Source: Bryobacteraceae bacterium
Lineage (GTDB): Bacteria > Acidobacteriota > Terriglobia > Bryobacterales > Bryobacteraceae
Length of the DNA stretch: 64,000 nucleotides
Assembly (NCBI GenBank): GCA_050015835.1
Contig: JBEKAQ010000005.1
Coordinates: 12,013 to 76,012 of the forward strand
Direction of reading: 5' to 3'
Below are positions 1 to 64,000 of the stretch, piece by piece (position 1 is the first letter of the stretch; each line of letters begins with the position of its first letter). The notes beneath the pieces are model-generated. The model had not been told where the DNA came from. It searched no databases and worked only from the letters and a program-made list of their open reading frames with translations. The translations under genes and the position numbers were made by a program.

Positions 1-1233
1 CTGGCCACGGGGTATAGCCAGGTCGATACCCCCGAAGCGGCGGGCTACATTTTTTACAACACGTGCAGCATTCGGGACAAAGCCGAGCAAAAGGTTTTCA
101 ACCGCCTGCAGAATTTCAAGCGCATCGGCAAGGGCAAAGTCTTCGGCGTTCTCGGTTGCGTGGCCCAGCAGGAGGGCGAGAAAATCTTCGATCGCGCGCC
201 GCACGTAAGCCTGGTAGCCGGGTCCGCCAGCTACACCAGACTGCCGGAAATGCTGGTGCAGCTCGAAGCGGGCAATAAGCGCGTTACCGGCCTCAGCCTC
301 GATACCACCGAGGCCTTCGACACGCCCTTCACGCGCCGCGACAATCCGCACCGGGCCTATATCACGATCATCGAAGGCTGCGACAAGAGCTGCTCCTACT
401 GCGTGGTTCCCTTCACGCGCGGACCCGAGCGGAGCCGCACCAGCGCCAGCGTAATGGACGAAGCCACGCGCCTCGCCGATGCCGGCTACACCGAGATTCA
501 GCTCCTCGGCCAGAACGTCAACAGCTATCGCGATCCCTCGGCCGCCGGTTGGGATTTCGCTACGCTGCTCGATCGCGTGGGCGCCGTCCCAGGCATTCGC
601 CGCGTGCGCTTCACCACTTCCCATCCGCGCGATTTCGTGAAGCCCATCATCGACGCCATCGACGCGAATCCCCATCTCTGTAATCACGTCCACCTGCCCG
701 TGCAGTCCGGTTCTACGCGGATGCTCGCGGGCATGCGGCGTCTCTATACGCGCGATCAATATATGGAGCGCATTTGGTGGATGAAGAACGCGCGGCGCGA
801 CATCGCCATCACCACCGACATCATCGTCGGCTTCCCCGGCGAGACCGAGAAGGATTTTGAGGACACGCTCGATCTGCTCGACCAAGTCCGCTACGACTCC
901 ATCTTCGGTTTCAAGTATTCGCCGCGCCCGAACACGGCAGCGCTGAAACTTGAAGACCACATCTCCGATGAGGAGAAGACGCGGCGTCTGGCCATCGTGA
1001 ACGAGAAGCAGCGCGCCATCCAGATCCGGCGCAATTCCGAACTCATCGGCGCCGTCGAGGAAGTGCATGTCGAAGGCCGCCATCACTCGCTCGAACAATG
1101 GATCGGCCGCACCTCGCAGAACCGCATTCTCAACTTCACCGCGCCCGGGGACGCCAACCTCACCGGCACGTACCTGCCGGTTCGGGTGACCCGCGCGGGC
1201 CCCAACTCCCTCGTCGGCGAAAGCGTGCGGTAA
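1..1233 (+). CDS. miaB: tRNA-2-methylthio-N6-dimethylallyladenosine synthase MiaB (5' end lies outside the window)
   Basis: Frame 1 is open from nt 1, while the ORF track starts at an internal GTG at 160. Has the radical-SAM motif CDKSCSYCVVP, an N-terminal YNTCSIRDKAEQK block and a C-terminal TRAM-like region. Confidence 0.9.
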   Translation: MATGYSQVDTPEAAGYIFYNTCSIRDKAEQKVFNRLQNFKRIGKGKVFGVLGCVAQQEGEKIFDRAPHVSLVAGSASYTRLPEMLVQLEAGNKRVTGLSLDTTEAFDTPFTRRDNPHRAYITIIEGCDKSCSYCVVPFTRGPERSRTSASVMDEATRLADAGYTEIQLLGQNVNSYRDPSAAGWDFATLLDRVGAVPGIRRVRFTTSHPRDFVKPIIDAIDANPHLCNHVHLPVQSGSTRMLAGMRRLYTRDQYMERIWWMKNARRDIAITTDIIVGFPGETEKDFEDTLDLLDQVRYDSIFGFKYSPRPNTAALKLEDHISDEEKTRRLAIVNEKQRAIQIRRNSELIGAVEEVHVEGRHHSLEQWIGRTSQNRILNFTAPGDANLTGTYLPVRVTRAGPNSLVGESVR

Positions 1234-1245
1234 ACACACCGAAGA

Positions 1246-1324
1246 CCACTCCCTCACGGTCGCGGTTCTGTAGTGATCCGTTCCCGTGCGCACCACGCGC
1301 AGAACCGCGACCGTAAGGGAGTGG
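1246..1324. repeat. REP-like palindromic element: 25-nt inverted arms with a 29-nt spacer
   Basis: CCACTCCCTCACGGTCGCGGTTCTG (1246-1270) is the reverse complement of CAGAACCGCGACCGTAAGGGAGTGG (1300-1324) with one mismatch. It lies between the miaB stop and the next gene, and related half copies occur near 23777 and 59685. Confidence 0.75.
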
Positions 1325-1373
1325 AAGCTGCGGCGATTTGCGCTTGTGCTGTAATAAATGCATGGAAGTCGAG

Positions 1374-1850
1374 ATGAAGATCCGCGGATTGATGATGGAC
1401 CCTGTAACCAGCATGCCCATCGTCATCCTCAAGGACGTGGGGAGCAACAACGTGCTTCCCATCTGGGTCGGTATTTACGAGGCCAACGCCATCGCGCTCG
1501 AGATCGAAAAAGTCTCGACGCCGCGACCCATGACGCACGATCTGATCAAGACCCTGCTGCATGGACTCGACGCGGGCATCCGCAAGGTGGTCGTCAACGA
1601 ACTGAAGGAAGATACTTTCTTCGCGGTGATCTGGGTCGAGCGCAACGGCGAACTGATCTCGGTCGATTCGCGGCCGAGCGACGCCCTCGCCCTCGCGCTG
1701 CGTCTCGATTGCCCCATTTTTGTCGACGAAGCCGTGCTCCGCTCCGCCAGGAGCGCGAGCGGCGTTTCCGATAAGCTCAACACCAACCAGGAGCTCAGGC
1801 GGTATCTCGAAAACCTCGGCGATGAAGACCTCGGCCGCTACAAGATGTAG
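1374..1850 (+). CDS. bifunctional nuclease (DUF151) family protein
   Basis: Blocks PIVILKD, LPIWVGIYEANAIALEIE and RPMTHDL are typical of DUF151. The start is uncertain (1338, 1362 or 1374). Confidence 0.75.
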   Translation: MKIRGLMMDPVTSMPIVILKDVGSNNVLPIWVGIYEANAIALEIEKVSTPRPMTHDLIKTLLHGLDAGIRKVVVNELKEDTFFAVIWVERNGELISVDSRPSDALALALRLDCPIFVDEAVLRSARSASGVSDKLNTNQELRRYLENLGDEDLGRYKM

Positions 1851-3062
1851 CTATTTCTTCCACGTAATCAGCACCCACGCCGCGTAGAGCGCCACGATAC
1901 CGCCCACCGCGACCGAAACCGAACTGATGCGGAAGAGGACCTTCCTCCGGACTGCGAGGGCAGCTTCCCGCCTGGTCCGCCAATCCCGCACGATCGGCGC
2001 CAGAGACTGATGCGGCAGTTCGTAGCGCTTCGCGCCCGGCATTTCGAAAGTCCTGATCAGGCCCCGCTCCAGCAGGATCGGCAGCAGCGCCGGTATGAAC
2101 CGGTCCAGCTTTCCGGAGTATTCCGTGAGAGCCTTTTCGGTCACCGACAGCGCCTGGCCTTCGGGTGAAACCAGAATATTGCACCAGCGGAGGAACAGCT
2201 CCCGGTGCGGCTTAATCAGTTCGGAGAACTGCGCATCGCACGATTCCACGATCAGGCGTTCGGCACCCCCATGGGCTTCGAGCGTCGACATTCTCGCCAC
2301 GGTCGAGCTCGAGCGGATTTCCGCTTCGAGCAACCGGGTCGTCCCGCGCGCCAGAAAATACGGATGAACCCCTCCGTCGAATGCCGCAGCCGGTGCGGCG
2401 GTAAGAGCCGCGGCAACCTCGGGCTCGACCGTGCAGCCGCGCTCTTCGGCCATGCACGACACCATTTCCTTCGCCGCTTCCGGAGACAACGGAGGCAGCA
2501 CGACCCGGTACCCGAGAAGATTCGGGATCAATTGGGAAAGCCGCTCAAACGATTTGACCGCATGCTGGTGGATGGCAACCACAAAAACGCCATGGTGCCG
2601 GGCGATGGCGTCCGCCAGTTCCGCATCGAAAGCGTCTGAAAGGTCGGTTCCCGAGTGGCCGCGCAGATAGTCTTCGAACCGGTCGAGCAGCAGGGCCACT
2701 CTGTGCCCGGTTTGCCGGCCTGTCCGGTAGAGCGTCTCATCCAGCATTTCGGGCTCCGCGAAGAACTGCTCGTCGGCCTGCGCTCGAACGGCCCGGGCAA
2801 TCGCCTCCTTCAGGTTTGCGACGAAGGCGCGGCCCTGCCAATCGTCGAATACCACGGTGATGAATCCATCCGCCCGCAAGGCCGGGGCGACGCCCTCAGC
2901 CAGCAGTGAAGTCGCGCCCAGCCCAGGCTCCGCCACCACAACGACAAAGCGGTCCTGACGGCAATCCTCCACGATCCGCCGGACTTCGTCTTCGCGCCCA
3001 CACAGCACCACAGATCGAATGTACAATACTTCGCCCTTCTTGTTGGTGGAAGTTATCTTCAA
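1851..3062 (-). CDS. STAND/AAA-like NTPase-domain protein with a degenerate Walker A and a C-terminal membrane anchor
   Basis: GREDEVRRIVE...VVVVAEPGLGATSLL is P-loop-like but has Ala where the Walker Lys should be. Walker-B-like ALLLDRFED is present, and the C-terminus has a hydrophobic helix (VAVGGIVALYAAWVLITW). Confidence 0.55.
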   Translation of the reverse strand: MKITSTNKKGEVLYIRSVVLCGREDEVRRIVEDCRQDRFVVVVAEPGLGATSLLAEGVAPALRADGFITVVFDDWQGRAFVANLKEAIARAVRAQADEQFFAEPEMLDETLYRTGRQTGHRVALLLDRFEDYLRGHSGTDLSDAFDAELADAIARHHGVFVVAIHQHAVKSFERLSQLIPNLLGYRVVLPPLSPEAAKEMVSCMAEERGCTVEPEVAAALTAAPAAAFDGGVHPYFLARGTTRLLEAEIRSSSTVARMSTLEAHGGAERLIVESCDAQFSELIKPHRELFLRWCNILVSPEGQALSVTEKALTEYSGKLDRFIPALLPILLERGLIRTFEMPGAKRYELPHQSLAPIVRDWRTRREAALAVRRKVLFRISSVSVAVGGIVALYAAWVLITWKK

Positions 3063-3082
3063 ACCTGGTGTCTATCCCAGCC

Positions 3083-3809
3083 ATGTTCGATCAGACCTTC
3101 GTCAATACGCACGCGCGTACCCGCAGACCATGGACAGTAGCGGCTTCGTTGGCCATGTAAACAGGATTAGTGGCTGTAATGCTCATCCTGCCCCTGCTGC
3201 ATCCGGAAGCACCGCATCCGAGGTTTGACGCGCCGGTCCGGGTGGCGCTGGAAGCGCTGACCACGCAATCGCCGCCGATGGCCAAACCGGCTCCGCGCGA
3301 CGCTCAGCCGGCTCCGCGCCCCACCTTCACTGCGCCTGTGCGCGTTCCGGCCCACATCGCTATAGCCATGATGGACGGCCCATTGCCGGACCTGCCGATG
3401 GCGGCTCCGGGCTCCGTGGCCGGGGGATCTCCCATCGCGGCGATCGTCCTGGATTTACCGGCGCGCCTTCCTTCTTCCCCGCCATCCGTGCGGCCCGAAC
3501 TGGCGCGGCCAGCGGAACCCGTACACGTCGGCGTCGGCGTTCAATCGGCCAAATTGATCTTCGGTCCGAAACCGCGCTACTCCGCCGTCGCCATCGCTGC
3601 GCATCTTGAGGGCACGGTCAAACTGCAAGCCGTCATCGCGGCCCGATGGAACCATCCGGAACCTGCGGCTGATGACCGGGCCTCCGCTTCTCGCCAGCCT
3701 CGCTCTCGAAGCCGTGAAGCAGTGGCGCTACCGGCCTACGCTGCTGAACGGCGTGCCGGTTGAAGTAATCACGGAAATCGACGTGGTGTTTACGCTGAGT
3801 GGTAATTGA
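3083..3809 (+). pseudogene. tonB: energy transducer TonB, disrupted by an in-frame stop plus a frameshift
   Basis: The TonB-like N-terminus MFDQTFVNTHARTRRPWTVAASLAM runs into TAA at 3158-3160. The same frame then continues through a TM segment and a Pro-rich spacer. A +1 shift near 3641-3645 is needed to join GTVKLQAVIA to DGTIRNLRLMTGPPLL...VKQWRYRPTLLNGVPVEV, the TonB C-terminal domain. Confidence 0.6.
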
Positions 3810-4593
3810 CCAGTTCGATGCCGCGCCGTTCCATCGCACTGCGCGTTTTCGGCGACACCAGCGCGGCCAGCTCAATGGCGCGGCTTTCTTTCAGACGCGT
3901 GCGGGCGGCGCGGAGCTCCGGCCCCAGCCGCCCTGGGTGGCACATGAACTCCGTCAGGCCCCCCGGCAGCTGATCGAGCGTGCGCACCAGAGACTCATCG
4001 TCCAGGGCGCCGGTGATTTGAAATCCCGTGAAATGATCGGTGGTCCGCAACCCCTCGAGAGCCGAGGCGAAACGGGGCCGCAGCAACCCCATTCCCAGCG
4101 CCACCGCGCGTTTCAGGACGCGGGCCTTATCGTCGATGCCGAAATCGAAGGGCCGCCGCACCCACTGGATATCGAACTCGCGCGCCACCTTAGCCACCGC
4201 TTCGAGCACCGGCGGCAGCAGATGCGAATGCTTGTGCGAGTCGATGTGGCTGGGATGAATCCCCGCGCCGATCAGCTTCCGCACCTGCGCTCGAATTTCT
4301 TCGTAAAGGGGGAAATCGCGGCGGAACAGGTTCGCGATCAAATCCTTCACCGTCGCCGGAAGCGCGCGTGTTGGATCGAGCACGCTCTGCCCCTCGACCA
4401 ACACCACGTGGCATCCCACATCGAGCGAAGGTGCCTGGCGCGACCGGGCCACGGCGTCTTCGAACGCTTCGCCGTTCGCCATCAGCGTTGTGGCTGTAAG
4501 AATGCCGGAGCGGTGCGCTTCGACGATCCCCTCGTTCACATCGCGCGTGAACCCGAAATCGTCCGCGTTTACGATCATCCGCCGTCCGGGCAT
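3790..4593 (-). CDS. ChbG/HpnK (YdjC) family carbohydrate deacetylase
   Basis: The N-terminus MIVNADDFGFTRDVNEGIVEAHRSGILTATTLMANG and the HIDSHKHSH block are typical of the YdjC family. Confidence 0.8.
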   Translation of the reverse strand: MPGRRMIVNADDFGFTRDVNEGIVEAHRSGILTATTLMANGEAFEDAVARSRQAPSLDVGCHVVLVEGQSVLDPTRALPATVKDLIANLFRRDFPLYEEIRAQVRKLIGAGIHPSHIDSHKHSHLLPPVLEAVAKVAREFDIQWVRRPFDFGIDDKARVLKRAVALGMGLLRPRFASALEGLRTTDHFTGFQITGALDDESLVRTLDQLPGGLTEFMCHPGRLGPELRAARTRLKESRAIELAALVSPKTRSAMERRGIELVNYHSA

Positions 4594-4597
4594 CGGC

Positions 4598-5671
4598 CTA
4601 AAAAATAGCCAACTTGATGCTCAGAAACTTCTTCGGGTTCTTATGCACGTCCACCAGCAGGCTGTTCAGCTCCCGGGTTACCCCATTCATCGAATCGTAG
4701 AGCTGAGGATTCACCATCAGCTGGCCGATCGTCCCCTGGCCCGAATTGATCTTGTCGATCGCGGTGTTCACCTTCTGAGCCACCAGATCGAGCTGCTTGT
4801 AGACGTCCTCGTCCTTGAGGAACTTTCCCGCCGTCCCCTTGCCCGCGTTCAGATCGTCGAGCAGTTTTTTCGCTTCCGTCAGGCTCAAGTGCGCTTCGTC
4901 GTAAAGCTGCGGATCGTAGAGCAGTTTCCCGGCCGAGCCGCGGCCCTGCTGCACCTGCGCCAGCATATCGTCCAGACGCTGGATGGGACGCCGGATCTCG
5001 TTGTAAAGACTGTCGTCGTAAAGCAGATGGTTAATGGTGCCGTTGCTGTTCCTTACGTCTTTGACAATCTGCTCCACTTCGCCCGCCGTGGCATTCAGCC
5101 GGTCGTACAGCGAATCGTCCTTCAGCAGCTTTCCGAGATTCCCCTGACCCGAATCCACCACGGCCAGAATTCCGTCCACGCGTCCCAGGATGGTCTTGAA
5201 CTGATTCAGCAGTCCGGACGCCTGGGCCATGATTTCGGGAATATCCTGCGTCGTGAACGAAGCGACTTCGCCATTGGCCTGCACGTGCTTCGGATGCGTC
5301 CCCCTGGTGATATTGATGTACTTGTCGCCCAGCAGATTGGCGGCCTTCAGGGTTGCGGTCGAGTCGTCCGGGATCAGGTCCAGATATCTGCGGCTGATCT
5401 TCATCTGAATTTCCACCGTACGCTTCGGATCGTGCGATCCCGAGAGTTGCACCTTAAATATGTGGCCGACATAAATGCCGTTCAGCCGGACCTCCGCGTT
5501 CTCCGCGATGCCCGCCGAATCTTCCATGTAGGTGCGCAGAACCGCCTCGGGCTGGAATATATTGCTTTTTCCGCTCAGCAGAAAGATGAGCACGGCGGCG
5601 ATGATCATGGCGATCGTCGCCAACACACCGACCCGCAACTCCGCCCAATGTACCCGCTTCTGCGATGCCAT
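4598..5671 (-). CDS. mlaD: MlaD/MCE-family lipid-transport substrate-binding protein
   Basis: N-terminal TM helix followed by an MCE domain (VRLNGIYVGHI). Lies directly downstream of mlaE and mlaF on the same strand. Confidence 0.8.
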   Translation of the reverse strand: MASQKRVHWAELRVGVLATIAMIIAAVLIFLLSGKSNIFQPEAVLRTYMEDSAGIAENAEVRLNGIYVGHIFKVQLSGSHDPKRTVEIQMKISRRYLDLIPDDSTATLKAANLLGDKYINITRGTHPKHVQANGEVASFTTQDIPEIMAQASGLLNQFKTILGRVDGILAVVDSGQGNLGKLLKDDSLYDRLNATAGEVEQIVKDVRNSNGTINHLLYDDSLYNEIRRPIQRLDDMLAQVQQGRGSAGKLLYDPQLYDEAHLSLTEAKKLLDDLNAGKGTAGKFLKDEDVYKQLDLVAQKVNTAIDKINSGQGTIGQLMVNPQLYDSMNGVTRELNSLLVDVHKNPKKFLSIKLAIF

Positions 5672-5687
5672 AAATTACGCTTCGCCG

Positions 5688-6515
5688 CTATGCCGCATTC
5701 TGTTCCGGACGCTTTACAAACTTGGACATATAAGGATCGGAGGAGGCCTCCAGCTCCGTCTGATTCCCCTCGAAAATCAGACGTCCTTCCCGGAGCACCA
5801 TAAAAATCGTTTTCGTTCCCGAACTCCCCGCCTGATCGAGCCGGCCACTTTCAGGATTGTAGCGGAAATTGGCCACCAGGTTCCCATCCTGGTACCGGTA
5901 AGTTACAACTAACGCTGTCGTATTGTCCACATCCCGCTCTTTGATGATGAGCGCCATGATGGTATGGGCGGTGATCGGATCCAGTCCCGCGGTAGGCGAA
6001 TCGTAGAAAAGAAGAGGAGGTTTGGCGACTACGGCGCGCGCGATGGCGACCCGGCGGCGCATGCCCCCCGAAAGTTCGCTCGGATATTTCTCCATGGTGT
6101 GCTCCAACTCCACGAAACGCAGCGAATCGCGCACCGCCTCCACCATTTTCTCGCGGGGCATCCCATGGAAGGCTTTTTGGTTGATCAGCGGGTAGGCCAC
6201 GTTCTGGGCTACGGTCATCGAATCGAACAGCGCGCTCTCCTGAAACAGCATGCCCAGTTTGCTGCGAACGTCGAACAATTCGGTCTCCGGTCTGGTTTCG
6301 ATGTCCTCGCCCAGCAGGATGATGCGTCCGTGCGACGGCCGATTCAGGCCCATGGCCGTCTTCAGCAGCACCGTCTTGCCGCTGCCGGCCGCCCCCAGAA
6401 TAATCCGTGTTTCGCCCTGCCTGACGTCGAAGGAAACGCCGTCGAGAGCCCGCACATCGCCGAATTCGACACTAACGTTCTCAAAGCGCAGCAGGCTCTC
6501 GCCGTCGCCGGCCAT
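5688..6515 (-). CDS. mlaF: ABC transporter ATP-binding protein (MlaF-like)
   Basis: Walker A GAAGSGKT, ABC signature LSGGMRRR and Walker B LLFYDSPTAGLD. The start is taken at the ATG overlapping the mlaE stop, because the longer ORF extension is Arg/His-rich and implausible. Confidence 0.85.
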   Translation of the reverse strand: MAGDGESLLRFENVSVEFGDVRALDGVSFDVRQGETRIILGAAGSGKTVLLKTAMGLNRPSHGRIILLGEDIETRPETELFDVRSKLGMLFQESALFDSMTVAQNVAYPLINQKAFHGMPREKMVEAVRDSLRFVELEHTMEKYPSELSGGMRRRVAIARAVVAKPPLLFYDSPTAGLDPITAHTIMALIIKERDVDNTTALVVTYRYQDGNLVANFRYNPESGRLDQAGSSGTKTIFMVLREGRLIFEGNQTELEASSDPYMSKFVKRPEQNAA

Positions 6516-7315
6516 CAGACCGTCGCCCCGCCGTTGACGAACATGAGCCCCAGGAAAAAGTCCAGCACAAAGATGACGACCGATGCCCAAACCATGGCCT
6601 GCGTGGTGGCGCGGCCCACGCCCTGCGTGCCGCCGGTGGTCTTCAGGCCGAAATAGCAGCCGAACAGCGATACCGAAAACGACATGATGAACGGCTTCAG
6701 CAATCCCTGGCCGACGTCCGACCAGCCCAGCGCGCGCCATGCCAGCGACCAGTACTGGACGGCCTTCAAATCGTAGAAATACTTACCTACCGCAAACCCG
6801 CCGCCCATGCCGATCAGATCGCCGATCACGGTCAGGCAGGGCAGCATGATGGCCGTTGCGATCACCCGCGGCGTCACCAGTTTCTGAATCGGGTCGGTAC
6901 CCAGCGCGCGCATGGCGTCGATCTGCTCGGTCACCTTCATGGATCCCAGTTCGCTCGCGATCCCCGATGCATTGCGTCCCGCTACCATGACGGACGTCAG
7001 CACCGGCCCCAGCTCGCGCACCAGAATGATGGAAACCGCCTGGCCGGTGCGGCCGGTCTGCCCGTACTGCTGCAACTCGCGGCCCAGCTGCAATGCCATC
7101 ACCGCGCCGGTAAATACTCCCACCAGAAGAACGATGGGAAGGCTGCCCACGCCGATGGAATCCATCTGGAGAACGACATCGTCGAAGTAGTGCGGTTTGC
7201 GCGCGAGGTTGAGGAGCGCCCGGCCCGTGAGCAGGTAGAACGCCTGGATCTCCTGGATGGGGCCCTTCAGCTTGTCAAGCACGGCGGTGTCGGAGTACGA
7301 AACCGATGCTAGCAT
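6515..7315 (-). CDS. mlaE: MlaE-family ABC transporter permease
   Basis: Multi-pass membrane protein with GVGSLPIVLLVGVFTGAVMALQ and ELGSMKVTEQIDAMRALG blocks. The start is ATG 7315 or 7330. Confidence 0.85.
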   Translation of the reverse strand: MLASVSYSDTAVLDKLKGPIQEIQAFYLLTGRALLNLARKPHYFDDVVLQMDSIGVGSLPIVLLVGVFTGAVMALQLGRELQQYGQTGRTGQAVSIILVRELGPVLTSVMVAGRNASGIASELGSMKVTEQIDAMRALGTDPIQKLVTPRVIATAIMLPCLTVIGDLIGMGGGFAVGKYFYDLKAVQYWSLAWRALGWSDVGQGLLKPFIMSFSVSLFGCYFGLKTTGGTQGVGRATTQAMVWASVVIFVLDFFLGLMFVNGGATV

Positions 7316-7328
7316 AACAAGCAACCCC

Positions 7329-8282
7329 ATGAAAGGATTAACCGACGTTCCCGGCATCCTGGTCGGCCATGCCACGGACGCCCAGGCGCTCACCGGATGT
7401 ACGGTAATTCTGTGTGGCACGGAAGCGGTGGGCGGCGCCGATGTGCGCGGATCGGCTACCGGCTCCTGTGAGATCGAGACGCTTCATCCCGGCCACGTCG
7501 CGCCTTATGTGAACGCCATTGTGCTGGCGGGCGGCAGCGCCTTCGGGCTCGAGGCTTCCTCCGGGACCCGGCGCGTGCTGGAAAAACGCGGTGTGGGTTT
7601 CGATACCGGAGTCGCCCATGTGCCGATTGTTCCCGCGGCCATTCTGTTCGACCTGGCGATCGGCCGCCCGGATGTCCGTCCCGGCCGTGAAATGGGTGAG
7701 AAGGCCACTCTGGCGGCGAGCGATGGGCCGGTGGCGGAGGGCAACGTGGGCGCTGGGGCCGGCGCTACCGTAGGCAAGATTTTCGGTATGAAGCAGGCCA
7801 TGAAGAGCGGCGTCGGAAGCGCGTCTCTGACGCTCGGGTCGGGCGCCATGGTAGCGGCGCTGGTGGTGGTGAACGCTCTGGGAGACGTAATCGACCCGCA
7901 AACGGGAAAGATTATCGCGGGCGCCAGAAAATCCCCCGCCAGCCGCGATTTCGTGAATTCGGCCGCGGCGATGCGGCATGGCATCGGGGCCGCCGCGCCG
8001 TTCCGGGGAAATACCACGCTGGCGGTGGTTGCCACCAATGTGCGGCTCGATAAAGTGCAGACCAACAAACTCGCGGCGCTCGCGAGCACGGGCGTGGTGC
8101 GCACTATTGTGCCGGTAAACACCATGGCCGATGGGGACATCACGTTTGCCCTTTCGCTTGGCAAAGAACGCGCCCCGGTAGATGAGGTAGGTGTGGCCGC
8201 CGCCGAGGTTCTGGCGCTGTCGGTGATTCGCGCAGTGAAGGCGGCCCGGACGGCAGGCGGAATTCCCGGTCTGGCCGGCTAG
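7329..8282 (+). CDS. P1 (S58/DmpA-like) family aminopeptidase
   Basis: Contains GILVGHATD, LAGGSAFGL and NTTLAVVATN blocks. The start is taken at MKGLTDVPG. Confidence 0.75.
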   Translation: MKGLTDVPGILVGHATDAQALTGCTVILCGTEAVGGADVRGSATGSCEIETLHPGHVAPYVNAIVLAGGSAFGLEASSGTRRVLEKRGVGFDTGVAHVPIVPAAILFDLAIGRPDVRPGREMGEKATLAASDGPVAEGNVGAGAGATVGKIFGMKQAMKSGVGSASLTLGSGAMVAALVVVNALGDVIDPQTGKIIAGARKSPASRDFVNSAAAMRHGIGAAAPFRGNTTLAVVATNVRLDKVQTNKLAALASTGVVRTIVPVNTMADGDITFALSLGKERAPVDEVGVAAAEVLALSVIRAVKAARTAGGIPGLAG

Positions 8283-8292
8283 GCGTGCTAAG

Positions 8293-9270
8293 TTGCTCCT
8301 GATGGAAGATATTACGGTCATCGTATTGGGCGACCCCGTTGAACCCACGTTGAAACAGCTACACGAAATGGGGCCGGGAGTCGCGGTGAAGATAGCAAAA
8401 AAGGCGGATGAGCTGGGGTCCGCTCTGGAACAGGCGCGCGTTTTGTACAGCTGGTCGGGCAGCCGGGCGGAGATCAAACAAGTGCTGGCACGCGCGCCCC
8501 GGCTCCAATGGATTCAATCGCGCAGCGCGGGCCTCGATTCGCTTTTGTTCCCGGAGTTAATTGAGAGCAAAATTCCCCTGACTAACGGCAGCGGCGTCTT
8601 CAGCCAGTCGCTGGGAGAATTTGTAATTGCCGGCGCGCTCTATTTCGCGAAGGACATTCCGCGCATGGTCCGGTCCAAAGCGGAGCGGCGCTGGGACGTT
8701 TTCGAGCTCTTCGAGATCAGCGCGCAGACCATGGGAATCGTGGGGCATGGGGATATCGGACGGGCCGTCGCGCGGCGCGCCAAAGCCATGGGAATGCGGG
8801 TATTGGCGCTGCGCCGGGATCCCGCGCCGCGGCCCGGCGACGAAGACGTCGATCGCGTCTATGCCAACCAGGATCTGCATGAAATGCTGCCGGAATGCGA
8901 TTACGTGGTGGCGGCCGCGCCGCTGACTCCCGAGACCAAACACATGATCGGGAGGGCCGAATTCAATCGCATGAAGCCGTCGGCGGTGGTGATGAACGTG
9001 GGCCGCGGACCGGTGGTCGACGAGGCCGCGCTGGCGGAGGCGCTCGCCACCCGCCGCATTCACGGAGCCGCCATCGACGTATTCGAAGTCGAACCCCTGC
9101 CGCCGGAGAGCCCGCTGTGGGCGCTGGATAATATCCTGATCTCCGCGCATACGGCCGACCACACCACCACCTGGCTCAACGATGCCGTGGTGTTTTTTAT
9201 GGAGCAGTTCGGGCGCTGGCGCCGCGGCGAACCGTTGAGGAACGTCGTCGACAAACGCGCGGGGTATTGA
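8293..9270 (+). CDS. D-isomer-specific 2-hydroxyacid dehydrogenase family protein
   Basis: NAD-binding loop GIVGHGDIGRAV, then NVGRGPVVDE and ISAHTA catalytic-region blocks. An alternative start is ATG 8302. Confidence 0.8.
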   Translation: MLLMEDITVIVLGDPVEPTLKQLHEMGPGVAVKIAKKADELGSALEQARVLYSWSGSRAEIKQVLARAPRLQWIQSRSAGLDSLLFPELIESKIPLTNGSGVFSQSLGEFVIAGALYFAKDIPRMVRSKAERRWDVFELFEISAQTMGIVGHGDIGRAVARRAKAMGMRVLALRRDPAPRPGDEDVDRVYANQDLHEMLPECDYVVAAAPLTPETKHMIGRAEFNRMKPSAVVMNVGRGPVVDEAALAEALATRRIHGAAIDVFEVEPLPPESPLWALDNILISAHTADHTTTWLNDAVVFFMEQFGRWRRGEPLRNVVDKRAGY

Positions 9271-9315
9271 GTCGAAGCGTTGCGTTGGTATGAATTATGA
9301 GTCATACTTCAAAGT

Positions 9316-9546
9316 ATGAAGATTGGCGAGCGGGGCCAGGTTACGATTCCTAAGGAAATCAGAACACGATTCGGGCTCGGGCCCGAGACAGAAGTTGAGT
9401 TCGAGGTGCGAAACGGCTCGATCGTTCTGAAAAAGGCTCCCCGAAAGCTGGATCTGAACAAGTGGAAGGGCCGCTGCAAAGCCAGCTTCGATGAACTTGG
9501 GTCCACTTCAGTGGACAAGTTTATTGAAGATGTGCGTGGTCGCTGA
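9316..9546 (+). CDS. vapB: AbrB/MazE/SpoVT-family antitoxin (VapB-like)
   Basis: Swapped-hairpin motif GQVTIPKEIR. It is 76 aa and sits immediately upstream of a PIN gene. Confidence 0.8.
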   Translation: MKIGERGQVTIPKEIRTRFGLGPETEVEFEVRNGSIVLKKAPRKLDLNKWKGRCKASFDELGSTSVDKFIEDVRGR

Positions 9547-9554
9547 AAATCAAA

Positions 9555-9977
9555 GTGATCACCGCTGTCGATACCAACGTCTTTCTCGACATCCTCTTGC
9601 CGAACGAAGCCTTCTGCGGCCTTTCCACAGCGGCTCTGGAGGAGGCTGCCAGCGCCGGTTCCCTGATCGTCTGCGACCTTGTGTACGCGGAACTCTGTGT
9701 TCACTTCGCGAGGCAAAAGGAGTGCGACGAGTTTCTGGCGGCGAGCGAGGTTCGGGTCGAGCCGTTGACCAGGGCTACGCACTTCATTGCCAGTCGCGCA
9801 TGGCGAACGTATCGAGAGCAAGGGGGGTCGAGGACGCGTATCCTGGCGGATTTTCTGATTGGCGCTCACGCTCAGACGCAAGCATCGCGGCTGCTCTCTC
9901 GCGATCGCGGCTTCTATCGCAAGCTCTTTCCAAAACTCACACTGCTCGATCCGTCAGACAGGACGGTGCGACATTAA
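9555..9977 (+). CDS. vapC: PIN-domain ribonuclease toxin (VapC-like)
   Basis: N-terminal VDTNVFLD acidic motif and a C-terminal DFLIGAHA block. It starts 8 nt after the antitoxin stop. Confidence 0.8.
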   Translation: MITAVDTNVFLDILLPNEAFCGLSTAALEEAASAGSLIVCDLVYAELCVHFARQKECDEFLAASEVRVEPLTRATHFIASRAWRTYREQGGSRTRILADFLIGAHAQTQASRLLSRDRGFYRKLFPKLTLLDPSDRTVRH

Positions 9978-9983
9978 GCGCGC

Positions 9984-10628
9984 TCAGAACGTGTAGCTCA
10001 GCCCGAACAGCGGAGTGAACTGTTCGAAGATCCCGCGTGCCGTATTATTCGGCGCCGGGACGATCTGCCGCTTGGGGAACGTGGTCAGGTAATCCTGGAA
10101 TTCCGCGCGCAGCAGCATGTGCGGCACGGGCCGGAAGGTTACGCCTCCGCCGGCTCCGTAGGCTACCTTCCAGACGTCGTTGGTGGCGAGCGTGGCAATT
10201 TGTGGAATCGGCTGCGGGTTTGGCGCCGGACCGGCGATGATATAGTCCTTCGCCCCGACGCCTCCGATCAGATAAGGCCGCCAGCGGCTCACGCGCCTCC
10301 TGAAGTGGAACAGCAATTCGTAGGCAAGAGCATCCGATTGACCCTGAATGTCCGTTTTAACGGTGGGAGTCTGCAGGAACGGGTGGCCGTCGTGATAGAG
10401 ATAACGAAACTCGGCGGACACGTAATCGGAGAATTCATCTCCGAGGATCACGCCGGCCGCGAAACGGGTTCGAATCCCCGCCTTCGCCGTTCCATCGGCC
10501 GAATAGATACTGCCGTCGCGGTAGAAGCCGTACCCGATATCCGCCCCGATTTCGTATTCCTGGCCGAAGGCGGCGCCCGCAAAAAGAACAAAAAGAATTA
10601 CGCCTGAACGCTGCACTGCCTCGATCAT
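9984..10628 (-). CDS. outer-membrane beta-barrel (OmpA-like porin family) protein
   Basis: Signal peptide, alternating beta-strand pattern and a C-terminal GLSYTF with terminal Phe. Confidence 0.7.
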   Translation of the reverse strand: MIEAVQRSGVILFVLFAGAAFGQEYEIGADIGYGFYRDGSIYSADGTAKAGIRTRFAAGVILGDEFSDYVSAEFRYLYHDGHPFLQTPTVKTDIQGQSDALAYELLFHFRRRVSRWRPYLIGGVGAKDYIIAGPAPNPQPIPQIATLATNDVWKVAYGAGGGVTFRPVPHMLLRAEFQDYLTTFPKRQIVPAPNNTARGIFEQFTPLFGLSYTF

Positions 10629-10663
10629 AGCGAAGCCCTGGCCTGCTAAGCTGAGGGGCGTCT

Positions 10664-12028
10664 GTGCCACGCCGGTTGCGCATCGTTCTCACCTCGCTCG
10701 TTCCCATTTTGCTCGTCGCGGCGGGTATGCGGCTTTGGTTCGCGTGGGATTATCAGCGGCACGCTCCGCACCAGGCGCTGAGCGCCATCCCGTTTCTTTT
10801 CGAATCGGGAAATATCGCCGTTTCGCTGGCCAAAGGAAACGGATTCGGATCTCCCTTCCGCGTCGACACCGGACCCACCGCGTGGATGTCTCCGCTCTAT
10901 CCACTGCTTCTTTCCGGCATTCTGCGAATCTTCGGCATCTATACCTATCAGTCCTGGGTGGCAGCCGTCCTGATGAACATCTGCTTTTCGACGCTCGCCT
11001 GCGTGCCCGTCTACTACACCGCGAAGCGCATCGGCGGCACACCGGCCGCGGCGCTGGCGGGATGGCTCTGGGCCATCTTTCCCAACGCGATTCTGCTCAG
11101 CTTCCAGAGCTTGTGGGATACGTCCCTCTCGGCCCTGCTCGGGATCGCGGTGGTCTGGGCCACCCTGCGCGTCGCGGGTTCCACGCGTCCCATCGAATGG
11201 TGGGCTTACGGCCTCGTTTGGGGAACGGCGCTGATGTCCAACGCGGCGCTTCTTTCACTATTGCCGCTGCTGCTGGGATGGGCGATCTGGAATAGCCGGT
11301 CCGCGCGCAATTTCATCTCGAATGGCGCGCTCGCCGCGGGCATGGTGGTGCTGTGCTGCGTCCCCTGGACAGTCCGCAACTACCGCGTTTTCCATACCTT
11401 TGTTCCGCTCAGATCCGTGCTGGGCCTGCAATTGTGGGTGGGCAACAATCCCGAGGCGAAGGTCGTCTGGCGCGGCGAACAGCATCCCATCCACGATTCA
11501 TCGGAACGCGATCGCTACGTGCAGTTGGGCGAGATCGCGTATATGCACGAGAAGCTCGATAACGCGCTCCGCTATATCTTCACCCATCCGGGCCATGAAA
11601 GCGAATTGATCGGCGGGCGTTTCGTGATGTTCTGGGCGGGAGGCACGCCCCACCCCATAGCGGATTTCCTGCACGACCGCTCTCCATGGTTCCGCTACGT
11701 CCTGATCTTCAATCTGTGCGCGGCGCTGGCGGCGCTGGCCGGTATCGTCCTGCTGTTCCTGGCCCGAAATCCGTATGTGTTCCCAGTCGCGGTGGGCCCG
11801 CTGCTGTTTCCGCTCGCGTACTACATGACGCTGGCCATGCCGCGTTACCGGCATCCCATCGATCCCACCCTGATGGTGCTGCTTGGGTTTGTTCTCTACC
11901 GCGCCGGCACGCGATTCCCGGCGATCCACACTGAATCGATCTTCCGCACGTTGCGGATGTCGTCGAGAGGATTGCCGTCGAGGACCACTAAATCGGCCCA
12001 CTTGCCCGGCTCGAGAGTCCCGAACTGA
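10664..12028 (+). CDS. ArnT/PMT-like (GT39-type) integral membrane glycosyltransferase
   Basis: Many TM helices with a GT-C-type N-terminal pattern. The last ~130 nt overlap the convergent amidohydrolase gene, so the true stop or C-terminus is uncertain. Confidence 0.6.
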   Translation: MPRRLRIVLTSLVPILLVAAGMRLWFAWDYQRHAPHQALSAIPFLFESGNIAVSLAKGNGFGSPFRVDTGPTAWMSPLYPLLLSGILRIFGIYTYQSWVAAVLMNICFSTLACVPVYYTAKRIGGTPAAALAGWLWAIFPNAILLSFQSLWDTSLSALLGIAVVWATLRVAGSTRPIEWWAYGLVWGTALMSNAALLSLLPLLLGWAIWNSRSARNFISNGALAAGMVVLCCVPWTVRNYRVFHTFVPLRSVLGLQLWVGNNPEAKVVWRGEQHPIHDSSERDRYVQLGEIAYMHEKLDNALRYIFTHPGHESELIGGRFVMFWAGGTPHPIADFLHDRSPWFRYVLIFNLCAALAALAGIVLLFLARNPYVFPVAVGPLLFPLAYYMTLAMPRYRHPIDPTLMVLLGFVLYRAGTRFPAIHTESIFRTLRMSSRGLPSRTTKSAHLPGSRVPN

Positions 12029-13176
12029 TCCGACATGTGCAGGCAGCGCGCGCCCATGCTGGTGGACGCCACGATGGCCTGCATGGGCGTAAGCCCGGCT
12101 TTGGTCATGTATTCCAGCTCCAGCAGCTCGAAGTATCCCTGGAACCGGTAGTCGGGACCGGTGTCCGTTCCCATCACCACCTGGACGCCGGCGTCCTCCA
12201 GCTTCTTAAGATTCTTCATAGCCACCGGCAGGTGCTCCCGGTACCAAATGGCGCCCTTGTTGGTACGCATGGCATCCTGGAACGCCGGCTCCCGCGCCTT
12301 CGCCACTTGTTCGCGATTGGCGTCGCGCAGAAAGAGCGGGTCGTCGAGAAACGCCGGCTTGTCCGCGTAAATGAATGTCGAAACTTCGCGCATCAACGTG
12401 GGATTGTAGAAGGCATTGTTCTTCTTGAGCAGCGCGATGGTCTCATCGTCCACTTCCCGATCGCGCACGCTGTGGGCGATGTAATCGGCGCCGAGGCGCA
12501 GGACCGCCTTCGCATCGGCGAGCTTCACAATATGCACGGCGATGCGCATACCCTTCGCGTGCGCCTCCTGGATGATCGCGGTATACACGTCGGGCTGCAT
12601 CGGCGTGGTGGCGCCCAGCTGATCGTCGATGCGAATCTTGACGATATCGGTCTTCGCCGCCGCGATGGCGTCCACCGCTTTACGCCCTTCTTCCGGAGTT
12701 TTCGAAGTCGGGATCGGCCCGGCAATAAACAGCCGCGCGCGCTTCAGGGCCGGCGTCTGCTGCTCGGCGCGGGTTTGATCGCGCAGTTCGATTTCCTTAT
12801 CGCCGCCCAGACTGAACACCGACGTCACACCATAGCGTGCGTAGATGCCCAGCTGGCTCACCTCGTTGACGTGGCTGTGGGCGCTGATCAACCCCGGAAT
12901 AATCGTCTTGCCTGTGGCGTCGACTTGCAGCGCCCCGGCGGGAACCTTGACGGACATTCCGACCGCCTCGATGCGCCCGTTGCGGACAACAATCGTCGCC
13001 TTTTCCACCGCAGCCTTGCCCGTGCCATCGATAATGCGCGCTCCGGTAAAGGCGCGCACATCGTCCGCCGCACCGGCCACAGCCGGAATGAGACTCAGAA
13101 TCCCGGTCGCCAGCAGCAGCCATGCTGAGCTTCGCGTATTAGTTTTCCGCGTGTTAGTTTTCATGGTTCCGTTCAC
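11896..13176 (-). CDS. secreted amidohydrolase family protein
   Basis: Signal peptide, metal-binding GLISAHSHV, and a C-terminal ADLVVLDGNPL motif typical of the imidazolonepropionase-like amidohydrolase fold. The start is GTG 13176 or ATG 13164. Confidence 0.8.
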   Translation of the reverse strand: MNGTMKTNTRKTNTRSSAWLLLATGILSLIPAVAGAADDVRAFTGARIIDGTGKAAVEKATIVVRNGRIEAVGMSVKVPAGALQVDATGKTIIPGLISAHSHVNEVSQLGIYARYGVTSVFSLGGDKEIELRDQTRAEQQTPALKRARLFIAGPIPTSKTPEEGRKAVDAIAAAKTDIVKIRIDDQLGATTPMQPDVYTAIIQEAHAKGMRIAVHIVKLADAKAVLRLGADYIAHSVRDREVDDETIALLKKNNAFYNPTLMREVSTFIYADKPAFLDDPLFLRDANREQVAKAREPAFQDAMRTNKGAIWYREHLPVAMKNLKKLEDAGVQVVMGTDTGPDYRFQGYFELLELEYMTKAGLTPMQAIVASTSMGARCLHMSDQFGTLEPGKWADLVVLDGNPLDDIRNVRKIDSVWIAGNRVPAR

Positions 13177-13405
13177 TCTTCACGCGATAGTATACTCTTC
13201 CCGCGAATTAAGAGGGACGGTACGGCTGAAATGGAAATCCGGTAGTCCGATGGCTGCACCCACCGGCGTTACCGGATCTGGTTCGCTGCGGTCTTCATCA
13301 CCATTCACATGCCGCAGGCCCGTGGCGACAGGTTGACGGTGTACCTCCGGGTCCGCGGGGCTGGCAGTCCCGCTAAGTTTGCGCTGCTGCGGCGGCAGCC
13401 GGCTT

Positions 13406-13831
13406 CTAGTTCGCCTGCAGCCCTTTGATGTAGTCGGTGAGATTCGCGACCCGCAGGGTAACGACGCTGTCCCCCGCGCTCACGGAGTGGAAGATGTCAC
13501 CCCACATCGGCATGTCCCGTGTTCCGTGCGCCGCCACCGACTGCGCGTCGCCTCTGATGAAGTTCTGAACCTCGAGCGCCGGGAACTTACCGTTGTTCTT
13601 TTTGCTCAGTAATGTCAGATTGGCCGGCGCCTTCTTGAGCGCGGACGCCGCTGGGCCGTTGCCCGTGCCGTCGGCGCCGTGACACGCGGCGCAATAGTCC
13701 TTGAACATCGCAGCGCCCGAGGATGGCTGCGTATAGCCGATGTCAACTTTCTTAATCTGTTTGGGGGGCTCCTGGCCGAACAGGAATGCCGAGACAGCCA
13801 GTGTTGCCGCAAATGTGATGAGTATGCGCAT
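13406..13831 (-). CDS. monohaem c-type cytochrome
   Basis: Signal peptide, a single CAACH haem motif, and a distal Met region DMPMWG. Confidence 0.8.
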   Translation of the reverse strand: MRILITFAATLAVSAFLFGQEPPKQIKKVDIGYTQPSSGAAMFKDYCAACHGADGTGNGPAASALKKAPANLTLLSKKNNGKFPALEVQNFIRGDAQSVAAHGTRDMPMWGDIFHSVSAGDSVVTLRVANLTDYIKGLQAN

Positions 13832-13858
13832 GTCGCTTACTCTCCTTTCGGCTTCGGG

Positions 13859-15121
13859 TTAAGGCAACTGTCCGGCCAATCCCAATCCGGAGCGAAAATA
13901 TTCGGGCAGAGAAGGCTTGGTATCGACCAGAATCTCGAGCACCGCGCGCCGGTCCGCCGCCGTCAGCGACTGGTATGCCGGGGATTGATCTTTTCCGCTC
14001 AATACTTCCCACAGGCGCTGATACAACGGTTCTTTCACCGCCGCCGGCAAAGCTTCGAACGAATCCGAATAAATCAGAAAACTGCACGGATAACGAAAGA
14101 GCCGCCGCCGCAGATCCGTCTCTCGCAGAGAACGGCCCAGATGATCCTTCGGCCCTCGTTCCTCGAACTCTGCGCGAAATGGCGCAGTGCCGGTGACGCG
14201 ATAACGCAGGCGAGGCTCATCCGCGAACAGCATGTAGCGGACCGTGCTCTCGATGGTAGCCGCCAACTCCGGCCGGTTCAGCCGCGCCTCATATCCCAGC
14301 CGTGTAATCAAATTGTGCATCTGCACCTGATGATTGAGAACCATCAGCGCCACCACGTCGCTGGTGGGCTCCGGATACTGTGCGGTATCCACTCGCCCCT
14401 TGAGATCGATTACGTTGGCGCCGCGCTCGGTGTCGATCTTGTAAGAGCTGCCTTTAGCCGTCCCATTTCCCAAATGGCGCTCATCGCCGTGTGTGCCCGT
14501 CACGTACCAGCCTCCCCAGCGCTGGTTCAGAGGACTCCGATGATCGGTCAGAAACGAGCCCGCTTCGAGAATCGGCTCACCCGCGCTGTTGGTGAATACC
14601 GATCTCGTCAGGAACCCCGGAACGCTCATCGTGTTCACCGAGAAGTGGCACTTCAGGCACTCTTCGTTCTTTCGTATCAACTCCGGATGCGCCGTCTTCT
14701 TCTGCGCCATCACGTAAAACATCGCGCCCTTTTGAGGATCGATCGCGGCGACCTCGAGTAACCCCCCGCGCACCAGGCCCACGTACACGTCGTCCCCGAA
14801 ATAGATGGCGCGGGGATGCTCGGGCGAGATGCGATCCACCTGCAGGCTGGTCTTGGAAAAAACCAGGGTCTGCGATGAGACCGGTATGTGGAGCTCCCGC
14901 AGAACCGATTCCAGATATCCCCATTTGTCGCCGAACTCGAGGTGCGCCTGGCCGCTGTCGAGGCGCTTTTGCAGATCGCTCGCCAGATCCTGCGTCTCGC
15001 CCGATTCATAAAGAATGGCTGGGTCGTCAAGCCGTGGTACGAACAATGGAGGCGATTGGGGTGTGGCCAGCGCCGGCGCCAGCAGGCACACTAAGGCCGT
15101 CAGTCTCATGCAGGGAAACAT
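13859..15121 (-). CDS. secreted hypothetical protein with one CxxCH motif
   Basis: Signal peptide MRLTALVCLLAPALA and a CLKCH motif. I recognise no family. It lies directly upstream of the cytochrome c gene on the same strand. Confidence 0.5.
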   Translation of the reverse strand: MFPCMRLTALVCLLAPALATPQSPPLFVPRLDDPAILYESGETQDLASDLQKRLDSGQAHLEFGDKWGYLESVLRELHIPVSSQTLVFSKTSLQVDRISPEHPRAIYFGDDVYVGLVRGGLLEVAAIDPQKGAMFYVMAQKKTAHPELIRKNEECLKCHFSVNTMSVPGFLTRSVFTNSAGEPILEAGSFLTDHRSPLNQRWGGWYVTGTHGDERHLGNGTAKGSSYKIDTERGANVIDLKGRVDTAQYPEPTSDVVALMVLNHQVQMHNLITRLGYEARLNRPELAATIESTVRYMLFADEPRLRYRVTGTAPFRAEFEERGPKDHLGRSLRETDLRRRLFRYPCSFLIYSDSFEALPAAVKEPLYQRLWEVLSGKDQSPAYQSLTAADRRAVLEILVDTKPSLPEYFRSGLGLAGQLP

Positions 15122-15185
15122 CGTGCAGTTGCGATTCCACTCACACAGTTGCGATCCACTCACGATGATACGCCCGACGCGCGCA

Positions 15186-16478
15186 TCATTTCAGGGGAAG
15201 TTCGATGGTGACCAGCAGGCCCGGTTGCTGGTTTGCGGCCGTGATGCGCCCGTGGTGTAAAGAAATAGCTCGGGAGGCGATGGCGAGCCCCAACCCTACG
15301 CCGCCGGTGGAACTGTCCCGGGACTGGTCGACGCGGTAGAAGGGCGTGAAGATTCTCGAAAGAGAATCCCCCGGAACGCCCGGTCCGCAGTCCCGCACCG
15401 TGACGATCGCCGAACTCCGCTGGGCCGTGGCGTTGATCTCGATCGCGCTCTCGTCGGGCGCATAGCGGATGGCGTTGCGAACCACGTTTTCAATGGCCCG
15501 GCGCAGCAGTTCCTGATCGCCCGTAACCTCGATGGGCCCGGCCGCCAGATCGACCCGGCAGCGCTTGGCCTCGGCTTCGATGCGGCAATCGTGCGCGATT
15601 CCTTCGAGAAGTCCCGAAAGACCAACCGGCTCAAACTTACGCGATTCGGGATCGCCCTCGGCGCGCGTCATATCGAGCAGCGAACCGACCAGCACGGTGA
15701 GGCGGGCAATCTCTTTGCGGATGCGGGCCGCGGCGGCTTCGCGGTCGTCCGCCGTGCGCAGCAGTTCGGCGGCAAAACTCAACCTCGCGAGGGGCGACCG
15801 AAGCTCATGCGAAATGTCGCGCAGCAGCCGCCGCTCCGCCGCCAGCAGCGTTTCGATACGCTCGCCCATCTGGTCGAAGGCGCGGGCCATTTGTCCGATC
15901 TCGTCGCCGCGCGTGAAATTGGCGCGCGCCGTCAGATCTCCGCGGCCGAAGCGTTCCACGGTGCGCGCCAGCCTGCGCAGGGGAGCCCCGATATCCTTGG
16001 CGAGCACCCAGCAGAGCACCGCCACCACACCGAGAATCAGCACGTAATAAAAGAGGAAACTCCAGGGCGTGAAGGGGGGCGGCATCGAGGTGGCGAAAAA
16101 CCAGTAGCGGCCGTCATCGCTCGGTTTGGCAAAGATCAGATGGCTGCCGCGCTTCGGCCCGCCGTTCCCTCGCTCGCGCGCTTCGGCGATCAGTGCCGAG
16201 TGGTCGGCGCCGGTAAGCAGATCCGTGCCTTTCGAGTCGCTGAGAAAATGTTCGCCCTGAAAATATGTTTCGAGCTTGCGCAGATTCTCGCGCAAACCCT
16301 CGCGGCCGCCGGCTTCGTACGCCTCAATGGCCTGATCTCTTTGCTGAGCATCCAGGCGGTTGAATATATTGCGCGTCGCGCGGCCTCCGTAGTAGTTGGA
16401 GATGTATATGAACAGTCCCAGAGAGACCGCGAGTGTGGCGAATACCCACAAAAGAATTCTCGCGTAAATCGATCTCAC
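15186..16478 (-). CDS. sensor histidine kinase (HAMP-HisKA-HATPase)
   Basis: Two TM segments, H-box SHELRSPL, N-box VVRNAIRY, and G-boxes DCGPGV and GGVGLGLAI. The GTG start overlaps the response-regulator stop. Confidence 0.9.
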   Translation of the reverse strand: MRSIYARILLWVFATLAVSLGLFIYISNYYGGRATRNIFNRLDAQQRDQAIEAYEAGGREGLRENLRKLETYFQGEHFLSDSKGTDLLTGADHSALIAEARERGNGGPKRGSHLIFAKPSDDGRYWFFATSMPPPFTPWSFLFYYVLILGVVAVLCWVLAKDIGAPLRRLARTVERFGRGDLTARANFTRGDEIGQMARAFDQMGERIETLLAAERRLLRDISHELRSPLARLSFAAELLRTADDREAAAARIRKEIARLTVLVGSLLDMTRAEGDPESRKFEPVGLSGLLEGIAHDCRIEAEAKRCRVDLAAGPIEVTGDQELLRRAIENVVRNAIRYAPDESAIEINATAQRSSAIVTVRDCGPGVPGDSLSRIFTPFYRVDQSRDSSTGGVGLGLAIASRAISLHHGRITAANQQPGLLVTIELPLK

Positions 16479-17185
16479 GCATCCTCCCCGGAGACCGGAG
16501 CCAGCATGTATCCCACGCCCCGGATGGTTCGAATCGGCGCTTCCTCGCCCCGGCTCAGCTTTTTCCGCAGATGGCTGATGTGAACGTCGAGCGAGCGCTC
16601 GAAAGGGGTGGCTTCGCGCTGATGCAGCGTGGCCGTAATTTCGTCGCGCGAAACGATACGCCCCGCCGCCCGCGCCAGCAACAGCAGGATATCGAATTCA
16701 AGCGATGTGAGATCGACCGGCTCCTGGTTGATCCATGCCTTACGCAGCGCCGAGTCGACGCGCAGCGCCCCTCTGCCGATCGTTTCTTCCTTCTGCTCCG
16801 TATGTCCCGACCGGCGCAGTACGGCCCGAATGCGCGCCAGCAGCTCGCCCGGCTCGAACGGCTTGGGCAGATAGTCGTCGGCCCCCAGATTGAGTCCGCC
16901 GATGCGGTCTTCCCGCTCCGTGCGCGCCGTCAGCATGATCACCGGGACCGCGCTCCGCCGCCGCAGCGCGCGCAACACCTCGAAGCCGTCGAGGACGGGA
17001 ATCATCACGTCCAGCAGAATGATGTCGAAGCTGCCGGCCAGAGCCCGCGCCAGTCCGCTCGGCCCATCGTGCGCGGCTTCAAGCGAAAAGTTGTGCTGGA
17101 TGAAGAATTCCGTCATCAACGCGCACAGGTCCACATCGTCCTCGATGAGGAGCATGCGTCTCTGCTGCGATTCGTCCTTTTCCAT
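16475..17185 (-). CDS. OmpR-family response regulator
   Basis: Receiver domain (LLIEDD, ILLDVMIP) plus a winged-helix output domain (IRTIRGVGY). Confidence 0.9.
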   Translation of the reverse strand: MEKDESQQRRMLLIEDDVDLCALMTEFFIQHNFSLEAAHDGPSGLARALAGSFDIILLDVMIPVLDGFEVLRALRRRSAVPVIMLTARTEREDRIGGLNLGADDYLPKPFEPGELLARIRAVLRRSGHTEQKEETIGRGALRVDSALRKAWINQEPVDLTSLEFDILLLLARAAGRIVSRDEITATLHQREATPFERSLDVHISHLRKKLSRGEEAPIRTIRGVGYMLAPVSGEDA

Positions 17186-17322
17186 ACCGTTCAAACTGAA
17201 AGGTCCGCCAATTGCAATGTACACGTTTCCGCGCCCCTGGCGAAGGTTCGGCCCTCGAATTTAACAAATCTTAAGAGCGCCGCTGCGCCCGGCCGCCGTG
17301 TACTGGAGATAAGAGAAACGAA

Positions 17323-20196
17323 ATGTCATCATCTTCTATTTCATCGATTCGGTTGGCGGTGGTTTGGTTTGGAATCGCGGCGGCGGCGCTTGGGCAAAAC
17401 GCCGGCACCGTGCGTGGAACGGCTACCGATCCCTCGGCCGCCGTGGTCCCCGGCGTTACCGTCCAGGTTATGGGCAACGGCATCGCGCGCACCGCGAAGT
17501 CCGATGGACAGGGTAAATACACGATTACGCTTCCTCCGGGGACCTATTCTCTGCGCGCCGACGCCAAGGGCTTTGTCACCTTTATTTCGGCCGCCGTCAC
17601 GGTGACCGCCGGTTCGCCCGCCGTGGTCGACATCCCGCTGCAGATCGCCACCGAGGCCCAGCAGGTTTCGGTAGTCGACGAGGCCGCCGGGCAGCTCAGC
17701 ACCGAAGCCTCCGCCAACGTCGGCGCGCTGGTGCTCAAGAACTCCGATCTCGACGCGCTGCCCGACGATCCCGACGATCTGCAATCCGACCTCGAAGCCC
17801 TCGCCGGTCCCGCCGCCGGCCCCAGTGGAGCGCAATTCTTCGTCGACGGCTTCAGCGGCGGCCAGCTTCCGCCCAAGAGCTCGATTCGCGAGATCCGCAT
17901 CAACTCCAATCCGTTTTCGTCCGAGTTCGATCGCCCCGGCTTCGGACGCATCGAGATCTTTACCAAGCCCGGCACCGACAGCTATCACGGCAGCCTGTTC
18001 CTTAATTACGGGGACCGCATTTTCGATACGCGCAATCCGTTTCTCGCTACCGAGCCCGGCTATAACTCAAAGATGATCGGCGCCAATCTGAGCGGCCCCG
18101 TCAATAAAAAGGCTTCGTTTTTCCTTGATTTCAACCGGCGGCAGATCGACGAGGACGCATTGATCAACGCGCAGTGGGTGCCCCCCGGCAGCCTGACCGC
18201 GGTGCCGTACGACGGTGCGTTTCCCACGCCCAACCGCTTCTGGCTGATCGCTCCGCGCCTCGACTATCAGATCAATGCCACCAACACGCTGGTGCTCCGC
18301 TATACCCATATCGATTCGACCAACGTCGGCGGCGTGGGCGGTTTCAGCCTGCCCGCCGAAGCCACCAATTCGGCCATGAAGATCAACAACGTGCAGGCCA
18401 CCGAGACCATGATCATCGGCACGCGGGCCGTGGATGAGTCGCGCTTTCAGTACAACATCGCTCACAACAATCAGAATGCCGAGGGCAATCCCAATATCCC
18501 CGTCGTCAATGTTGCCGGCGCCTTCACTGACGGCGGCTCGCCTTTCGTGGCTAACTACAGCGATACCAAATCTTACGAATTTCAGAACATCCTGACTTTC
18601 ACCCAGGGGACCCACGCCATCAAGGTCGGCGGCCGCGCCCGTCAGACCGATCTGGCCAGCCAATCGACCAGCGACTTCAACGGCGCATGGACGTTTACGT
18701 CGCTCGCGGCCTATCTGGCGAACGAGCCCTCTCAGTTCACGGAAAGCAAGGGCGACCCGATCTCCTCCGTGCGCCAGTTCGACCTCGGCCTCTTCGTCCA
18801 GGACGATTGGCGTCTGCGTCCCAACCTCACCGTCAACACCGGTCTGCGCTACGAGACGCAGAACAATATTCGCGACCATAACGACTGGGCGCCGCGTCTG
18901 GCCTTCGCCTGGGCGCCCGGAGCGGGCAAAACCGGCTCGGGCAAAACCGTGATTCGCGCCGGCTGGGGCATGTTCTACGACCGCTTCGACGAAAACAATA
19001 CCCTGCAGGCTCTGCGTTTCAATGGGACCACGCAGGAAAATTACCAGCTCAACGCGTCTCCCCTGCTGCTGAGTTACCCCAATGTGCCGTTGCAATCGTC
19101 GCTCGCAATCGTGCCGCAGAATATCTACCAGGTGGATCGGTCCGTGCGCGCGCCGTACCTGATGCAATCGGCCGTGAGTCTCGAGCGCTCGCTGCCGGCC
19201 CGGAGCTCGCTCTCCGTGAATTTCGTCAATTCCCGCGGCGACCACACGCTGCGCACCCGCGACATCAACGCGCCGCTGCCGGGCACAGGCACGCTCCCCT
19301 ACCCCGCCAATGGTCCCATCTACCAATACGAGACCTCCGGGATCTTCAAACAGACGCAGCTGATTACCAACCTGAGCACCCGCTTCAGCTCCCGCTTCAC
19401 CCTGCAGGGCTATTACGCGCTCGGCTTCGCGCACAGCAACGCGCAAGGGCTTCCGATGGATCAATACAACACCAGTCTCGATTGGGGGCGCGCCCAGTTC
19501 GACGTCCGCAACCGCGCCTTCATCGGCGGCAACATCATTCTGAAATGGGGAATCAGCGCGGCGCCTTTCATCACCATGAGTTCCGGCTCGCCCTTCAATA
19601 TCACGACGGGCGGCACTTACGACGGCGACGGCATTTTCAACGCGCGTCCCTCTTTTGCCAGCGCCTCGTCGCTTCCGGCCAATGTTAAGAAGACGGCTTA
19701 CGGCACCTTCGATCTGGTGCCCGAACCCGGTGAGACCATCATTCCGGTCAATTACGGCGAGGGCCCTGCCCAGTATTCGGTAAACCTGCGCATCAGCCGG
19801 ACCTGGTCGTGGGGTGAAAAAGCCTCGCCCAACGGCATGCCCCCCGGGATGGGTGGACCCGGTGGGCCAGGTGGTGGAGGACCGCCTCCCGGTATGGGTG
19901 GTGGTGGGCGCGGCGGACCTCCCGGTGGTGGCGGCGGATTCGGTGGCGGCATGGGCGGCCCCGGCGGCCCCATGGGCATGGGAGGCGGTCAGGCGGGCAA
20001 AAAGTACAGCCTCACCGCCACCGTCAACGCGCGCAATATCTTCAACATCGTGAACCTCGCCCCGCCGCAGGGCGTCCTCACCTCGCCGTTCTTCGGCGAA
20101 TCGACCGCTCTGGCGAGTGGTTTCGGACCCTTCGGCGGTGGTGGGGGTGCAGCGGGCGTTCGCCGCATCGAACTGCAATTGCGCCTGTCGTTTTAA
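17323..20196 (+). CDS. TonB-dependent-receptor-like outer-membrane protein with an N-terminal carboxypeptidase-regulatory-like domain
   Basis: Signal peptide, CarboxypepD_reg block (GTVRGTATD...GKYTITLPPGTYSL), long beta-barrel pattern and a terminal LRLSF. A Gly/Pro low-complexity insert lies near the C-terminus. Confidence 0.8.
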   Translation: MSSSSISSIRLAVVWFGIAAAALGQNAGTVRGTATDPSAAVVPGVTVQVMGNGIARTAKSDGQGKYTITLPPGTYSLRADAKGFVTFISAAVTVTAGSPAVVDIPLQIATEAQQVSVVDEAAGQLSTEASANVGALVLKNSDLDALPDDPDDLQSDLEALAGPAAGPSGAQFFVDGFSGGQLPPKSSIREIRINSNPFSSEFDRPGFGRIEIFTKPGTDSYHGSLFLNYGDRIFDTRNPFLATEPGYNSKMIGANLSGPVNKKASFFLDFNRRQIDEDALINAQWVPPGSLTAVPYDGAFPTPNRFWLIAPRLDYQINATNTLVLRYTHIDSTNVGGVGGFSLPAEATNSAMKINNVQATETMIIGTRAVDESRFQYNIAHNNQNAEGNPNIPVVNVAGAFTDGGSPFVANYSDTKSYEFQNILTFTQGTHAIKVGGRARQTDLASQSTSDFNGAWTFTSLAAYLANEPSQFTESKGDPISSVRQFDLGLFVQDDWRLRPNLTVNTGLRYETQNNIRDHNDWAPRLAFAWAPGAGKTGSGKTVIRAGWGMFYDRFDENNTLQALRFNGTTQENYQLNASPLLLSYPNVPLQSSLAIVPQNIYQVDRSVRAPYLMQSAVSLERSLPARSSLSVNFVNSRGDHTLRTRDINAPLPGTGTLPYPANGPIYQYETSGIFKQTQLITNLSTRFSSRFTLQGYYALGFAHSNAQGLPMDQYNTSLDWGRAQFDVRNRAFIGGNIILKWGISAAPFITMSSGSPFNITTGGTYDGDGIFNARPSFASASSLPANVKKTAYGTFDLVPEPGETIIPVNYGEGPAQYSVNLRISRTWSWGEKASPNGMPPGMGGPGGPGGGGPPPGMGGGGRGGPPGGGGGFGGGMGGPGGPMGMGGGQAGKKYSLTATVNARNIFNIVNLAPPQGVLTSPFFGESTALASGFGPFGGGGGAAGVRRIELQLRLSF

Positions 20197-20204
20197 TGAG
20201 TGCT

Positions 20205-20966
20205 CTACTTGCCGACCCAGCCGCCGTCGGCGTAAAAGCTCTGGCCCGTGACGTAACTGGCTTCCTCGGAAGCCAGAAACGCCGCCACTTCGCCGATTTC
20301 CTTCGGCCTCCCGGCGCGCCCCAGCGAGATCTGCGCCAGTACGGCCGGAAGCAGCGTGGCGTCCTTCATGACCCACTCCACCATCTCGGTGTCGATCAAT
20401 CCGGGATGGATGCAATTGACCCGAATGCCCTGGTGTGTCACCTCGGCCGACATGTTGCGCGTCAATGCTTCGAGGCCCAGTTTGGCAGGCGCGTAGTGAG
20501 TGCGGCCCGGCAGCACCTTGCCCGCCTGGATGGAGCCGATATTCACGATGACGCCCTTTCGTCCCGCCGCGATCGCCCGCCGGCAAAACACCTGCGAGCA
20601 CAGCCACGCGCCCCTCAGATCCACGTCCGTGACCCGCGTCCACTGCTCGTCGGTCATTTCGAGAAAGGGAATGATGGTCTCGATCCCGGCGTTATTGACC
20701 AGCACATCGATGGGTCCGAATTCGTTCCAGACCCGGTCAAACATAGCCTCCACGTCGGCGCGCCGGGAAACATCGCCCCCTGCCGTCATGGCCCGTCGCC
20801 CACTGGCGCGAATCCCCTCCACCACGTGTTCCGCCTGCGCCCCCGTATCGACGTCGTTCACCACCACATCCGCGCCATGTGCGGCGAATATTTCCGCGAT
20901 GCCGCGGCCGATCCCCCGGCGCGCACCCGTCACCAGCGCAATTTTTCCCGCGAGTTTCATCTGCAT
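20205..20966 (-). CDS. SDR-family oxidoreductase
   Basis: Contains VTGARRGIGRGI (TGxxxGxG), NNAG and the catalytic YAPAKLG. The ATG overlaps the upstream stop (TAATG). Confidence 0.85.
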   Translation of the reverse strand: MQMKLAGKIALVTGARRGIGRGIAEIFAAHGADVVVNDVDTGAQAEHVVEGIRASGRRAMTAGGDVSRRADVEAMFDRVWNEFGPIDVLVNNAGIETIIPFLEMTDEQWTRVTDVDLRGAWLCSQVFCRRAIAAGRKGVIVNIGSIQAGKVLPGRTHYAPAKLGLEALTRNMSAEVTHQGIRVNCIHPGLIDTEMVEWVMKDATLLPAVLAQISLGRAGRPKEIGEVAAFLASEEASYVTGQSFYADGGWVGK

Positions 20967-21694
20967 TAGTTTTTCACGATCGCCACGGCCCGCACCGGCG
21001 CCGCCGACGCGCCTCGCCACTTCACCGGCAGTACGCTCACGGTGAACGAATGGTACGGCGCCGGAATCTCGTGCAGATTGCACAGATTTTCCAGATGATA
21101 ATACTCCCGCTCCCGCATCACCCGGTGCGCTTCCCAGAACTTTTTGCGCTCGAACATCTGCGCCACCGGCGGATCGAATCCGATGGCATCGATCCCCATC
21201 ACCATCACGCCCCGGTCCAGCATGTAATGCACGCCCTCTTTGGTCATCCCCGGATGATCGGTCAGATAACTCTTCTCCGTGCTCCGCCGCGCCGCGTCCG
21301 TGCGCAGCAGCACAATGTCGAGCGGCTTGATCCGGTAGCCGCCCAGCCTGCGCTCGGCCTCCTCCAGATCGCCCACCAGAATCTCCTCGCCCGGACCCTT
21401 CGCCGTCAGGTCGAGCACCACGCCGTCGCCATAACAAAGGTCGAGCGGAATCTTCTCCGCGCGCGGCGCGTCCGGCTTCACGTGGCCCCAGGAGTCCATA
21501 TGGGTTCCGATATGATCGCCCGTCACCACGATGCAGTGGTTGCAGATCTCGTCGACTCCGTACTTATCGGTGCCCACGCTGATCGCCATCTCCCGCTGCG
21601 TTTCCATATCCGTGATCACCGGCTTGGCCACGTTGGGATAGGTCATCATCCCTTTGTAGACTTCCATGCTCAGATCGATTAATCGAACGCCCAT
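20966..21694 (-). CDS. putative cyclase / kynurenine-formamidase-like family protein
   Basis: HxGTHxD-type motif GDHIGTHMDSWGH. A GGGGGA Shine-Dalgarno precedes ATG 21694. Confidence 0.7.
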   Translation of the reverse strand: MGVRLIDLSMEVYKGMMTYPNVAKPVITDMETQREMAISVGTDKYGVDEICNHCIVVTGDHIGTHMDSWGHVKPDAPRAEKIPLDLCYGDGVVLDLTAKGPGEEILVGDLEEAERRLGGYRIKPLDIVLLRTDAARRSTEKSYLTDHPGMTKEGVHYMLDRGVMVMGIDAIGFDPPVAQMFERKKFWEAHRVMREREYYHLENLCNLHEIPAPYHSFTVSVLPVKWRGASAAPVRAVAIVKN

Positions 21695-21805
21695 CTGTCC
21701 CCCGAAACAAACGATATCATTTTGCGCCATCCGGGCCGCCTGCCGCCCTGATATTATGCGAACGGCGCGGCAGTATTTGTGCGCCGGGTTTCGAGGGAGG
21801 CAATC

Positions 21806-23767
21806 GTGAAAGTTGTTGGATCTTTAATCGCAGCGCTGATTGTTTTTATCGCCGCGGGAATTGTCGCCGCGCAGCAGCCGCCCACGCCGCCCGGCCAGAT
21901 GCGCGTGACCGAAGGCGCCGGCTCGACCATTTTCGGCAACACCTGCGAGAGTTGCCATGGCAATCCCAAGGTGGATAGCGCGCCCTCGCCAGCCACCCTC
22001 AAGCAGATGTCCCCCGAAAAAATCTACGAGGCGCTGACCACCGGAACCATGGTGGCGAATGCGAAAGACCTCTCCGATCAGCAGAAGCGCGATATCGCCG
22101 AGTGGGTCGGTGGGCGCAAATTAAACGCCGCCGGCGGCGACGCGCAAAACATGCCCAATCGCTGCGCCGACAATCCTCCCGTCAAGGATCTGACTTCCGC
22201 GCCCGCATGGAACGGCTGGAGCGATATCAACAACACCCGTTTTCAACCGGGCAAAGCGGCCGGATTATCGGCTGCTTCCGTCGAGCGGCTCAAGCTGAAA
22301 TGGGCGTTCGGCATCCCCGCCGCCGCTTCCGTTTACGGCCAGCCTACGGTGGTGGATGGAAGAGTCTTTTTCAGCTCCGACACTGGCTGGGTCTACGGTC
22401 TCGACGCCGGCACCGGCTGCGTCCACTGGTCTTTCCAGGCGCAGACCGGCGTGCGCAGCGCCATTCAGATCGGCCTCGCCAAGCCCGGAACGCAGAAATA
22501 CGCCGCCTACTTCGGCGACATCCACGGCAATGTCTACGCGGTCGACGCCGCCAACGGCGAGCTCCTCTGGAAGCACCTCGTCGATCCCCACCCGCTCTCC
22601 CGCATCACCGGCGGCGTGCGGTTTTATAACGGCCGGATCTATGTGCCGGTGGCCTCGCTCGAAGAGCCGGAATCGTCGAGCTACAACTACAAGTGCTGCA
22701 CGTTCCGCGGCATGGTGGCGGCCCTGAACGCCGAAACCGGCAAGCAGATCTGGAAGACCTACACCATCGACCAGCCCGCTACGGAGCAAAAGACTCCCGA
22801 CGGCAAGACTTTTCTGGGACCCTCGGGCGCAGGCGTGTGGAGCCCCACCGCCATCGATCCCAAACGTAACGCGCTTTACTTCACTACCGGCAACACGTTT
22901 TCGGCGCCCGACGTGGGCCGTTCGGACGGTGTGATGGCCCTCGATATGGACACCGGCAAAATTCTCTGGGTGCAGCAGGACGAGCAGCATGACGTTTGGC
23001 ATACCGGCTGTCAATCGGGTCGTCCTCCCGCCGGATTCCCCACCAAGAACCCTGTCATCACCCCCGGTATCGCTAACGGAAACGCTCCGGGACGCGGTGG
23101 TGCTGCCGCATTTGCCGCCGGGCGCGGCGGGCGCGGTGGCGGGGGTGGGCGCGCGCAGATGCCCGACACCTACTATTGCCCCACTGAAACCGAGAATCCG
23201 GATTGGGATTTCTCCGCCGGGACGATTCTGGTCAACCTGCCGAATGGCAAGCGGCTGCTGCTCGCGGGCCAGAAATCCGGCCTCGTCTGGGCGCACGATC
23301 CCGACAACAAGGGTGCGCTGGTCTGGAGATCCGACGTATCGCGCGGCCAGATTGTGTTCGGCGGCGCGGCCGACAGCGAGAACGCCTACTATGTATTCCG
23401 CGGCGGCGGCGTGGCTGCTCTCGGATTGACCGATGGCGTGGAGAAATGGTTCCGCGCCCTCCCGCCGCAGCCCTCCATGAGCATTCATCCCGGCCTGACC
23501 GCCGGCGTGACTGTCATCCCCGGAGTGGTTTTCACCGCCGGCCTCGATGGCATGGTGCGCGCCTTTTATTCCAACAGCGGACAGCCCATCTGGGAATTCG
23601 ACTCCACCCAGGAATTCAAGACCGTGAACGGCGTCCCCGGCAAAGGCGGTTCCATCGGATCGGCCGGCGTCACCGTGGCCGGAGGCATGGTCTTCGTGCC
23701 TTCCGGATACACCGGATTCCAAAACGGCCAGCCTGGCAACGTGCTGCTGGCCCTGGCCCCCCAATGA
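21806..23767 (+). CDS. cytochrome-c domain fused to a PQQ-like beta-propeller repeat protein
   Basis: GAGGGAGG Shine-Dalgarno before GTG 21806, signal/TM segment and CESCH haem motif. These are followed by repeated G.VYA.DA..G..LW propeller blades. Confidence 0.75.
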   Translation: MKVVGSLIAALIVFIAAGIVAAQQPPTPPGQMRVTEGAGSTIFGNTCESCHGNPKVDSAPSPATLKQMSPEKIYEALTTGTMVANAKDLSDQQKRDIAEWVGGRKLNAAGGDAQNMPNRCADNPPVKDLTSAPAWNGWSDINNTRFQPGKAAGLSAASVERLKLKWAFGIPAAASVYGQPTVVDGRVFFSSDTGWVYGLDAGTGCVHWSFQAQTGVRSAIQIGLAKPGTQKYAAYFGDIHGNVYAVDAANGELLWKHLVDPHPLSRITGGVRFYNGRIYVPVASLEEPESSSYNYKCCTFRGMVAALNAETGKQIWKTYTIDQPATEQKTPDGKTFLGPSGAGVWSPTAIDPKRNALYFTTGNTFSAPDVGRSDGVMALDMDTGKILWVQQDEQHDVWHTGCQSGRPPAGFPTKNPVITPGIANGNAPGRGGAAAFAAGRGGRGGGGGRAQMPDTYYCPTETENPDWDFSAGTILVNLPNGKRLLLAGQKSGLVWAHDPDNKGALVWRSDVSRGQIVFGGAADSENAYYVFRGGGVAALGLTDGVEKWFRALPPQPSMSIHPGLTAGVTVIPGVVFTAGLDGMVRAFYSNSGQPIWEFDSTQEFKTVNGVPGKGGSIGSAGVTVAGGMVFVPSGYTGFQNGQPGNVLLALAPQ

Positions 23768-25566
23768 CCCTGTTACCGAACCGCGACCCGGGCATCCCCT
23801 TCAGGGGTGCCGGCCGTAAGGGAGTGGCGCACCCGCCTCGATTACGAACAAGAACCGCCATCTTCGCCCTCACACTTGCCGTCTTTCCCATAATCGGTCA
23901 AACCCCGCCCAACCAGGGCCGGGGCCGCGGAGGAGGCGGAGCCGTTCCTAATGCCGCGCCCAACGCCGGACGAGGAGTCGCCTCGGTGCGCTGGGAAGCC
24001 TGGTCCGCCATGCGATCCGCCGTCACCGCTATCGTCGGCTGGAAGATCGGTGTCGAGGCCGATAGCTTCCGCCCCCTTAACTTCTGGGACGCCGGCGCGA
24101 AAATCGATCTGCTGGGCGTCGGCTACCTCGAAGGCGCGAGTACCCAGCAATTCGACGAAGAAATCCCCAAGCCCGTGGGCGACAATCTGGCCCCCGGTGA
24201 AATTAACGCGGTCCGCGACCGCCTCAACGCGCTCAGCCTCGCCATGACCGCCTACCGGGTCCCCACCCTCGGCCCTGCTGAGGATGCCGCGCGCCATTTA
24301 TTCGAATTCGCCAAAAGCCTCGGCGTCGAAACTATCGTCTCGGATAAGCTGCCCGACGCGCTGCCGCAAATCGATAAGCTGGCCGGCGAATTCGCCATCA
24401 ACGTAGCGATTTGCGGCAATCCCAAAACCGTGCTCGCGGCGGTGGAAAATCTCAGCCCGCGCATGGGCGTCTGCGGCGATACGGGGGCATGGACGAAGGC
24501 CGGCATCAAGCCCGTCGATGCGCTCACGCAACTGAAAGCGCGTCTCCTCGTGGTCCACATTGCGCCCGCCACGCCCGGCCTTACCGACCTCCTGCGCCAG
24601 ATGTACACGCTCGATCTGAAGCCGTCCCTCATCACGGTGAACGGCACGCAGGCGGCGTTCGATGAATTCGAAAAGGCTCTGCGGCCCGTGCTGGCCGACA
24701 AGGTAGACCAGATGTCGCGCGTTGCCGCCATCCGCGGTCCCGACCGCCTCACGCCGGAAGTCAAGGCCCAGATCGATGCCGCCCTCCCTGCCAAAGCCGT
24801 CGCCGCGCCGAAAAAGCCGCGCAAGCTGCTGGTGCTCGATTTGAACGTCGCCTACAACGGGCATCTATCCATCCCCGCCGAAAATTACGCGCTGGAGCAG
24901 ATGGGCAAGCGCACCGGCGCGTACGAAGCCGTCTTCAACAACGATCTGGATAATCTCAAATACGATAAGATCCGCCAGTTCGACGCCGTCTATCTCAACA
25001 ACACTGTGGGGATGATTTTCGTCGATCCCGAAGTGCGCGACGGCCTGCTGCGTTTCGTGCGCGAAGGCGGCGGCCTCGGCGGCAACCACGGCACCAGCCA
25101 CGTATCGATGGATTGGCCCGAGTTCCACGACATGATCGGCGTGGTGCGCGGCATCCATCGCGAGAACACTGAGAAGGCCTGGATCAAAATCGACGATCCC
25201 TCGAGCCCGCTCACGGTGCCCTTCGACGGCAAAGAGTTTCTCTACATGGATGAGTTTTTCCGCTTCCCGACCGCGCCCTACTCGCGGGAGAAGCTGCATG
25301 TGCTGCTCAGTATGGATGTGCAGAAGACGGATATGAATCAGGGGCGCCCCTGCCAGTGGCCCTGCGTGCGCCCGGATCACGATTACGCCGTAAGCTGGAT
25401 TCGCAGCTACGGCAAAGGCCGCGTCTTCTTCGCCATCCTGGGACACCAGCCGACCATCTTCACCACTCCGCCGCTGGCCGATTACTTCTTCCGCGGCATT
25501 CAGTTCATCCTCGGCGACCTCAATGCCGACACCACGCCCAGCGCCAAACTCTCGGCCGCGCGCTGA
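23764..25566 (+). CDS. xylose-isomerase-like TIM-barrel domain fused to a ThuA-like domain
   Basis: The C-terminal half matches the ThuA pattern (KLLVLDLNVAYNGH..., FVREGGGLGGNHG, WIRSYGKGRVFF). The N-terminal half resembles sugar-phosphate isomerase/epimerase. The start is ambiguous: ATG 23764 overlaps the upstream stop, whereas GTG 23824 gives a cleaner signal peptide and avoids a REP-like remnant. Confidence 0.65.
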   Translation: MTLLPNRDPGIPFRGAGRKGVAHPPRLRTRTAIFALTLAVFPIIGQTPPNQGRGRGGGGAVPNAAPNAGRGVASVRWEAWSAMRSAVTAIVGWKIGVEADSFRPLNFWDAGAKIDLLGVGYLEGASTQQFDEEIPKPVGDNLAPGEINAVRDRLNALSLAMTAYRVPTLGPAEDAARHLFEFAKSLGVETIVSDKLPDALPQIDKLAGEFAINVAICGNPKTVLAAVENLSPRMGVCGDTGAWTKAGIKPVDALTQLKARLLVVHIAPATPGLTDLLRQMYTLDLKPSLITVNGTQAAFDEFEKALRPVLADKVDQMSRVAAIRGPDRLTPEVKAQIDAALPAKAVAAPKKPRKLLVLDLNVAYNGHLSIPAENYALEQMGKRTGAYEAVFNNDLDNLKYDKIRQFDAVYLNNTVGMIFVDPEVRDGLLRFVREGGGLGGNHGTSHVSMDWPEFHDMIGVVRGIHRENTEKAWIKIDDPSSPLTVPFDGKEFLYMDEFFRFPTAPYSREKLHVLLSMDVQKTDMNQGRPCQWPCVRPDHDYAVSWIRSYGKGRVFFAILGHQPTIFTTPPLADYFFRGIQFILGDLNADTTPSAKLSAAR

Positions 25567-25571
25567 AATGC

Positions 25572-27350
25572 TCAGGTACCAAAAAGCCGCAGGATAAATC
25601 CGGAGAGAGTCCTGAGCGACTGCGGGCCGGGCGGGGGCGTATGCGCGGTAAACAGCACGCCGGGCACGTCGGCCGCGTTGATGCAGTGATCGGCGATCCA
25701 CGCATCGGTGTTGGTCTCGAAAACCTCGTCCGGGACTTCGCCCAGGCCCGTTTCCCAGGACGCGCGATAACCGGGTGCGTAGCCGACAATCAGATCCGGC
25801 GCGACGCTGCGATTGGCCGGCGCCGCGTGAATCTCCGCGACCGCCTCCACCACCGCGCGCCCATTTTCCGGGTCGCGCAGGCTTAAAAGTTCACGCTTCA
25901 GATCCTCGTGATCGGCGCCCGTGAGATAGAGAGAATTCAGCCCCATCGCGTACGCCTTCGTGCGCGGCCAATCGATGTTGCGCGCACTGTCCACGCTCAG
26001 CAGTCCCTGCCCCAACAGCCACGTATTCAGGTTCACGGCGCGGTCGAAAGTGCTGAACCCGTGATCGGACATCACCATCAACTGAGCCGCTGGTTCGCGC
26101 CGCATCACTTCTCCAATGGATGCGTCGACAGCGCGGTAGAACTCAAGCAGCTCCGCATCGTGCTTGCCCCAAAGCATGTGCGAATTCTGATCCACGGACG
26201 AAAAATAGAAGAATAGAAAGCCGCCGCTGAATCGATCCAGCGCCGCGCCCAGCAACTTCTGCTCATCGCGCAACACCAGCCTCGATTGCGCCAGAAACTG
26301 CGGCAGATCAAAAAAACCCTGGCGCAGCGCGGACGTGTCTTCCGCAATACCGACCGTGTAGAAGCGCCCCACTTCGCGCGCCAGATCGGGCGCGAGCGAA
26401 GCCGGCGTCGATATCGGCAGCGCCGGCTTCAGCGGATCGATATTGACCGGCGATACATACAACTCGAAACGCGGATGCAGCTGCTTCGCAAACACGCGAA
26501 ACATGCCGTGCGCCGAAACCACGTGCGGAAGCAGAGGAAAATCGGCGGCCAGCCAATCCGACCACTCTCCCTGCTGCACAATGGCCATCTCATCGCCCAC
26601 CTGCAGCCGCGCAACAGGCCGCTCGGGATCGATATCCACCGCCAGCGTTACAGTCGCATACGCATGGTCCCTGCGCAGCGGATTGGGTGGACCTTCAATC
26701 CGCAAATCAACGTGACTGTTGACAAGCTCCACCTTATCGATCAAACCGCCTGCCACGGCGTGCGACGTCTCATCGGGATTGTCGGTGTAGAAGCTGAACG
26801 TGCTCTGCGTGCCGCGCAGATCGGGCGTCTCCATGCCGGCCAGCTCGTTGCCAACCGCGGCGGGCGGATAGTTCGCGGGCATGCGCATCACCGTCACCGG
26901 AATGCCGTGCTCCGCCAGCGTCGCCCAAAACGGTTTACCTTTGCGCAGCGACTCCACATGCGAACGCGAGAGCGGCAATACATAGGGGCCCAGCGAAAAA
27001 CTGAAGCGCGGTGGAACCGTCTTGTCGGTCGAAAGATACAGTTCATGCGTGGCAGGGTCGCGATGCACGAAATCGAAGATGCCATGTTCGGCGGGGTCGA
27101 GGCCCGTGATGAACGTCGACCAGGCCACCGGACTCTGCGGCGGCTTAGTAGTGGCGAGCCGCGCGAAGCTGCCTTCATGGCGCATGCGGTCGAGATTCGG
27201 CAAATCGGCCCAGTGGCGCTCAACGAAACCCGGGTCCATGCCGTCCACGCCGACGACGATCACGTTCTTGTCGCTACGCGATCCGCAACCCACCATCATC
27301 GCCGCTAACAAAATGTGGGACAGGCGCTTCCGCCTGTCCTTCTCAGACAA
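25572..27350 (-). CDS. alkaline-phosphatase-superfamily protein (nucleotide pyrophosphatase/phosphodiesterase type), lipoprotein-like
   Basis: VVGVDGMDPG metal/nucleophile region, SPVAWSTFITG, and MSDHGF near the C-terminus. The N-terminus has a lipobox-like MVGC. Confidence 0.75.
   Translation of the reverse strand: MSEKDRRKRLSHILLAAMMVGCGSRSDKNVIVVGVDGMDPGFVERHWADLPNLDRMRHEGSFARLATTKPPQSPVAWSTFITGLDPAEHGIFDFVHRDPATHELYLSTDKTVPPRFSFSLGPYVLPLSRSHVESLRKGKPFWATLAEHGIPVTVMRMPANYPPAAVGNELAGMETPDLRGTQSTFSFYTDNPDETSHAVAGGLIDKVELVNSHVDLRIEGPPNPLRRDHAYATVTLAVDIDPERPVARLQVGDEMAIVQQGEWSDWLAADFPLLPHVVSAHGMFRVFAKQLHPRFELYVSPVNIDPLKPALPISTPASLAPDLAREVGRFYTVGIAEDTSALRQGFFDLPQFLAQSRLVLRDEQKLLGAALDRFSGGFLFFYFSSVDQNSHMLWGKHDAELLEFYRAVDASIGEVMRREPAAQLMVMSDHGFSTFDRAVNLNTWLLGQGLLSVDSARNIDWPRTKAYAMGLNSLYLTGADHEDLKRELLSLRDPENGRAVVEAVAEIHAAPANRSVAPDLIVGYAPGYRASWETGLGEVPDEVFETNTDAWIADHCINAADVPGVLFTAHTPPPGPQSLRTLSGFILRLFGT
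27318..27339. repeat. GGACAGGCG-CTTC-CGCCTGTCC hairpin (a second copy lies at 50620)
   Basis: Perfect 9-bp stem with a CTTC loop. It lies at the junction of the two paralogous phosphodiesterase genes. Confidence 0.6.
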
Positions 27351-29145
27351 GGCTCATCACGGATCTCCCCTCCATCCAGGAGGGAGGCTGAATGCCAAAC
27401 AAAGCCAGCACCGTGGGCGCCATGTCTTCGATGCCCGGATCTTCTGCGGCAATTCGGCGATTGGAAAACAGCACCCCCGGAACCAACTCCGGATCCACGC
27501 AATGGTCGCCACACCAGGCCTTCTTGTTGTCCTCGAAAACCAGCGCAGTCACCTTCCCGACAGCCGCGTCCCACGAAGCCCGGTAACCGGCCGCATAGCC
27601 GACGATCAGATCGGGCGCGGCTCCCAGATAGGGGCCTTTGTAAATATCGGACGCCGCGTAAACATGGGCGATGGCGACTTCACCGTCGTCCATCAGATGC
27701 GTCAGCTTCGCGGCAATCTCGCGGCCGAGCGCCTCCGCATCTTCGGGCGCGACAATCCCCTGCGCCTCGCGGCCCCGCACATTCAGATACAAGCCGCCCA
27801 GCCCGAAAGTATACGCGCGCGTGCGCCCCCAATCGATCCCCGCCAGATATTCGCCCGATTCCTCGCCCTCGTTTTCAAGCGCCAGATAACCTTCCTGGCG
27901 CAGCCACGAATTGAGATTCACGCCGCGCCGGAACGCGCAGAACCCGTGGTCCGACAGGACGAACAGCGCCGTCCCGCCATCTACATATTCGAGCGCGCGC
28001 CCCAGCACCCGGTCCATATCGCGATAGAGATTTTCGATGACATCGGCCTGGCCGAAACACATATGCTGCACGCGGTCCGTAGTATCGAAAACGCAGGCCA
28101 CCACGCCGCGCCGCGTATGCTCAAGAGCGCTGAAGAACATCGCCTCGCGCTCCTGCTGGATGAGAGCCGCCTGATTGAGAAAATCTTTCTGATCGATGGC
28201 ATGCTCGTTCAGCGCCCAGGTGTCCTCCGCCATGCCCAGCGTCGAGAACGAGCCCAGCAGCTTCGCCAGATACATCGCGTAGTAGCGCGGATGGCTGATG
28301 GGCAGCGCGGGATTCTCCGGATCGATCTGCACCGGCGTGGCATAGAGCGAAAAATCCGCGTTAGTGCCGGTGAGCAGAAACCGCACGATCCCGTGCGCCG
28401 ACGGAAACTTCAACCGGATCCATGGCGTGTATTCGCCCGGCCGCAGCGCAAACGTCTGGCCCTGAATCCCGAGCGTCGCGCCCTCCACGCGGAACGGAAT
28501 CGTTTCAGAATTGGGCCCGATCAGTTCGCCTGAGCGCTCGCTGAATCGTGAAAACGTGCCCTGCGTGCCGCGCAGGTCCGGCGTACACATGGCGGAGAGC
28601 AGCCTGCCGTTGAACTCGTCCGGCGGAAACGTGATCGGCACGCGCAGGATCGTACTTGATACCGCATGGCGTCCCAGAATCTTCCAGAACGGCTCGCTCT
28701 TGCGGCGCATCTCGACCGAGTTACGCAGCACCTTTGCGGACGAGAGCTCCGGCGCATACGTTCGCAGGGAGCGGTTGAGGAAATCGAAGATATTGTGTTT
28801 GGCCGGATTCACCCCGGTGGCGAATGTCGACCACGCGACGGGCGAGAGGGCCGGGAAGGTGGTGCGCAGCCGCGCGTATCCGCCCATCTCTTTCAGGCGC
28901 GAGAAATTCGGCAATTTTCCCTCGGCCATCAGGCGCTCGGTCACGCCCGGATCGAGTCCGTCGAATCCCAGCAGAATGGCCTTTTTCGCCGAGCCGCGCC
29001 GCCTCCGCCGCACCACGGACCACGCCATGCGAAACGGCCAGATCAGCAGCGACGCCACGCCCGCGATCACCGACAGCACCAGGGTCAGGAACGATCCGAG
29101 AAACGCGAACCCCGCGCCGGGACCAACGTAGGCCGGGAACATCAC
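27343..29145 (-). CDS. alkaline-phosphatase-superfamily protein (NPP type), membrane-anchored paralog
   Basis: N-terminal TM helix, then LLGFDGLDPG, SPVAWSTFATG and LSDHGF. Collinear with the downstream paralog. Confidence 0.75.
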   Translation of the reverse strand: MMFPAYVGPGAGFAFLGSFLTLVLSVIAGVASLLIWPFRMAWSVVRRRRRGSAKKAILLGFDGLDPGVTERLMAEGKLPNFSRLKEMGGYARLRTTFPALSPVAWSTFATGVNPAKHNIFDFLNRSLRTYAPELSSAKVLRNSVEMRRKSEPFWKILGRHAVSSTILRVPITFPPDEFNGRLLSAMCTPDLRGTQGTFSRFSERSGELIGPNSETIPFRVEGATLGIQGQTFALRPGEYTPWIRLKFPSAHGIVRFLLTGTNADFSLYATPVQIDPENPALPISHPRYYAMYLAKLLGSFSTLGMAEDTWALNEHAIDQKDFLNQAALIQQEREAMFFSALEHTRRGVVACVFDTTDRVQHMCFGQADVIENLYRDMDRVLGRALEYVDGGTALFVLSDHGFCAFRRGVNLNSWLRQEGYLALENEGEESGEYLAGIDWGRTRAYTFGLGGLYLNVRGREAQGIVAPEDAEALGREIAAKLTHLMDDGEVAIAHVYAASDIYKGPYLGAAPDLIVGYAAGYRASWDAAVGKVTALVFEDNKKAWCGDHCVDPELVPGVLFSNRRIAAEDPGIEDMAPTVLALFGIQPPSWMEGRSVMSLV

Positions 29146-29181
29146 GCGCGGCTGACTCTCATAGCATCAGAATATAAGAGT

Positions 29182-30042
29182 ATGCCCCGAGCGCTGCTTC
29201 ACGCCCCGGAGGAGCTCACGCGCGACCGCCTGAAGCGCCTCGGCGAGGGCATCGGCAAAGTCGTCTACGCCTCCGAGCACTGGGTGGTGAAACGCGAGCG
29301 GTCGCCCTCGGAAGTGGTCGCTCTCATCATCCTCTGGAAAATTCTGTGCCGGTGGGCGCACATGCTTCCTTTCGGATGGGGCAACCGCCTGCTGAAGAAG
29401 CCCTCGAAAGTGCTCCGCTTCATGCGCGTCGTCACCGAAGCCTGCATGATGGTGGCGCCGAAGAGCCTGTGGTACACCACGCACATCGCGCAGGTTCTGC
29501 GCGTCCACCGTGCGCGCGACCGGCGCGGCGAAAAGCTGGCGCGCAAGCGTCTTTTCGGAACCGGTCTGGTACCCCAGACGGTCACGTTTCCGCCGGCGAC
29601 CGTCCTGACTGCGGGCTGGCCCGGCTGGCTCAATGTTCGCGAAGCCACCGAACGCGTGGAAGATACTCTCGACCACCGGCTCACCCAAGTTGCGGCAGCC
29701 GGAAACTTCGCCGAACTGGAGCTCTGGCTCTATCGATTCCTTGCCACGCGCCAGAGCGGATGGCAACGCGGCGTGTTTTCCGTGGATGCGCATCTCAAGA
29801 ATTTCGGCATCATCGGCGAACGCGTGGTTTTGCTCGATACGGGCGGCGTGACCAATCGCTGGCAGGACATCGCCGCGCGCCTTTCGAAGGACGAACAGGT
29901 TCCGGAACCGCACGTCCAGCTGGGTCTCGAGAGCCTGTTAGCCGGGCAGCCCGAAGTGGCGCGGCGCTTCAACGAGCGCTGGAGGCGGATGGTTAACCTC
30001 GATTCGGTGCGCGAACACTGGCCGGACGATCCCCTGGGGTGA
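29182..30042 (+). CDS. hypothetical protein with protein-kinase-like motifs
   Basis: LGEGIGKVVYASEHWVVKRE looks like a Gly-loop plus a VxK lysine. VDAHLKNFGIIGERVVLLDTGG looks like an HxDxxxxN-type catalytic loop plus a DxG. Only the part from ATG 29182 is plausible coding sequence. Confidence 0.5.
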   Translation: MPRALLHAPEELTRDRLKRLGEGIGKVVYASEHWVVKRERSPSEVVALIILWKILCRWAHMLPFGWGNRLLKKPSKVLRFMRVVTEACMMVAPKSLWYTTHIAQVLRVHRARDRRGEKLARKRLFGTGLVPQTVTFPPATVLTAGWPGWLNVREATERVEDTLDHRLTQVAAAGNFAELELWLYRFLATRQSGWQRGVFSVDAHLKNFGIIGERVVLLDTGGVTNRWQDIAARLSKDEQVPEPHVQLGLESLLAGQPEVARRFNERWRRMVNLDSVREHWPDDPLG

Positions 30043-30068
30043 CCTCAGCGGTGATATCGTTAGTCCCG

Positions 30069-31301
30069 ATGAACCGACGCTTATTCATGAAATCGCTGGC
30101 GGGCGCGGCGAGCCTCGCGCATTTGCCATTAGTGCAAGCGGCGCTGCCGAAGATGAAGATCACCCGCGTGCGGGCTTATGCGCCGCCAAACGCGAATCCC
30201 CTGTTCAACCAGGCCGATACCGTGATCACCATCGAGACCGACACAGGCGTCACGGGCATCGGCGAAGGCGGCTTCCCCGATGCCCTGAAACAATGCGCGG
30301 GACGGCTGATCGGACAGGATCCGCAGCACATTGAGCGGCTCTGGCAGGATATGTCGCGCTCGTTCTTCTATCCGCCCGGGCGCGAAAAGGAAGACGCGCT
30401 GGGAGCCATGGATCTGGCCCTCTGGGATATCCGCGGCAAGGCGCTGAACTTGCCCGTGCACGAAGTTCTCGGAGGCGCCACCCGTAACTACTGCGAGTGC
30501 TATAACACCGGCGGCGTGGTTCCTGGCATCAAGCCCGGCATGGGCCTGAAGGAGCGCGCCGCGGCCACCATCGAAGCGGGTTACCGGGCGTTCCGCATGG
30601 GAGCCGCCGACACCCCCGCCAACACCACATACAACACGCGCGAGAAGCTCAATCAGCTTTACGAAGAGTGCGTCCAGGTGCGCGACGGCGTCGGTAAGAA
30701 CGGCGACTTCTGCATCGACTTCCACCAGCGTTTCGACCTCTCCGACGCCGTGCGCGGCTGCGATCTGATTGAGAGTCTGGCGCCGTTCTTCGTGGAAGAT
30801 CCAGTCCGTGCCGAAGCCTTCGTCGAGGACTTGCCGAAGCTGCGCAAGCTGGTGAAAGTGCCCATCGCGGCGGGCGAAGAGTGGGGCAATCGATGGGACT
30901 TCAACGGCCTCGTCGAGAACCACGATATCGATTATGTCCGGGCCACCCTGCCCAACGTGGGAGGCATCACCGAAATGATGAAGATCGCGGCCATCTGCGA
31001 GACGCACTTCGTCGGCATCGTGCCCCACTTCACCGGACCCATCGCCACTGCCGCGCTGGTCAATTCCCTCGGAACCTTCTCCGGTCCGCTTTTAATGGAG
31101 TATGGCTGGGCGGGCCGCGAAACGCCCCACGTGCCGGTTTGCCTCGATTTCCGGAACGGTAAATTGTATCCCAACGAGCGGCCCGGCCTCGGAGTCGAGC
31201 TCGATATGAGTAAGCTCACTCAGATTATGGAAGTTACTCAGTACGATACTAATCGCGCCCAGACTTACTTCCGGCCGGATGGGTCGATCACCAACTGGTA
31301 G
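30069..31301 (+). CDS. enolase-superfamily (mandelate racemase/muconate lactonizing, acid-sugar dehydratase-like) protein with a Tat-type signal
   Basis: Twin-arginine motif NRRLFMK. MR/MLE N- and C-domain blocks are present (ITIETDTGVTGIGEGG, FCIDFHQRF, PIAAGEEW). Confidence 0.8.
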   Translation: MNRRLFMKSLAGAASLAHLPLVQAALPKMKITRVRAYAPPNANPLFNQADTVITIETDTGVTGIGEGGFPDALKQCAGRLIGQDPQHIERLWQDMSRSFFYPPGREKEDALGAMDLALWDIRGKALNLPVHEVLGGATRNYCECYNTGGVVPGIKPGMGLKERAAATIEAGYRAFRMGAADTPANTTYNTREKLNQLYEECVQVRDGVGKNGDFCIDFHQRFDLSDAVRGCDLIESLAPFFVEDPVRAEAFVEDLPKLRKLVKVPIAAGEEWGNRWDFNGLVENHDIDYVRATLPNVGGITEMMKIAAICETHFVGIVPHFTGPIATAALVNSLGTFSGPLLMEYGWAGRETPHVPVCLDFRNGKLYPNERPGLGVELDMSKLTQIMEVTQYDTNRAQTYFRPDGSITNW

Positions 31302-31310
31302 CCAACTAAG

Positions 31311-33893
31311 TCAGGGCGTGGTGGCGGTGGTGAAGGTACCGTCCGCATTTGCGACCGGGATCGCGGCCGGATAACTGCTGCGCCCATCGAGATAGACGAT
31401 CAAAGGCTGCGCCGCACCCACCGCCTCATTGGCATTCAAAAGGAAACTCACCTGATAGTATCCCGGCGCGGCCTGCGTAATCGGATTCGGCAGCGGGTTA
31501 TGCAGGGTACCGCCCACGCCGACCTGAACGCGGCTCGGCGCGATGGTCGATTCCGCGGGCGCGAAATTGCTGAGAGTCACAATCAGCAGGTCTCCCGGCG
31601 TGGCTGGATTCGCCCCATCGATATAGGCGCCCGACGAATCCTGCACGGCCGCGATCGCCGCCGGCTGCGTATCGATATTCACCACCACCGGATACGCATT
31701 AGCCACTCCGTTATTCAGGTTCATCGTAGCCGGTCCGGCGGCAAGATTCTGCGGAATCTGCAGATTGATCTGAGTGGCCGAACTATAGAGCACCGTGACC
31801 GTCTGGCCATTGAATGTCAGCACCGGGCTTACCCCAGGAGGCAAATTCGGCGCCACCAGATTCGACCCATACAGGGCAACCACCGCGCCGGCGTACGCAC
31901 CATTCAGACCCGGCAGCGCATTGGTGAGAATCGGGATTGCCGCGGGCAGACCCGTAACCGGCGCCGTGATGTGAAATCCCGCGGTCGCGGTAGCCAGCTG
32001 GAATCCCGCGATCACACTGACGTCCGGGTTCGAAAGAGCGGCATTGGGGGAAATCGATACATCCGCCTGCAGATGATTGGGCGATAGCACAAACACCTGG
32101 CGAACGACGATGTCCGTAGTGCCGAATCCCACCGTGGTCATCCCCGGCGTAAAGTTGAAACCGGTTCCCGTAATATCGACCACCGCCTCGGCTCCCGCCG
32201 GCAGCGAGGCCGGGCTGATCGAAGCGATGGTAGCGGCCGCCGCATTCCCATAAGCCCAGGTGATCGGATCGGCCGATTGCACCAGCTGGGAACTCTGCCC
32301 ATCGGTGTTGTAGACGGTCACCACCGAAGTCTGCCCGGCAGCCCCCGGCGGAGGAGTCACCACGGCCGTGCCGGATTTCACGTCGATCAACGAGATGGCC
32401 GCCGGCAGACTGTCGAAATAAATCAGGCTGCCGGCGGTCCAGTTGGCGCCGGTCACCGTCACCGTTCCATCTCCATTACCGGACACGCCGGTCACCGTGG
32501 GAGGCTCCTGCACGGTAATGCTGAAGCCCGAGGGCAGAACGTACATGTAATCCGGCGTAGTGAAGACAACGTGCTGCGGCCCCGGATTCGCCCCCAGCGC
32601 AAAGCCCATGTAGAGACCGATGTAGGTGTACCCATTGGCCTCCAGAGGGAGAATGCCGTTGTTGAGAATGAATGCCGATCCGCCCATGATCTGGACTCCC
32701 AGCCCCGGCGCCTGCCCGTTCGAGCCCAGCCCCGTGCCCACCGCGCTCACGGCCGCCGTTCCCGCCAGCATATCCACGAAAGCCGGATACGATTCAATGG
32801 TGTCGTTGTCGAAGAAGCCGTAGATCTGAACGTCGTAGAGCTCCACCGACGAACGGCTCGCCAGAGCGATGTTAACCCCACTCGAAATCTGTCCCGCCTG
32901 CACTGAAATGGCCGTCGCCTGCTGCGGATCGGTCGTGCCCGGATAAAACAACGCATTCGTCGGACCGGAGGGCGCTACGACGCTGCCGCCGGCGCAATTC
33001 GGCGTGCAGTTCCATGGCCCGTAAACGTTCGCGTCCGGCGGCAGCGGGTGTGCGTAAACCAGATATTCTCCCGGCGGAACGCCATCCATCTCCCAGGTGC
33101 CGTCCGGATTGGTGAAAGCGCTCAATGCGGTTGCGCCCGCGTGGATCGCCACTACGGACGCCAGATGAACTCCCGCGCCGCCGCTCGTAATCTGACCTTT
33201 AATAGAGCCGAACTGCGAGAAAGCCGCCGCCGGATAGAGACTGGAGATTCCGGCAACATCGTCCGCCGCGATGGGTTGGCTCAGCGTGGTAGCCTGCGTG
33301 ACGGCCTGGGACATGGCCGAGGATGTGAACGTGTGTTGCAATCCGAGCGCGTGGCCCATCTCATGAACCACCGTCAGCAGGAAGGTTTCCCCATAGCTTG
33401 GCCCCGCGCTGTTCGGCGGCAAAACGGTCAGATTGACGTTCAGATACACGGTGGATCGCGTCACCGGTATGAAGGGCGTGCCATTCGCCGGAGTAACCGG
33501 GTTGAGCGTCGAGGTGGGGCCGCCATATCCGTAGATGCCCGGCGGAAGATCCTCGAACACCACATCCCCTCCCGGCGTATTCTGCGGGGTTGCCGCATTC
33601 TCGAGCCCGCCGAAAGCCACGCGAACCGCCGATGTGCTGACCCCATTCCACACCGCCGCCGCTTGCCGGATCTGGCCCACCACCGAGTTGAACGTATCGG
33701 TGGACGTATAAGCGGTGGGCCCGTTCTCGGAAACAAAAAAGGTCACCGTCTGGTTCGGCAGTTGGGTCAGATCGAACTTTTCCGGAACATTCACCCCGTT
33801 CAGATAGTGGATGAAGTGGTAGTAGGCCGGCGCCGGAATCGAGGCTGCGGCGAGGGCCAGCCCGAGGGACAGAACGACGCGCGGCCATCTCAT
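31311..33893 (-). CDS. secreted metzincin-type zinc metalloprotease with Ig-like repeats and a Solibacter-type C-terminal domain
   Basis: Signal peptide MRWPRVVLSLGLALAAA and zinc motif VVHEMGHALGLQH. Repeated beta-rich modules follow. The last ~200 aa resemble the TIGR03437-type domain and also the C-terminus of the 48500-50614 protein. Confidence 0.8.
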   Translation of the reverse strand: MRWPRVVLSLGLALAAASIPAPAYYHFIHYLNGVNVPEKFDLTQLPNQTVTFFVSENGPTAYTSTDTFNSVVGQIRQAAAVWNGVSTSAVRVAFGGLENAATPQNTPGGDVVFEDLPPGIYGYGGPTSTLNPVTPANGTPFIPVTRSTVYLNVNLTVLPPNSAGPSYGETFLLTVVHEMGHALGLQHTFTSSAMSQAVTQATTLSQPIAADDVAGISSLYPAAAFSQFGSIKGQITSGGAGVHLASVVAIHAGATALSAFTNPDGTWEMDGVPPGEYLVYAHPLPPDANVYGPWNCTPNCAGGSVVAPSGPTNALFYPGTTDPQQATAISVQAGQISSGVNIALASRSSVELYDVQIYGFFDNDTIESYPAFVDMLAGTAAVSAVGTGLGSNGQAPGLGVQIMGGSAFILNNGILPLEANGYTYIGLYMGFALGANPGPQHVVFTTPDYMYVLPSGFSITVQEPPTVTGVSGNGDGTVTVTGANWTAGSLIYFDSLPAAISLIDVKSGTAVVTPPPGAAGQTSVVTVYNTDGQSSQLVQSADPITWAYGNAAAATIASISPASLPAGAEAVVDITGTGFNFTPGMTTVGFGTTDIVVRQVFVLSPNHLQADVSISPNAALSNPDVSVIAGFQLATATAGFHITAPVTGLPAAIPILTNALPGLNGAYAGAVVALYGSNLVAPNLPPGVSPVLTFNGQTVTVLYSSATQINLQIPQNLAAGPATMNLNNGVANAYPVVVNIDTQPAAIAAVQDSSGAYIDGANPATPGDLLIVTLSNFAPAESTIAPSRVQVGVGGTLHNPLPNPITQAAPGYYQVSFLLNANEAVGAAQPLIVYLDGRSSYPAAIPVANADGTFTTATTP

Positions 33894-34432
33894 TGGATGG
33901 CTCCAAGGGCAGAGCGCGCCGTCTGCGTAACCTTCGTCCGCAGGTCCGTCAGATTCATGCTGACCGCCTGATCGGCCACCCGGCGGCCGTTGCCGTCGAG
34001 CATCACCTCGCCCACCAGGGGACGCGCGGCCAGCGTGGATCCATCGGCCTGAGGATTCAGGTAGAACAGCCCTTGCGACATCCCCACCAGATGGGTAATG
34101 CCGGTCTGCGAAGAGGTCCAGAGGAAAAGCACGTATTCGCTGCCCACCGTGAGCGTCGGTACGCCGGGAATCGACTGCCTGTATCCGTTCGCGATCCCGC
34201 CCGGCAGCATCACTTCGGCGGCGGCCGTGCCCTTCCACGTCTCCGTGACCTGAAGTTTATAGTGCGTGTAAATCGCCGATCCCGTGAAACTTGCCGAGGA
34301 ACCGACCACCCGCGCGCGGACGATTGCGGTGGCGCTCTGCGTCATCTGGTCCATGGAAAGCTGTTGCAGCGTGAGAGCCGAAGCCGCGCACGCAGCGAGC
34401 GATCCGACGACGATAAGGATAGACCGCGACAT
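33890..34432 (-). CDS. secreted hypothetical protein, translationally coupled to the metalloprotease
   Basis: Signal peptide. Its TGA stop overlaps the protease ATG (ATGA). No family recognised. Confidence 0.6.
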   Translation of the reverse strand: MSRSILIVVGSLAACAASALTLQQLSMDQMTQSATAIVRARVVGSSASFTGSAIYTHYKLQVTETWKGTAAAEVMLPGGIANGYRQSIPGVPTLTVGSEYVLFLWTSSQTGITHLVGMSQGLFYLNPQADGSTLAARPLVGEVMLDGNGRRVADQAVSMNLTDLRTKVTQTARSALGAIQ

Positions 34433-34566
34433 ATAGGCGCCACTGTGGAAAAGCAGGTCGATACCCGTTTTCCCGGTATGAATCCAAAAGACTTAGGACG
34501 CGGGATGGAAGGGGCCCGTTCCACTCCGACACGTCGTTGAGACACCTTGTCCCAGTCTGCGACGCC

Positions 34567-36453
34567 TCACCGATCACGAACTACAAGAATAGGAATATTC
34601 AGCCGGTGGCGCACCGGATTGATCGTATTGCCGAAGATCAGGTCCTTGATTCCGCCGTGCCCGTGCGCCCCCATCACCAGCAAATCCGCCTGAATTTCGC
34701 GCGCATAGCGGACGATCTCCTTCTGCGGGTTGGCCGCGTGCCGGATCGCGGTATCGACGTCGATATCCATCTCGCTCAGCGACTCGACCACGCTGTCGAG
34801 ATAGCGCCGTCCGGCCTCGACCTCGGCCGTCGACGACTCCGCTCCGTAGATCTGACTGGTAACCCCCTCTTCCACGTGCAAAAGATATAAACGCGCCTGA
34901 TTCCGCGCCGCCAGCCCCACTGCATGGCTCAGCGCCAGCCGATCCAGATTCGAGTGGTCGAGCGGTACCAGAATCCGACGGTACTGGGGCACGGCAACCA
35001 GTTCCGCCGAAGCCGCTTCGAGACCCAGCGTAGCCGGAGCCGCGGCTGGACGCCGGTAAGGGTGAAGGGTAATCCACGCCAGCAGTCCGAAGAGCCCGCC
35101 GCACACGGCAATCGAGAACGTCCAGACCATCGGACCCCACCTCCCCGACCCATTGGCCCATTCCGAGATCGATTGCACGGCCAGCCAGACGTTCAGCCCC
35201 ACCACGATGAGCGCCGTCGCCCAGCCGCCCAGCCGCAGCCACCATCCGCTGGCGAACACGCCCATGCGCTGCTTGTCGTTGGTGAAATGCAGCAGCGGGA
35301 CGATGGCGAACGGCAGTTGCAGATTCAGCACCACCTGGCTGAGGATCAGCAGCTTGAGAGTGCCTCCATTGCCGTTGAGCCAGATCACCGTAAAAGCCGG
35401 CACAATCGCCAGCAGGCGTGTTACCAGCCTGCGCAGCCAGGGCTGTATGCGGATGTTGAGGAAACCCTCCATGACGATCTGCCCGGCCATGGTTCCCGTC
35501 AGCGTGGAGGATTGCCCGGAGCAGAACAGCGCGATCCCGAACAGCTTGCTCGCCACCACCGTAGTCAGCAGCGGGGCCAGCAGCAGATAAGCTTGCGAGA
35601 TTTCGGTGACATCCTGGTGGTGCACGAAAAAAACGGCGCCCGCCAGAATCAGGATGGCCGCGTTAATAAACATGGCGCCATTCAGCGCCACTACGCTGTC
35701 GATCAGGTTGTACTTGCAAGCGATGCGTTTCTCTCCGACGCTGTGGCCGATGCGCCGCGTCTGCACCAGCGCCGAATGCAGGTACAGGTTATGCGGCATC
35801 ACGGTCGCGCCCAGCATGGCGACGGCGACATAAAGGCTGCGATTATCGATCCAGGGGACGAGGCCCGCCGTCACCGCCAGAAAATCGGGCTTCGCCATGA
35901 AGATTTCGGCCGAAAAGCAGATGGCAATCACCACGATCAGCCCCAGGATCACCGCTTCGAGGTAGCGTATTCCGAACTTCTGCAGCCAAAGCACCAGCAG
36001 CGTATCGAGCGCCGTGAGCGCCACCGCCAGCAGCAGCGGAATGTGGAACAGAAGATTCAGCGCAATGGCGGCGCCCAGCACCTCCGCCAGATCGCAGGCC
36101 ACGATGGCGATTTCGCAGAGCAGCCACAGCGCCATGTTGACGGGCCGCGGATACTCCGCCCGGCAGGCCTGCGCCAGATCGCGCCCGGTGACGATGCCCA
36201 GCCGCGCGCCCAGCGTCTGCAGCAGCACCGCCATGGCGTTCGACATCACCAGCACCCACAGCAGCCGGTAGCCGAATTCCGCGCCGCCCTGCAGATCGGT
36301 GGCCCAGTTGCCGGGGTCCATGTAGCCGACGCTGACCAGATAGGCCGGCCCGGCGAACGCGATCATGCGCTTCCAGAACGTCACATGGTCGATCGAGACG
36401 GTGTTGTGAACGTCCGAAAGCGATCGTGACTGAACTGGCGCGCCGGGGATCAT
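34567..36453 (-). CDS. mntH: Nramp-family divalent metal transporter fused to a C-terminal universal stress protein (UspA) domain
   Basis: Nramp signature GPAYLVSVGYMDPGNWATDLQGG followed by about 11 TM helices. The tail is a Usp domain (ILVPLDHS..., LLVMGAHGHGGIKDLIFGNT). Confidence 0.85.
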   Translation of the reverse strand: MIPGAPVQSRSLSDVHNTVSIDHVTFWKRMIAFAGPAYLVSVGYMDPGNWATDLQGGAEFGYRLLWVLVMSNAMAVLLQTLGARLGIVTGRDLAQACRAEYPRPVNMALWLLCEIAIVACDLAEVLGAAIALNLLFHIPLLLAVALTALDTLLVLWLQKFGIRYLEAVILGLIVVIAICFSAEIFMAKPDFLAVTAGLVPWIDNRSLYVAVAMLGATVMPHNLYLHSALVQTRRIGHSVGEKRIACKYNLIDSVVALNGAMFINAAILILAGAVFFVHHQDVTEISQAYLLLAPLLTTVVASKLFGIALFCSGQSSTLTGTMAGQIVMEGFLNIRIQPWLRRLVTRLLAIVPAFTVIWLNGNGGTLKLLILSQVVLNLQLPFAIVPLLHFTNDKQRMGVFASGWWLRLGGWATALIVVGLNVWLAVQSISEWANGSGRWGPMVWTFSIAVCGGLFGLLAWITLHPYRRPAAAPATLGLEAASAELVAVPQYRRILVPLDHSNLDRLALSHAVGLAARNQARLYLLHVEEGVTSQIYGAESSTAEVEAGRRYLDSVVESLSEMDIDVDTAIRHAANPQKEIVRYAREIQADLLVMGAHGHGGIKDLIFGNTINPVRHRLNIPILVVRDR

Positions 36454-36717
36454 GGGTGAGGGTCCCTCTTCCGACTGTACCGCAGGCCTCTGCGGCTGGG
36501 AACGTGCGCCATCATGAGCGTGTATCAGCCCACGTCATTCCGCGTCCTCTGGCTCTGCTTCGCCCTCATCCTCCCCGTCGACGCGCAACCGATTCCACTC
36601 CGTTGAAAGTCAACCTCGCCCAGGTTCCTGTATGGGAGTGAGTGCGACGGCGTAGCCGAGCTTACGGAGGGCCTTAGTCATTTTCTGCACACGGCGTTTC
36701 TGCGCGCCGCGTGTCCC

Positions 36718-37086
36718 TCAGTGGCCTTCGCTCACGTAATTGCGATTCCAATCCGGAATCAGCACCGTCACGTCGCCCCTCACCACCGCCTGGCATCCCA
36801 GACGCGAGGCGAGCTGATAATCGGCGGCCTGCTCCACGCGATCCATCTCGTCGTCCTCCATCTCGGAGAGATTGGCGGCGCCCTCTTTGACAACGACGTG
36901 ACAAGTGGTGCAGGCGCAGCTGCCGCCGCAGGCATGTTCCAGATGAAAGTTGAAATTCATCGCCACATCGAGCAGCGATCCGGGTCTCCCGTGTTCCTTG
37001 TACGGCAGTTTTCCCTGCTCGAACTCGAACGTTTCATTGGCGGGCAGGAAGGTTACTTTCGGCACAATCCCGATTGTAGCGAGCAC
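36718..37086 (-). CDS. 2Fe-2S ferredoxin (adrenodoxin/Fdx type)
   Basis: Cys ligand pattern CGGSCACTTCH...C and acidic surface residues. Length 122 aa. Confidence 0.85.
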   Translation of the reverse strand: MLATIGIVPKVTFLPANETFEFEQGKLPYKEHGRPGSLLDVAMNFNFHLEHACGGSCACTTCHVVVKEGAANLSEMEDDEMDRVEQAADYQLASRLGCQAVVRGDVTVLIPDWNRNYVSEGH

Positions 37087-37109
37087 CCGTCTAAAACCGT
37101 GGAGGCGAT

Positions 37110-38366
37110 TTAAACGAACACGGTGGAGATATCGACCGCCGAGCGGTTTCCTTCCACCACCACGATGCCGCTTTCGGTGACGTGGTAGAGGCGCCGGTCC
37201 TGCTCTTCGTCGTAGCCGATAGTGGCGTCTTCGGGCACGCGCACGTTCTTGTCGAGTACAGCGCGCCGGATCTTCGCGCGCCTCCCGATATCGCAGTTAT
37301 CAAGGATCACGCTGTCCTCGACGGCCGCGCCCGCATGAATCCTCACGCCGCGCGCCAGAACGGAGTTTTTCACGCGTCCGCCGGACAGAATGCAGCCGCC
37401 GGAAACAATGGAATCGACCGCTTCGCCGCGCCGGTTCTGGTCGTCGAAGGTGAACTTCGCCGGTGGATCGGGGTAGCTGCTGGTGCGCAGCGGCCATTGG
37501 CGGTTGTAAAGATTGAGTGCCGGTTTGACGGACCGCAGATCCATGTTGGCTTCCCAGTAAGCGTCGATGGTGCCCACATCGCGCCAGTAGGAGCGCGCCT
37601 CGGGCGGGTCGCCGGGGATCTTATTGGTCTCGAAGTCGTAGGCATAGACCGCCTGCCGCTCACCGACCATGCGGGGCAGAATGTCGCGGCCGAAATCGTG
37701 AGTGCTGGCTTCGTCGGCCGCATCCTCCCGCAGCGCCTTGAGCAGCGTGCGGGTGGAGAAAAGGTAGTTGCCCATGGATGCGTAGACATGCTCCGGATTG
37801 CTTTGGATGGTCGGCGAGTGAGGATTCTTTTCATGAAACGCCAGAACGCGATTGTCCTCGCCGGCCTCGATCACGCCGAACTCGTGCGCGTATTTCCTGT
37901 GCACCGGAATGGCCGCGATGGAACAGGCCGCATTGAGATTCTCGTGGAACTCGATCATGTGCGCGATATTCATGCGATAGATATGATCGGCCCCGAAGAT
38001 CGCCACCACGTGCGGCTCCGCCTGTTCGATGAGATTCATGTTCTGATAAATGGCGTCGGCCGTTCCCTGGTACCAGGTTTCGCCCGCCGAGCGCATCTGG
38101 GCCGGCACCGGGATGATGAACTGGTTCTTGAGAATCCCGCCGGTCTGCCACCCTTCGTTGAGGTGCTGCAGCAAACTCTGGCTGCGGAACTGCGTCAGCA
38201 CGTAGATGGAGTAGATGCCCGAATTGATGAAATTACTGAGCACAAAATCGACAATTCGATACTTGCCGCCGAACGGAACGGCAGGCTTGGCGCGCTCCTT
38301 GGTCAGTGGGTAAAGCCGGGTTCCCTTGCCTCCGGCGAGGATGATTCCGAGCACGCGCAATCGCAT
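37110..38366 (-). CDS. glgC: glucose-1-phosphate adenylyltransferase
   Basis: N-terminal ILAGGKGTRLYPLTKERAKPAVPFGG, then a WYQGTADA block and a C-terminal left-handed beta-helix region. Confidence 0.92.
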   Translation of the reverse strand: MRLRVLGIILAGGKGTRLYPLTKERAKPAVPFGGKYRIVDFVLSNFINSGIYSIYVLTQFRSQSLLQHLNEGWQTGGILKNQFIIPVPAQMRSAGETWYQGTADAIYQNMNLIEQAEPHVVAIFGADHIYRMNIAHMIEFHENLNAACSIAAIPVHRKYAHEFGVIEAGEDNRVLAFHEKNPHSPTIQSNPEHVYASMGNYLFSTRTLLKALREDAADEASTHDFGRDILPRMVGERQAVYAYDFETNKIPGDPPEARSYWRDVGTIDAYWEANMDLRSVKPALNLYNRQWPLRTSSYPDPPAKFTFDDQNRRGEAVDSIVSGGCILSGGRVKNSVLARGVRIHAGAAVEDSVILDNCDIGRRAKIRRAVLDKNVRVPEDATIGYDEEQDRRLYHVTESGIVVVEGNRSAVDISTVFV

Positions 38367-38373
38367 GGCAAGG

Positions 38374-39411
38374 CTATTGTGTCAACAAGAGGTCCGGGTT
38401 CGCAACAGCATTCGCAAGGTGTCCGCCGCTTTGGCGCAATCGCCACAGACCGACGAGGCCCCAGAACGTGATTACGACGTAAGTGGACGCCTGCAACAGC
38501 AGAATATAGGCGATCGCATCGGTCCGCGCGATGCCGAACGGCGTAAGCACGCTCACTGCTACAAACTGGTAAATTCCAACGTATCCCGGAGTCGATGGCA
38601 GGGCGCTCCCAAGGCCCAGGCCGGTGATGAGCAGAAAGGCGATCGGAATATTGAGTGCGAGTCCCATGGCGCGGCCGACGAAGATGGCGCCGGTGGCATC
38701 GATGCACCAGATTACGATGGTCAGGCCGAGGAAACCGGCCATCCTCCCCGGATCGTGAAAACTGCGGATGCCGTGTACGATCTGCCCGATCAGATGCGCG
38801 AGTTTCTTGTTGAGGCCATCGGGTAAAGCCACCCGTGACAGCAGCCGCAGCGCCAAAGGCTCGAGCCAGGGCAGAACCGCGATGGCCACCACGGCGCCGA
38901 TGCCCGCAATGGCGAACGGCTTCGCCGCACTGGCCAGCCAACCGGGCTGCGAGGGAAGAGTCAGAAGCACCAGCGCGCTGATGGTGACGAGCGCAATGGC
39001 ATCCGCCATTCTCTCCGACAGCGCCGTAGTCAGGACGAAGGCCTTACCCAGACCGGCGCGCGCGCCGATCATCATGGTACGCACCACTTCCCCGGCGCGG
39101 GCGGGAAGAAAGTTGTTGCCGAAATAGCCCGCCGCGGTGGCCCAGAATGCGGTGGAGATCCTGACGTCACCCGCCGCGCGGAGCAGGATGCGCCAACGGT
39201 AAGCGCGCAAGAACAGGGCGGTGCTGGCCAGCAGGCAAATGGCCCCCAACCAGGACAGGTGCGCGGTGCCGAGGATTAAGCCGACCCTGCGCCACTCGAT
39301 CCCGCGCAGCGAATAGTACAGGAGCACCGCGGCGAGCGCAATGGATCCGGCGGTGACGGCAATCTTCAGGCCATGACGCTTCGTGGAGGTTTCCGGCGGG
39401 GCCGCGATCAC
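38374..39411 (-). CDS. flippase-like / lysylphosphatidylglycerol-synthase TM-region (UPF0104) family membrane protein
   Basis: About 8 TM helices with the typical N-terminal pattern YYSLRGIEW... Confidence 0.65.
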   Translation of the reverse strand: MIAAPPETSTKRHGLKIAVTAGSIALAAVLLYYSLRGIEWRRVGLILGTAHLSWLGAICLLASTALFLRAYRWRILLRAAGDVRISTAFWATAAGYFGNNFLPARAGEVVRTMMIGARAGLGKAFVLTTALSERMADAIALVTISALVLLTLPSQPGWLASAAKPFAIAGIGAVVAIAVLPWLEPLALRLLSRVALPDGLNKKLAHLIGQIVHGIRSFHDPGRMAGFLGLTIVIWCIDATGAIFVGRAMGLALNIPIAFLLITGLGLGSALPSTPGYVGIYQFVAVSVLTPFGIARTDAIAYILLLQASTYVVITFWGLVGLWRLRQSGGHLANAVANPDLLLTQ

Positions 39412-39572
39412 GCCCTTTATGATGGCAGGTTAACGCCCCCGGCCGGAAGTAGACTTTGGGTAATCTTCCGACGCGATGACCCGGGCAGTCGCGCCCGATA
39501 GTTGAAACCGCCGCCAAACCCGCCGCTAACATGAGCGCCGCAAGACATTCTCCGTCCATGACCCCTTCTTAG

Positions 39573-39597
39573 GGCAATTATATAGTTGGCTAAAGTT
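39573..39597. repeat. IS left terminal inverted repeat
   Basis: GGCAATTATATAGTTGGCTAAAGTT. Confidence 0.85.
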
Positions 39598-39862
39598 ACG
39601 CGGCTCTATGGGGTGGAACTTGGCGTAGCGCGATGTCGCCACACGACGTGCAGCGTGCGACATGGCTTTGTGGTGCGAAGTTCCCATGCTCGCCTTCGCA
39701 AAATCCGCGATGGCATGTTGCACAGTAGCGCAATGTGAGGCGTATGCGCCGAAACGCATTCTGACATATTCGGCACGGCACCCAGATTCCTCCAGATATC
39801 TTCTGGCGGTCGTTTTGGCTTGGATCGAACTCACTCAGATCGGTTGGCACAGCAGGGGACAT
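39596..39862 (-). CDS. Cys-rich small protein (putative zinc ribbon), IS passenger
   Basis: Three CxxC pairs (CRIC, CATC, CTSC). A GGAAAGG Shine-Dalgarno lies 6 nt before the ATG. The gene starts 14 nt after the upstream stop, and its stop codon lies inside the left inverted repeat. Confidence 0.45.
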   Translation of the reverse strand: MSPAVPTDLSEFDPSQNDRQKISGGIWVPCRICQNAFRRIRLTLRYCATCHRGFCEGEHGNFAPQSHVARCTSCGDIALRQVPPHRAA

Positions 39863-39876
39863 AGTAGCCTTTCCGT

Positions 39877-40068
39877 TCAGGCGGGTTTCTTCGCCCGCCT
39901 CCGCGCCCGCGACCGCTTCTCCTGCGCTTCCGCCTTCAGCACGGCTTCCTTCGAGACCGTCAGCGATGCGCGGACGCCACGGTCGAACCTGTCGAACTGA
40001 TCGGGCCGTTCGCAGCGCAGCGCGAGAGCGGCGATGGTTTCGGCTTGCGTCGGTGTTGGTTTCGTCAC
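39877..40068 (-). CDS. small basic-tailed hypothetical protein, IS passenger
   Basis: 63 aa with a GTG start 7 nt after the upstream stop. The C-terminus is a lysine/arginine-rich tail (KRSRARRRAKKPA). Confidence 0.45.
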   Translation of the reverse strand: MTKPTPTQAETIAALALRCERPDQFDRFDRGVRASLTVSKEAVLKAEAQEKRSRARRRAKKPA

Positions 40069-40075
40069 TGTTACC

Positions 40076-40381
40076 TCAAAACGGGGCGCAATCGTCGCCC
40101 GCTACTTCCCCGCCAAGCAGTCGAACTTCTTTGTCCGAACAGGTGAAGAAAACTCGTAGTGCCGGTAGATCTGAAGTATTCACGGTTTTAGCCATAGAAA
40201 GATGCGTTCCAGGGAGCATCTCGAATTCCTCTGGAGAACGCGCCAACGCAAAAATCAAAGCTTCCATAACCTCATCGATACGCTTATAGGACACCTTCAG
40301 CGACTTCAGGAGATCTGTGAATTCCGGCTCCTCGCGAACCGTCCGTAGGTTAAGCGATGACAAGGTTATGGCTTTTCGCAA
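40076..40381 (-). CDS. hypothetical 101-aa protein, candidate toxin partner of the Panacea-domain gene
   Basis: TTG start overlapping the last 32 nt of the upstream DUF4065 gene. The C-terminal LPALRVFFTCSDKEVRLLGGEV resembles RelE/ParE-type terminal strands, but this is only an inference. Confidence 0.5.
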   Translation of the reverse strand: MRKAITLSSLNLRTVREEPEFTDLLKSLKVSYKRIDEVMEALIFALARSPEEFEMLPGTHLSMAKTVNTSDLPALRVFFTCSDKEVRLLGGEVAGDDCAPF

Positions 40382-40916
40382 ACCGAAGGCCTCTCTGTTT
40401 GTCTTCTGCCGTCAGCGGTTGGCTGGACAAAAATACCGTCGCATAAGGTATTGTTTCGTTGTCGCGCGCCACTATCCAGCCCATCATTCGATGGCTCAAC
40501 TCGCTGGCTGTTTCCGCATTGGCCATCGCGAGCCCTTCGATCACCTGATCTACTTGGGCGATTTCCTCCGCCGAGAAAACGGAAAGGTCTGGTCGTCTAA
40601 GATTGACCGTCCGATGCTGGATGTTTCCGTTCCGGAGGGATTTGGCCTGTATGCCCAAGATGCCCTCCTTGAGCATCTTGGCCCTAATCGGCAAGAGTTT
40701 TCTTGGGCACGGACCATTCGGAAGCTTCTGGTATTCAAAACCAGTGATTGGACTCCCAGTATTCCCATAGTGGTAGAAATCTGAGAAGTACAGTATTTTG
40801 TTTAACTTAGTAGCGCCAAATGTGGGATCATCGGCGCATTTCTGGCTGATGTAGAGGATTAGTTCTCGGAACTTTCGCTCATCCTCTGCGTGTTGATGTC
40901 GTGTCGTCGTTGGCAT
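40350..40916 (-). CDS. Panacea (DUF4065, SocA-like) domain protein, antitoxin-type
   Basis: TKLNKILYFSDFYHYGNTGSPITGFEYQKLPNGPCP matches the DUF4065 core pattern (KLxKLLYf...G.P.t...y....GP). A Shine-Dalgarno GAGAGGA lies upstream. Confidence 0.75.
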   Translation of the reverse strand: MPTTTRHQHAEDERKFRELILYISQKCADDPTFGATKLNKILYFSDFYHYGNTGSPITGFEYQKLPNGPCPRKLLPIRAKMLKEGILGIQAKSLRNGNIQHRTVNLRRPDLSVFSAEEIAQVDQVIEGLAMANAETASELSHRMMGWIVARDNETIPYATVFLSSQPLTAEDKQRGLRFAKSHNLVIA

Positions 40917-41076
40917 TTTTGGTGTCCTCTCTTTCCATTATGGCGAAGAAAAGGAGAAGATCGCTACAACAGGAGAACGCAATTGCTTATTATGTTACAT
41001 CTATCCGCAGTGGAAAAGTGTGGGACCAGAAAGGATTTTAACGTTTCCCACGTAAAGGTTTACGATACGGAAGCTT

Positions 41077-42042
41077 TCACGGCTGCGCTTCCATCGTCTT
41101 GCCGGTAAGTTGATCGTACATGATCCGCTTGCCGACGATCCCGCGCACGGCGATGTCAAAGCGCTCTGCGTCCGTCATGTGGCGATTATTGAACCGGTAC
41201 GTTTGCTCATCCAGGTATCGGAACAAGTGGAACGGCTCGACCGAAACGTATGTCCCGTGAAGGCTGCGCTTCAGCAGCGACCAGAAGTTTTCGCAGCCAT
41301 TCGTGTGGCAGGTGTCTTTCACGTACTCTACTGCGTGGTCCACAACCTGATGCTTGAATTCGTCCAAACCCTCATACGACTTCAGAGAGTCCGTATAGAT
41401 CGCCGATCCGGCCTGAACATGCTCACGGACTTCAGCCTGAAGCGCTTTTTTCCGGCGGTTCGCAACCACCTTCGTGCGTATCTGGCTGGGCCTTCCATCC
41501 TTCCCACGTTCCAGAATCCCCATGACCATAGTTTTATCCTTGCCGCCAGTACCCGTGATCTTCCGCGCCCTCACGTCCTTGTGCATATTCCGGGCCTTCT
41601 GCCCGATGAACGTCTCGTCTGCCTCGACTTCGCCGGTCAGTTTATCAGGTGTCGCGAGACCGAACGATAACCGAATCCGATGGTCCAGAAACCACGCCGT
41701 CTTCTGTGTAATGTTCAGCGCCCGCGCGATTTCGCATGAACTGATGCCGTTCTTGCAGTTGGTAATCAGCCAGGTTGCCGTGAGCCACTTGTCCAGGCCG
41801 AGCGGACTTTCCTCGTAGATCGTTCCAGTCTTCAGGGAGAACTGCTGTTTCGGGTGCTGGTTCGGGCACCACCAGCGGTTCTGATTCGCCAGGAACTTCA
41901 CTTCCTTGCAGCCGCAAGTGGGGCAGGTTACGCCATCCGGCCAGCGCCGCCGCACCAAGTAGTCACGGCAGTTGTCAGGATTGGCGAAGTAAACGATGGC
42001 TTCCTGAAGGCTGATCGGCTCTGGACTTGTTGCTCTTTCCAT
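41077..42042 (-). CDS. IS1595-family transposase
   Basis: N-terminal transposase zinc ribbon (RRRWPDGVTCPTCGC...WWCPN). The DDE_Tnp_IS1595 region contains DETFIGQKARNMH, IYTDSLKSYEGL, HTNGCENFWSLLKRSLHGTY and RFNNR. Confidence 0.92.
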   Translation of the reverse strand: MERATSPEPISLQEAIVYFANPDNCRDYLVRRRWPDGVTCPTCGCKEVKFLANQNRWWCPNQHPKQQFSLKTGTIYEESPLGLDKWLTATWLITNCKNGISSCEIARALNITQKTAWFLDHRIRLSFGLATPDKLTGEVEADETFIGQKARNMHKDVRARKITGTGGKDKTMVMGILERGKDGRPSQIRTKVVANRRKKALQAEVREHVQAGSAIYTDSLKSYEGLDEFKHQVVDHAVEYVKDTCHTNGCENFWSLLKRSLHGTYVSVEPFHLFRYLDEQTYRFNNRHMTDAERFDIAVRGIVGKRIMYDQLTGKTMEAQP

Positions 42043-42065
42043 GCTTTAATTATAGGGCTTGGAGC

Positions 42066-42090
42066 AACTTTAGTCAACTATATAATTGCC
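42066..42090. repeat. IS right terminal inverted repeat
   Basis: AACTTTAGTCAACTATATAATTGCC, the reverse complement of the left repeat apart from one G/A difference. Confidence 0.85.
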
Positions 42091-42098
42091 CTTCTTAG

Positions 42099-42446
42099 CC
42101 CTTTGGAGGTGGGCTTCCGGAACACCAGAGAATTGCCTTGAATTCGTTGAATGGTGGATGCCCGGAATAACCAGGCTGGCGCTTTCCGGGCGGCCAGCGC
42201 CAGGCTAAACGAAAGCGGCGACGGGGACTCCGCGACCTTCTATCTCCAGCAACTGTGATTCCTGCGCGCAAGTTTCCTGCCCGCAAGGTTCTGCCGGCAT
42301 CGGATGTTCCGGGGCTGAGCGGCACTTCGTACCCGGCTTCCTCTGCCTTCCTGAGTAGTTCTCCGTTTTCAGGTTCATGCCAGCCAATCCGCTCCAACGA
42401 CGAGATCAGGGAAGTCTTCGACGTGACGCTGGAGGAAGCGCCTCAT
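42099..42446 (-). pseudogene. decayed remnant of a small PIN-like (Mut7-C/DUF5615-type) gene
   Basis: Recognisable pieces lie in different minus-strand frames: RIGWHEPENGELLRKAEEAGYEV in one and RNIRCRQNLAGRKLA in another. An upstream ATG-initiated piece terminates after 23 codons. Confidence 0.35.
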
Positions 42447-42511
42447 GAGCGAGCGGCGGCTTCCATCGAAATCCCCCGCCGCCGGGCCGCTTTGTGATAG
42501 CGTACGGCGGT

Positions 42512-42850
42512 ATGAAGAAATGCATGCTCTTACTGGCGCTCGCCGGCGCTTATTTTGCCGGGCGCGCCGATGTCTCCCGCAACATGAAGCTCGAGAACGC
42601 GCGCGTCCGCGTTACGCAAGTCGACTACCAGCCGGGCAAGCCCCGCGAGAAATCGATCCGACCCGCCGATCAGGTGATCGTATTTCTCGACGACTCACGC
42701 TATGAACGGATCGATCCGGACACCGGAGCGAAGGAAATCCGGACCAGAAAATCGGGCGACGTCATCTGGCATAACAAAGGCGAAGTCGCTCCCGTCCTCA
42801 CCAATGTCGGTGCGAAGACATACCGCGAGTTGGTCATCGATCTCAAATAA
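42512..42850 (+). CDS. small secreted cupin-like protein
   Basis: Signal peptide MKKCMLLLALAG. A single beta-rich domain ends RELVIDLK, a pattern typical of small cupin proteins. Confidence 0.5.
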   Translation: MKKCMLLLALAGAYFAGRADVSRNMKLENARVRVTQVDYQPGKPREKSIRPADQVIVFLDDSRYERIDPDTGAKEIRTRKSGDVIWHNKGEVAPVLTNVGAKTYRELVIDLK

Positions 42851-42869
42851 CCACTTCGAGTTGAAATAG

Positions 42870-44309
42870 TCACTTCCAGTTGACGGCGAGATTGACAAAC
42901 GAGCCCAGCGGTATTCCCGTCGGCCCTTTGGCCATGAACGGCTTGGGGTCGTCGAGCCACGCGGTTCCAGCCACATCCAGATGGACCCAGGGTGTGTCGC
43001 CGGCGAATTCCTTCAGGAACATGGCCGCGCTGCACGCGCCTCCCCAGCGGCCCCCGATGTTCTGGATATCCGCGTAGACCGTTTTGAGCAGATCGCGATA
43101 CTCGTCGTCGAGGGGCATGTGCCACATCTTTTCGCCCGCTTCTTTGGCGGCGTTCATCCAGCGTTCGAGCAACGCTTCGTCGCTCGCGAACACGCCTGAA
43201 CTGGTGTGGCCCAGCGCCACTACGATGGCTCCGGTCAGCGTCGCGGCGTCCACCAGATGCGTACATCCAAGCTGCTTCGCATAGGTGATCGCATCCGCCA
43301 GGATCAGGCGGCCTTCGGCGTCGGTGTTGAGGATTTCGATGGTTTTTCCGGAGAGCGAGGTGACGATATCGCTGGGGCGCAGCGCGCGGCCGCCCGGCAT
43401 GTTCTCGACGGCCGGAATAACGCCGGTAACCCTGATGGGCGGCTTCAATTTCGCGATCGCCTGCATGGCGCCGATCACGGCGGCGCCGGCGGCCATGTCG
43501 TATTTCATCTTCTCCATGCCATCGGCCGGTTTGATGGAAATCCCGCCGGTGTCGAAGGTGACGCCCTTGCCGATCAGGCCCAAATGCGCACTTCCCACCG
43601 CATTCTCCGGCTTGTATTCGATCACGATCAGGGCCGGAGGCTCGGCGCTCCCCATCGCCACCCCGAGCAGCGCGCCCATGCCAAGTTGCCGCATGCGATC
43701 CCGATCGAGCACCTCGCAGGAAAGCCCGGCTTCCTGCGCCATAGCCCGGGCTCGCGCCGCCATGGTGGTCGGTGTCAGCTTGTTCGGCGGCTCTACCGCG
43801 ATATCCCGCGCCAGGTTCAGGGCGTTGGCGATGACGATGCCGCGATGGAGCGCAATCTGCAACGCCGGGTCGTCGCTCGGCACCACGATACTGACGGAAT
43901 CGATGGATTTGGCAGGTTCTTTGTCCGTCTTGTATTGGTCCGGCTCCCAGGCGCCGGTCAGAACGCCCTCGGCGATCACCGCGACGAACGCGGGATCCGC
44001 GGCAATGGCCACGTCCTTTACGCCCTTGCCCTTCAGAAACCGGATGGCCGCGGCCGCCAGCTTCAGAACCCCCGCCGCGTCCAGCTTTTCAGGTTTGCCG
44101 GAACCGGCCACCAGCACCCGGCGCGCCGCGAAGCCTTCCACCCCGTGTAAGAGCGTAAACTCGAGGAACTTTCCACTGATCTCGCCCGATTCGTACAGCG
44201 CGTCCAGCGGCTTAGCGAGATCGGCGCGCCTGCCTCCCTCCGTCTCGAAGAGAATCAGAGCGTCCGTCTCGATCGCCGGGATCTCCTGCCGAACCAGCTT
44301 CAGTTCCAT
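42870..44309 (-). CDS. pepA: leucyl aminopeptidase (M17)
   Basis: M17 catalytic block NTDAEGRLILADA plus VGKGVTFDTGGISIKP. The start is taken at MELKLVRQ, because the longer ORF extension is Arg/Pro-rich. Confidence 0.9.
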   Translation of the reverse strand: MELKLVRQEIPAIETDALILFETEGGRRADLAKPLDALYESGEISGKFLEFTLLHGVEGFAARRVLVAGSGKPEKLDAAGVLKLAAAAIRFLKGKGVKDVAIAADPAFVAVIAEGVLTGAWEPDQYKTDKEPAKSIDSVSIVVPSDDPALQIALHRGIVIANALNLARDIAVEPPNKLTPTTMAARARAMAQEAGLSCEVLDRDRMRQLGMGALLGVAMGSAEPPALIVIEYKPENAVGSAHLGLIGKGVTFDTGGISIKPADGMEKMKYDMAAGAAVIGAMQAIAKLKPPIRVTGVIPAVENMPGGRALRPSDIVTSLSGKTIEILNTDAEGRLILADAITYAKQLGCTHLVDAATLTGAIVVALGHTSSGVFASDEALLERWMNAAKEAGEKMWHMPLDDEYRDLLKTVYADIQNIGGRWGGACSAAMFLKEFAGDTPWVHLDVAGTAWLDDPKPFMAKGPTGIPLGSFVNLAVNWK

Positions 44310-44322
44310 CAATGACCTTTCT

Positions 44323-44799
44323 TTAGTTGCGGGCTTTGCTCTCGCGCACGGCCGCGCGCGCCTCGGCTTCCTCAGTCTTAGCCCGCTCGGTTTCGCGCTT
44401 GTCGTGAAGCTTCTTGCCCTTGGCCAGGGCAATCTCGCATTTTATCCTGCCGTTTTTAAGATAGAGCCGCGTGGGAATCAGGGACAAGCCTTTTTCCCGC
44501 GTGGCAACCTGCATCTTATCGATTTCGCGCCGGTGCAGCAATAACTTCCGCGATCGCACCGGGCTGTGGTTGAAGCGATTGCCGTGGCTGTACTCGCTGA
44601 TGTGCGCATTGAGGAGCCAGGCCTCATGATCCTCGACCGAAGCGTAGGCGTCGCGTAACTGAACTTTACCCGCTTTGGCCGCTTTGACTTCCGTGCCCGT
44701 GAGCGCGATGCCAGCCTCGTACCGATCCAGCAGGAAGTAGTTGTGGCCCGCCTGGCGATTGTCGCTCAAAATCTTCGACGGATCGTATTGTGTCGCCAA
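44323..44799 (-). CDS. smpB: SsrA-binding protein SmpB
   Basis: Blocks [19 protein letters not shown] and [10 protein letters not shown], with a basic C-terminal tail. TTG start preceded by GAGGAGAAAGA. Confidence 0.9.
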
Positions 44800-44800
44800 T

Positions 44801-44905
44801 CTTTCTCCTCAACGCCCGGATACCGCTGCGCGTCACTTTCTCCTCAACGCCCGGATGCCGCTGCGCGTCACTTTCTCCTCAACGCCCGGATGCCGCTGCG
44901 CGTCA
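44801..44905. repeat. 3 x 35-bp perfect-register tandem direct repeat
   Basis: The unit is CTTTCTCCTCAACGCCCGGAT[A/G]CCGCTGCGCGTCA, at 44801-44835, 44836-44870 and 44871-44905. Copies 2 and 3 are identical and copy 1 differs by one base. On the minus strand each unit contains GAGGAGAAAG. Confidence 0.9.
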
Positions 44906-44951
44906 ACCATTTTGATGATAGATCAGATCGCCGGTGGCTGCCAAAGTTAAC

Positions 44952-47498
44952 ATGCGCCGCTTCAATCAGTTAATCGCGATACTTCTGGCATCTGTCCTTA
45001 TCCTGCCGCCGGCGCCGCTTGACGCCAGGAATCGCAAGGGCGACAAGCTGCGCAATGAGGCGCGGACCGAAGAGATTAAGGGGAACTACGATCACGCCGT
45101 GGAACTGGCCGAGCAGGCCATGGCGATGGACCCCTCCGATCCGTCCTATGTGCTGCTGGTGCGTCGCCTCCGCTATGAGGCCGGCAACGCCCATGTAAAG
45201 AAGGGGCAGCAGGTTCGCGCCACCGGAAAACTGGAAGAGGCGCTGGCCGAGTTCGAGAAGGCGTATGGATACGACCCCGCGTCGGACGTCGCGATGCAGG
45301 AGATCAGGCGCACCCGGGAAATGATCGACCGTCAAAAGAATGGGGGAGTGGCCCCTCCCACCGTCGTCACGCCGGAAGACAGGAGAACGCTCACGCCGGC
45401 CCAACTCGCCCGCAAAGAAGAGCAGGTGCGGACCGATTCCCTGCTGCCGGTGCCCGAGCTGAAGCCTCTCAACAGCGACGTTATCGATCTCCGCATGAAT
45501 AACCAGAGGCCGCGCGTGATGTTCGAAACCGTGGGTAAGGTGGCGGGCATCAACGTCCTCTTCGACCCCGACTACGGTCAGGCGCAGACGCTGGCGGCCG
45601 TGAGTATCGATCTGAGCCGCACTACTCTCGAAGAGGCTCTGAATCAGCTGGCGGTCGTGACCAGGTCTTTCTGGAAGCCGCTGTCGCCCAACACGATTTT
45701 CGTCAGCGTCGACACCCCGGCCAAGCGGCTCGATTACGCGGAGCAGGAGGTTAAGGTTTTCTATCTGAGCAACGTGACTTCGCCGCAGGAGATGCAGGAG
45801 ATTCTGACTGTTATCCGAACCGTGGTCGACGTGCAGAAAGTTTTTAACTATACGGCGCAGAACGCGCTCGTGGTACGCACCGATGCCGATACGATGGCGC
45901 TGGTCGAAAAGCTGATTGCCGATCTGGACAAGCCGCGGCCCGAAGTGATCGTCGATGTGATGGTGATGGAGGTCAGCAGCAGCTATATGCGGAATCTGTC
46001 GGCCTCGTTCGCCCCCACCGGCATCACCACCAACGCGGTCTTCGCGCCCGGCGGCGTGGCGTCATCCTCAACCACAACAGGAACCACCACCACGGGAACT
46101 ACAACCACTACGGGAACCACCACCACGGGAACGACAGGTACAACCACCGGCACAACCGCGGCCTCCGCTCTGCAATTCAACCAGCTTGGACGCATTTCGA
46201 GCGCCGATTATTCGCTCACCAATCTTCCCGGGGCGCAGTTTGAAGCGGTGCTGAACGATTCGGCCACCCGTGTCCTGCAATCGCCGCAGATTCGAGCCGT
46301 CGATAACCAGAAGGCCAGTCTGAAGATCGGCACCAAGGTCCCGACCGCCAGCGGCAGCTTCCAGCCCGGCGTGGCGGGAGTGGGTGTCAGTCCGCTGGTG
46401 AACACGCAGTTTACCTATCTCGACGTGGGCGTGAACCTCGAGATTCTGCCCCGCGTGCATCAGAATAATGAGGTTTCCCTCCACGTCGATCTGGATGTTT
46501 CGCAGGTCAATAATTACCAGAATCTGGGCGGCATCAACATCCCCGAAATCGGCCAGAACCACGCGGTCGCCGATATTCGGCTGAACGACGGCGAGGTCAA
46601 CCTGATCGGCGGGATCATTCAGGACACCAACAGCCGTTCCACTACGGGTATTCCTGGGCTCGCCGCCATCCCGGTGATCGGCCGGTTGTTCAGTGCCGAG
46701 AATCTGGATAAAGAGAAGAATGAATTGGTAATCGCGATCGTTCCGCATGTGGTGCGCGGTATCGATATCACGGAAAGCAATCTCAAGGGCGTGATGTCGG
46801 GCAGTTCCCGGCAGATCCGGGTGGAGTACGCTCCGCACCGGGCCGTTGCGCCATTGCAATCGCCAGGCCAGGCGCAGGCCGATACCACTGCTATGCCCGG
46901 GAACGCCATGCCCGGAAGCGCCCCTGTGGGTCCGCCGGCAACTGCCCCGCCCATGACCGCTCCGCCCACGACCACGCCGCCCCCTGCCACAGCTCCGCCC
47001 GCTGCCGTGGCGCAGCCCCCCGCCACAGCTCCGCCGGTTAACGCGCCCGCCACGCGCGGCGGTCCCGCTCGCATCAGTTTCCTGCCGGGAAGCAGCGTCG
47101 ACACCCAATTGAGCCAGACGGTAAATATCACGATTTATGCCGAAAATACGACCAACCTGGCATCGGCGGCGGCGCATCTGCAATACGACCCGAAAATTCT
47201 TCGCATCAACGACGTTGCCGCCGCCGATCTGCTGCAGAAGAACGGCGCGCCATTGCAGCCCTCGAAGAACATTTTGAACGATTCGGGCCGGGCCGACGTC
47301 AGCGTCAGCCGGGGGCCGAAGGACGCAGGCGTCTCCGGTTCCGGAGGATTGTTCACCGTCGTCTTCCAGGCGGTGGGGCGCGGCAATACGTCGGTAACGG
47401 TCTCCGGCGTGACCCTGACCGCGGCGAGCGGCGGCGCAGGCCCCGGCCCACGCATCGATTCGACCATGCCGCCCGTACTCAACGTGAACGTCAGATAG
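44952..47498 (+). CDS. type II/III secretion system secretin-family protein with a TPR-like N-terminus, Thr-rich insert and C-terminal cohesin-like domain
   Basis: Signal peptide and a helical repeat region. Secretin N-domain block VVRTDADTMALVEKLIADLDKPRPEV and secretin core IPGLAAIPVIGRLFS...ELVIAIVPHVV. Then a Pro/Ala linker and the tail ISFLPGSS...LQYDPKILRINDV. Confidence 0.85.
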   Translation: MRRFNQLIAILLASVLILPPAPLDARNRKGDKLRNEARTEEIKGNYDHAVELAEQAMAMDPSDPSYVLLVRRLRYEAGNAHVKKGQQVRATGKLEEALAEFEKAYGYDPASDVAMQEIRRTREMIDRQKNGGVAPPTVVTPEDRRTLTPAQLARKEEQVRTDSLLPVPELKPLNSDVIDLRMNNQRPRVMFETVGKVAGINVLFDPDYGQAQTLAAVSIDLSRTTLEEALNQLAVVTRSFWKPLSPNTIFVSVDTPAKRLDYAEQEVKVFYLSNVTSPQEMQEILTVIRTVVDVQKVFNYTAQNALVVRTDADTMALVEKLIADLDKPRPEVIVDVMVMEVSSSYMRNLSASFAPTGITTNAVFAPGGVASSSTTTGTTTTGTTTTTGTTTTGTTGTTTGTTAASALQFNQLGRISSADYSLTNLPGAQFEAVLNDSATRVLQSPQIRAVDNQKASLKIGTKVPTASGSFQPGVAGVGVSPLVNTQFTYLDVGVNLEILPRVHQNNEVSLHVDLDVSQVNNYQNLGGINIPEIGQNHAVADIRLNDGEVNLIGGIIQDTNSRSTTGIPGLAAIPVIGRLFSAENLDKEKNELVIAIVPHVVRGIDITESNLKGVMSGSSRQIRVEYAPHRAVAPLQSPGQAQADTTAMPGNAMPGSAPVGPPATAPPMTAPPTTTPPPATAPPAAVAQPPATAPPVNAPATRGGPARISFLPGSSVDTQLSQTVNITIYAENTTNLASAAAHLQYDPKILRINDVAAADLLQKNGAPLQPSKNILNDSGRADVSVSRGPKDAGVSGSGGLFTVVFQAVGRGNTSVTVSGVTLTAASGGAGPGPRIDSTMPPVLNVNVR

Positions 47499-47515
47499 CT
47501 TTAGAAGATAGAGGT

Positions 47516-48004
47516 ATGATCCGCCGGAAATTTCAACGCCAACGACAGAGCGGTATGACGCTGGTCGAGCTGATTGTGGCTTTCACCATCCTGATGGTGC
47601 TCACTACCATGGCCGTGCCGCTGGCGCGCAACAACGTCAAACGCATGCGTGAGCGCGATCTGCGCCTGGCGCTGAGAGAGATCCACACCGCCATCGATAA
47701 ATATAAGGACGCGGTCGATGCCAACAAGCTGGGGCTCGACGCCAGCGGCCCCGACACATTCGGTTATCCGAAGACGCTCCAATCGCTCGTCGACGGCGTG
47801 AAAGGCGCGGGCACCGGCGCCGATACGAAGATCAAGTTTCTGCGCAGGATTCCCCTCGACCCCATGACCAATACGCGCGAATGGGGCGTGCGCAGCATGC
47901 AGGACGATCCGAAGAGCACCGGCTGGGGCGGGCAGAATGTCTTCGACGTGTACACCAAAAGCGACCAGAAAGACGCCAGTGGAACGCCTTACTCCGAGTG
48001 GTAG
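47516..48004 (+). CDS. GspG-like pseudopilin (prepilin-type N-terminal cleavage/methylation domain)
   Basis: Leader MIRRKFQRQRQSG followed by MTLVELIVAFTILMVL. The C-terminus is ...GTPYSEW. Confidence 0.8.
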   Translation: MIRRKFQRQRQSGMTLVELIVAFTILMVLTTMAVPLARNNVKRMRERDLRLALREIHTAIDKYKDAVDANKLGLDASGPDTFGYPKTLQSLVDGVKGAGTGADTKIKFLRRIPLDPMTNTREWGVRSMQDDPKSTGWGGQNVFDVYTKSDQKDASGTPYSEW

Positions 48005-48035
48005 AGCGGGCTTATCCCGTATAAACCGGCGCGGC

Positions 48036-48428
48036 TTGAGCAGAAGGAGCTTCGGCTTCACGCTCATCGAGATGATGATCGTGATGGCGATCATCGTGAT
48101 CCTGATCTCCGTCGCCATCCCCTTCTACCAAAAGGCCCTCATCCGCGCGAAAGAAAGCGTGCTCCGCAACAATCTGTTCGCCATGCGCAGCGCCATCGAC
48201 GAATACACGTACGACAAACAGAAGGCGCCGCAGAATTTGCAGGATATGGTGACCAACGGTTACCTGCGCGAAGTTCCGCGCGATCCCATCACCGGCAGCA
48301 ACGACACCTGGAAAATCATCATGGAAGATTCCGGACAAGCGGTGAACTCCACCGAGCCGGGCATCTTCGACGTGCGCAGCGGCGCCACCGGTAAGAGCCT
48401 CGAAGGAACTCTGTACTCGGACTGGTGA
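48036..48428 (+). CDS. GspG-like pseudopilin (prepilin-type N-terminal cleavage/methylation domain)
   Basis: G/FTLIEMMIVMAIIVIL methylation motif and a REVPRDPITG block. The C-terminus is ...GTLYSDW. The start is placed at TTG 48036, downstream of the first pseudopilin stop. Confidence 0.8.
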   Translation: MSRRSFGFTLIEMMIVMAIIVILISVAIPFYQKALIRAKESVLRNNLFAMRSAIDEYTYDKQKAPQNLQDMVTNGYLREVPRDPITGSNDTWKIIMEDSGQAVNSTEPGIFDVRSGATGKSLEGTLYSDW

Positions 48429-48499
48429 CAGAAGCGGCCCCGCCTTCCGGAGATAAAGAAAAAACCATAGCCCCGTACCATTCGGGTAGAATTCCATCT

Positions 48500-50614
48500 A
48501 TGGACTTCCTACGACATGGCCGCGGCCGCAAGTCTTACTATTACCGTCTTTTTTCAGCCACCGGCCTTTTCTTATTTCTTTCTCTGAGCGCTTTTGCCCA
48601 GACGTGCACCCTCACGGCAACTCAGAACATTGTGCATGCCGAAGGCCTCGCGGAACCTATGGGCAACATCGCGGTAACCTGCAGCGGCGGAACGATTGGC
48701 GCCACGGTGTCGGCAACCATTGCCATTAATCTCAATACCAATGTCACCAATCGCCTCGACCTGAACGGCAATCCGCTGGGAATCACCGCGGCTGTAAACG
48801 CAACGCCGGTAACCGCCTCGGCAACCCTGACTTCCGCCACCAGCGTCAGCGTCTCAGCGATACAATACACCGTCTCCGGTGCCGCGACCGTGGTGACGGT
48901 TGGCGGAATCGTGGCTGATGTCGCCGCAGTGACGCCGCTCGCCGGCATCTATCCCGTTACCGCGACGATCACGGTCGAAACCAACGGCTTCCTGGTAGCC
49001 ACCGGGTCGCAGACAGTCGCTTCCGGCTCGCCTTCACTGCTTTCGTCAGTCATCAACCGGGGCGTTCCCTGTAACGGATCCGCGGTGCCGGCTTCGCTCG
49101 ATTTCAATACGGTTCTGGCGACCGATCCCTCGTCCACGATCCGGCTGACCGAGGCTTACATGTCCTCCTTTTCCGCTAAGGCGCCCGGCGCCGACGCCGG
49201 TTTTCGAATTATCGTGAATATCTCCGGCTACGGTCCGAACGCTCAACTCTATGTGCCCGACACAATCGTGGGCAGCACCGGCGCGCAGCCCACCTCGGAC
49301 GGATCCTTTGCCACTGTTCCCGGCCCCGGATCTTACACCGCTCCGGGCCAACTGCTTCTGATCCTGGTTACGGGAGCCGACGCCACGGGCGCGGGCGGGA
49401 CGATGATCGCGGGCCAGCCATCCACCTCGATGACTGCCCTTACCATGTCCAACGGCTCGACTTACGTGGTATATGAAGTGGCCGACAGCAATCCCGACGT
49501 CATTGAATCCGCGCAGCTGCCGATTTTCGTCTCTGTACCCCTGTCCTCCTGCCCCAGCATGTACATCCCGCGATTCAGCGAGATGCCGGCGCCCGTGTCG
49601 ACCGTATCGACAGCCGGCCCCACCGCTCCGATCCCTCGCTTCGTCGCCACTCAGGCGGCGTCGGATTGCCTACAGGAGGGCGATTGCTCAGTCGCCTATT
49701 ATCCCGCGCTCTCGGTGAACCAGACAGCCATTAATCTCACTGGCCTTTCCCTCGGCGGCGATCAGACCGCTTCCGTGCAGGCTACCAATAACGGACAGGG
49801 GATCCTCCCGTTCACAACGTCGATCACCTATCAATCCGGCGCCGGCTGGTTATCGGTAACTCCGTCGAGCGGCGCGACGAGCACCCTGCCCGTGCAACTA
49901 CAGGTGGTTGCGAATCCGAGCCAGTTAGCCCAGGGTACCTACACCGCGACCCTCACCATCAGCGCAGGGAACTACGGAACCGCCTCCATCCCGGTAACGT
50001 TTACGGTGGGTCCCGTGGGAGTCACCATCCAGAACGTCGGCAATGCCGCTTCTTACCAATACGGCACGGTGGCGCCGGGGTCGTACGCCGTCATTTTCGG
50101 GCTCAATCTGGCAGGCGCATCGGTGACCTTCAACAGCCTGCCCGCCACCATAATTTATAACAGCGCCTCGCAGATCAACCTGATCGTGCCCGCGCAACTC
50201 GGCCAGATGCAGGGCGCGATCGTTTCCGCTTCGGTGAACGGCATGCTGAGCAACCCATTTCAGGTGACTTTGGTTGCCAACGCCCCCGGCATCTTCACTC
50301 CGGGGATCGTGAACCTTTCGAACGCCACCATTAACGGTGCGGGCCAGCCCGCCAGCCGGGGAAGCAACATCAGCGTTTATCTGACCGGGCTCAGTATCCC
50401 CCTTACCGGCCAGGTTACCGTCAATATCGGCAGTCAGAGCAACTTGATTCCTCTTTACGCCGGCGCTCAACCCACCTATCCCGCCCTCGATCAGGTGAAC
50501 GTCACCGTTCCTGCGTCCTTGCCGGCGACCGGTACCGTGCCGCTTCAGGTCTGCATTCCCGGAACCACAGGGCAGCCGGTCTGCTCCAACACGGTGAGTC
50601 TTTATGTCCAGTAG
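48500..50614 (+). CDS. large secreted beta-rich protein with a Solibacter-type C-terminal domain
   Basis: Signal peptide ...FLFLSLSAFAQ and Thr/Ser/Ala/Gly-rich repeats. The last ~200 aa (IQNVGNAASYQ...YAGAQPTYPALDQVNVTVP...) parallel the C-terminus of the 31311-33893 protease. Confidence 0.75.
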   Translation: MDFLRHGRGRKSYYYRLFSATGLFLFLSLSAFAQTCTLTATQNIVHAEGLAEPMGNIAVTCSGGTIGATVSATIAINLNTNVTNRLDLNGNPLGITAAVNATPVTASATLTSATSVSVSAIQYTVSGAATVVTVGGIVADVAAVTPLAGIYPVTATITVETNGFLVATGSQTVASGSPSLLSSVINRGVPCNGSAVPASLDFNTVLATDPSSTIRLTEAYMSSFSAKAPGADAGFRIIVNISGYGPNAQLYVPDTIVGSTGAQPTSDGSFATVPGPGSYTAPGQLLLILVTGADATGAGGTMIAGQPSTSMTALTMSNGSTYVVYEVADSNPDVIESAQLPIFVSVPLSSCPSMYIPRFSEMPAPVSTVSTAGPTAPIPRFVATQAASDCLQEGDCSVAYYPALSVNQTAINLTGLSLGGDQTASVQATNNGQGILPFTTSITYQSGAGWLSVTPSSGATSTLPVQLQVVANPSQLAQGTYTATLTISAGNYGTASIPVTFTVGPVGVTIQNVGNAASYQYGTVAPGSYAVIFGLNLAGASVTFNSLPATIIYNSASQINLIVPAQLGQMQGAIVSASVNGMLSNPFQVTLVANAPGIFTPGIVNLSNATINGAGQPASRGSNISVYLTGLSIPLTGQVTVNIGSQSNLIPLYAGAQPTYPALDQVNVTVPASLPATGTVPLQVCIPGTTGQPVCSNTVSLYVQ

Positions 50615-50619
50615 ATTTG

Positions 50620-50648
50620 GGACGGGCGCTTCCGCCTGTCCAATTTTT
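50620..50648 (+). terminator. intrinsic terminator-like hairpin with a T-run
   Basis: GGACGGGCG-CTTC-CGCCTGTCC (9-bp stem with one G-T pair) followed by AATTTTT. It lies 5 nt after the stop of the 48500-50614 gene. Confidence 0.6.
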
Positions 50649-50703
50649 CATCGCGGCGGAGGCGCCCTCCCACATGAAAACCCGTTCATCTCAGCCGGGG
50701 AAA

Positions 50704-50731
50704 CTTGCAGGATCGCCCGGAACGCTATAAT
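50704..50731 (+). promoter_or_regulatory. candidate sigma70-type promoter
   Basis: CTTGCA, a 16-nt spacer, then TATAAT (exact -10 at 50726-50731). Confidence 0.35.
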
Positions 50732-50778
50732 ATAGGCGAATTGAGGACCAGTGAGGTCGTTTCAGGTGCGTAAAGTGC

Positions 50779-50807
50779 TTGACACTCCGCCCTCGAATGA
50801 GATATCA
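50779..50807 (+). promoter_or_regulatory. candidate sigma70-type promoter
   Basis: TTGACA (exact -35 at 50779-50784), a 17-nt spacer, then ATATCA. It would give a ~240-nt leader for the 51053 gene. Confidence 0.35.
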
Positions 50808-51052
50808 ATGTTCTTGCTCTGATTTTTCGTTCTTGCTTTTGGGTAGTGGGCACGCCATTTACACATAAAATCGCCCTCACCCGCCGAGTTGTACCGCCTT
50901 TGCCGACCGCTTCAGGAAAGCAGGCGCGTCTTTACTCCGCCCGACACGGAGAAGTTCCCAAAGGTTGTACTAAAGTATTTCGCTGTAGTTGAGGCTCAGG
51001 TTGTACGAGAACTTCGACCGATTCAATTCAAGGAAATTCACAAGGAGAAGCA

Positions 51053-52804
51053 ATGGCAAATTTCAGCAGTAAAGTTCTTGGCCTTTTCGGCGCCGCGATG
51101 TTATTCGCGGGAATGTCGTACGGTCAAACCCTTACGTTCAATCCGCAGACCCCGCAGGGGGAAGGAATCATCATTGATCGGTTCGAAGACACCACCGCGC
51201 TGGTTGGCGACGGGTTCTTCGTGGTCGGTGCCTCGGGCAACCCCACGGCGGTAGTGAATGCGACCGTCACCGTGACGCTCAATGAGCCCGTTACAAGCCA
51301 AACATTCAGCAGCGGAAAGTATTCCGAAGTGCTCTTAAATGTGGGCGCGACCGCCAGCGCAACGGGCCTGAACAACGGCGCGACTCTTTACGCCGGTGTG
51401 GTGAGCGGCAGCACTATCACCTTTACCGGCGTTAACATTCCCGCCGACACGAACGTGGCCGTCCAGAACGTTCGCGTCAATGCGAGCCTCGCCCCGAGTG
51501 GCACGTCAAGTTTCGCTATCACCGAAACAATGACCATCACCACGGCTGGCTTTCTGAATTACTCGAACCTGGGCACGCCGCTTCAGGTTGGCGTCGTCCA
51601 AACGGGTTTTAGCGTGCCCAAGCTTTCGGCGACCAACGCAAATGGCGCTCCCTTCCTTCCTGCCAACCCCGCGATTTACTATATTTGCACCGGGAACCCC
51701 CCGAGCAGCGCCGCCAACCCCATTCTCTCGTTTTCGATCGCCGAAACACAGAATTTTAGTGGAGCCTTCAAGGTTCAGGCATCCGCAGGGCAGGTGACAC
51801 TGTCGGACCAGGGTTCCAACGTGAACCCGGCTGCGATCACCCTCAATAACGGCACCGTCCAGAATGGTGCTGGCGCTAACGCCGCTATCGGCGCGGCGAC
51901 GCACGGCGATCGCTGGCAGGTTGTCTTCTCGAACGTTCCGAGCGGGGTCACCATCTACCTTCCGCTTACTATCGTAGGGACCGCACTCGGCGGGGGCGGC
52001 AACCTTACCCTGACCCTTGGCACCCAAGGTGCTACGGGTGCCCAGAAGCTCGCCACGGCCACCAACCCCAAGCCCGCCGGCGGAGCTTGGGCCGGTCCTA
52101 ACGTTGCCCCATACACCCCCAGCGGCAACGGCACGATCACCGCGTGGTACGACGTAGCGACTTCCGATAACGTCACTGCCAACTTATCCTTCGCTGTGGT
52201 GGGTTACGTTTACGCCGCCGCAGGGTTTTCAACCAGCCCGACCCCCGCGATCACGGCCAGCCTGACGCCGGCTCCGACCACGGGGAGCGACATCCCAACG
52301 TTTGCCAACCAGAACTATCCGACCCTCACCCTGAATGCTTTCGCGGCTTGCGCCACCGACCTGCTGTTCCCGTTTGTCAGCAGCGCAGGCTTTGACACCG
52401 GTATCGCCATCTCCAACACCGGTACCGATCCGCTCGGTTCTGCCGGTGCGGGAACCGGCGCTCCCGGCGGCTGCACCTTGAACTTCTACGGCAGCGTTTC
52501 CGGCGGCGGCACAGTTCCTGGCCCCACGGCGGCGCCCTTCCTGCAGGGACCGCAGCTCGGCGTGCTTCCGTCGCCGGCGGCCCCCAACTACACCGGTACG
52601 TTCCTGCTCAGCAGCGTCGTCCCGAACTTCACCGGCTACATCATTGCGCAGTGCAACTTCCTCTATGGACATGGCTTTGCGTATATCGATTACGGTGGAC
52701 TCGGAGCGCCGACCAGTACCGCTCTCGGATACCTGGCGCAAGTCCTGAATCCTGGTCGCGGCGCGGCGGAAGCTGCGGCTGGCTTCGAATCGACCGGGAA
52801 CTAG
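51053..52804 (+). CDS. secreted protein of unknown family, paralog A
   Basis: AAGGAG Shine-Dalgarno 5 nt before the ATG and a Sec-type signal peptide (...LFAGMSYGQ). Thr/Ser/Asn/Gly/Ala-rich, with no TM helix. Blocks shared with paralog B: IIIDRFEDTTALVGD, GFDTGIAI.NTG, YIIAQCNFLY.HGFAY. Confidence 0.8.
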   Translation: MANFSSKVLGLFGAAMLFAGMSYGQTLTFNPQTPQGEGIIIDRFEDTTALVGDGFFVVGASGNPTAVVNATVTVTLNEPVTSQTFSSGKYSEVLLNVGATASATGLNNGATLYAGVVSGSTITFTGVNIPADTNVAVQNVRVNASLAPSGTSSFAITETMTITTAGFLNYSNLGTPLQVGVVQTGFSVPKLSATNANGAPFLPANPAIYYICTGNPPSSAANPILSFSIAETQNFSGAFKVQASAGQVTLSDQGSNVNPAAITLNNGTVQNGAGANAAIGAATHGDRWQVVFSNVPSGVTIYLPLTIVGTALGGGGNLTLTLGTQGATGAQKLATATNPKPAGGAWAGPNVAPYTPSGNGTITAWYDVATSDNVTANLSFAVVGYVYAAAGFSTSPTPAITASLTPAPTTGSDIPTFANQNYPTLTLNAFAACATDLLFPFVSSAGFDTGIAISNTGTDPLGSAGAGTGAPGGCTLNFYGSVSGGGTVPGPTAAPFLQGPQLGVLPSPAAPNYTGTFLLSSVVPNFTGYIIAQCNFLYGHGFAYIDYGGLGAPTSTALGYLAQVLNPGRGAAEAAAGFESTGN

Positions 52805-52833
52805 TTACCTGTTCCAGACCTGTTAATCGCAAT

Positions 52834-52867
52834 GAGAAGAGGGGGCATAACCATGCTCCCTCTTCTC
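52834..52867 (+). terminator. hairpin between the two paralogs (possible attenuating terminator)
   Basis: GAGAAGAGGG (52834-52843) pairs perfectly with CCCTCTTCTC (52858-52867) around a 14-nt loop. There is no clear T-run. Confidence 0.4.
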
Positions 52868-52912
52868 GCATTTCACCTCTTCATAACGGCATAAGTTAAA
52901 TCACAAAGCAAT

Positions 52913-52946
52913 CCTGGAGCGCCACAAAGCCTGGAGCGCCACAAAG
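52913..52946. repeat. 2 x 17-bp perfect tandem duplication
   Basis: CCTGGAGCGCCACAAAG occurs twice in a row, ending 9 nt before ATG 52956 and abutting the GGGGGA Shine-Dalgarno. Confidence 0.85.
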
Positions 52947-52955
52947 GGGGATCCG

Positions 52956-54611
52956 ATGACATGTTCTGGTAGAATCGTTCATCTGTTAGGGGGAGCGGTA
53001 TTGTTTGCCGCCATGTCCTTTGGTCAGACCCTTAACTTCGGTGTGCCGACGGTACCCGGGGGTATCATCATTGATCGTTTTGAGGACACCACCGCTCTGG
53101 TCGGCGATCTGGTTTTGACCTCGCCCGGTGGGCTGCCAGCCATCGCCAATGCGACTGTCATGATCGCACTCAACGAGCCGGTAGCGAGTCAGGTGCTGAC
53201 CCTCGGAGGCGCTACTCTCTCCGATGCGCTGCTGAATCTTAACGATACGACTGTCCCGGGGTCCTCCGCGGTGTACGCCGGAGCCGTTAACGGCTCCACC
53301 ATCACATTTTCGAGCGTTGCCCTCCCAGCCAACGATAACTACACAATTACTTTCCAGAATATTCGCGTGAATGCGCACGCCGCGCCGAGCAGCAATGGCT
53401 TTGCCATCACGGAGGGTGTTGTCATAACCAGCGAGGGCTTTCTGAACTATGCTTCCCCGAGCGCGGTCCAGGTCGGCATTGTGGAACAGGGCTTCTCGGT
53501 CCCCGCTCTGACAGCCGGCACTAATGTCCTCCCTTATACCACCTGCGTCGGCAACCCCACTACGGCGATAGACGGTACCACGAACACGTATTCATTCCAG
53601 ATAACGGTCAAAGAACTGTTCAACGCGGCCTTTAAGACGAAGACTACCGGTGGTACCTGTGGTGGCATTTCACCCTGCCAGGTAACGGCTGCGGAACAAG
53701 GTTCGAATACCACCAGCACCACGGTCGTGCAGGGCACCAACGCCCTGATTGGTCAAGCCACCCACGGTACCCGCTTCCAGCTTTCTTTTGCGAACGTTCC
53801 CCAGAACGTCACCATTTATCTGCCGTTGACTCTGGCGAATGCGGGCAACACTCTGGTCCTCACCCTTACCGGCACGGCCACAGGCATTATCTCTCCCGTT
53901 GCCGCAGGCACCCCGGCGGGATGGCTCGGGGCTCCTTCGGCCCCGTACCGCGGCAGCTCCAATGGCACGGTCACTGCGTTTTATGAAGTCACCACGGCCG
54001 ATAACACCGTTTCAAACCTGTCGTTCAACGCATACGGTTATGTGACCGCGCCGCCTGGATTCACCACGGCTCCAACCGCGCCCATTATGGTCACCATCGT
54101 ACCGGCTCCCGTGGCCGGCGCCGGCGTTACGGACATTCCCGCTTTCGCCCCCTCGACCAACCCCGTACTCACGCTGAACATGTTCTCCATCTGCCAGACC
54201 GTGCTGCTGTTCCCGTATGTTTCGAACGAACTGGGTTTTGATACCGGCATAGCCATCGCCAACACGGGCGTTGACCCGTTTGGCACGCTCGGGGCGCAGG
54301 GTGGCTCGCCGGGCACGTGTACGCTCAGCTTTTACGGAACGGGTGCGCCCTATCCCAATGTCGCGGTACCGCCGCCGGCGCCGTTCCCCGCCCAATTGCA
54401 GCCGGGAACCGCGGCAGCCTTTTTATTGAGTCAGGTGGCTATCGGCTTCCAGGGCTATATCATCGCGCAGTGTAACTTCCTCTACGCACATGGCTTCGCC
54501 TACCTGTCGGATGAGCCGGGGCGCGTCTCCCTGCCCTACCTGGCAAGCGTGATTCCCCCTGATCGCGCCGCGGCGGAGGCCGCGAACAACTTCGAATCGC
54601 TGGGGAACTGA
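52956..54611 (+). CDS. secreted protein of unknown family, paralog B
   Basis: Signal peptide ...LFAAMSFGQ. Collinear with paralog A, and both C-termini end in ...ES.GN. Confidence 0.8.
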   Translation: MTCSGRIVHLLGGAVLFAAMSFGQTLNFGVPTVPGGIIIDRFEDTTALVGDLVLTSPGGLPAIANATVMIALNEPVASQVLTLGGATLSDALLNLNDTTVPGSSAVYAGAVNGSTITFSSVALPANDNYTITFQNIRVNAHAAPSSNGFAITEGVVITSEGFLNYASPSAVQVGIVEQGFSVPALTAGTNVLPYTTCVGNPTTAIDGTTNTYSFQITVKELFNAAFKTKTTGGTCGGISPCQVTAAEQGSNTTSTTVVQGTNALIGQATHGTRFQLSFANVPQNVTIYLPLTLANAGNTLVLTLTGTATGIISPVAAGTPAGWLGAPSAPYRGSSNGTVTAFYEVTTADNTVSNLSFNAYGYVTAPPGFTTAPTAPIMVTIVPAPVAGAGVTDIPAFAPSTNPVLTLNMFSICQTVLLFPYVSNELGFDTGIAIANTGVDPFGTLGAQGGSPGTCTLSFYGTGAPYPNVAVPPPAPFPAQLQPGTAAAFLLSQVAIGFQGYIIAQCNFLYAHGFAYLSDEPGRVSLPYLASVIPPDRAAAEAANNFESLGN

Positions 54612-54619
54612 CGCGCAGG

Positions 54620-55408
54620 CTATTGCGTGCGCACCTGAACGTCGAATTGAATGTTCAGCGGCGCGGCAAAGAGATGAACGGTCGAGGCGATCGCCGCTCC
54701 CGGCCTGGCCTCCATCTTCACTTCCGTCGTTTTTCCGCCCTCCACGTGAGTGGCGCCGATCGAGACGGTCAGACCCGGAATATTTCTCGACAGGTCGTCC
54801 ATCGTTATATCGATCGGGCCAGGCAACTCGTTGCTGATCGTCACCGTTTGAACCGGCGCATTGGGTGTAAGAACTACCGCTGTGCGGTCGATTTTCACTT
54901 TGGTGCGCAGTGACGCCACGCTCGGCTGAGCTGCCTGCATCGACGCCAGGTCGGGGGACGTACCCGAAGTTCCCGGATGCATGGTTCCAAACGGGGTTTC
55001 GCTGAGACTCACCGGGTCCATGTAAAACATCCACTCCCCGTTCTCCAGCTTCCACGTGCTCTTCACGGGTATTTCGAACTCCTGCAGGCCCGCGCCGATC
55101 ATCATGATTCGTGCTTTCGCCCGGACCACCACTTTCGCCTTCTGGCCCCCATCGGTAAATTCGATACTCGCGATATGGAACTCGCTGAGGTCCGGCTTTT
55201 TGGCAACGTAGTAACTGTCCTTGGAATCCTCCGCGACCAGTTCCTCCGCCTGCCGGTAAGCCTTCGTCGACGTGCGGCCCTCTACTAACAACGAGTAGAA
55301 CTTGCCGATCCGCTCGCGAAGCCGGCTCTCGGCCTCCGCGGAGACCGGACTTGTCGTCTGCGCCCATGCCGTCACCGCCAAAGATGCGAATAAGAGCCAT
55401 CGAACCAT
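54620..55408 (-). CDS. secreted hypothetical protein
   Basis: Signal peptide MVRWLLFASLAVTAWAQ. No family recognised. Confidence 0.55.
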   Translation of the reverse strand: MVRWLLFASLAVTAWAQTTSPVSAEAESRLRERIGKFYSLLVEGRTSTKAYRQAEELVAEDSKDSYYVAKKPDLSEFHIASIEFTDGGQKAKVVVRAKARIMMIGAGLQEFEIPVKSTWKLENGEWMFYMDPVSLSETPFGTMHPGTSGTSPDLASMQAAQPSVASLRTKVKIDRTAVVLTPNAPVQTVTISNELPGPIDITMDDLSRNIPGLTVSIGATHVEGGKTTEVKMEARPGAAIASTVHLFAAPLNIQFDVQVRTQ

Positions 55409-55713
55409 GTACTCATGATAATGCAGGAAGCCGTGTCGCACTCCTGTAACAGGAGGCTTTCACGGGTAGGCAGTCTTGCCGGATCGCGGAAGACTCCTGA
55501 GATTATTCAGCGGCATCGGCTGCGTCAAGAGCCGGAAAGGCGAAGAGGACGCAGCCGAAGAAATCTCCAAGTTTCGGCTCCACGCCCGATCTGGTGCGCT
55601 TTCGCCGGGAACCGCGCGGTGACGAGCATTTCGTGCTGCCGGGACGCCTCTCCGCAGCGCCGCATCCGGCCTGCGGCCGCCGAGCCCGACCAGCGCCCGT
55701 TATACTCGTTGCG

Positions 55714-56688
55714 ATGGCGGCACTGGTCGATCCCGTTACGCGAGGCCCCGAGATCGTCGATCTCCGCAGGCTGGGGGCGCGCGAACTCGATCCTCTGCTG
55801 CTCGAGGAAACAGCCGAGTGGGAGCAGGAACTCGACTGGGACTTCACGAAATCGGCCGATCTCGTCCGCCATTATGCCGATCAGCGCGCTCTCGCCGGCG
55901 CCGCCCTGATGGATCGCGGCGAAGTTGCCGGCTACGGCTACGCGGTTCTCGAAGAGCATAAGGGGCTGATCGGCGACGTCTATGTGCGGCCCGGCTGGCG
56001 CGAGCGCGATGCCGAAATCCGTCTCTTCAGAACCCTGCTCGACAGCCTGATCGCGACCCCGCAGGTGCGCCGCATCGAGAGCCAGTTGATGCTGGTCGAG
56101 GGGCCTGCCGCCAAAGCCCTGCAACGCGAACGCTTCGTCCGCCTGTTTGAAAGGTTGCTCATGAGAATCGACGCTTCCACCGCGTTGCCACCCGCTCGAA
56201 ATCCCGCGGTGAACCGCTTCCGCATCGAACCCTGGCAGGATCATCATCACGACGCGGCCGCCAGCGTCATATCCCTGGCCTACGACTCCCATATCGACTC
56301 CCAGATCAACGACCAGTACAGAACTTTTGCCGGCGCCCACCGTTTTCTTGGGAACATCGTTCAGTTTCCCGGCTGCGGCACGTTTTACCGGCCCGCTTCC
56401 CTGGTCGCATTCGACCGGGCGACGGGCTGGATGGCCGGTATCGTTCTCTCCAGCTTTGTCTCCGACGAAGCCGCTCACGTCACCCAACTCTGCGTGACCC
56501 CCCTCGGCAAAAGGAAAGGACTGGGATACGAGTTGCTCCGTCAATCGGCGGGGGCGCTGCACGCGGCCGGAGCCAGACGCATCAGCCTCACCGCGACCAC
56601 CGCCAATAAAGAAGCCGTCGACCTGTATCTGCGTTGCGGCTTCACTGAGGTGCGCCGCTTCTTCGCTTACGTTTGGGAAGGCTACTGA
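55714..56688 (+). CDS. GNAT-family N-acetyltransferase (two GNAT-like halves)
   Basis: The C-terminal half has an acetyl-CoA-binding pattern (LCVTPLGKRKGLGYELL...ANKEAVDLYLRCGF). The start is taken at MAALVDP. Confidence 0.7.
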   Translation: MAALVDPVTRGPEIVDLRRLGARELDPLLLEETAEWEQELDWDFTKSADLVRHYADQRALAGAALMDRGEVAGYGYAVLEEHKGLIGDVYVRPGWRERDAEIRLFRTLLDSLIATPQVRRIESQLMLVEGPAAKALQRERFVRLFERLLMRIDASTALPPARNPAVNRFRIEPWQDHHHDAAASVISLAYDSHIDSQINDQYRTFAGAHRFLGNIVQFPGCGTFYRPASLVAFDRATGWMAGIVLSSFVSDEAAHVTQLCVTPLGKRKGLGYELLRQSAGALHAAGARRISLTATTANKEAVDLYLRCGFTEVRRFFAYVWEGY

Positions 56689-56691
56689 AAA

Positions 56692-57663
56692 TCAAACGTA
56701 GAAGTTGCGATCCCAGTCGTGGCGGCGCAGAATTTCGAGGACTCCCGGCGGCAGCGGTCCCTGCCCCGAAGCCATCGCGTTCGAGTCCACGCTCGAAACC
56801 GATCGCATGCCCGGGATCACCGTCGAAACCGCCGAATGCGAAAGGCAAAAGCGCATGGCAATTTGCGGCAGGCGACTCACGTCCTCCACGCCGAGGTCCT
56901 TCACAATCGCCCGCACACGGTTCGCCACCTGCTTCTTCCGGTCATCGCGGAAATAGTGGTTCCGGAAATCGCCTGCCGGAAACGTGGTGGTCTCGTCGAT
57001 GCGGCCAGTGAGCGATCCTTCGTCGAACGGCACGCGCGCCAGCACCCCGATGTTGTGGCGCAGGCAGGCCGGAAAGAGAGTGCGCTCGGGAGATTGATCG
57101 AAGATGTTGTAGATCGCCTGCACCGTGTCGATCAGGCCAGTCTCGATGATGCCGATAGCGCTGTCGGGCTGGTGATCGTTAATGGAGATTCCCACGTACC
57201 GCACTTTCCCCGACGATTTGAGCTCCTCGAATGCCCGGCGCCATTCGTCGCGCTCCAGCCAATCCGGATTCCAAACGTGCAGCTGCTGAAGGTCGATGAC
57301 GTCGACACCAAGGTTTTTCAGGCTCTGTTCCGTCGAGCTCAGAATGTAATCGTAGGGAAAGACCTCGCCGATTCCAATCCCCGGCCGCGCCGGCCACAAG
57401 CGATTCTTTGGCGGCACCTTGGTGGCGACAAAAACCCTCTGGCCAGCGTCCGCGACAGCCCGTCCCACCAACTGCTCGCTCTTACCCTCGCCATACGCGA
57501 GCGCCGTATCGATGAAGTTGACCCCCGCTGCAATCGCCCGATGCAACGCTGCGAGCGATTCTTTATCGGTTGCGCCGATCCATTGCTTGCCGCTGATGCC
57601 CCACGCCCCGTATCCGATCTCGCTCACTTCCAAACCCGTTCTGCCCAACCTGCGATGTTTCAT
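56692..57663 (-). CDS. aldo/keto reductase
   Basis: MKHRRLGRTGLEVSEIGYGAWG..., DTALAYGEG, and a C-terminal IPGMRS block. A GGAGGG Shine-Dalgarno precedes ATG 57663. Confidence 0.88.
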   Translation of the reverse strand: MKHRRLGRTGLEVSEIGYGAWGISGKQWIGATDKESLAALHRAIAAGVNFIDTALAYGEGKSEQLVGRAVADAGQRVFVATKVPPKNRLWPARPGIGIGEVFPYDYILSSTEQSLKNLGVDVIDLQQLHVWNPDWLERDEWRRAFEELKSSGKVRYVGISINDHQPDSAIGIIETGLIDTVQAIYNIFDQSPERTLFPACLRHNIGVLARVPFDEGSLTGRIDETTTFPAGDFRNHYFRDDRKKQVANRVRAIVKDLGVEDVSRLPQIAMRFCLSHSAVSTVIPGMRSVSSVDSNAMASGQGPLPPGVLEILRRHDWDRNFYV

Positions 57664-57732
57664 TTCGCCCTCCATTATAGGGATATTGGGAACAGGCCAC
57701 ACTGCGGAGGCGTAAACTTGAATACAGGTACC

Positions 57733-58500
57733 ATGCGCAAGGCAGTTTTCCTCCTTCTGGCATTCGCCGTCTCTCTCGCCGCCGCCAATTTCAAGCTCTA
57801 CATGAAGGATGGCGGGTTCCAGCTGGTCCGCGAATACCAAATAGAAGGGGATCGCGTGAAGTATTACAGCGTGGAACGCAGCGACTGGGAGGAGATGCCC
57901 GCCGCGCTGGTGGATCTGAAACGCACCGATGCGGAAGCCGGGGCAAAGAAGGAGGATCTGGACCGGCACGCCAAAATGATTTCCGAAGAAGATGAGGCGG
58001 CTGCGGATCAGCGCAGGGAGATCAGGAAAATTCCCCAGGATCCCGGCGTCTACACGCTGGAGAACGATACCCTGCGGATTTTCAAACTGGCCGACGCGAG
58101 CGTGCACGATAACAAGAAACGCACCGTGCTGCAGCACCTTACCCTGGTCCCGATGGTGGCGGGAAAATCGACTCTCGAAACAGCCAACGAGCACTCGGAC
58201 ACCATCGTCAACGCAGAGCGCCCGGAATTTTACATCCAGCTCTCGCTGACGGACAGCTTTGCCATCGTGAAACTGACTCCGTTGAAGGGCTACAGAATTG
58301 TGGAGCGCATCACCGTGGAGCCGATGGTGAACATCTATACGGAAGAGCGCGATGTGGTCCCCACCTTCACCAAACAACTCACCGAGAGCGGTCTCTACAA
58401 GATCTGGCCGCAGGATCCGCTGCCGAAAGGCGAGTACGCCGTGATCGAATACAACGAGGGCAAAATCGACGCGCGCATCTGGGATTTTCGCGTTCAGTAA
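57733..58500 (+). CDS. secreted hypothetical protein
   Basis: Signal peptide MRKAVFLLLAFAVSLAAA. No family recognised. Confidence 0.55.
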   Translation: MRKAVFLLLAFAVSLAAANFKLYMKDGGFQLVREYQIEGDRVKYYSVERSDWEEMPAALVDLKRTDAEAGAKKEDLDRHAKMISEEDEAAADQRREIRKIPQDPGVYTLENDTLRIFKLADASVHDNKKRTVLQHLTLVPMVAGKSTLETANEHSDTIVNAERPEFYIQLSLTDSFAIVKLTPLKGYRIVERITVEPMVNIYTEERDVVPTFTKQLTESGLYKIWPQDPLPKGEYAVIEYNEGKIDARIWDFRVQ

Positions 58501-58512
58501 ACTCGTATCTGC

Positions 58513-59673
58513 ATGCATCACGATCCTCGCCGGCCGGTGCGGGTGCGCCGCGTCGACCAGTGCCAGACCGTCCACGAAATTTTCGAGCATTGCCTGCCGG
58601 CTTTCGGGGGCGCGATCCTGCGGAGGGTCTACAACATACTCGACCGCGCCATCGGCCAGGGCTGCCCGATTACGCTTTCGATCTCCGGGCCGATCACGGT
58701 TTCCGGCCAGCACCAGGCCTGGCTGATTCCGCTGCTCGAGACCGGTTGGGTGGCCTACATCAGCACCACCGACGCCGTTTGCTATCACGATGGGCACCGC
58801 AGCCTGAACGCTCATACGAAAGATGCCATCTATGAGGTGCCGATCTTCGGCGACGACAAAGCGCTGCGCGAAGAGGGCGTGATCCGCGTCACGGATATGG
58901 GGTTCGCCGAAGAGGTCCTGCTGGATCAGGACAGGTTTCTGACCGCCGTCCTGCAGCGCCCCGAGTTCCAGCGAAAAATGACCGGTACGGAACTGCGCTA
59001 CCGCCTGGGCCAGTTCTACGACGAGCAGGAGCGCCGCAACGGCGTGCCCCCGGGTTTGCTTTCCACGTGCCAGAAGCTGGGTGTGCCGATCTTCGTGGGC
59101 GCGCCGTCGGACGGCAGCGTTTTCCTGAATTCCATGAAGCTGTGGGCCATGAAACAGGCGGGCCTGATTGCGGACTACGCCTTCGATCTGGATCTGCACG
59201 CCGAAGTATTCGAAGCCTGCGCTTACCACCATTGGGGATTATTCGGGAGCAGCGCGAAGGCGATCGCGACTTTGATCCTGGGCGGCGGTGTGCCCAAGAA
59301 TTTCAATCTGCAACCGGAGCCGGCGCTGGGGCAGGTGCTGGGGCTGCCGAATGTGCGCGGCTATGAGTTCGACGTACAGATCACCACGGCGCCGGTGACG
59401 GATGGATCGCTCTCGTCATGCCCGCCCGCGGAGGCCGTGACGTGGGGCAAGGTGGATAAAGAAACCTATCGGCAATCGACGGAAAGCCTGCCTGCCGATT
59501 ACTCCATCGTGATGCCGTTCATCGTGAAGGCGCTGATGGAGAAGCATGCCGCGCGCGAGCCTTACCGGCTGTTTGAACGGCGCGACGAGCTGGTCGAAAC
59601 CCTGCGCGCCGCGGTGCGCGAGAACGGCGACTGGCTGATGGAATCGCTCAATTACCCGGTTGCCCGGGCGTGA
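58513..59673 (+). CDS. deoxyhypusine synthase-like family protein
   Basis: DHS-like blocks: ITLSISGPITVSG, ISTTDAVCYHD, GGGVPKNF and TWGKV. Confidence 0.7.
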   Translation: MHHDPRRPVRVRRVDQCQTVHEIFEHCLPAFGGAILRRVYNILDRAIGQGCPITLSISGPITVSGQHQAWLIPLLETGWVAYISTTDAVCYHDGHRSLNAHTKDAIYEVPIFGDDKALREEGVIRVTDMGFAEEVLLDQDRFLTAVLQRPEFQRKMTGTELRYRLGQFYDEQERRNGVPPGLLSTCQKLGVPIFVGAPSDGSVFLNSMKLWAMKQAGLIADYAFDLDLHAEVFEACAYHHWGLFGSSAKAIATLILGGGVPKNFNLQPEPALGQVLGLPNVRGYEFDVQITTAPVTDGSLSSCPPAEAVTWGKVDKETYRQSTESLPADYSIVMPFIVKALMEKHAAREPYRLFERRDELVETLRAAVRENGDWLMESLNYPVARA

Positions 59674-59684
59674 ACCGATTCCTT

Positions 59685-59710
59685 CAGAGCCGCGACCGTA
59701 AGGGAGTCGG
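59685..59710. repeat. solo half-copy of the REP-like element
   Basis: CAGAGCCGCGACCGTAAGGGAGTCGG resembles the 1300-1324 arm. It is embedded in a weak hairpin (ACCGATTCC at 59674-59682 pairing with GGAGTCGGT at 59703-59711) between two convergent genes. Confidence 0.5.
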
Positions 59711-59713
59711 TCT

Positions 59714-60745
59714 TCAATTCAGGAAGTACGTGCGATACAGCGTATCCCGCTGCTTCGGCACGAAGCCCGCATCGCGAATCATGCGCCGCAATTCTTCCTC
59801 GGTCGCCTGGTGGTGCGTGCCGGCCGCCGAAACCACGTTTTCCTCGATCATGATGCTGCCGACATCGTTCCCGCCGAAGCGCAGGCCGATCTGGCACGTC
59901 TTTAATCCCGGCGTAACCCAGGAACTCTGAATGTTGACGATGTTCTCCAGATAGATGCGCGAAATCGCCAAAGTCTTCAGGTACTCCACCGCCGTAGCTT
60001 CTTCCTTGATGAAGCGGCCAAGCGAGGTGAGTTCGCGCTGAAACGACCACGGGATGAAGGCCGTGAAGCCGCCCGTGTCTTCCTGGATCTGCCGCACGAT
60101 ATCGAAATGATTCATGCGCTGCTCGATGGTCTCGCCGCAGCCGAACATCATCGTCGCGGTGGTGCGCATGCCGAGTGAATGCGCGGTACGATGCACGTCG
60201 ATCCATTCGTCGGTGCCGCACTTCAGGCGGCTGATGCGATGGCGTACGGCGTCATCCAGAATCTCCGCGCCTCCGCCGGGGATGGAATCGAGGCCGGCAT
60301 CGCGCAATCGCGCAATCGTGTCCCGCAGCGAGAGCCCGCTCACCTCCGCGATATTCGTAATCTCGGGCGCCGAAAAACAATGGCACCAGATATTAAACTT
60401 CGCTTTGATGGCGCGCAGCAGATCTTCATACCACTCGATCTTCAGATCGGGATGCAGGCCGCCCTGGAACAAAATGCCCGTCCCACCCAGATCAATGGTT
60501 TCCCGAATCTTGTCGAAGATTACTTCGCGCGGCAGGACGTAGCCTTCCTTATGTCCCATCGGCCGATAGAACGCGCAGAAGCTGCAGTACTCGGTGCAGA
60601 AGTTCGTGTAGTTGATGTTGCGGTCGATGATGTAAGAGACGATGCCGTCGGGATGGTGCCTGCGGCGTATCGCATCCGCCTCCATTCCGATGCCGATCAG
60701 ATCGTCGGACTGGAACATATCGATGGCTTCAGCGCGGGAGATCAT
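59714..60745 (-). CDS. mqnC: MqnC/MqnE-family radical-SAM enzyme of the futalosine menaquinone pathway (probably cyclic dehypoxanthinyl futalosine synthase)
   Basis: Blocks DRNINYTNFCTEYCSFCAFYRP, GGLHPDL and TATMMFG. Length 343 aa. Confidence 0.7.
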   Translation of the reverse strand: MISRAEAIDMFQSDDLIGIGMEADAIRRRHHPDGIVSYIIDRNINYTNFCTEYCSFCAFYRPMGHKEGYVLPREVIFDKIRETIDLGGTGILFQGGLHPDLKIEWYEDLLRAIKAKFNIWCHCFSAPEITNIAEVSGLSLRDTIARLRDAGLDSIPGGGAEILDDAVRHRISRLKCGTDEWIDVHRTAHSLGMRTTATMMFGCGETIEQRMNHFDIVRQIQEDTGGFTAFIPWSFQRELTSLGRFIKEEATAVEYLKTLAISRIYLENIVNIQSSWVTPGLKTCQIGLRFGGNDVGSIMIEENVVSAAGTHHQATEEELRRMIRDAGFVPKQRDTLYRTYFLN

Positions 60746-60788
60746 AAGGAAACTTCTATTTTACGTCGCAGCTCCATTTTACGAAGCT

Positions 60789-61655
60789 TCAGAGCGCCGT
60801 CGCTTCCACCAGCCGGCGCAGATTGCGTCCGCAGATTTTGCTTCCTTCCAGCTTGTCGCCGTGCGGCCCCGCCCAGTGGGTCTCGAGATGAATGAGGCCC
60901 CTGTATCCATCCTCGGCCAGCGCGTCCATCTGCCCTTCCCAATCGATGTCGCCTTTGCCCAGCTCGCACCAGAGGGGCTGATGCCCGCGCATCGTGCAGT
61001 CCTTGACATGAACGTGCCCGATGCGCGTTACGTCGAGCAGCCTGTAGCCGGTGGGAAACGGCTTCTCTCCCGACGCATAGGCATTCGCGGGATCCCACAC
61101 CACCTGCAGATTCTCGTGATCGACGGCGGCCAGCACGCGCGCCGTATCGTGCGCGGTCGAGATATTACAGGCGTGTTCGTTTTCGAGCCCGACGATTAAT
61201 CCGTGCTTGCCCGCTTTGTCCGAAAGATCCTGCAACGCATCCACCACGCGCTCGAAGACCAGTTCCGGTTTGATCACCCGCCAATAGGAAAACACGCGCA
61301 CAATCTTCGCGCCGGCGATCTTCGCGATCTCGAAAGCGCGTTCGGCCAGTCGCGGCTGATCTTCGTAAGTGTGTTTCGAATTGAAGATGTCCTGCTGAAA
61401 GCGCGCATCGATTTCAGGCGCATCGGGCAGCGAGCATTTCAGAAGCGGCGAAGCAATGGAGATCACTTCGAGACCATTGCGGCGCAACACATCGACCGCG
61501 CGACCGAGTTCCGCATCGGTCAGGTCCATGACGTTCTTGTCCCCGACCACGCGCAATTCCGCGCCCTTCATGCCGAGTTCGCGCATGGCTCCGGCGGCAA
61601 TCGTGATATCGGACGAAAACTCGTCAGTGACCGCGCCGATGTGAAATCGCTGCAT
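60789..61655 (-). CDS. sugar phosphate isomerase/epimerase (xylose-isomerase-like TIM barrel) family protein
   Basis: LGMKGAELR, LENEH and HVHVKD metal-site-like blocks. Confidence 0.7.
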   Translation of the reverse strand: MQRFHIGAVTDEFSSDITIAAGAMRELGMKGAELRVVGDKNVMDLTDAELGRAVDVLRRNGLEVISIASPLLKCSLPDAPEIDARFQQDIFNSKHTYEDQPRLAERAFEIAKIAGAKIVRVFSYWRVIKPELVFERVVDALQDLSDKAGKHGLIVGLENEHACNISTAHDTARVLAAVDHENLQVVWDPANAYASGEKPFPTGYRLLDVTRIGHVHVKDCTMRGHQPLWCELGKGDIDWEGQMDALAEDGYRGLIHLETHWAGPHGDKLEGSKICGRNLRRLVEATAL

Positions 61656-61691
61656 TCAAACGGATTTTAGCAGTTTCAATCCGGCTGGCCG

Positions 61692-63005
61692 TCAGATCTT
61701 CATCCGCTCCAGCTTCCGGTACAGGGTTTTCCGCTCGATCCCCAGAATCGCGGCCGCGCGGCTCTTGTTCCCGCCCGTTGCCGCCAACACCCTGCGGATC
61801 TGATCGGCTTCGGTCTCCGCCAGCGTCTCGCCGCCGCCATCTTTCGGCTCCATCGCCGAGATCGCGTCCTGCACCGACTCGGCGTCGATCCGGTCGTTGG
61901 GCGCCAGAATCGTCAGCCGTTCGATCAGATGCTGCAACTGCCGGACGTTTCCCGGCCACGTGAAATCCTTCAGAGCCTTCAGGCCCGATTCCGTCAGCTT
62001 CACGTCGCGGTTATAGCGCGCGTTGTACTTGCCCACGAAAAAATGCGCCAGCAGCGGCACGTCGTTGCGCCGCTCACGCAGGGGCGGCAATTCCAGCCGT
62101 ACCACGTTCAACCGGAACCACAGATCCTGGCGGAATTTGCCCTCGTCCACCATCTTCTGCAGATCCCGATTGGTCGCGGCTACTACCCGCACGTCCACCT
62201 TTTTCTCGCGTGGCGAGCCCACTGGCCGTATCTCGCGCTCCTGCAGGAAGCGCAGCAGCTTCACCTGGAACGCCGCGTCGATATCGCCGATTTCATCCAG
62301 AAACACCGTGCCCCGGTTGGCCGATTCGAATACGCCCACTCGATCCCGATCCGCTCCGGTAAACGCGCCCTTCATGGCCCCGAACAATTCGCTCTCGAGC
62401 AGCGCGGCCGGAATGGCGCTGCAATCCACCGGCACGAAAGGCTGCAGCGCGCGCAAACTGAAGCGGTGGATCATGCGCGCGATCAGTTCCTTGCCCGTGC
62501 CCGTCTCGCCCTCGATCACCACCGTCGCATCGGTGGGCGCAACTTTCGAAACCGTTTTGTAAATCTCGATCATGCGCGCCGAACTGCCGATCATCTCGCT
62601 CTCCGGCAGTTCCTCCTGCTCTACATCGTCGTCATTGGGCTCGCGGGATTCGATGGCGCGTTTCACCGCCTGCAGCAGCGTGTCGAGCTCGAACGGCTTG
62701 GCGAGATAATCGAAAGCGCCGTTGCGCGTCGCCGCCATCACGGTTTCCATGGTGCCGCGCGCCGTCATCAGGATCACCGAACAATCCGGATCCTGCTTCT
62801 TAGCCGCCATCAATACGTCGATGCCCGTGCGGTCGTCGATATAAATATCGGAAATGATCAGCGGATAGCCGCGCTGCGAAAGGCGCTCGATGGCATCGCG
62901 CGTGTTCGAGACGGCTTCAACCTCAAAGCCCTCCAACTCGAGAAACGTAACGACCGTGGTGCGGACGCTCGGATCGTCTTCCACCACCAGAATCTGGTCG
63001 CTCAT
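61692..63005 (-). CDS. sigma-54-dependent response regulator (NtrC/Fis family)
   Basis: Receiver domain (ILVVEDD, ISDIYIDD), AAA+ sigma-54 interaction domain (GETGTGKE, GAFTGA, ESELFG) and a C-terminal Fis HTH (AAAILGIERKTLYRKL). Confidence 0.92.
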   Translation of the reverse strand: MSDQILVVEDDPSVRTTVVTFLELEGFEVEAVSNTRDAIERLSQRGYPLIISDIYIDDRTGIDVLMAAKKQDPDCSVILMTARGTMETVMAATRNGAFDYLAKPFELDTLLQAVKRAIESREPNDDDVEQEELPESEMIGSSARMIEIYKTVSKVAPTDATVVIEGETGTGKELIARMIHRFSLRALQPFVPVDCSAIPAALLESELFGAMKGAFTGADRDRVGVFESANRGTVFLDEIGDIDAAFQVKLLRFLQEREIRPVGSPREKKVDVRVVAATNRDLQKMVDEGKFRQDLWFRLNVVRLELPPLRERRNDVPLLAHFFVGKYNARYNRDVKLTESGLKALKDFTWPGNVRQLQHLIERLTILAPNDRIDAESVQDAISAMEPKDGGGETLAETEADQIRRVLAATGGNKSRAAAILGIERKTLYRKLERMKI

Positions 63006-64000
63006 AAGGCTCGCTTGAGCACCAGCGTAAACCGCGAGCCTTTGCCCGGTTCCGATTCCACATGGATCGCCCCGCCGTGCTGTGTCACAATCTGCTCCAC
63101 AATGGAAAGTCCAATGCCCGTCCCCGCCTCGCCCGATTGCTCGGCGCGTTTCGTACGGTAGAATTTCTCGAAAATCCGGCTCACTTCTTTTTTATCCATG
63201 CCGATGCCCTGGTCCTCGATGGACAGGCGCACGCGGTCTCCTCTATCATCTTCGCCGAACACCTTCACGCGCGTATTCGACGGAGAATATTTCACGGCAT
63301 TCGTCAGTAAATTGTAGACCGCGTACTCCATCAGCTCGCGGTCGCCCGTCAAATCGTCCGGCGGCAAAGCGCTGATTTCGATTTCAATCTGCTTGCGATC
63401 CGCGAACGGCCGCGCCCGCTCCGTGCAGCGCTCCACCAATGCGGCCAGCGGGAAGCGCTCCTGCTTCATCTCCATCTCACCCGCCGTCAGACGCTCCACG
63501 CTCAAAAACGTTTCAATCATGCGCGCCAGGCGTTTCGATTCCGAATTGATCAGCTCCGCCATCTGCTTCCGCTTGGCTTCCGGCATGGCGCCGTAGCGGC
63601 TGATCAACTCGCTCGAACCCTGAATCGCCGTCAACGGCGTGCGCATTTCATGGGTGACGAACTGCATGGCCTGCTGATAGCGATTCTTTTCTTCGCCCGC
63701 CCGCGCCAGGGCCCGCCGCACCAGCAGATGCCGCCAGCTCGCCGCCATGGCCAAAGCCAGACCCGCGGATAAAGTGCCGGGCAGCCACGGCCACACCACC
63801 GATCGCGCGAACGCGGCAGCCGGAACGGCCTGCGAAGCCGCTATCAGAAGCAGCGCCGCCAGATTGGCGGTACGCCCTGGCAGAAACACGAAAATGAGTC
63901 CCGCGCAGGCCACCAGGGCCAGACAGAACGCGAGTACGGCCACCGGCGACGCATCCACCAGAAACATCTGCCGCGCGATGGTTTCGTAGGCGTCGGCATG
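63002..64000 (-). CDS. sensor histidine kinase (5' end may lie outside the window)
   Basis: TM helices, H-box THEMRTPL, N-box LLTNAVKYS, and G-boxes DQGIGM and GTGIGLSIV. The frame stays open upstream of ATG 63967 to the window edge, and the stop overlaps the regulator start. Confidence 0.85.
   Translation of the reverse strand, partial: HADAYETIARQMFLVDASPVAVLAFCLALVACAGLIFVFLPGRTANLAALLLIAASQAVPAAAFARSVVWPWLPGTLSAGLALAMAASWRHLLVRRALARAGEEKNRYQQAMQFVTHEMRTPLTAIQGSSELISRYGAMPEAKRKQMAELINSESKRLARMIETFLSVERLTAGEMEMKQERFPLAALVERCTERARPFADRKQIEIEISALPPDDLTGDRELMEYAVYNLLTNAVKYSPSNTRVKVFGEDDRGDRVRLSIEDQGIGMDKKEVSRIFEKFYRTKRAEQSGEAGTGIGLSIVEQIVTQHGGAIHVESEPGKGSRFTLVLKRAL

Follow-up and report, generated by a model that had tools for sequence, protein, structure and literature searches.

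A structurally intact IS1595-family transporter insertion sequence carrying a putative PanAT-type pair in a Bryobacteraceae genome

Identification of the element

An element of 2,518 bp lies at positions 39573–42090 of the window, the 64,000-nt stretch of a Bryobacteraceae (Acidobacteriota) genome that we analysed. The region is very probably a single-copy, structurally intact transporter insertion sequence (tIS) of the IS1595 family, which carries a PanAT-type pair together with two small genes, ORF63 and ORF88, and belongs to a large clade of such elements in the Acidobacteriota. As such, it represents a class already known, of which it is a neat but unremarkable case. The site is intergenic, upstream of an LPG_synthase_TM gene, and all five ORFs of the element are on the minus strand (Table 1). 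An earlier description of this DNA, made from the sequence alone (the sequence-only reading), had placed the element in the IS1595 family, and the Pfam and NCBIfam matches of the transposase bear out this assignment. That reading had also treated the passengers as genuine genes; each of the four ORFs is supported by homology, and by this measure all four are real genes.

Table 1. Features of the element and its borders (positions in the window).
Feature	Position	Strand	Basis
Left target-site duplication copy, CTTCTTAG	39565–39572	.	Direct reading
Transposase-distal terminal inverted repeat, GGCAATTATATAGTTGGCTAAAGTT	39573–39597	+	Direct reading and clade consensus
ORF88, small Cys/His-rich protein, 88 aa	39596–39862	-	Homologue alignment
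ORF63, small basic helical protein, 63 aa	39877–40068	-	Family HMM
ORF101, toxin candidate, 101 aa, TTG start	40076–40381	-	Predicted RelE/ParE fold
PanA, putative antitoxin with Panacea (SocA-like, DUF4065) domain, 188 aa	40350–40916	-	Pfam
AT-rich spacer, transposase gene to PanA, G+C 0.42	40917–41076	-	
IS1595-family DDE transposase, 321 aa, N-terminal zinc ribbon	41077–42042	-	Pfam, NCBIfam
Near-consensus sigma-70-type promoter, TTGACT-17 nt-TATAAT, candidate for transposase	42049–42077	-	Consensus match, 11/12
Transposase-proximal terminal inverted repeat, GGCAATTATATAGTTGACTAAAGTT (minus-strand reading)	42066–42090	-	
Right target-site duplication copy, CTTCTTAG	42091–42098	.	Direct reading

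Terminal repeats and base composition

The 25-nt inverted repeats are identical at 24/25 positions and are flanked by a perfect 8-bp duplication (8/8), just as the sequence-only reading described. They differ at position 17, where the distal repeat has G and hence TTGGCT, while the proximal repeat has TTGACT. Near-perfect repeats had been taken as a sign of a recent insertion. However, the mismatch is uninformative on age, because L035, a related element with 84% transposase identity, also has a G at position 17 of its distal repeat and thus the identical A/G difference. The asymmetry seems to be conserved and would leave a promoter -35 box in one repeat only. A systematic loss of the distal TTGAC box in plus-orientation elements was also considered and set aside, the pattern across relatives being mixed.

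Several finer points of the earlier description hold as well. The four genes downstream of the transposase gene are spaced by a 32-nt overlap (PanA and ORF101), then a 7-nt gap and then a 14-nt gap, and the last of them ends inside the left repeat, its stop codon (39596–39598) overlapping the inner two bases. The interior is AT-richer than its surroundings, with a G+C content of 0.538 versus 0.61 for the 3 kb on either side, though composition is uneven across the element: ORF63 reaches 0.672, against 0.419 in the spacer that separates PanA from the transposase gene.

Transposase and candidate promoters

The transposase is full length compared with its homologues and matches the entire ISXO2-like catalytic domain model of Pfam (DDE_Tnp_IS1595, PF12762; 2.3e-40, model positions 1–153 of 153). 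Its zinc ribbon matches Zn_ribbon_IS1595 (PF12760; 7.2e-07, 29.5 bits versus a cutoff of 25.4), and the NCBIfam model for IS1595 family transposases (NF033547) gives 177.8 bits (cutoff 75; 2.7e-52). The catalytic residues D142, D218, E251 and K258 are all present and at least 97% conserved in an alignment of 79 sequences (this transposase and 78 relatives), as are C40, C43 and C59 of the zinc ribbon. Identity to any annotated plasmid IS1595 transposase is below 40%.

Passenger-carrying subgroups of IS1595 were reportedly defined by Siguier, Gagnevin and Chandler in 2009. The ISNwi1 subgroup is a candidate placement for the element. Its consensus in the ISfinder tables, 'ggnnatTAT', fits the end GGCAATTAT, the DDE-K motif with its E251-x6-K258 spacing agrees with this subgroup too, and 2.5 kb falls in the size range of passenger-carrying ISNwi1 members.

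The candidate promoter of the transposase gene has its -35 box within the proximal repeat, and its -10 box ends 6 nt ahead of the ATG; the consensus match suggests that transcription would start here. TTGAC is the best-conserved block of the clade repeat and is present in 41/45 transposase-proximal repeats. With its -35 box placed in the repeat, the transposase gene could be repressed by its own product binding there. The spacer ahead of PanA contains a weak promoter-like site (41016–40989, matching the consensus at 9/12 positions) and is likely the start of the passenger transcript. As in other members of the family, the transposase would recognise the 25-nt repeats and insert the whole 2,518 bp at an 8-bp target that is AT-rich and roughly palindromic and would be duplicated on insertion.

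Related elements in the Acidobacteriota

In other genomes of the Acidobacteriota we could delimit 45 relatives of this element, with sizes of 1,754–4,653 bp. These share the repeat consensus GGCAATAATATACTTGAC and have perfect 8-bp duplications with the consensus CTAATTAG, which the duplication described here, CTTCTTAG, matches at 6/8 positions. Cargo across the clade is highly variable and consists mostly of restriction, abortive-infection and toxin–antitoxin (TA) genes, assignments drawn from ORFs that are supported by homology or a Pfam match. Judged from these gene orders, the plan of the clade runs from one repeat through the transposase gene, variable cargo of the defence or TA kind and an ORF63-like gene to the other repeat. 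The clade is apparently large and undescribed.

We also considered whether the passenger ORFs of ~290 aa that the 2.1-kb relatives carry form one family, and rejected this when an iterative HMM search left several unrelated families; only some of these ORFs match DUF3800. One 90%-cluster member, P0291, comes from an odd phage-like locus, and the queried protein has no Pfam match.

PanA and ORF101 form a putative toxin–antitoxin pair

PanA matches the Pfam model SocA_Panacea (PF13274) over residues 38–147 (1.8e-15, 58.3 bits versus a cutoff of 25.7), and its NCBI name is type II TA system antitoxin SocA domain-containing protein. The overlapping gene, ORF101, has its TTG start codon at 40381; in a 95-aa database version the start lies at 40363. 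A word-based homologue search with ORF101 returned the protein itself only, and an exhaustive HMMER search yielded a family of 169 representative homologues of ~90–100 aa. Among 41 family members, none matches the RelE, ParE, HigB or YafQ model of Pfam, nor was any other Pfam match seen; the family profile found nothing relevant among PDB sequences. PADLOC models likewise matched none of the four passengers.

The AF2 model of ORF101 (pLDDT 83, pTM 0.70) comprises the elements E14-17, H19-27, H32-48, E62-65, E75-81 and E85-93, which is the layout of RelE/ParE: a strand, two helices and a three-stranded sheet. Of the best ~38 PDB matches in Foldseek, nearly all are ParE2, HigB2, RelE, YafQ or ParE, many with a probability of ~1.0 and TM-scores of about 0.5–0.63, although with E-values of 4e-3 and above the match is moderate. 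ORF101 is hence a toxin candidate, linked to RelE/ParE through its predicted fold only.

Genes of the ORF101 family come after PanA in four other loci. Two of them, L008 and L035, carry a PanA homologue within the element, and in L058, whose ends could not be delimited, one lies next to the transposase gene; in all three, PanA, ORF101-family and ORF63-family genes occur in that order. The fourth locus, L185, is a contig of just 1.2 kb in which no IS context is visible. Conservation across these loci shows the pairing of PanA with its putative partner. We propose that the two constitute a type II pair of the PanAT type, in which ORF101 would be toxic and PanA would neutralise it. Such a pair would stabilise the element via post-segregational killing, or serve in abortive phage defence.

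ORF63 and ORF88

The family HMM of ORF63 matches 67/80 related loci, and in 43/45 delimited relatives the match lies inside the element. In these 43 it is found downstream of unrelated cargo (GmrSD, methyltransferases, AIPR and DUF3800 among the kinds seen), which ties ORF63 to the IS backbone and not to PanAT. Three of three independently chosen homologues adjoin an IS1595 transposase gene or remnant; the sample behind this linkage is thus three independent cases plus 80 loci chosen by transposase. At the DNA level, ORF63 is 73–78% identical to its counterparts in the closest relatives (L035, L008 and L003), much as the transposase gene is (74–78%); PanA and ORF101 show no DNA similarity to the same three. 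Judging by this linkage, the ORF63 family is a hallmark accessory gene of the IS1595 clade, not free cargo.

In all, we found 3,498 homologues of ORF63, without a Pfam domain. The AF2 model consists of three helices (pLDDT 80) and has no structural match in Foldseek. Searches of Pfam, NCBIfam, PADLOC and PHROGs gave no match for ORF63, and the same is true of ORF101. Throughout the clade, the ORF63 family provides the last gene of the presumed cargo transcript, and the product is most likely a nucleic-acid-binding regulator, although this role is a guess. The papers that we consulted on IS1595 and tIS elements make no mention of a conserved accessory gene of this kind.

ORF88 is present in none of the 80 related IS loci and thus only in the element described here. 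It has 13 homologues (53–75% identity), and homologues were seen outside ISs, adjoining a Flp pilin gene and in a prophage-like region. Residues C30, C33, C47, C50, C55 and H59 are invariant in the family and C71 and C74 are at least 90% conserved, and the protein is a probable zinc binder. Pfam, NCBIfam, PADLOC and PHROG contain no match to it. ORF88 may have been acquired between ORF63 and the distal repeat.

Alternative explanations

One could imagine that the repeats and the octamer surround an ordinary transposase gene by chance, and that the downstream ORFs are ordinary chromosomal genes. The octamer occurs 3 times in the window versus 0.5 expected, and by itself it is weak evidence; its weight comes from abutting both repeats directly. 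But the pair of 25-nt repeats was found in 0/100 shuffles, and the 45 independent relatives have homologous repeats and perfect 8-bp duplications at different genomic sites. Furthermore, G+C drops from 0.61 to 0.54 at the element, and the segment is missing from a syntenic locus, L104. The shuffles, the relatives and L104 refute a chance origin of the ends, to which we assign a practically nil probability, and the shared repeat consensus upholds the earlier view of the ends as genuine. A different possibility is that the element is an immobile relic, an old insertion kept for its TA module, with a transposase no longer active in this lineage. The element is single in the window, where the repeat pattern, with up to 3 mismatches allowed, gives neither a second copy nor solo ends. 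The identical transposase is recorded at no other site; the exact sequence is on one contig (L001), which represents the same insertion, and the 90% cluster of PanA has one member. The sequence-only reading had suggested looking for further copies and for the empty site, and neither search succeeded. A metagenome scan with the flanking gene identified L104 as the closest syntenic relative, which is syntenic on both sides and without the element; its nucleotide identity is just 85%, and it additionally lacks ~500 bp of intergenic DNA around the insertion point, so a precise empty site was not recovered. Against the relic, however, stand a full-length transposase with all conserved catalytic and zinc-ribbon residues, repeats whose sole difference is an inherited asymmetry, and a duplication (8/8) that long residence with neutral decay would have blurred. 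In addition, the 90% cluster of the transposase has 28 members on other contigs, and an identical flanking LPG-synthase protein led to an independent 1.4-kb Logan contig (L002) that breaks off exactly at the left junction, as contigs typically do where an element is repeated or polymorphic within a sample. We consider the relic reading rather unlikely and current mobility plausible. Of the earlier claim that the insertion is recent and probably still mobile, the intact transposase, catalytic residues, repeats and duplication speak in favour, and the lack of a second copy and of a precise empty site speaks against.

It might also be that the four downstream ORFs constitute one functional system (e.g. 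a four-component defence system) that was captured once and moves as a unit. They lie close together on the same strand with the overlap and the two short gaps noted above, no intervening minus-strand terminator-like site was found among them, and the order PanA, ORF101 family, ORF63 family recurs in three relatives. But ORF63-family genes follow unrelated cargo in nearly all delimited elements, ORF88 is missing from every relative and is found on its own elsewhere, and the PanA–ORF101-family pair is found in L185 with no IS context visible on that short contig. We therefore regard a single system as quite improbable, and favour an IS1595 tIS built in three layers: ORF63, the PanA/ORF101 cassette and ORF88. 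The four-gene operon of the sequence-only reading thus stands as far as common strand and tight packing go, but not as a single unit; it had also proposed to check whether other copies carry the same four passengers, and among the relatives the PanA, ORF101 and ORF63 families recur together in L008, L035 and L058, whereas ORF88 does not recur.

Discussion

The element offers a cleanly delimited PanA-type pair inside an IS, and this bears on the published idea of transposon-driven partner swapping in PanAT systems. ORF101 adds a candidate toxin family that is predicted to have the RelE/ParE fold but goes unrecognised by sequence models. A common layout is shared by at least 45 delimited relatives, in which a minimal, single-transposase element is combined with one defence or TA system and a conserved small protein.

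A broader reading is possible rather than probable, and we put it forward tentatively: the relatives may represent an undescribed, very large clade of IS1595 tIS elements, mainly in Acidobacteriota, that move single defence or TA systems about as miniature, self-mobile shuttles, with the ORF63 family as a new transposition- or cargo-associated factor. The kinds of unrelated cargo upstream of this family include RM, GmrSD, AIPR, toxSAS, SIR2, AAA_15/21 and PanAT. The 50–65-aa family would be, for example, a regulator that couples cargo expression to the element, or a cargo-capture factor. Should the ORF63-type protein turn out to belong to the machinery of transposition or of the cargo, the clade would provide a simple model for defence-gene mobilisation in soil bacteria.

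Passenger-carrying tIS elements have been described for IS1595 (bioRxiv 10.1101/2021.05.26.445724), and in two members of the family, MTnSag1 and tISCpe8, the repeats measure 25 bp, the duplications are 8 bp long and there is a circular intermediate (PMC5704250). The sequence-only reading had named 8-bp duplications and passengers as IS1595 features, in agreement with both sources. Like these elements, the one described here has one zinc-ribbon DDE transposase, repeats of ~25 bp, an 8-bp duplication and passengers inside the repeats. It differs from tISCpe8 and MTnSag1 in its cargo, which consists of a PanA/RelE-ParE-like pair and two small proteins in place of a gene for resistance or mobilisation.

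Transposases are frequent neighbours of PanAT pairs, in which the antitoxin gene usually comes first and the known partner toxins include ParE (PMC8832971); some PanAT systems have three genes, one of them accessory (Kurata et al. 2022, PMC8832971). As in PanAT, a Panacea antitoxin gene lies here just upstream of, and overlaps, a small candidate toxin gene. In contrast to known PanAT toxins, ORF101 matches no Pfam toxin family and is tied to RelE/ParE by its predicted fold only. The pair is also more than a neighbour of a transposase gene, since the terminal repeats of a delimited IS enclose it.

Addiction and defence genes are carried by other transposons too, namely TA modules by Tn3-family elements (Lima-Mendez et al. 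2020, as cited in PMC8832971) and defence cargo by Tn7-like elements (Benler et al. 2021, PMC8649781). The element described here resembles both in this respect, and in the wider IS1595 clade the cargo varies greatly, with an abundance of RM, Abi and TA genes. Compared with Tn3-family and Tn7-like elements, however, those of the IS1595 clade are much smaller (1.75–4.65 kb), use a single IS-type transposase of a different family, and carry a conserved small terminal gene.

Structure and family of the element

Base for base, the anatomy proposed by the sequence-only reading proved accurate. The two 25-nt arms pair at 24 of 25 positions, both are bordered directly by the 8-bp duplication CTTCTTAG, and the element measures 2,518 bp. 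With up to three mismatches allowed, the arm pattern occurs at only these two sites in the 64 kb searched, and it was absent from 100 shuffled sequences. The minus strand carries five ORFs of 321, 188, 101, 63 and 88 aa. An AT-rich spacer of 160 nt separates the transposase gene from the other four, which are packed with a 32-nt overlap and then gaps of 7 and 14 nt; the last (ORF88) has its stop codon partly within the left arm, at its inner edge. The interior is indeed more AT-rich than its surroundings (G+C 0.538 versus 0.61 on either side).

Features of the element, its surroundings and related loci
Feature	Sequence	Position	Strand
Target duplication, left copy	window	39565-39572	
Distal arm	window	39573-39597	
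ORF88	window	39596-39862	minus
ORF63	window	39877-40068	minus
ORF101	window	40076-40381	minus
PanA	window	40350-40916	minus
Transposase	window	41077-42042	minus
Predicted transposase promoter	window	42077 to 42049	minus
Proximal arm	window	42066-42090	
Target duplication, right copy	window	42091-42098	
LPG_synthase_TM gene	window	38374-39411	minus
Interval between LPG_synthase_TM gene and element	window	39412-39572	minus
DNA absent from L104	window	39466-39564, 42099-42490	
Corresponding interval	L104	4908-4941	
80-aa ORF	window	42255-42497	
Start of Logan contig (window 39572-39565)	L002	1-8	
ORF88 homologue	L083-L085	5001-5267	
ORF88 homologue	L086	5001-5246	
Extra cargo genes	L035	6993-8262	minus
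Transposase of the same 90% cluster and its cargo	L103	6007-8603	
P0291	L099-L102	5001-5975	

The 321-aa protein bears out the proposed family: it matches Pfam DDE_Tnp_IS1595 over the full model (2.3e-40), Zn_ribbon_IS1595, and the NCBIfam model 'IS1595 family transposase' (2.7e-52). NCBI gives the transposase in a Bryobacteraceae MAG the same annotation. Alignment with 78 relatives shows at least 97% conservation of D142, D218, E251, K258 and the zinc-ribbon cysteines, all of which are present here. The element is an IS1595-family transporter IS (tIS), a new example of an established class (bioRxiv 10.1101/2021.05.26.445724).

One scan of GTDB representative genomes gave 80 loci, nearly all from Acidobacteriota MAGs, with transposases 46-84% identical. 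By pairing a 20-nt arm upstream of the transposase gene with its downstream reverse complement, we delimited 45 of these elements (arm consensus GGCAATAATATACTTGAC). Each has a perfect 8-bp duplication, every one at a different genomic site. Given the common arm consensus and these duplications, both are family features, not coincidence. The 45 range from 1,754 to 4,653 bp, and none is a bare IS of ∼1.1 kb. Their duplication consensus is palindromic and AT-rich (CTAATTAG; C1 in 30, T2 in 28 and G8 in 31), implying a target preference; CTTCTTAG agrees with it at six of eight positions. Across the 80 loci, inverted repeats often look longer than they are, owing to the palindromic duplication.

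The lone mismatch between the arms is an A in the transposase-proximal arm and a G in the distal arm. L035, a relative whose transposase is 84% identical, shows the same mismatch at the same arm position. In the proximal arm, TTGACT with TATAAT 17 nt downstream gives an 11/12 match to a sigma-70-type promoter, the –10 box ending six bases ahead of the transposase ATG, and no block of the repeat is better conserved across the clade than TTGAC. We infer that the predicted transposase promoter overlaps the transposase's own binding site, and that the mismatch marks a functional asymmetry rather than decay. Read in this way, it is uninformative on insertion age.

Passenger genes in three layers

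Homologue families for ORF101, ORF63 and ORF88 and a domain match for PanA indicate that the passenger ORFs are real genes. They do not, as had been supposed, form a single unit.

PanA has a Panacea/SocA antitoxin domain (1.8e-15). ORF101 seemed an orphan in a word-indexed search, which found no relatives, but an exhaustive HMMER search recovered 169 representatives of a family of ∼95 aa without a sequence match in Pfam or the PDB. An AlphaFold2 model made from 100 members of the family (pLDDT 83, pTM 0.70) runs strand, two helices, three strands. When its fold was compared with the PDB, ParE2, HigB2, RelE, YafQ or ParE toxins made up nearly all of the top ∼38 matches, many at a probability of 1.0 or near it, with TM about 0.5-0.63. 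In three relatives (L008, L035 and L058), the family HMM finds an ORF101-family member directly after a PanA homologue and before an ORF63 homologue; an unrelated metagenomic homologue likewise comes after a SocA_Panacea gene, which it overlaps by 23 nt. Such linkage in relatives is the conservation by which PanAT pairs are called, and ParE-type partner toxins have been reported for PanA (PMC8832971). We conclude that PanA and ORF101 are a predicted type II toxin–antitoxin (TA) pair with a RelE/ParE-fold toxin, newly identified as cargo of this element.

ORF63 is a backbone gene of the clade, not cargo. Its family HMM finds a homologue in 67 of the 80 loci, lying within the element in 43 of 45 delimited relatives. 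DNA similarity to the closest relatives covers the repeat and transposase gene (74-78%), ORF63 (73-78%) and the distal repeat only, the PanA/ORF101 and ORF88 segments showing none; it is this ubiquity and backbone-like conservation that place ORF63 in the backbone. A profile search returned 3,498 homologues, and Pfam recognises a domain in none of them. Three chosen irrespective of transposase all adjoin an IS1595 transposase gene or remnant, each time as the terminal gene, preceded by an ORF of about 290-320 aa. The gene is always co-directional with and downstream of the cargo. It adjoins the distal repeat in the arrangement seen here, and the transposase gene's 3' end where the whole passenger segment is inverted. 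Its model (three helices, the C-terminal one long and basic) had no match in a structure search; our guess is a nucleic-acid-binding regulator. In four loci (L025, L051, L074 and L076), a second ORF63-family gene lies 1-4 kb outside the delimited IS, which suggests neighbouring or degraded related elements, i.e. insertion hot spots or nested elements.

ORF88 is a separate, later acquisition. It is missing from all 80 related loci, among them the relatives that share PanA, ORF101 and ORF63 types; the ORF63 homologue of L035 stops 63 bp short of the element end, and ORF88 occupies the corresponding gap here. The family pattern is VPCRIC...RYCATC...FCEGEHGNF...C..CG; across 13 homologues (53-75% identity), six Cys/His positions are invariant (C30, C33, C47, C50, C55, H59), and C71 and C74 are at least 90% conserved. 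Family members are found standing alone, with a Flp/Fap pilin gene downstream, in a 4.5-Mb genome, and among small early-type genes beside serine recombinase, terminase and portal genes on a prophage-like contig.

Insertion site and mobility

The sequence-only reading called the insertion recent and probably still mobile. Structural competence is well supported: the transposase is complete, the ends are intact and the duplication is perfect. On other contigs, 28 transposases of the same 90% cluster occur. The first bases of an independently assembled Logan contig (SRR13021853) are exactly the target duplication next to the IS, as is expected where a repeated or polymorphic element splits the assembly graph. 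L104, the closest syntenic relative (85% nucleotide identity), is without the element, which counts for recent insertion. On the other side, records of the identical transposase yielded only the window's copy, and L104 also lacks ∼500 bp around the site and hence offers no exact empty site. Current mobility is plausible.

The DNA absent from L104 is intergenic and includes an 80-aa ORF called as a gene by JGI; the insertion may lie in a strain-specific segment. The passenger genes are read toward the LPG_synthase_TM gene, which starts 154 bp beyond the element, and a scan of the minus strand showed nothing terminator-like in between. A possible side effect of insertion is therefore that transcripts reading through from the IS activate or perturb the operon downstream, in which NTP_transferase follows LPG synthase.

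Cargo of the clade and known systems

We surveyed cargo by a Pfam census of 76 passenger ORFs and single look-ups. Matches comprised GmrSD; DNA methyltransferases of EcoRI, D12, C5, N6_N4, N6 and MT-A70 types; BglII, Mrr and HNH nucleases; AIPR, AAA_15/AAA_21, RelA_SpoT, SIR2_2, DUF4145, DUF3800 and WapI; and PanA. Judged by these domains, the cargo is mainly restriction, abortive-infection and TA genes, and the element opens a view onto a large defence-carrying IS1595 clade in Acidobacteriota.

In L035, the closest delimited relative, an additional methyltransferase of the MT-A70 type (DPPW motif) and one or two small ORFs separate the transposase gene from the PanA, ORF101-like and ORF63-like genes; these probably account for the census BglII-endonuclease match, which would make a small RM system. 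In place of PanAT, L103, whose transposase falls in the window's 90% cluster, has a methylase of the EcoRI type, a GmrSD_N protein and, at the end, an ORF of 62 aa; near-identical backbones thus bear different cargo. P0291 (324 aa), listed in the same cluster, has no Pfam match. Directly downstream of it come a DDE_Tnp_IS1595 ORF of 239 aa and a methylase of the EcoRI type, and helicase and terminase genes occur in the same region; its listing may be an artefact of clustering, or it may represent a transposase that was disrupted and fused within a phage-like element.

Tn7-like and Tn3 transposons are well known as carriers of defence genes (PMC8649781; PMC8832971); in open-access text we found no paper that connects either defence cargo or a gene like ORF63 with IS1595 elements. 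In its 25-bp repeats and 8-bp duplications, the element resembles MTnSag1 and tISCpe8, published IS1595-family cargo elements with the same features (PMC5704250).

Follow-up and report, generated by a model that had tools for sequence, protein, structure and literature searches.

Gene content and borders of the insertion element

The stretch of DNA analysed here, a 64-kb window from a soil acidobacterium, harbors a complete IS1595-family element (39573-42090, minus strand; 2,518 bp), recognized by its inverted repeats, its target-site duplication and the domains of its transposase. All genes inside the element lie on the minus strand, in the order transposase, panA, a 101-aa gene and a 63-aa gene. 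The terminal inverted repeats, of 27 nt each, were located at the transposase end (42066-42092, with the IS ending at 42090) and at the cargo end (39571-39597, with the IS ending at 39573); they are 96% complementary over 27 nt, and their 18-nt core occurs just twice in the window, two matches being found in 0 of 100 shuffles. Two copies of the 8-bp sequence CTTCTTAG, read from the sequence at 39565-39572 and 42091-42098, constitute a target-site duplication, and 8 bp is the usual size of such duplications in the IS1595 family (ISfinder). Both the repeats and the 8-bp duplication that characterize this family are present, and so is its DDE_Tnp_IS1595 transposase with an N-terminal zinc ribbon, which corresponds to the 321-aa product encoded at 41077-42042 on the minus strand (PF12762, E 2.3e-40; PF12760, E 7.2e-07; NF033547, E 2.7e-52). 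The 27-nt repeats and the duplication bear out the proposal of the initial annotation that the panA gene and its 101-aa neighbor are carried on a transposable element.

Upstream of the transposase gene and within the repeat, a promoter-like site was identified on the minus strand (TTGACT-17-TATAAT, 42049-42077), a consensus match only, with 11 of 12 positions agreeing. At the cargo end, about 280 bp of non-conserved sequence (39598-39876) lie within the IS, and a search for homologues in other loci returned nothing beyond identical copies of the source contig. Two open reading frames were dropped: an 88-aa Cys-rich one (39596-39862, minus strand), with no homologue and no Pfam, NCBIfam or PADLOC family, and a 102-aa one in the IS tail, likewise without homologue or family.

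The panA gene (40350-40916, minus strand) encodes a stand-alone Panacea (DUF4065/SocA-like) protein of 188 aa, a putative antitoxin, in which TKLNKILYFSDFYHYGNTGSPITGFEYQKLPNGPCP is present. The profile search agrees with the domain originally assigned from the sequence: PF13274 scores 58.3 bits (E 1.8e-15), above the Pfam gathering score of 25.7, and the alignment spans positions 1-112 of the 113 in the model. A total of 498 PanA homologues were collected.

The 101-aa gene (40076-40381, minus strand) starts with TTG, its product ends in ...LPALRVFFTCSDKEVRLLGGEVAGDDCAPF, and it overlaps panA by 32 nt (40350-40381) in a different frame. In the NCBI annotation of the same MAG, a 95-aa product starts at a TTG located 18 nt downstream; we prefer the 101-aa start, since a GAGAGG lies 8 nt upstream of it and the homologues P0124 and P0271 have an N-terminus equal in length to the 101-aa version. 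On the basis of its family, its AF2 model, Foldseek comparisons and its adjacency to panA, the product is described below as an acidic RelE/ParE-fold protein and a putative PanT toxin.

Conservation of the gene pair and of its IS1595 context

When the 101-aa ORF was used as query, a word-indexed search returned the self match alone, and an exhaustive HMMER search recovered a family that forms 169 or more clusters at 50% identity. Its members, of about 95 aa, derive for the most part from uncultured bacteria of soil and groundwater and are all annotated as hypothetical in the databases. Long proteins (1,350-3,209 aa) that ranked high in the HMMER results were discarded as spurious: they are TPR proteins, and it is their repeat that resembles the query, at residues 12-42. 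The plasmid collection yielded no homologue of the small protein, and the PanA relatives in it belong to MqsR-type systems.

In 68 of the 80 species genomes, members of this PanA subfamily are immediately followed, on the same strand, by the small gene, and the pair was found in Acidobacteriota, Chloroflexota, Gemmatimonadota, Planctomycetota, Patescibacteria, Nitrospirota and one Micrarchaeia archaeon. Searches starting from the small gene recovered PanA upstream in 4/4 loci and in 18 of 19 assessable metagenome loci, so that the adjacency holds in both directions, as the proposed pairing demanded; among viral contigs with PanA relatives, the small gene was also present in 9/13. Together with the 32-nt overlap of two genuine genes, this conserved adjacency favors the translational coupling suggested in the initial annotation. 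In the definition of a PanAT locus used by Kurata 2022, the partner lies within 100 nt on the same strand, the architecture recurs in at least two species and the operon has no more than three genes; here, the genes overlap by 32 nt, the arrangement is kept in those 68 of 80 species genomes, and at most one further conserved gene is present.

Similar elements were identified elsewhere. In three loci (L005, L020 and L029), the transposase and the cassette are enclosed by inverted repeats; the elements of L005 and L020 resemble the one described here in their repeats and share its gene order, the L005 repeat (GGGCAATTATATAGTTGACTAAG) being nearly the same as ours. Related elements end 28-46 bp past the 63-aa gene, and IS1595 elements with the cassette measure 2.2-3.8 kb. 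An IS1595 transposase lies no more than 2.5 kb away in 13 of the 80 PanA genomes and near 3 of the 4 loci selected by the small gene; the association with IS1595 transposases is a repeated one, occurring in two gene arrangements. An earlier survey had filtered out the IS1595-PanA association as a false positive. The remaining pairs, 67/80 (84%), have no transposase nearby, which indicates that the module is independent of the IS.

The 63-aa gene (39877-40068, minus strand) starts 8 nt past the stop of the 101-aa gene and encodes a very basic protein (pI 10.9), which is 61% identical to the product of L005:4832-5011. Its family was found in 12 distinct loci, directly behind the RelE/ParE-fold gene in all but one, and an IS1595 transposase is present in 9 of the 12. 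This third gene, whose lysine/arginine-rich product ranges from 52 to 80 aa, occurs in just about 15% of all loci and is a frequent companion of the pair in IS-borne copies. Searches of Pfam, NCBIfam and PADLOC assigned the 63-aa protein to no family, and it has no recognizable DNA-binding domain; it may have a role in nucleic-acid binding or in regulation of the cassette. Neither this third gene nor the unusual character of the small protein, acidic and tail-less, had been noticed in the initial annotation.

Predicted folds of PanA and the small protein

The AF2 model of PanA (pLDDT 85.5) displays the Panacea fold, with a folded core at residues 13-150 and a C-terminal helix at 170-182 modelled at lower confidence. 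Its best PDB fold match is the Mycobacterium tuberculosis DarTG complex (7yk3), whose chains are the sole PDB matches at probability 1.00, but with a TM of just 0.44; DarG, the antitoxin of DarTG, was treated among Panacea proteins by Kurata 2022 (PMC8832971).

At the sequence level, the 101-aa protein had no family match in Pfam or NCBIfam, no significant RelE/ParE profile match was found for it among PF05016, its relatives and PDB chains, and its family profile returned nothing relevant from the PDB sequences; the ParE_toxin Pfam model matched 1 of 63 family members, with E 0.02. In contrast to the initial description of this ORF as unrecognizable, the AF2 model (pLDDT 85) revealed a RelE/ParE fold. 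Its topology is beta-alpha-alpha-beta-beta-beta (DSSP: E14-17, H19-29, H35-48, E62-65, E75-81, E85-93), that is, a first strand, a two-helix hairpin and a three-stranded antiparallel sheet, and the top 28 Foldseek matches in the PDB are all toxins of the RelE/ParE superfamily (probability 0.82-1.00), which substantiates the loose resemblance to RelE/ParE previously perceived in its C-terminus. The leading match is ParE2 (5cw7, TM 0.61), and RelE, YafQ, HigB2 and YoeB are also among the top ones. With hhalign, the comparison with ParE2 gave E 0.0056 with the structural elements in register, at a probability of just 6.5%, and that with RelE gave E 0.34.

The family is acidic, with a median pI of about 5 and 83% of its members below 6, and in this copy PanA has a pI of 9.1 and the small protein of 5.2, the reverse of the usual pattern. 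The tail that follows the last strand is short (median, 8 residues), with 35% Asp/Glu, 5% Lys/Arg and 0% His. Judged from tail and pI, the family has neither the basic/aromatic catalytic residues that RelE, YoeB, YafQ and HigB have in their C-terminal segment nor their basic surface for the ribosomal A site. The tail and the reversed charges speak against a toxin-antitoxin reading, as does the missing sequence signature of active toxins of this superfamily (no significant Pfam match, and a hhalign probability of 6.5% against ParE2). With its acidic character, no counterpart of the C-terminal residues used for catalysis by RelE-type RNases, and ParE2 as its best fold and sequence match, the modelled protein leans, weakly, toward ParE rather than RelE.

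Proposed function and relation to known systems

Integrating these findings, we consider it rather probable that the locus is an intact, recently inserted IS1595-family element whose passenger cassette is a putative PanA-type type II toxin-antitoxin module. The cassette, located downstream of the transposase and in the same orientation, would work as such a module if the free small RelE/ParE-fold protein inhibited growth and PanA bound and neutralized it, the contact being made either by the Panacea domain or by the C-terminal helix of PanA, which is conserved and flexible; antitoxin tails are known to wrap RelE/ParE toxins. The overlapping frames would hold the production of both proteins in step. 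As for the target, the acidic character of the small protein and the absence from its C-terminus of the basic/aromatic residues used for catalysis by RelE, YoeB and YafQ suggest that it would act on a protein rather than cut mRNA in a ribosome-dependent manner; ParE, for instance, poisons gyrase. The cassette would penalize loss of the IS (addiction) and/or provide the host with an abortive-infection-type defense; the PADLOC defense models gave no match to it. Direct toxin neutralization by stand-alone PanAs has been described (PMC10440598), while in Kurata 2022 (PMC8832971) eight PanTs tested in E. coli were non-toxic and none of the RelE/ParE-like PanTs was validated.

Among the alternatives, an unlikely one, but the best placed, is that the small protein is no toxin and forms, with PanA and the 63-aa protein, a regulatory/sensor module, for example controlling IS1595 transposition or immunity, or a trigger-dependent defense whose effector is encoded elsewhere. 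The loss of the usual catalytic or basic features, the repeated association with IS1595 in two arrangements, the tracking of IS-borne copies by the third gene (9/12 loci), the sensor role proposed for Panacea by Ernits 2023 and the lack of toxicity of some PanTs in E. coli are consistent with it. Nevertheless, the pair must have a function of its own, since most pairs (67/80) have no transposase nearby; furthermore, the overlapping, antitoxin-first, two-gene layout together with the fold is that of classical type II systems, and acidic ParE toxins exist, ParE2, the best match, being one of them.

Somewhat less probable still is that the module is indeed a toxin-antitoxin system in which the small protein cleaves mRNA on the ribosome in the manner of RelE. 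This would fit the presence of RelE, YafQ, HigB2 and YoeB among the top fold matches, as well as the positions of Lys65 (62% K, 14% R) on strand 2 and Arg76 (67%) on strand 3, where RelE has K52/K54 and R61, respectively. Moreover, the NetFlax toxin AarT, which has no HHpred hits yet adopts an mRNA-interferase fold, inhibits translation (PMC10440598). The acidity of the family, the short acidic, His-free tail with few Lys/Arg that stands in place of the catalytic Arg/Tyr/His segment, and the poor hhalign score against RelE argue against this reading.

We give a comparably low likelihood to the notion that the acidic, tail-less protein is no conventional toxin and constitutes, with PanA and the basic third protein, an accessory module repeatedly recruited by IS1595-family transposons; such a module might couple maintenance or transposition of the element to a cellular signal, or serve as a portable trigger-dependent defense unit, and its RelE/ParE fold would have been repurposed for protein binding.

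The suggestion in the initial annotation that the 101-aa protein might found a new class of PanT fares far worse. The absence of Pfam, NCBIfam or PDB sequence-profile matches, the hypothetical status of every database member and the dissimilarity to one member of T1, the largest published PanT cluster, would accord with a toxin of an unrecognizable class; at the level of the modelled fold, however, this is already contradicted, as the confident model has RelE/ParE topology and the top 28 PDB matches all belong to that superfamily, so that we regard it as very improbable. Finally, a chance overlapping frame, to which the TTG start, the short length and the single match in the word-indexed search might have pointed, is already refuted by the 169 homologous clusters, by the conservation of position and strand in 68/80 genomes of many phyla at 30-55% identity and by the confident globular fold of the AF2 model, and is given practically no credence.

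The toxin-antitoxin module that we favor has published counterparts. In Kurata 2022 (PMC8832971, Dataset S1), the RelE/ParE-like PanT clusters T14, T28, T58, T59, T60 and T76 occur downstream of PanA, and IS1595 transposases were recorded beside PanA. As in those systems, a stand-alone Panacea gene comes first, followed by a small RelE/ParE-like gene that often overlaps it, and transposases, including those of IS1595, often adjoin. In contrast to those clusters, which were compared by description, the small family is acidic and has neither the C-terminal catalytic tail nor a profile match; it comes mainly from uncultured Acidobacteriota and Chloroflexota, both scarce in that RefSeq-based survey. 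Given that RelE/ParE-like PanA partners had been predicted there and IS1595 transposases noted beside PanA, our putative system is a new member of a published kind and not a new toxin class.

The commonest PanA partner, T1 (NetFlax node D3, AarT-like), is also encoded downstream of PanA and annotated as hypothetical, with members in Acidobacterium capsulatum and Nitrolancea. Our comparison with T1 relied on one member, Salmonella phage Emek orf161 (161 aa, ...FNLYKH), which is dissimilar to the family profile (hhalign probability 0.1%), so that membership of the small family in T1 is unsupported.

The present results provide a widespread hypothetical family with a predicted fold and a conserved partner. 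The RelE/ParE toxins paired with the promiscuous Panacea antitoxin thereby gain a putative acidic branch of divergent sequence, and the repeats and target duplications show that small IS1595 elements transport the cassette as cargo. If the small protein proved toxic, these would be compact self-stabilizing or defense-carrying insertion sequences, and a good system to study how a stand-alone Panacea domain neutralizes a RelE/ParE fold.

With PaaA2-ParE2 and ParD-ParE, the small protein shares its best fold match (5cw7, TM 0.61), a weak in-register alignment, a length of about 95 aa and, in the case of ParE2, a non-basic character; however, the antitoxin is a Panacea protein and not ParD or PaaA2, and the C-terminal His-x-Arg-Arg region of ParE is absent from the family, the HARRQFP of ParE2 having no counterpart. 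As in paaR-paaA-parE and other three-gene modules, the pair is joined by a further small conserved gene, but here it lies downstream, encodes a Lys/Arg-rich product and is restricted to a minority of loci. Regarding its carriage, the putative type II cassette sits inside the element, beside the transposition genes, as do the passengers of Tn3-family transposons (Lima-Mendez 2020, PMC7157771); the differences lie in the vehicle, here a small IS1595-family element that has an 8-bp target duplication, and in the use of PanA as antitoxin.

An intact IS1595 element with a panA gene pair

A complete IS1595-family insertion sequence of 2,518 bp ends at positions 39573 and 42090, as established by matched inverted repeats and by CTTCTTAG flanking both ends, and all of its genes lie on the (-) strand. 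The terminal repeats (27 nt; 39571-39597 and 42066-42092) are 96% complementary, and their core occurs only twice in the window, with two matches in none of 100 shuffles. Direct reading of the junctions gave GGCAATTATATAG...CTATATAATTGCC as the element ends, and revealed the flanking octamer as an 8-bp target duplication, the length typically found in the IS1595 family. The insertion looks recent, and G+C content is 0.46-0.54 within the element vs ~0.60-0.67 in its flanks. Thus, carriage of the gene pair on a transposable element, as proposed in the initial annotation, was borne out by repeats, duplication and transposase alike.

The element encodes, in order, a 321-aa IS1595-family transposase with a zinc ribbon (41077-42042), panA (188 aa, 40350-40916), the 101-aa gene (40076-40381) and a very basic 63-aa ORF (39877-40068; pI 10.9), the latter starting 8 nt past the stop of the small gene, followed by a non-conserved tail of ~280 bp. 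Judged by its consensus match, a strong promoter-like site of near-consensus sigma-70 type (TTGACT-17-TATAAT, 11 of 12 positions; 42049-42077, (-) strand) is located inside the terminal repeat, upstream of the transposase gene and directed into it. The tail (39598-39876) includes an ORF of 88 codons (39596-39862, (-) strand) that contains three CxxC pairs and runs into the terminal repeat; neither this ORF nor the tail DNA has a homologue in related elements, which terminate 28-46 bp past the 63-aa gene, and both probably represent non-coding filler or a recent acquisition.

The 32-nt overlap of the small gene with panA, in a different frame, was read from the sequence as first described, and the peptide strings quoted in the initial annotation were found in both ORFs. 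The NCBI annotation of the same Bryobacteraceae MAG gives a 95-aa product from a TTG located 18 nt further in; nevertheless, the TTG start of the 101-aa version is preferred because GAGAGG lies 8 nt before it and the N-termini of close homologues are as long as the one it gives. The overlap holds with either start.

Conservation of PanA and its partner

The assignment of the 188-aa product to the Panacea (DUF4065) proteins was confirmed by profile search (SocA_Panacea, PF13274; 58.3 bits vs a threshold of 25.7, E 1.8e-15, nearly full model length). Its structural model (pLDDT 85.5) displays a well-folded core at residues 13-150, and a conserved C-terminal stretch of lower confidence with one helix at 170-182, a pattern that would be expected if this stretch were an antitoxin tail becoming ordered upon toxin binding. 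Among PDB folds, the Mycobacterium tuberculosis DarTG complex alone matched strongly, and no additional N-terminal domain is present; by the classification of Ernits et al. (2023; PMC10440598), PanA is a stand-alone Panacea, the type that neutralises directly.

The closest PanA homologues (loci L003 and L005) share 64-69% identity, and in each the next ORF overlaps panA and resembles the 101-aa protein (48% identity in L003, 35% in L005). Taking one genome per species, 80 loci of the PanA subfamily were collected, and in 68 the next gene downstream, with the same orientation, encodes a homologue of the small protein; among the other 12, two (L066 and L086) instead carry different small ORFs whose C-termini are RelE/ParE-like. 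In the reverse search, with the small protein as the starting point, a Panacea gene was immediately upstream in all four divergent members on long contigs, and in 18 of the 19 assessable metagenome loci found via its motifs. The sole exception (L122, 610-882) lacks PanA upstream and has an aberrant N-terminus, which suggests a remnant of deletion or rearrangement. Since the pairing was recovered from both sides, its conservation next to DUF4065 homologues, on which the proposal of a two-gene unit depended, is upheld. In the survey started from PanA, the hosts are Acidobacteriota, Chloroflexota (many Dehalococcoidia), Gemmatimonadota, Planctomycetota, Nitrospirota, Actinomycetota, Patescibacteria, Omnitrophota and one Micrarchaeia archaeon; in IMG/VR, 13 viral contigs bear PanA relatives, 9 with the partner.

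Fold and putative activity of the small protein

A word-indexed search with the 101-aa ORF returned only itself. When 1.84 billion cluster representatives were scanned exhaustively with HMMER, 169 proteins reached E <= 1e-3, and almost all of these are 85-110 aa long; the ORF is thus a real gene with a protein family. The consensus of a 63-member alignment reads R-x-I-x-E-E-x-x-F ... R-L-D-E ... L-A-R-x-P-E-x-F-P-x-x-P-G-T ... K-T ... P-x-L-R-x-x-F-T-x-D-D-x-x-V-x-L-x-x-x-E. The few long proteins among the high-scoring ones (P0122, P0123, P0126, P0129 and others) were spurious, being TPR-repeat proteins, some with TIR/CHAT/NB-ARC-like N-termini, whose repeat RLVDQEPERADYLRDLSVSYNKMGDL resembles and repeatedly matches query residues 12-42, with scores up to E 3e-32; this resemblance is repeat-amplified chance, not whole-protein homology.

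The initial annotation recognised no family for this ORF, and at the sequence level this stands: none of the 63 members contains a Pfam domain (one touches ParE_toxin at E 0.02), a family profile search of PDB sequences gave nothing relevant, and all source names are "hypothetical protein". The fold, however, is recognisable. A confident AlphaFold2 model from 35 members (mean pLDDT 85, pTM 0.71) displays the order strand, helix, helix, strand, strand, strand, and the first 28 Foldseek matches in the PDB were all RelE/ParE-superfamily toxins, including ParE2 of Escherichia coli O157 (5cw7; E 1.3e-3, TM 0.61), archaeal RelE (1wmi), M. tuberculosis ParE2 and RelE, YafQ, HigB2, YoeB and the Cami1 RelE domain, with PrpT at rank 33. 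The small protein therefore has a known fold, and the faint RelE/ParE likeness first noticed at its C-terminus proved correct.

Within this fold, the family is unusual. In RelE, YoeB and YafQ, the segment past the last strand supplies catalytic Arg, Tyr or His residues. Here, this segment has a median of 8 residues and is devoid of His, Asp/Glu making up 35% and Lys/Arg 5% of it, and the family pI has a median of ~5 (below 6 in 83% of representatives). With comparison sequences in exact agreement with the PDB, hhalign aligned the family profile weakly to ParE2 (E 0.0056; in register at helix 2, at the P-x-x-P-G loop and over the final two strands), and also weakly to RelE (E 0.34). Taken together, the low pI, the short acidic tail and these alignments lean towards a ParE-like, protein-targeting activity over a ribosome-dependent RNase, as far as sequence and model can indicate. 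We infer, on good grounds, that PanA and its RelE/ParE-fold partner probably function as a toxin-antitoxin module; there is a lesser but real chance that a protein so acidic and without the usual tail has no toxin function.

Published systems, recurrent carriage and the third gene

Kurata et al. (2022; PMC8832971) defined the PanA-PanT systems and listed 88 toxin clusters, validating ten pairs (nine new and one shown earlier), none RelE/ParE-like; they also noted, downstream of PanA, partners that have a ParE domain or are RelE/ParE-like by HHpred (T14, T28, T58, T59, T60 and T76). The suggestion of a new PanT class was consequently abandoned: the small protein is a sequence-divergent RelE/ParE-like partner, its family profile having been compared, among the published clusters, with one T1 member. 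T1 is the largest cluster and includes Acidobacterium, Occallatibacter and Nitrolancea (PMC8832971). The member compared, orf161 of Salmonella phage vB_SemP_Emek, is a 161-aa partner overlapping the phage PanA (orf149; the two span L092:14764-15637). It is unrelated to the small-protein family (hhalign probability 0.1%), and its C-terminus, ...FNLYKH (ending ...VIWLDREFNLYKH), suggests another kind of small toxin, of RNase type.

The association of PanATs with transposons had already been glimpsed, as many adjoin transposases, and IS1595 transposases beside PanA were placed in a "false positive cluster" in Dataset S1 (PMC8832971). Toxin-antitoxin cassettes are documented as cargo of Tn3-family transposons (PMC7157771), whereas here the cassette is carried by an IS1595 element, and the occurrence of an intact element of this family with a conserved PanA and RelE/ParE-fold pair and a small third gene is solid. 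Such carriage is recurrent, since three related elements (L005, L020 and L029) are each bounded by their own inverted repeats, and IS1595-type transposases lie <=2.5 kb from PanA in 13 of the 80 genome loci and occur in three of four loci chosen through the small protein. Most copies of the pair stand alone, which argues for a function of its own, the IS being one vehicle.

The third gene product has no match to any known family, and is 61% identical to the ORF at the same position in L005. Iterative search found it in 12 distinct loci, nine with an IS1595 transposase, and right behind a RelE/ParE-fold gene in all except L022; these proteins share F-x-x-F-D-x-x-x-R-x-x-L-x-V-x-K-x-x-L, followed by a Lys/Arg tail. 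The L020 element (2.2 kb) carries transposase, PanA, partner and third gene, and that of L029 carries PanA and partner with a convergent transposase. The L005 element (1291-5088, 3.8 kb), with terminal repeats nearly identical to those in the window, also has a 509-aa N6/N4 DNA methyltransferase gene between transposase and panA, followed by partner and third gene. With this larger cargo, the element adjoins a P22-type portal gene, a prophage-like context.

Follow-up and report, generated by a model that had tools for sequence, protein, structure and literature searches.

An unnamed secreted protein family of Bryobacterales with a conserved structured leader RNA and a neighboring secretin/pseudopilin cluster

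Two adjacent genes of a Bryobacteraceae MAG, here called A and B, encode secreted proteins directly downstream of genes for a secretin and two pseudopilins, and the question is what kind of product this locus makes. A sequence-only reading of the window, meaning the whole 64,000-nucleotide stretch of DNA that was analyzed, had proposed that A and B are candidate subunits of a highly expressed surface array or fiber. The features used to assess this proposal are collected in Table 1.

Table 1. Positions of genes, predicted signals, and RNA elements in the window
Feature	Position	Strand	Description
Secretin	44934..47498	+	854 aa; first gene of conserved cluster
Pseudopilin 1	47516..48004	+	162 aa; prepilin N-terminal methylation motif; Pfam N_methyl, E = 2e-7
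Pseudopilin 2	47937..48428	+	163-aa ORF; Pfam N_methyl at residues 36-60
Third paralog	48425..50614	+	729-aa ORF; start probably Met27, position 48503
Terminator-like hairpin and T-run	50620..50641	+	9-bp stem, 7 GC pairs, tail AATTTTTCAT; terminator scan
Inverted repeat ATGAA-N6-TTCAT	50674..50689	+	14 nt upstream of P1 -35; by eye
Predicted promoter P1	50704..50731	+	CTTGCA-16-TATAAT; read from sequence
Predicted promoter P2	50779..50808	+	TTGACA-18-TATCAA(T); sequence conservation
Structured 5' leader	50815..51052	+	about 240 nt, counted from inferred P2 start
Leader hairpin S1	50841-50851 and 50873-50882 (arms)	+	A-rich loop
Leader hairpin S2	50896-50925	+	hexaloop GCUUCA at 50909-50914
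Leader hairpin S3	50935-50951	+	CUCCG-CCCGACA-CGGAG; invariant
Leader invariant blocks	50991-51003; 51009-51026	+	GAGGCUCAGGUUG; GAACUUCGACCGAUUCAA
Shine-Dalgarno of gene A	51042-51047		AAGGAG
Gene A	51053..52804	+	583 aa; ORF call; NCBI "hypothetical protein" ABSB15_02655
Gene A signal peptide	residues 1-25		
Intergenic hairpin	52834..52867	+	15-bp stem, one G-U: GAGAAGAGGGGGCAU, loop AACC, AUGCUCCCUCUUCUC
Tandem duplication	52913..52946	+	17-bp unit CCTGGAGCGCCACAAAG x2, just upstream of gene B Shine-Dalgarno; by eye
Gene B	52956..54611	+	551 aa; paralog of A; ORF call
Convergent neighbor	54620..55441	-	273 aa; signal peptide; 21% charged residues

The two genes are adjacent collinear paralogs, as had been claimed. 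Their products align over the full length with 47% identity (BLASTP, E = 2e-132), and the shared blocks quoted earlier are all found (IIIDRFEDTTALVGD, GFDTGIAI.NTG, C.L.FYG, and YIIAQCNFLY.HGFAY). The alignment also pairs four cysteines (positions 212, 433, 474, and 534 of A with 197, 413, 455, and 506 of B), of which C474 and C534 are invariant throughout the family and C212 and C433 reach at least 90% conservation (A numbering), a pattern that is compatible with disulfide bonds formed outside the cytoplasm. The shared ES.GN ending reads FESTGN in A and FESLGN in B, and the Glu at position -5 from the C-terminus is nearly invariant across the family. By eye, both N-termini look like Sec signal peptides of the signal peptidase I type, ending SYG/Q and SFG/Q; the public annotation starts gene B 29 codons late (P0013, 522 aa), so that its signal peptide is lost. 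The view that these are not outer membrane barrels also stands, given that neither protein ends in an aromatic residue and that the AlphaFold model has neither a TM helix nor a barrel.

A and B belong to an unnamed secreted family that is nearly confined to the soil Acidobacteria order Bryobacterales. This family comprises 4,252 clusters at 50% identity with E <= 1e-3 (1,472 with E <= 1e-30), and every member is annotated as "hypothetical." Almost all of the 256 genome loci that carry it belong to Bryobacterales, including the cultured Paludibaculum fermentans, and some genomes have more than one locus. Neither A nor B has a sequence match in Pfam, NCBIfam, or PDB, and both remain outside any described family. 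Charged residues account for 3.8 to 7.4% of family proteins (about 5%) versus 18 to 33% of the other window proteins compared, which include the secretin, the pseudopilins, and the 273-aa neighbor. The simple composition reported previously is likewise evident: A and B have a pI of about 4.3 and contain 14% A, 13% G, 12.5% T, and about 7.5% each of V, S, and N. Such an extreme composition would suit an extracellular polymer with a structural role, not an enzyme. Family domains also recur in giant, obviously extracellular proteins that carry DUF11, BACON, He_PIG, FG-GAP, Big, and cohesin/dockerin modules, and these shared domains, together with the secretory signals, support the secreted nature of A and B.

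The AlphaFold model of gene A (pLDDT 83, pTM 0.82) has three all-beta regions (roughly residues 29-183, 190-410, and 425-565), followed by a short C-terminal helix and then the ESTGN tail. Each family protein is confidently predicted to be a chain of beta-sandwich domains. The Foldseek search that had been suggested for this protein yielded no specific structural relative, only generic Ig-like chains such as those of integrin legs, Gram-positive pilins, and adhesins, with TM-scores of <=0.2 that reflect Ig-like folds only.

These matches bear on the alternative that survives best, which is that A and B are secreted adhesins, polymer-binding proteins, or biofilm-matrix proteins that leave by the same secretin and act singly, with no ordered array or fiber. 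Their targets would be plant or microbial polysaccharides or mineral surfaces. We consider this possible but doubtful. The MSCRAMM-type adhesins ClfA/B, SdrG, FnBPA, and Srr1 are among the best Foldseek matches, and five invariant polar residues of the C-domain (D459, T449, T456, Y529, and H540) could make a binding site. A neighboring paralog carries BACON_2, and relatives join family domains to modules (BACON, He_PIG, FG-GAP, Big, and cohesin/dockerin) of the kind that adhesins and glycan-binding proteins typically have. Adhesins could also be encoded at several loci of one genome, unlike the single S-layer gene. However, the structural scores indicate only an Ig-like fold, no ligand is pointed to, and the low charge, the high-output unit, and the dedicated leader (see below) better suit a bulk structural product.

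The genes upstream indicate a possible route of export. The secretin carries TPR repeats at its N-terminus and a cohesin-like domain at its C-terminus, together with Secretin_N and Secretin domains, a Thr-rich tract, and a Pro/Ala-rich linker (Pfam Secretin, E = 5e-38; Cohesin, E = 1e-5; plus Secretin_N and TPR), and its matches to NCBIfam GspD/PilQ fall under the equivalog cut-offs. Pseudopilin 1 has a weak GspG-like NCBIfam match and its gene is kept in synteny. Pseudopilin 2 matches TIGR02532, with a GspG/PilA-type N-terminus, and its true start is probably ~20 codons further 3' because a G/FTLIE prepilin cleavage site lies at residues 39-44; its orthologs have 137 to 142 aa. The ORF between this gene and A, which the sequence-only reading had missed as a relative, encodes a third paralog with 5.8% charged residues. 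It retains the N-terminal two-domain family module (hhalign to the family profile: Prob 97%, E = 7e-11, 329 columns), and BACON_2 (Pfam, E = 7e-8) and TIGR03437 Soli_cterm (NCBIfam, E = 1e-31) replace the family C-domain.

The position of A and B immediately downstream of the secretin and pseudopilin genes is shared by their relatives, and the linkage of family and secretin, whose co-occurrence had been proposed as a check, is evolutionarily conserved. The secretin has the same position in loci L001, L004, L007, L009, and L011, and in the loci compared, the family gene is the last member after the secretin, two pseudopilins, and a BACON-domain paralog. The synteny from secretin to family gene is kept down to 30% protein identity (30 to 35%), and in the distant relative L011, the family gene follows a complete type II secretion operon, GspK-L-M-D. 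The cluster in the window has no ATPase or platform gene, and thus export would need components encoded elsewhere. The convergent 273-aa neighbor, which has no Pfam or PDB match and is probably periplasmic, keeps its place and orientation in L001, L004, L007, and L009 (36 to 66% identity).

Strict co-location with a secretin across the order could instead mean that A and B are not cargo but periplasmic or outer-membrane-associated components that belong to the secretin machine or to some other envelope structure. The absence of an ATPase and platform protein from the cluster and of any recognizable export signal beyond Sec would agree with this, yet we judge it unlikely. A component of the machine would hardly require a separate unit with tandem promoters, its own leader, and a very strong terminator. 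Moreover, a charge of ~5% versus 18 to 28% in the secretin, pseudopilins, and 273-aa neighbor points to a different compartment, and family domains are found in giant proteins that are clearly extracellular.

A terminator-like hairpin that is conserved in L001 closes the upstream operon, and gene A therefore has its own transcription unit. The gap reported as ~440 bp measures 438 bp and is only relatively AT-rich (GC 0.516 versus 0.61 for the window). The two predicted sigma70 promoters placed in it are conserved in orthologous loci: both P1 hexamers in L001, L004, L007, and L009, and the P2 TTGACA with a TAT(C/G)AAT-like -10 in window-type loci, L011, and nearly all metagenome relatives. However, P2 is better read with the spacing given in Table 1 than as TTGACA-17-ATATCA. 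A consensus promoter scan called neither P1 nor P2, the latter because the T6 rule was unmet. The inverted repeat upstream of P1, which recurs in L001, L004, L007, and L009 with no more than one mismatch, is a candidate regulator-binding site. The strong Shine-Dalgarno sequence noted before is invariant in all relatives, and in most of these, the family gene is a self-contained unit with promoters, leader, Shine-Dalgarno, and terminator.

The leader and the family are linked almost one-to-one. Of 80 genome loci searched with nhmmer, 64 have one leader copy directly 5' of the family gene, and in the reverse direction, 71 of 73 metagenome ORFs that follow the S3 motif belong to the family. Over 45 lineages, nucleotide identity reaches 74% in the leader, compared with 51% in the coding sequence and 40% at third codon positions, with 46 of 126 leader columns at least 95% conserved. 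For S1 and S2, 88% of cells are paired versus 32 to 41% in slid controls, two-sided changes number 131 cells versus 21 to 41, and the observed values were reached by none of 500 shuffles; S1 also has compensatory changes within the window-type clade. On this conservation and covariation, the leader is a previously undescribed conserved structured RNA, more than a spacer, and it has no match in Rfam. Taken whole, the leader has no folding advantage over shuffled sequence (z = +0.5), and S3 never varies among relatives, so that a mechanism for the leader is argued from conservation alone. These properties are not visible from the window by itself.

The transcription unit seems built for high output, as had been suggested, with conserved tandem promoters, the invariant Shine-Dalgarno, and a very strong terminator in relatives; the codon bias of A (Nc 41) and B (Nc 48) is unremarkable, inside the window range of 38 to 48. 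In 17 of 18 long relatives, the consensus terminator, AGAGGGGAGC-UUCG-GCUCCCCUCU with U7-9 behind it, comes 20 to 45 nt past the stop. Many public contigs span just the family transcription unit, and 43 of 61 complete-ORF metagenome contigs end 1 to 33 nt past the stop, just before the terminator hairpin. Such ends are as expected of mRNA-derived assemblies, which are a candidate explanation. P2 is included in many of these transcript-like contigs, and their 5' ends are thus not P2 start sites.

The hairpin between A and B, described earlier as a perfect 10-bp stem, is in fact longer and imperfect (Table 1). It folds better than expected (z = -3.0), has a compensatory G-C to U-A change in L001, and is homologous to the strong intrinsic terminator of the family, with a decayed U-tract. 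It probably serves as a leaky terminator or 3' stabilizer, with A made in excess over B. Gene B has no leader copy (nhmmer, window) or promoter of its own, and it is probably cotranscribed with A by read-through. The A-B tandem is also found in L001 and L012, and the 17-bp unit ahead of B is single copy in L001.

To express a major subunit above a minor one, operons classically place a hairpin between the two paralogs, and A and B might accordingly be major and minor subunits of a fiber or pilus-like structure joined by beta-strand exchange. Their composition, few charges, and conserved Cys resemble those of the chaperone-usher pilins FimA and PapA, and the pilins LpfD, FimG, EbpB/C, and LrpA are among the weak Foldseek matches. 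Nevertheless, this explanation is improbable. No chaperone, usher, or sortase gene and no LPXTG signal was found in the cluster (Pfam/NCBIfam, relative loci), most lineages have a single family gene rather than a pair, proteins of 550 to 700 aa with three domains are far larger than strand-exchange pilins, and the Foldseek probabilities and TM-scores are low. That A and B are enzymes or transport proteins of an unrecognized type is very improbable: a handful of polar residues are invariant (E45 and S82 as well as D459, H540, and Y529; family alignment, A numbering), but a beta-sandwich chain with no catalytic-domain match, no barrel, and no membrane segment argues otherwise, and a match to an enzyme or transporter profile, named beforehand as contrary evidence, was absent from Pfam, NCBIfam, and PDB.

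The reading that we favor, with belief and doubt about evenly balanced, is that A and B are structural proteins of the cell surface or the extracellular space, made in abundance and exported via a T2SS-like system. The proteins would cross the inner membrane via Sec, fold in the periplasm, and be pushed over the outer membrane by the adjacent secretin and pseudopilins, and large amounts would gather on the cell or around it to form a layer (array, sheath, or matrix) that protects or adheres. The leader would set the level of production: S1, which lies about 26 nt from the inferred start at P2, probably stabilizes the mRNA, whereas a trans-acting factor that adjusts translation probably binds S3 and the invariant single-stranded blocks near the Shine-Dalgarno. 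In the source genome, a tandem duplication would have given rise to B, which would be made by read-through of the old terminator that lost its U-tract, at a lower level than A.

Comparison with S-layers reveals both differences and likenesses. The family has four conserved Cys, whereas S-layer proteins usually lack Cys, and no surface-anchoring module (SLH or LPS-binding repeat) was found in the family. S-layer genes are known for promoters that are strong and for mRNAs of unusual stability (PMC8056022). The S-layer gene vapA of Aeromonas hydrophila directly follows the genes of a dedicated T2SS, spsE-M and spsD (PMC4413209). This Sps-VapA system is the nearest analogue of the secretin cluster and the A and B genes.

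Genes A and B, which encode secreted proteins of 583 and 551 amino acids, respectively, are collinear paralogs that share 47% identity from end to end (BLASTP, E = 2e-132). This relationship was described in an earlier sequence-only reading of the same DNA, and its details hold. All of the motifs it quoted are found in the two proteins, each Cys of A aligns with one of B to form four shared positions, and the common C-terminus reads FES(T/L)GN. Likewise, the Sec-type signals that were proposed have the charge, hydrophobic core, and small -3/-1 residues of signal-peptidase I substrates, with predicted cleavage between MANFSSKVLGLFGAAMLFAGMSYG and Q in A and between MTCSGRIVHLLGGAVLFAAMSFG and Q in B. 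N-termini of this type are also predicted for more than 60 relatives. A Bryobacteraceae metagenome-assembled genome contains the identical protein A, annotated as “hypothetical protein” (ABSB15_02655). The public record of B (ABSB15_02660) has 522 aa because its start was placed 29 codons after the ATG that we use; this start costs the protein a signal peptide that aligns with that of A and is therefore probably mis-called.

The family formed by these proteins and their relatives had been called undescribed, and our searches agree, as no enzyme or transporter profile was hit in Pfam, NCBIfam, or the PDB. Specifically, neither A nor B matched any Pfam or NCBIfam model at E <= 0.1, including SLH or other anchoring domains, and both single-sequence and profile queries of the PDB returned only a chance match (E = 1.4). 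A word-indexed search recovered 232 relatives, nearly all 520-600 aa in length, and none of these 232 carries a Pfam domain or an informative name. A profile built from 58 of these relatives (A1) was then searched against 1.84 billion cluster representatives, of which 4,252 matched with E <= 1e-3 and 1,472 even with E <= 1e-30. A scan of one genome per species located 256 family loci. Almost all of the 80 loci listed among these are from Bryobacterales (Bryobacteraceae and Solibacteraceae), and they include the cultured species Paludibaculum fermentans and a Candidatus Solibacter usitatus genome, whose orthologs are again annotated as “hypothetical protein.”

Positions of the features discussed in the text, counted along the window
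Feature	Position	Strand	Remark
Low-GC island	39600-42100		between LPG_synthase_TM and M17 peptidase genes
SocA/Panacea antitoxin-like gene	40350-40916	-	in island
IS1595-family transposase gene	41077-42042	-	in island
Secretin gene	44934-47498		5' of A; TPR repeats and C-terminal cohesin-like domain
Thr/Gly run of secretin	46035-46130		about 35 residues
Pro/Ala-rich linker of secretin	46850-47100		before cohesin-like domain
Pseudopilin gene	47516-48004		5' of A
Pseudopilin gene	47937-48428		5' of A
729-aa protein gene	48425-50614	+	BACON_2 and Solibacter TIGR03437 (Soli_cterm); Pfam/NCBIfam
Probable start of 729-aa protein	48503		Met27
Terminator-like hairpin	50620-50641		after upstream gene; terminator scan
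Inverted repeat ATGAA-N6-TTCAT	50674-50689		gap alignment
Candidate promoter P1, CTTGCA-16 nt-TATAAT	50704-50731		gap alignment
Candidate promoter P2, TTGACA-18 nt-TATCAA	50779-50808		gap alignment
Leader hairpin S1, arms	50841-50851 and 50873-50882
Leader hairpin S2	50896-50925
Leader hairpin S3	50935-50951
Invariant leader blocks	50991-51003 and 51009-51026
Shine-Dalgarno of A	51042-51047
Gene A	51053-52804	+	ORF, 583 aa
Hairpin between A and B	52834-52867
Tandem copies of 17-bp unit	52913-52946		just 5' of B ribosome-binding site
Gene B	52956-54611	+	ORF, 551 aa
Codons of B before public start	52956-53042
273-aa secreted protein gene	54620-55441	-	converges on B
GNAT-gene ORF	55594-56688	+
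Sub-threshold M23 RNA match	55627-55682	-	opposite 5' end of GNAT-gene ORF

The position of A and B directly downstream of a secretin/pseudopilin cluster is not peculiar to this genome. A secretin gene and pseudopilin genes lie 5' of the family gene in every locus examined. Furthermore, a common gene order is kept in four related loci (L001, L004, L007, and L009) whose family proteins are 30-57% identical to A: smpB on the opposite strand, the secretin, two pseudopilins, a paralog with a BACON domain, a protein of ~1,265 aa in some lineages, the family gene, and a protein of ~260 aa on the opposite strand. In a more distant locus (L011), the family gene follows a complete GspK/PilN-type/GspM/GspD operon. 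The BACON paralog of the window is the 729-aa protein, and profile-profile comparison (hhalign) reveals that it contains the N-terminal two-domain module of the family (probability 97%, E = 7e-11, 329 columns). Therefore, the cluster encodes three paralogs rather than the tandem pair that was originally noticed; the pair itself is present as described. The 729-aa ORF probably begins at Met27 because its signal peptide begins there. A and B differ from proteins with TIGR03437 in that they lack this element and carry a family-specific C-terminal domain. The A-B tandem is limited to the closest relatives (L001 and L012), and other lineages carry one copy.

Several neighboring features deserve mention. 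The secretin combines N-terminal TPR repeats, a Thr/Gly run (SSSTTTGTTTTGTTTTTG...), a long Pro/Ala-rich linker, and a cohesin-like domain, and this unusual architecture is seen again in related loci (L007). Many lineages encode a protein of ~1,265-1,300 aa, with faint LGFP and Big_1 matches, whose gene separates the family gene from the BACON paralog or the secretin (L004, L005, L009, L010 at ~5800-9600, and L011 at 5726-9628); this protein is missing from the window and may be a further cargo or an anchor. Its membership in the family as another paralog was ruled out by hhalign. The gene for the 273-aa secreted protein converges on B, and only 8 nt, without a terminator, separate the two stop codons. 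The protein has no Pfam or PDB relative. It may be part of the same system because its position is constant in all related loci examined.

A confident AlphaFold2 model of A built with the family alignment (pLDDT 83, pTM 0.82) predicts a signal helix, three all-beta regions (residues ~29-183, 190-410, and 425-565), and a short C-terminal helix. When the full model was compared with the PDB using Foldseek, only generic chains of Ig-like sandwiches were matched (integrin alpha legs, Gram-positive pilins, MSCRAMM adhesins, and LpfD), with TM-scores of at most 0.2. The C-terminal domain modeled separately (pLDDT 73) has as its best match Thermotoga maritima TM1070 (1NC7; probability 1.0, target TM-score 0.62-0.65, rmsd 3.9 A, 13% sequence identity), a protein of no known function that is therefore uninformative regarding role. 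Neither the models of A and its C-terminal domain nor their Foldseek matches in the PDB point to an enzyme-like or barrel-like fold. The earlier exclusion of a beta-barrel outer-membrane protein is upheld in that the model is a sandwich chain and both A and B end in Asn; a few relatives do have a C-terminal aromatic residue (F or Y), unlike A and B.

Family domains also appear in other proteins, where the C-terminal domain occurs in 4-6 copies and the N-terminal module in as many as three. Giant proteins of this kind also carry DUF11, BACON, He_PIG, FG-GAP, Big_3_5, and cohesin/dockerin domains, and these partners identify them as extracellular surface proteins.

The composition of the mature proteins is distinctive. 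Charged residues (D+E+K+R) account for only 5-6% of mature A and B, the pI is ~4.2-4.3, the GRAVY value is positive, and the predominant residues are A, G, T, S, N, and V. This low charge is a family trait: the charged fraction is 3.8-7.4% (mean 5.4%) among 58 aligned members, averages 6.7% in 62 leader-linked metagenome members, and is 5.8% in the 729-aa neighbor. The corresponding values are 18% for the secretin, 21% for the conserved 273-aa neighbor, 23-28% for the pseudopilins, and 22-33% for cytoplasmic proteins of the window. A composition like that of A and B would suit a structural protein that is very stable and is exposed to an acidic medium outside the cell, and it would argue against an enzyme or a part of a periplasmic machine.

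Gene A was said to lie behind an AT-rich gap with two near-consensus sigma70 promoters. The gap measures 438 bp and has a GC content of 0.516, compared to 0.61 for the window. When aligned with its equivalents from five related loci, the gap proved to be better conserved than the proteins. A terminator-like hairpin follows the upstream gene, and A therefore opens a new transcription unit. Both proposed promoters are kept in related loci, but neither was called by a consensus scan, and we accept P1 and P2 as candidates solely because they are conserved in orthologous loci. The counterpart of P2 in most metagenome relatives is TTGACA-N17-TATGAAT. Two other promoter types were considered for the conserved blocks of the leader. 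A sigma-54 promoter is rejected as GG and TTGC would need two more nucleotides between them, and an ECF promoter is rejected as only 8 nt separate GAACTT from TCAA.

The ~240 nt immediately upstream of A form a leader that is tightly linked to the family. When the 80 genome loci were searched with an HMM of the leader, 64 gave a single coding-strand match that stops at the start codon, and the rest of the 1.5 Mb searched gave none. For the reverse test, a 17-nt core (CTCCGCCCGACACGGAG) was used to match at least 120 metagenome stretches, and among the matches listed, 71 of 73 ORFs located 3' of the motif match the family profile. Conservation was then compared over 45 lineages as mean pairwise identity. 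The 3' 126 columns of the leader are 74% identical, with 46 columns at least 95% conserved, compared to 51% for coding nucleotides, 40% for third codon positions, and 32% for the family protein.

Three hairpins were written down from one sequence, and their pairs were then counted on a MAFFT alignment of 53 majority-type leaders (A10) that had not been fitted to any structure. In this leader type, S1 has an 11-bp stem with an A-rich loop and S2 has a 10-bp stem with a GCUUGG hexaloop, and each has 8 pairs that are changed on both sides. S3 is completely invariant (0 pairs changed), with a 5-bp stem and a CCCGACA loop. Across the whole structure, 88% of cells are paired and 131 cells are changed on both sides, compared to 32-41% and 21-41 cells, respectively, when partner columns are slid. 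These slid controls score 0.06-0.11 for covariation and the actual pairing scores 0.316, and none of 500 shuffles reached the observed covariation values. The leader type of the window has different S1 and S2 sequences with the same architecture, and compensatory changes in S1 are again seen in 23 leaders of this type. RNAalifold on pooled alignments returned S3 alone, or S3 with part of S2. MAFFT had misaligned the two leader types, and S1 and S2 were brought out by splitting the alignment by type and fixing the structure by hand. Given its 5' UTR position and its compensatory changes, the leader fits the description of a structured cis-regulatory RNA.

A further leader type that includes Paludibaculum (L035, L053, L079, L081, L088, and similar loci) lacks the CUCCG-CCCGACA-CGGAG hairpin and has GGAAUCCCGCGAGCACAG or GGAUCCCGAC at a similar place. 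It shares with the S3 type only a CCCG..CAC core and the 3' 70 nt. In P. fermentans itself, the invariant blocks beside the Shine-Dalgarno are present and S3 is absent.

The leader seems less likely to be a riboswitch because its overall folding energy is no better than that of shuffled sequences (z = +0.5) and its hairpins are separate, without a multi-stem junction. An alternative pairing between CUCC and the Shine-Dalgarno is predicted, although only invariant bases are involved, and the function of the gene points to no ligand. A translated upstream ORF is dismissed, as the frame contains TGA in one related locus (L004) and is broken by 1-nt indels in relatives. Regarding known RNAs, Rfam 15 yielded no match to the leader at E <= 1 and no match at gathering score anywhere in the window, and within Rfam the Acido-1 and Acido-Lenti-1 motifs do not match the leader. 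Weinberg et al. 2010 described two motifs that were not submitted to Rfam, Soil-1 and Solibacter-1, and the sequences of both differ from the leader (PMC2864571).

Gene ends also are informative. In 17 of 18 longer metagenome contigs, a very strong intrinsic terminator with a GC-rich stem of 10-12 bp, usually a UUCG loop, and a U run lies 20-45 nt past the stop codon of the family gene. In addition, 43 of 61 contigs with complete ORFs are only 2.0-2.6 kb long and end 1-33 nt past the stop codon, at a point that closely precedes the terminator hairpin or falls within its 5' arm. The 5' ends of these short contigs cluster ~218-246 nt before S3. An abundant monocistronic mRNA would be expected to yield such assemblies; the indication is indirect, and the contigs may be transcripts or DNA. 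Many of them include P2, and thus if they are transcripts, they must start at an upstream P1-like promoter. The conserved tandem promoters, the invariant Shine-Dalgarno, the strong terminator, and these transcript-length contigs indirectly suggest that the family gene may be highly expressed. Codon bias, used as a proxy for expression, is unremarkable and gave no signal.

A hairpin was also reported between A and B. It is present (z = -3.0) and is kept in L001 with a compensatory change, although its stem has 15 bp rather than 10 bp. The sequence (GAGAAGAGGGGGCAU...) resembles the stem of the family terminator, whose U-tract is U7-9 in single-gene relatives and here has decayed to GCAUUUCACCUCUUC. 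The hairpin is rejected as an intrinsic terminator on this ground, as the stem is there but the GCAUUUCACCUCUUC tail provides no direct U-tract. B has its own Shine-Dalgarno (GGGGGA), and neither the leader HMM nor the promoter scan of the window found a leader or a recognizable promoter for it. These features are consistent with a tandem duplication that would have created B; read-through from A may now yield it in smaller amounts than A itself. Near its ribosome-binding site, a 17-bp unit (CCTGGAGCGCCACAAAG) is perfectly duplicated in tandem; the closest relative (L001) has a single copy, and the duplication is specific to the window.

Two observations concern other parts of the window. A low-GC island (GC 0.49-0.54 versus 0.61) carries an IS1595-family transposase gene, a SocA/Panacea antitoxin-like gene, and small ORFs, and it is judged to be a recent mobile insertion because it is missing from the syntenic region of L001. 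A sub-threshold Rfam match to M23 RNA (30.8 bits versus a gathering score of 41.2, E = 0.0095) is most likely due to chance.

What was noticed in the sequence-only reading is real, and its functional label of surface-array or fibre subunits is a proposal. We consider it an even chance that the family represents an abundant structural protein of the Bryobacterales surface or extracellular matrix, dependent on both Sec and a type II secretion system (T2SS), whose production is governed by the newly recognized structured leader. The predicted Sec signal with four conserved Cys residues (periplasmic folding) and the linkage to T2SS genes are what would be expected of a type II secretion substrate. 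In this scheme, S1, which lies ~26 nt from the probable P2 start, could protect the mRNA, and S3 and the invariant single-stranded blocks beside the Shine-Dalgarno could be recognized by a trans-acting factor.

More specific classes suit these proteins less well. They might form a lattice, a sheath, or a fibre, or act as free adhesins. We do not file A and B as S-layer proteins because no anchoring module was found and any assembly into a lattice is hypothetical. Nor can they be filed as pilins or outer-membrane barrels; chaperone, usher, and sortase/LPXTG genes and fimbrial-type domains are absent from the window cluster and from five related loci, and the resemblance to pilins in fold is weak. 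It is unlikely that the family forms the main outer coat (S-layer or sheath) of Bryobacterales, exported by a dedicated minimal secretin-pseudopilin system, with the three-hairpin leader serving as a feedback device that matches synthesis to secretion or assembly. Feedback of this kind is exemplified by CsrA-FliW acting on flagellin and by SlpA autoregulating its own mRNA.

Bryobacterales ranks among the bacterial orders most often encountered in acidic soils and peat. To our knowledge, Acidobacteria are among the most abundant soil bacteria and their cell surface is almost unstudied; literature searches on an acidobacterial S-layer, envelope tomography, and a highly expressed Solibacter hypothetical protein returned nothing relevant. 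The family comprises thousands of metagenome sequence clusters and has no name, domain model, or structure, and genomic context marks it as a product to which a secretin system is dedicated. As the major surface or matrix protein, if that is its role, it would shape encounters with water stress, acidity, phages, predators, and soil particles, and soil metatranscriptomes and metaproteomes would contain it as a dominant acidobacterial signal, now filed as “hypothetical.” The leader covaries strongly, its sequence is conserved with unusual strictness, and it makes a clean candidate for a new class of cis-regulatory RNA. Cultured P. fermentans carries the gene, and the protein and its leader region are open to direct test in this species.

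Several known systems bear comparison with the leader. The E. coli ompA 5' UTR stabilizer is a stem-loop near the 5' end of the mRNA of a very highly expressed envelope gene. S-layer genes have strong promoters, and their mRNAs are reportedly 6-10 times more stable than average (PMC8056022). The leader resembles these leaders in its long 5' UTR, a stem-loop near the 5' end, and a strong Shine-Dalgarno downstream. However, three hairpins and ~50 nucleotides that are invariant across the order represent far more constraint than a stabilizing hairpin needs.

In Bacillus subtilis, the hag mRNA for flagellin, a structural protein secreted in massive amounts, is regulated by CsrA-FliW and has two similar GGA sites in its leader, one of which overlaps the Shine-Dalgarno, and the CsrA consensus is ACARGGA. 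The leader of A likewise has two near-identical GGA-containing elements, ACACGGAGAAG in S3 and ACAAGGAGAAG at the Shine-Dalgarno. Unlike in hag, the upstream GGA is in the S3 stem and not in a loop, the sites are ~100 nt apart, and Paludibaculum-type leaders do not have S3 as such. CsrA and FliW have been reported in some Acidobacteria (PMC4682653). The two elements resemble CsrA sites with an atypical geometry and provide only a lead.

At the protein level, the S-layer protein HPI from Deinococcus radiodurans is reported to be an immunoglobulin-like beta-sandwich chain that forms a hyperstable surface layer (PMC10120038). A is similarly predicted to be a chain of beta-sandwich domains, although HPI is not among the Foldseek matches of the family models.

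The nearest described arrangement is the sps-vapA locus of Aeromonas hydrophila and A. salmonicida. In A. hydrophila AH-1, spsE-M and the secretin gene spsD directly precede the S-layer gene vapA (PMC4413209). VapA is a Sec-dependent, acidic structural protein of ~50-60 kDa, as A and B are predicted to be, and such proteins are in both cases encoded directly 3' of a dedicated, secretin-containing T2SS-like cluster. The L011 locus has the Aeromonas order (GspK-L-M, secretin, and family gene). The differences are also clear. The window cluster consists of a secretin and two pseudopilins only, without E, F, K, L, or M genes, and its secretin has TPR and cohesin-like extensions. Moreover, large proteins (729 aa here and ~1,265 aa elsewhere) are encoded between the secretin and the family gene. 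VapA and the family proteins have no detectable sequence relationship, and a lattice has been demonstrated for VapA, whereas the family is known here from sequence and model. A structural surface protein with a dedicated secretin system is already known from Aeromonas, and what appears to be new is an unrelated, unnamed protein family that is paired with a novel cis-regulatory RNA.
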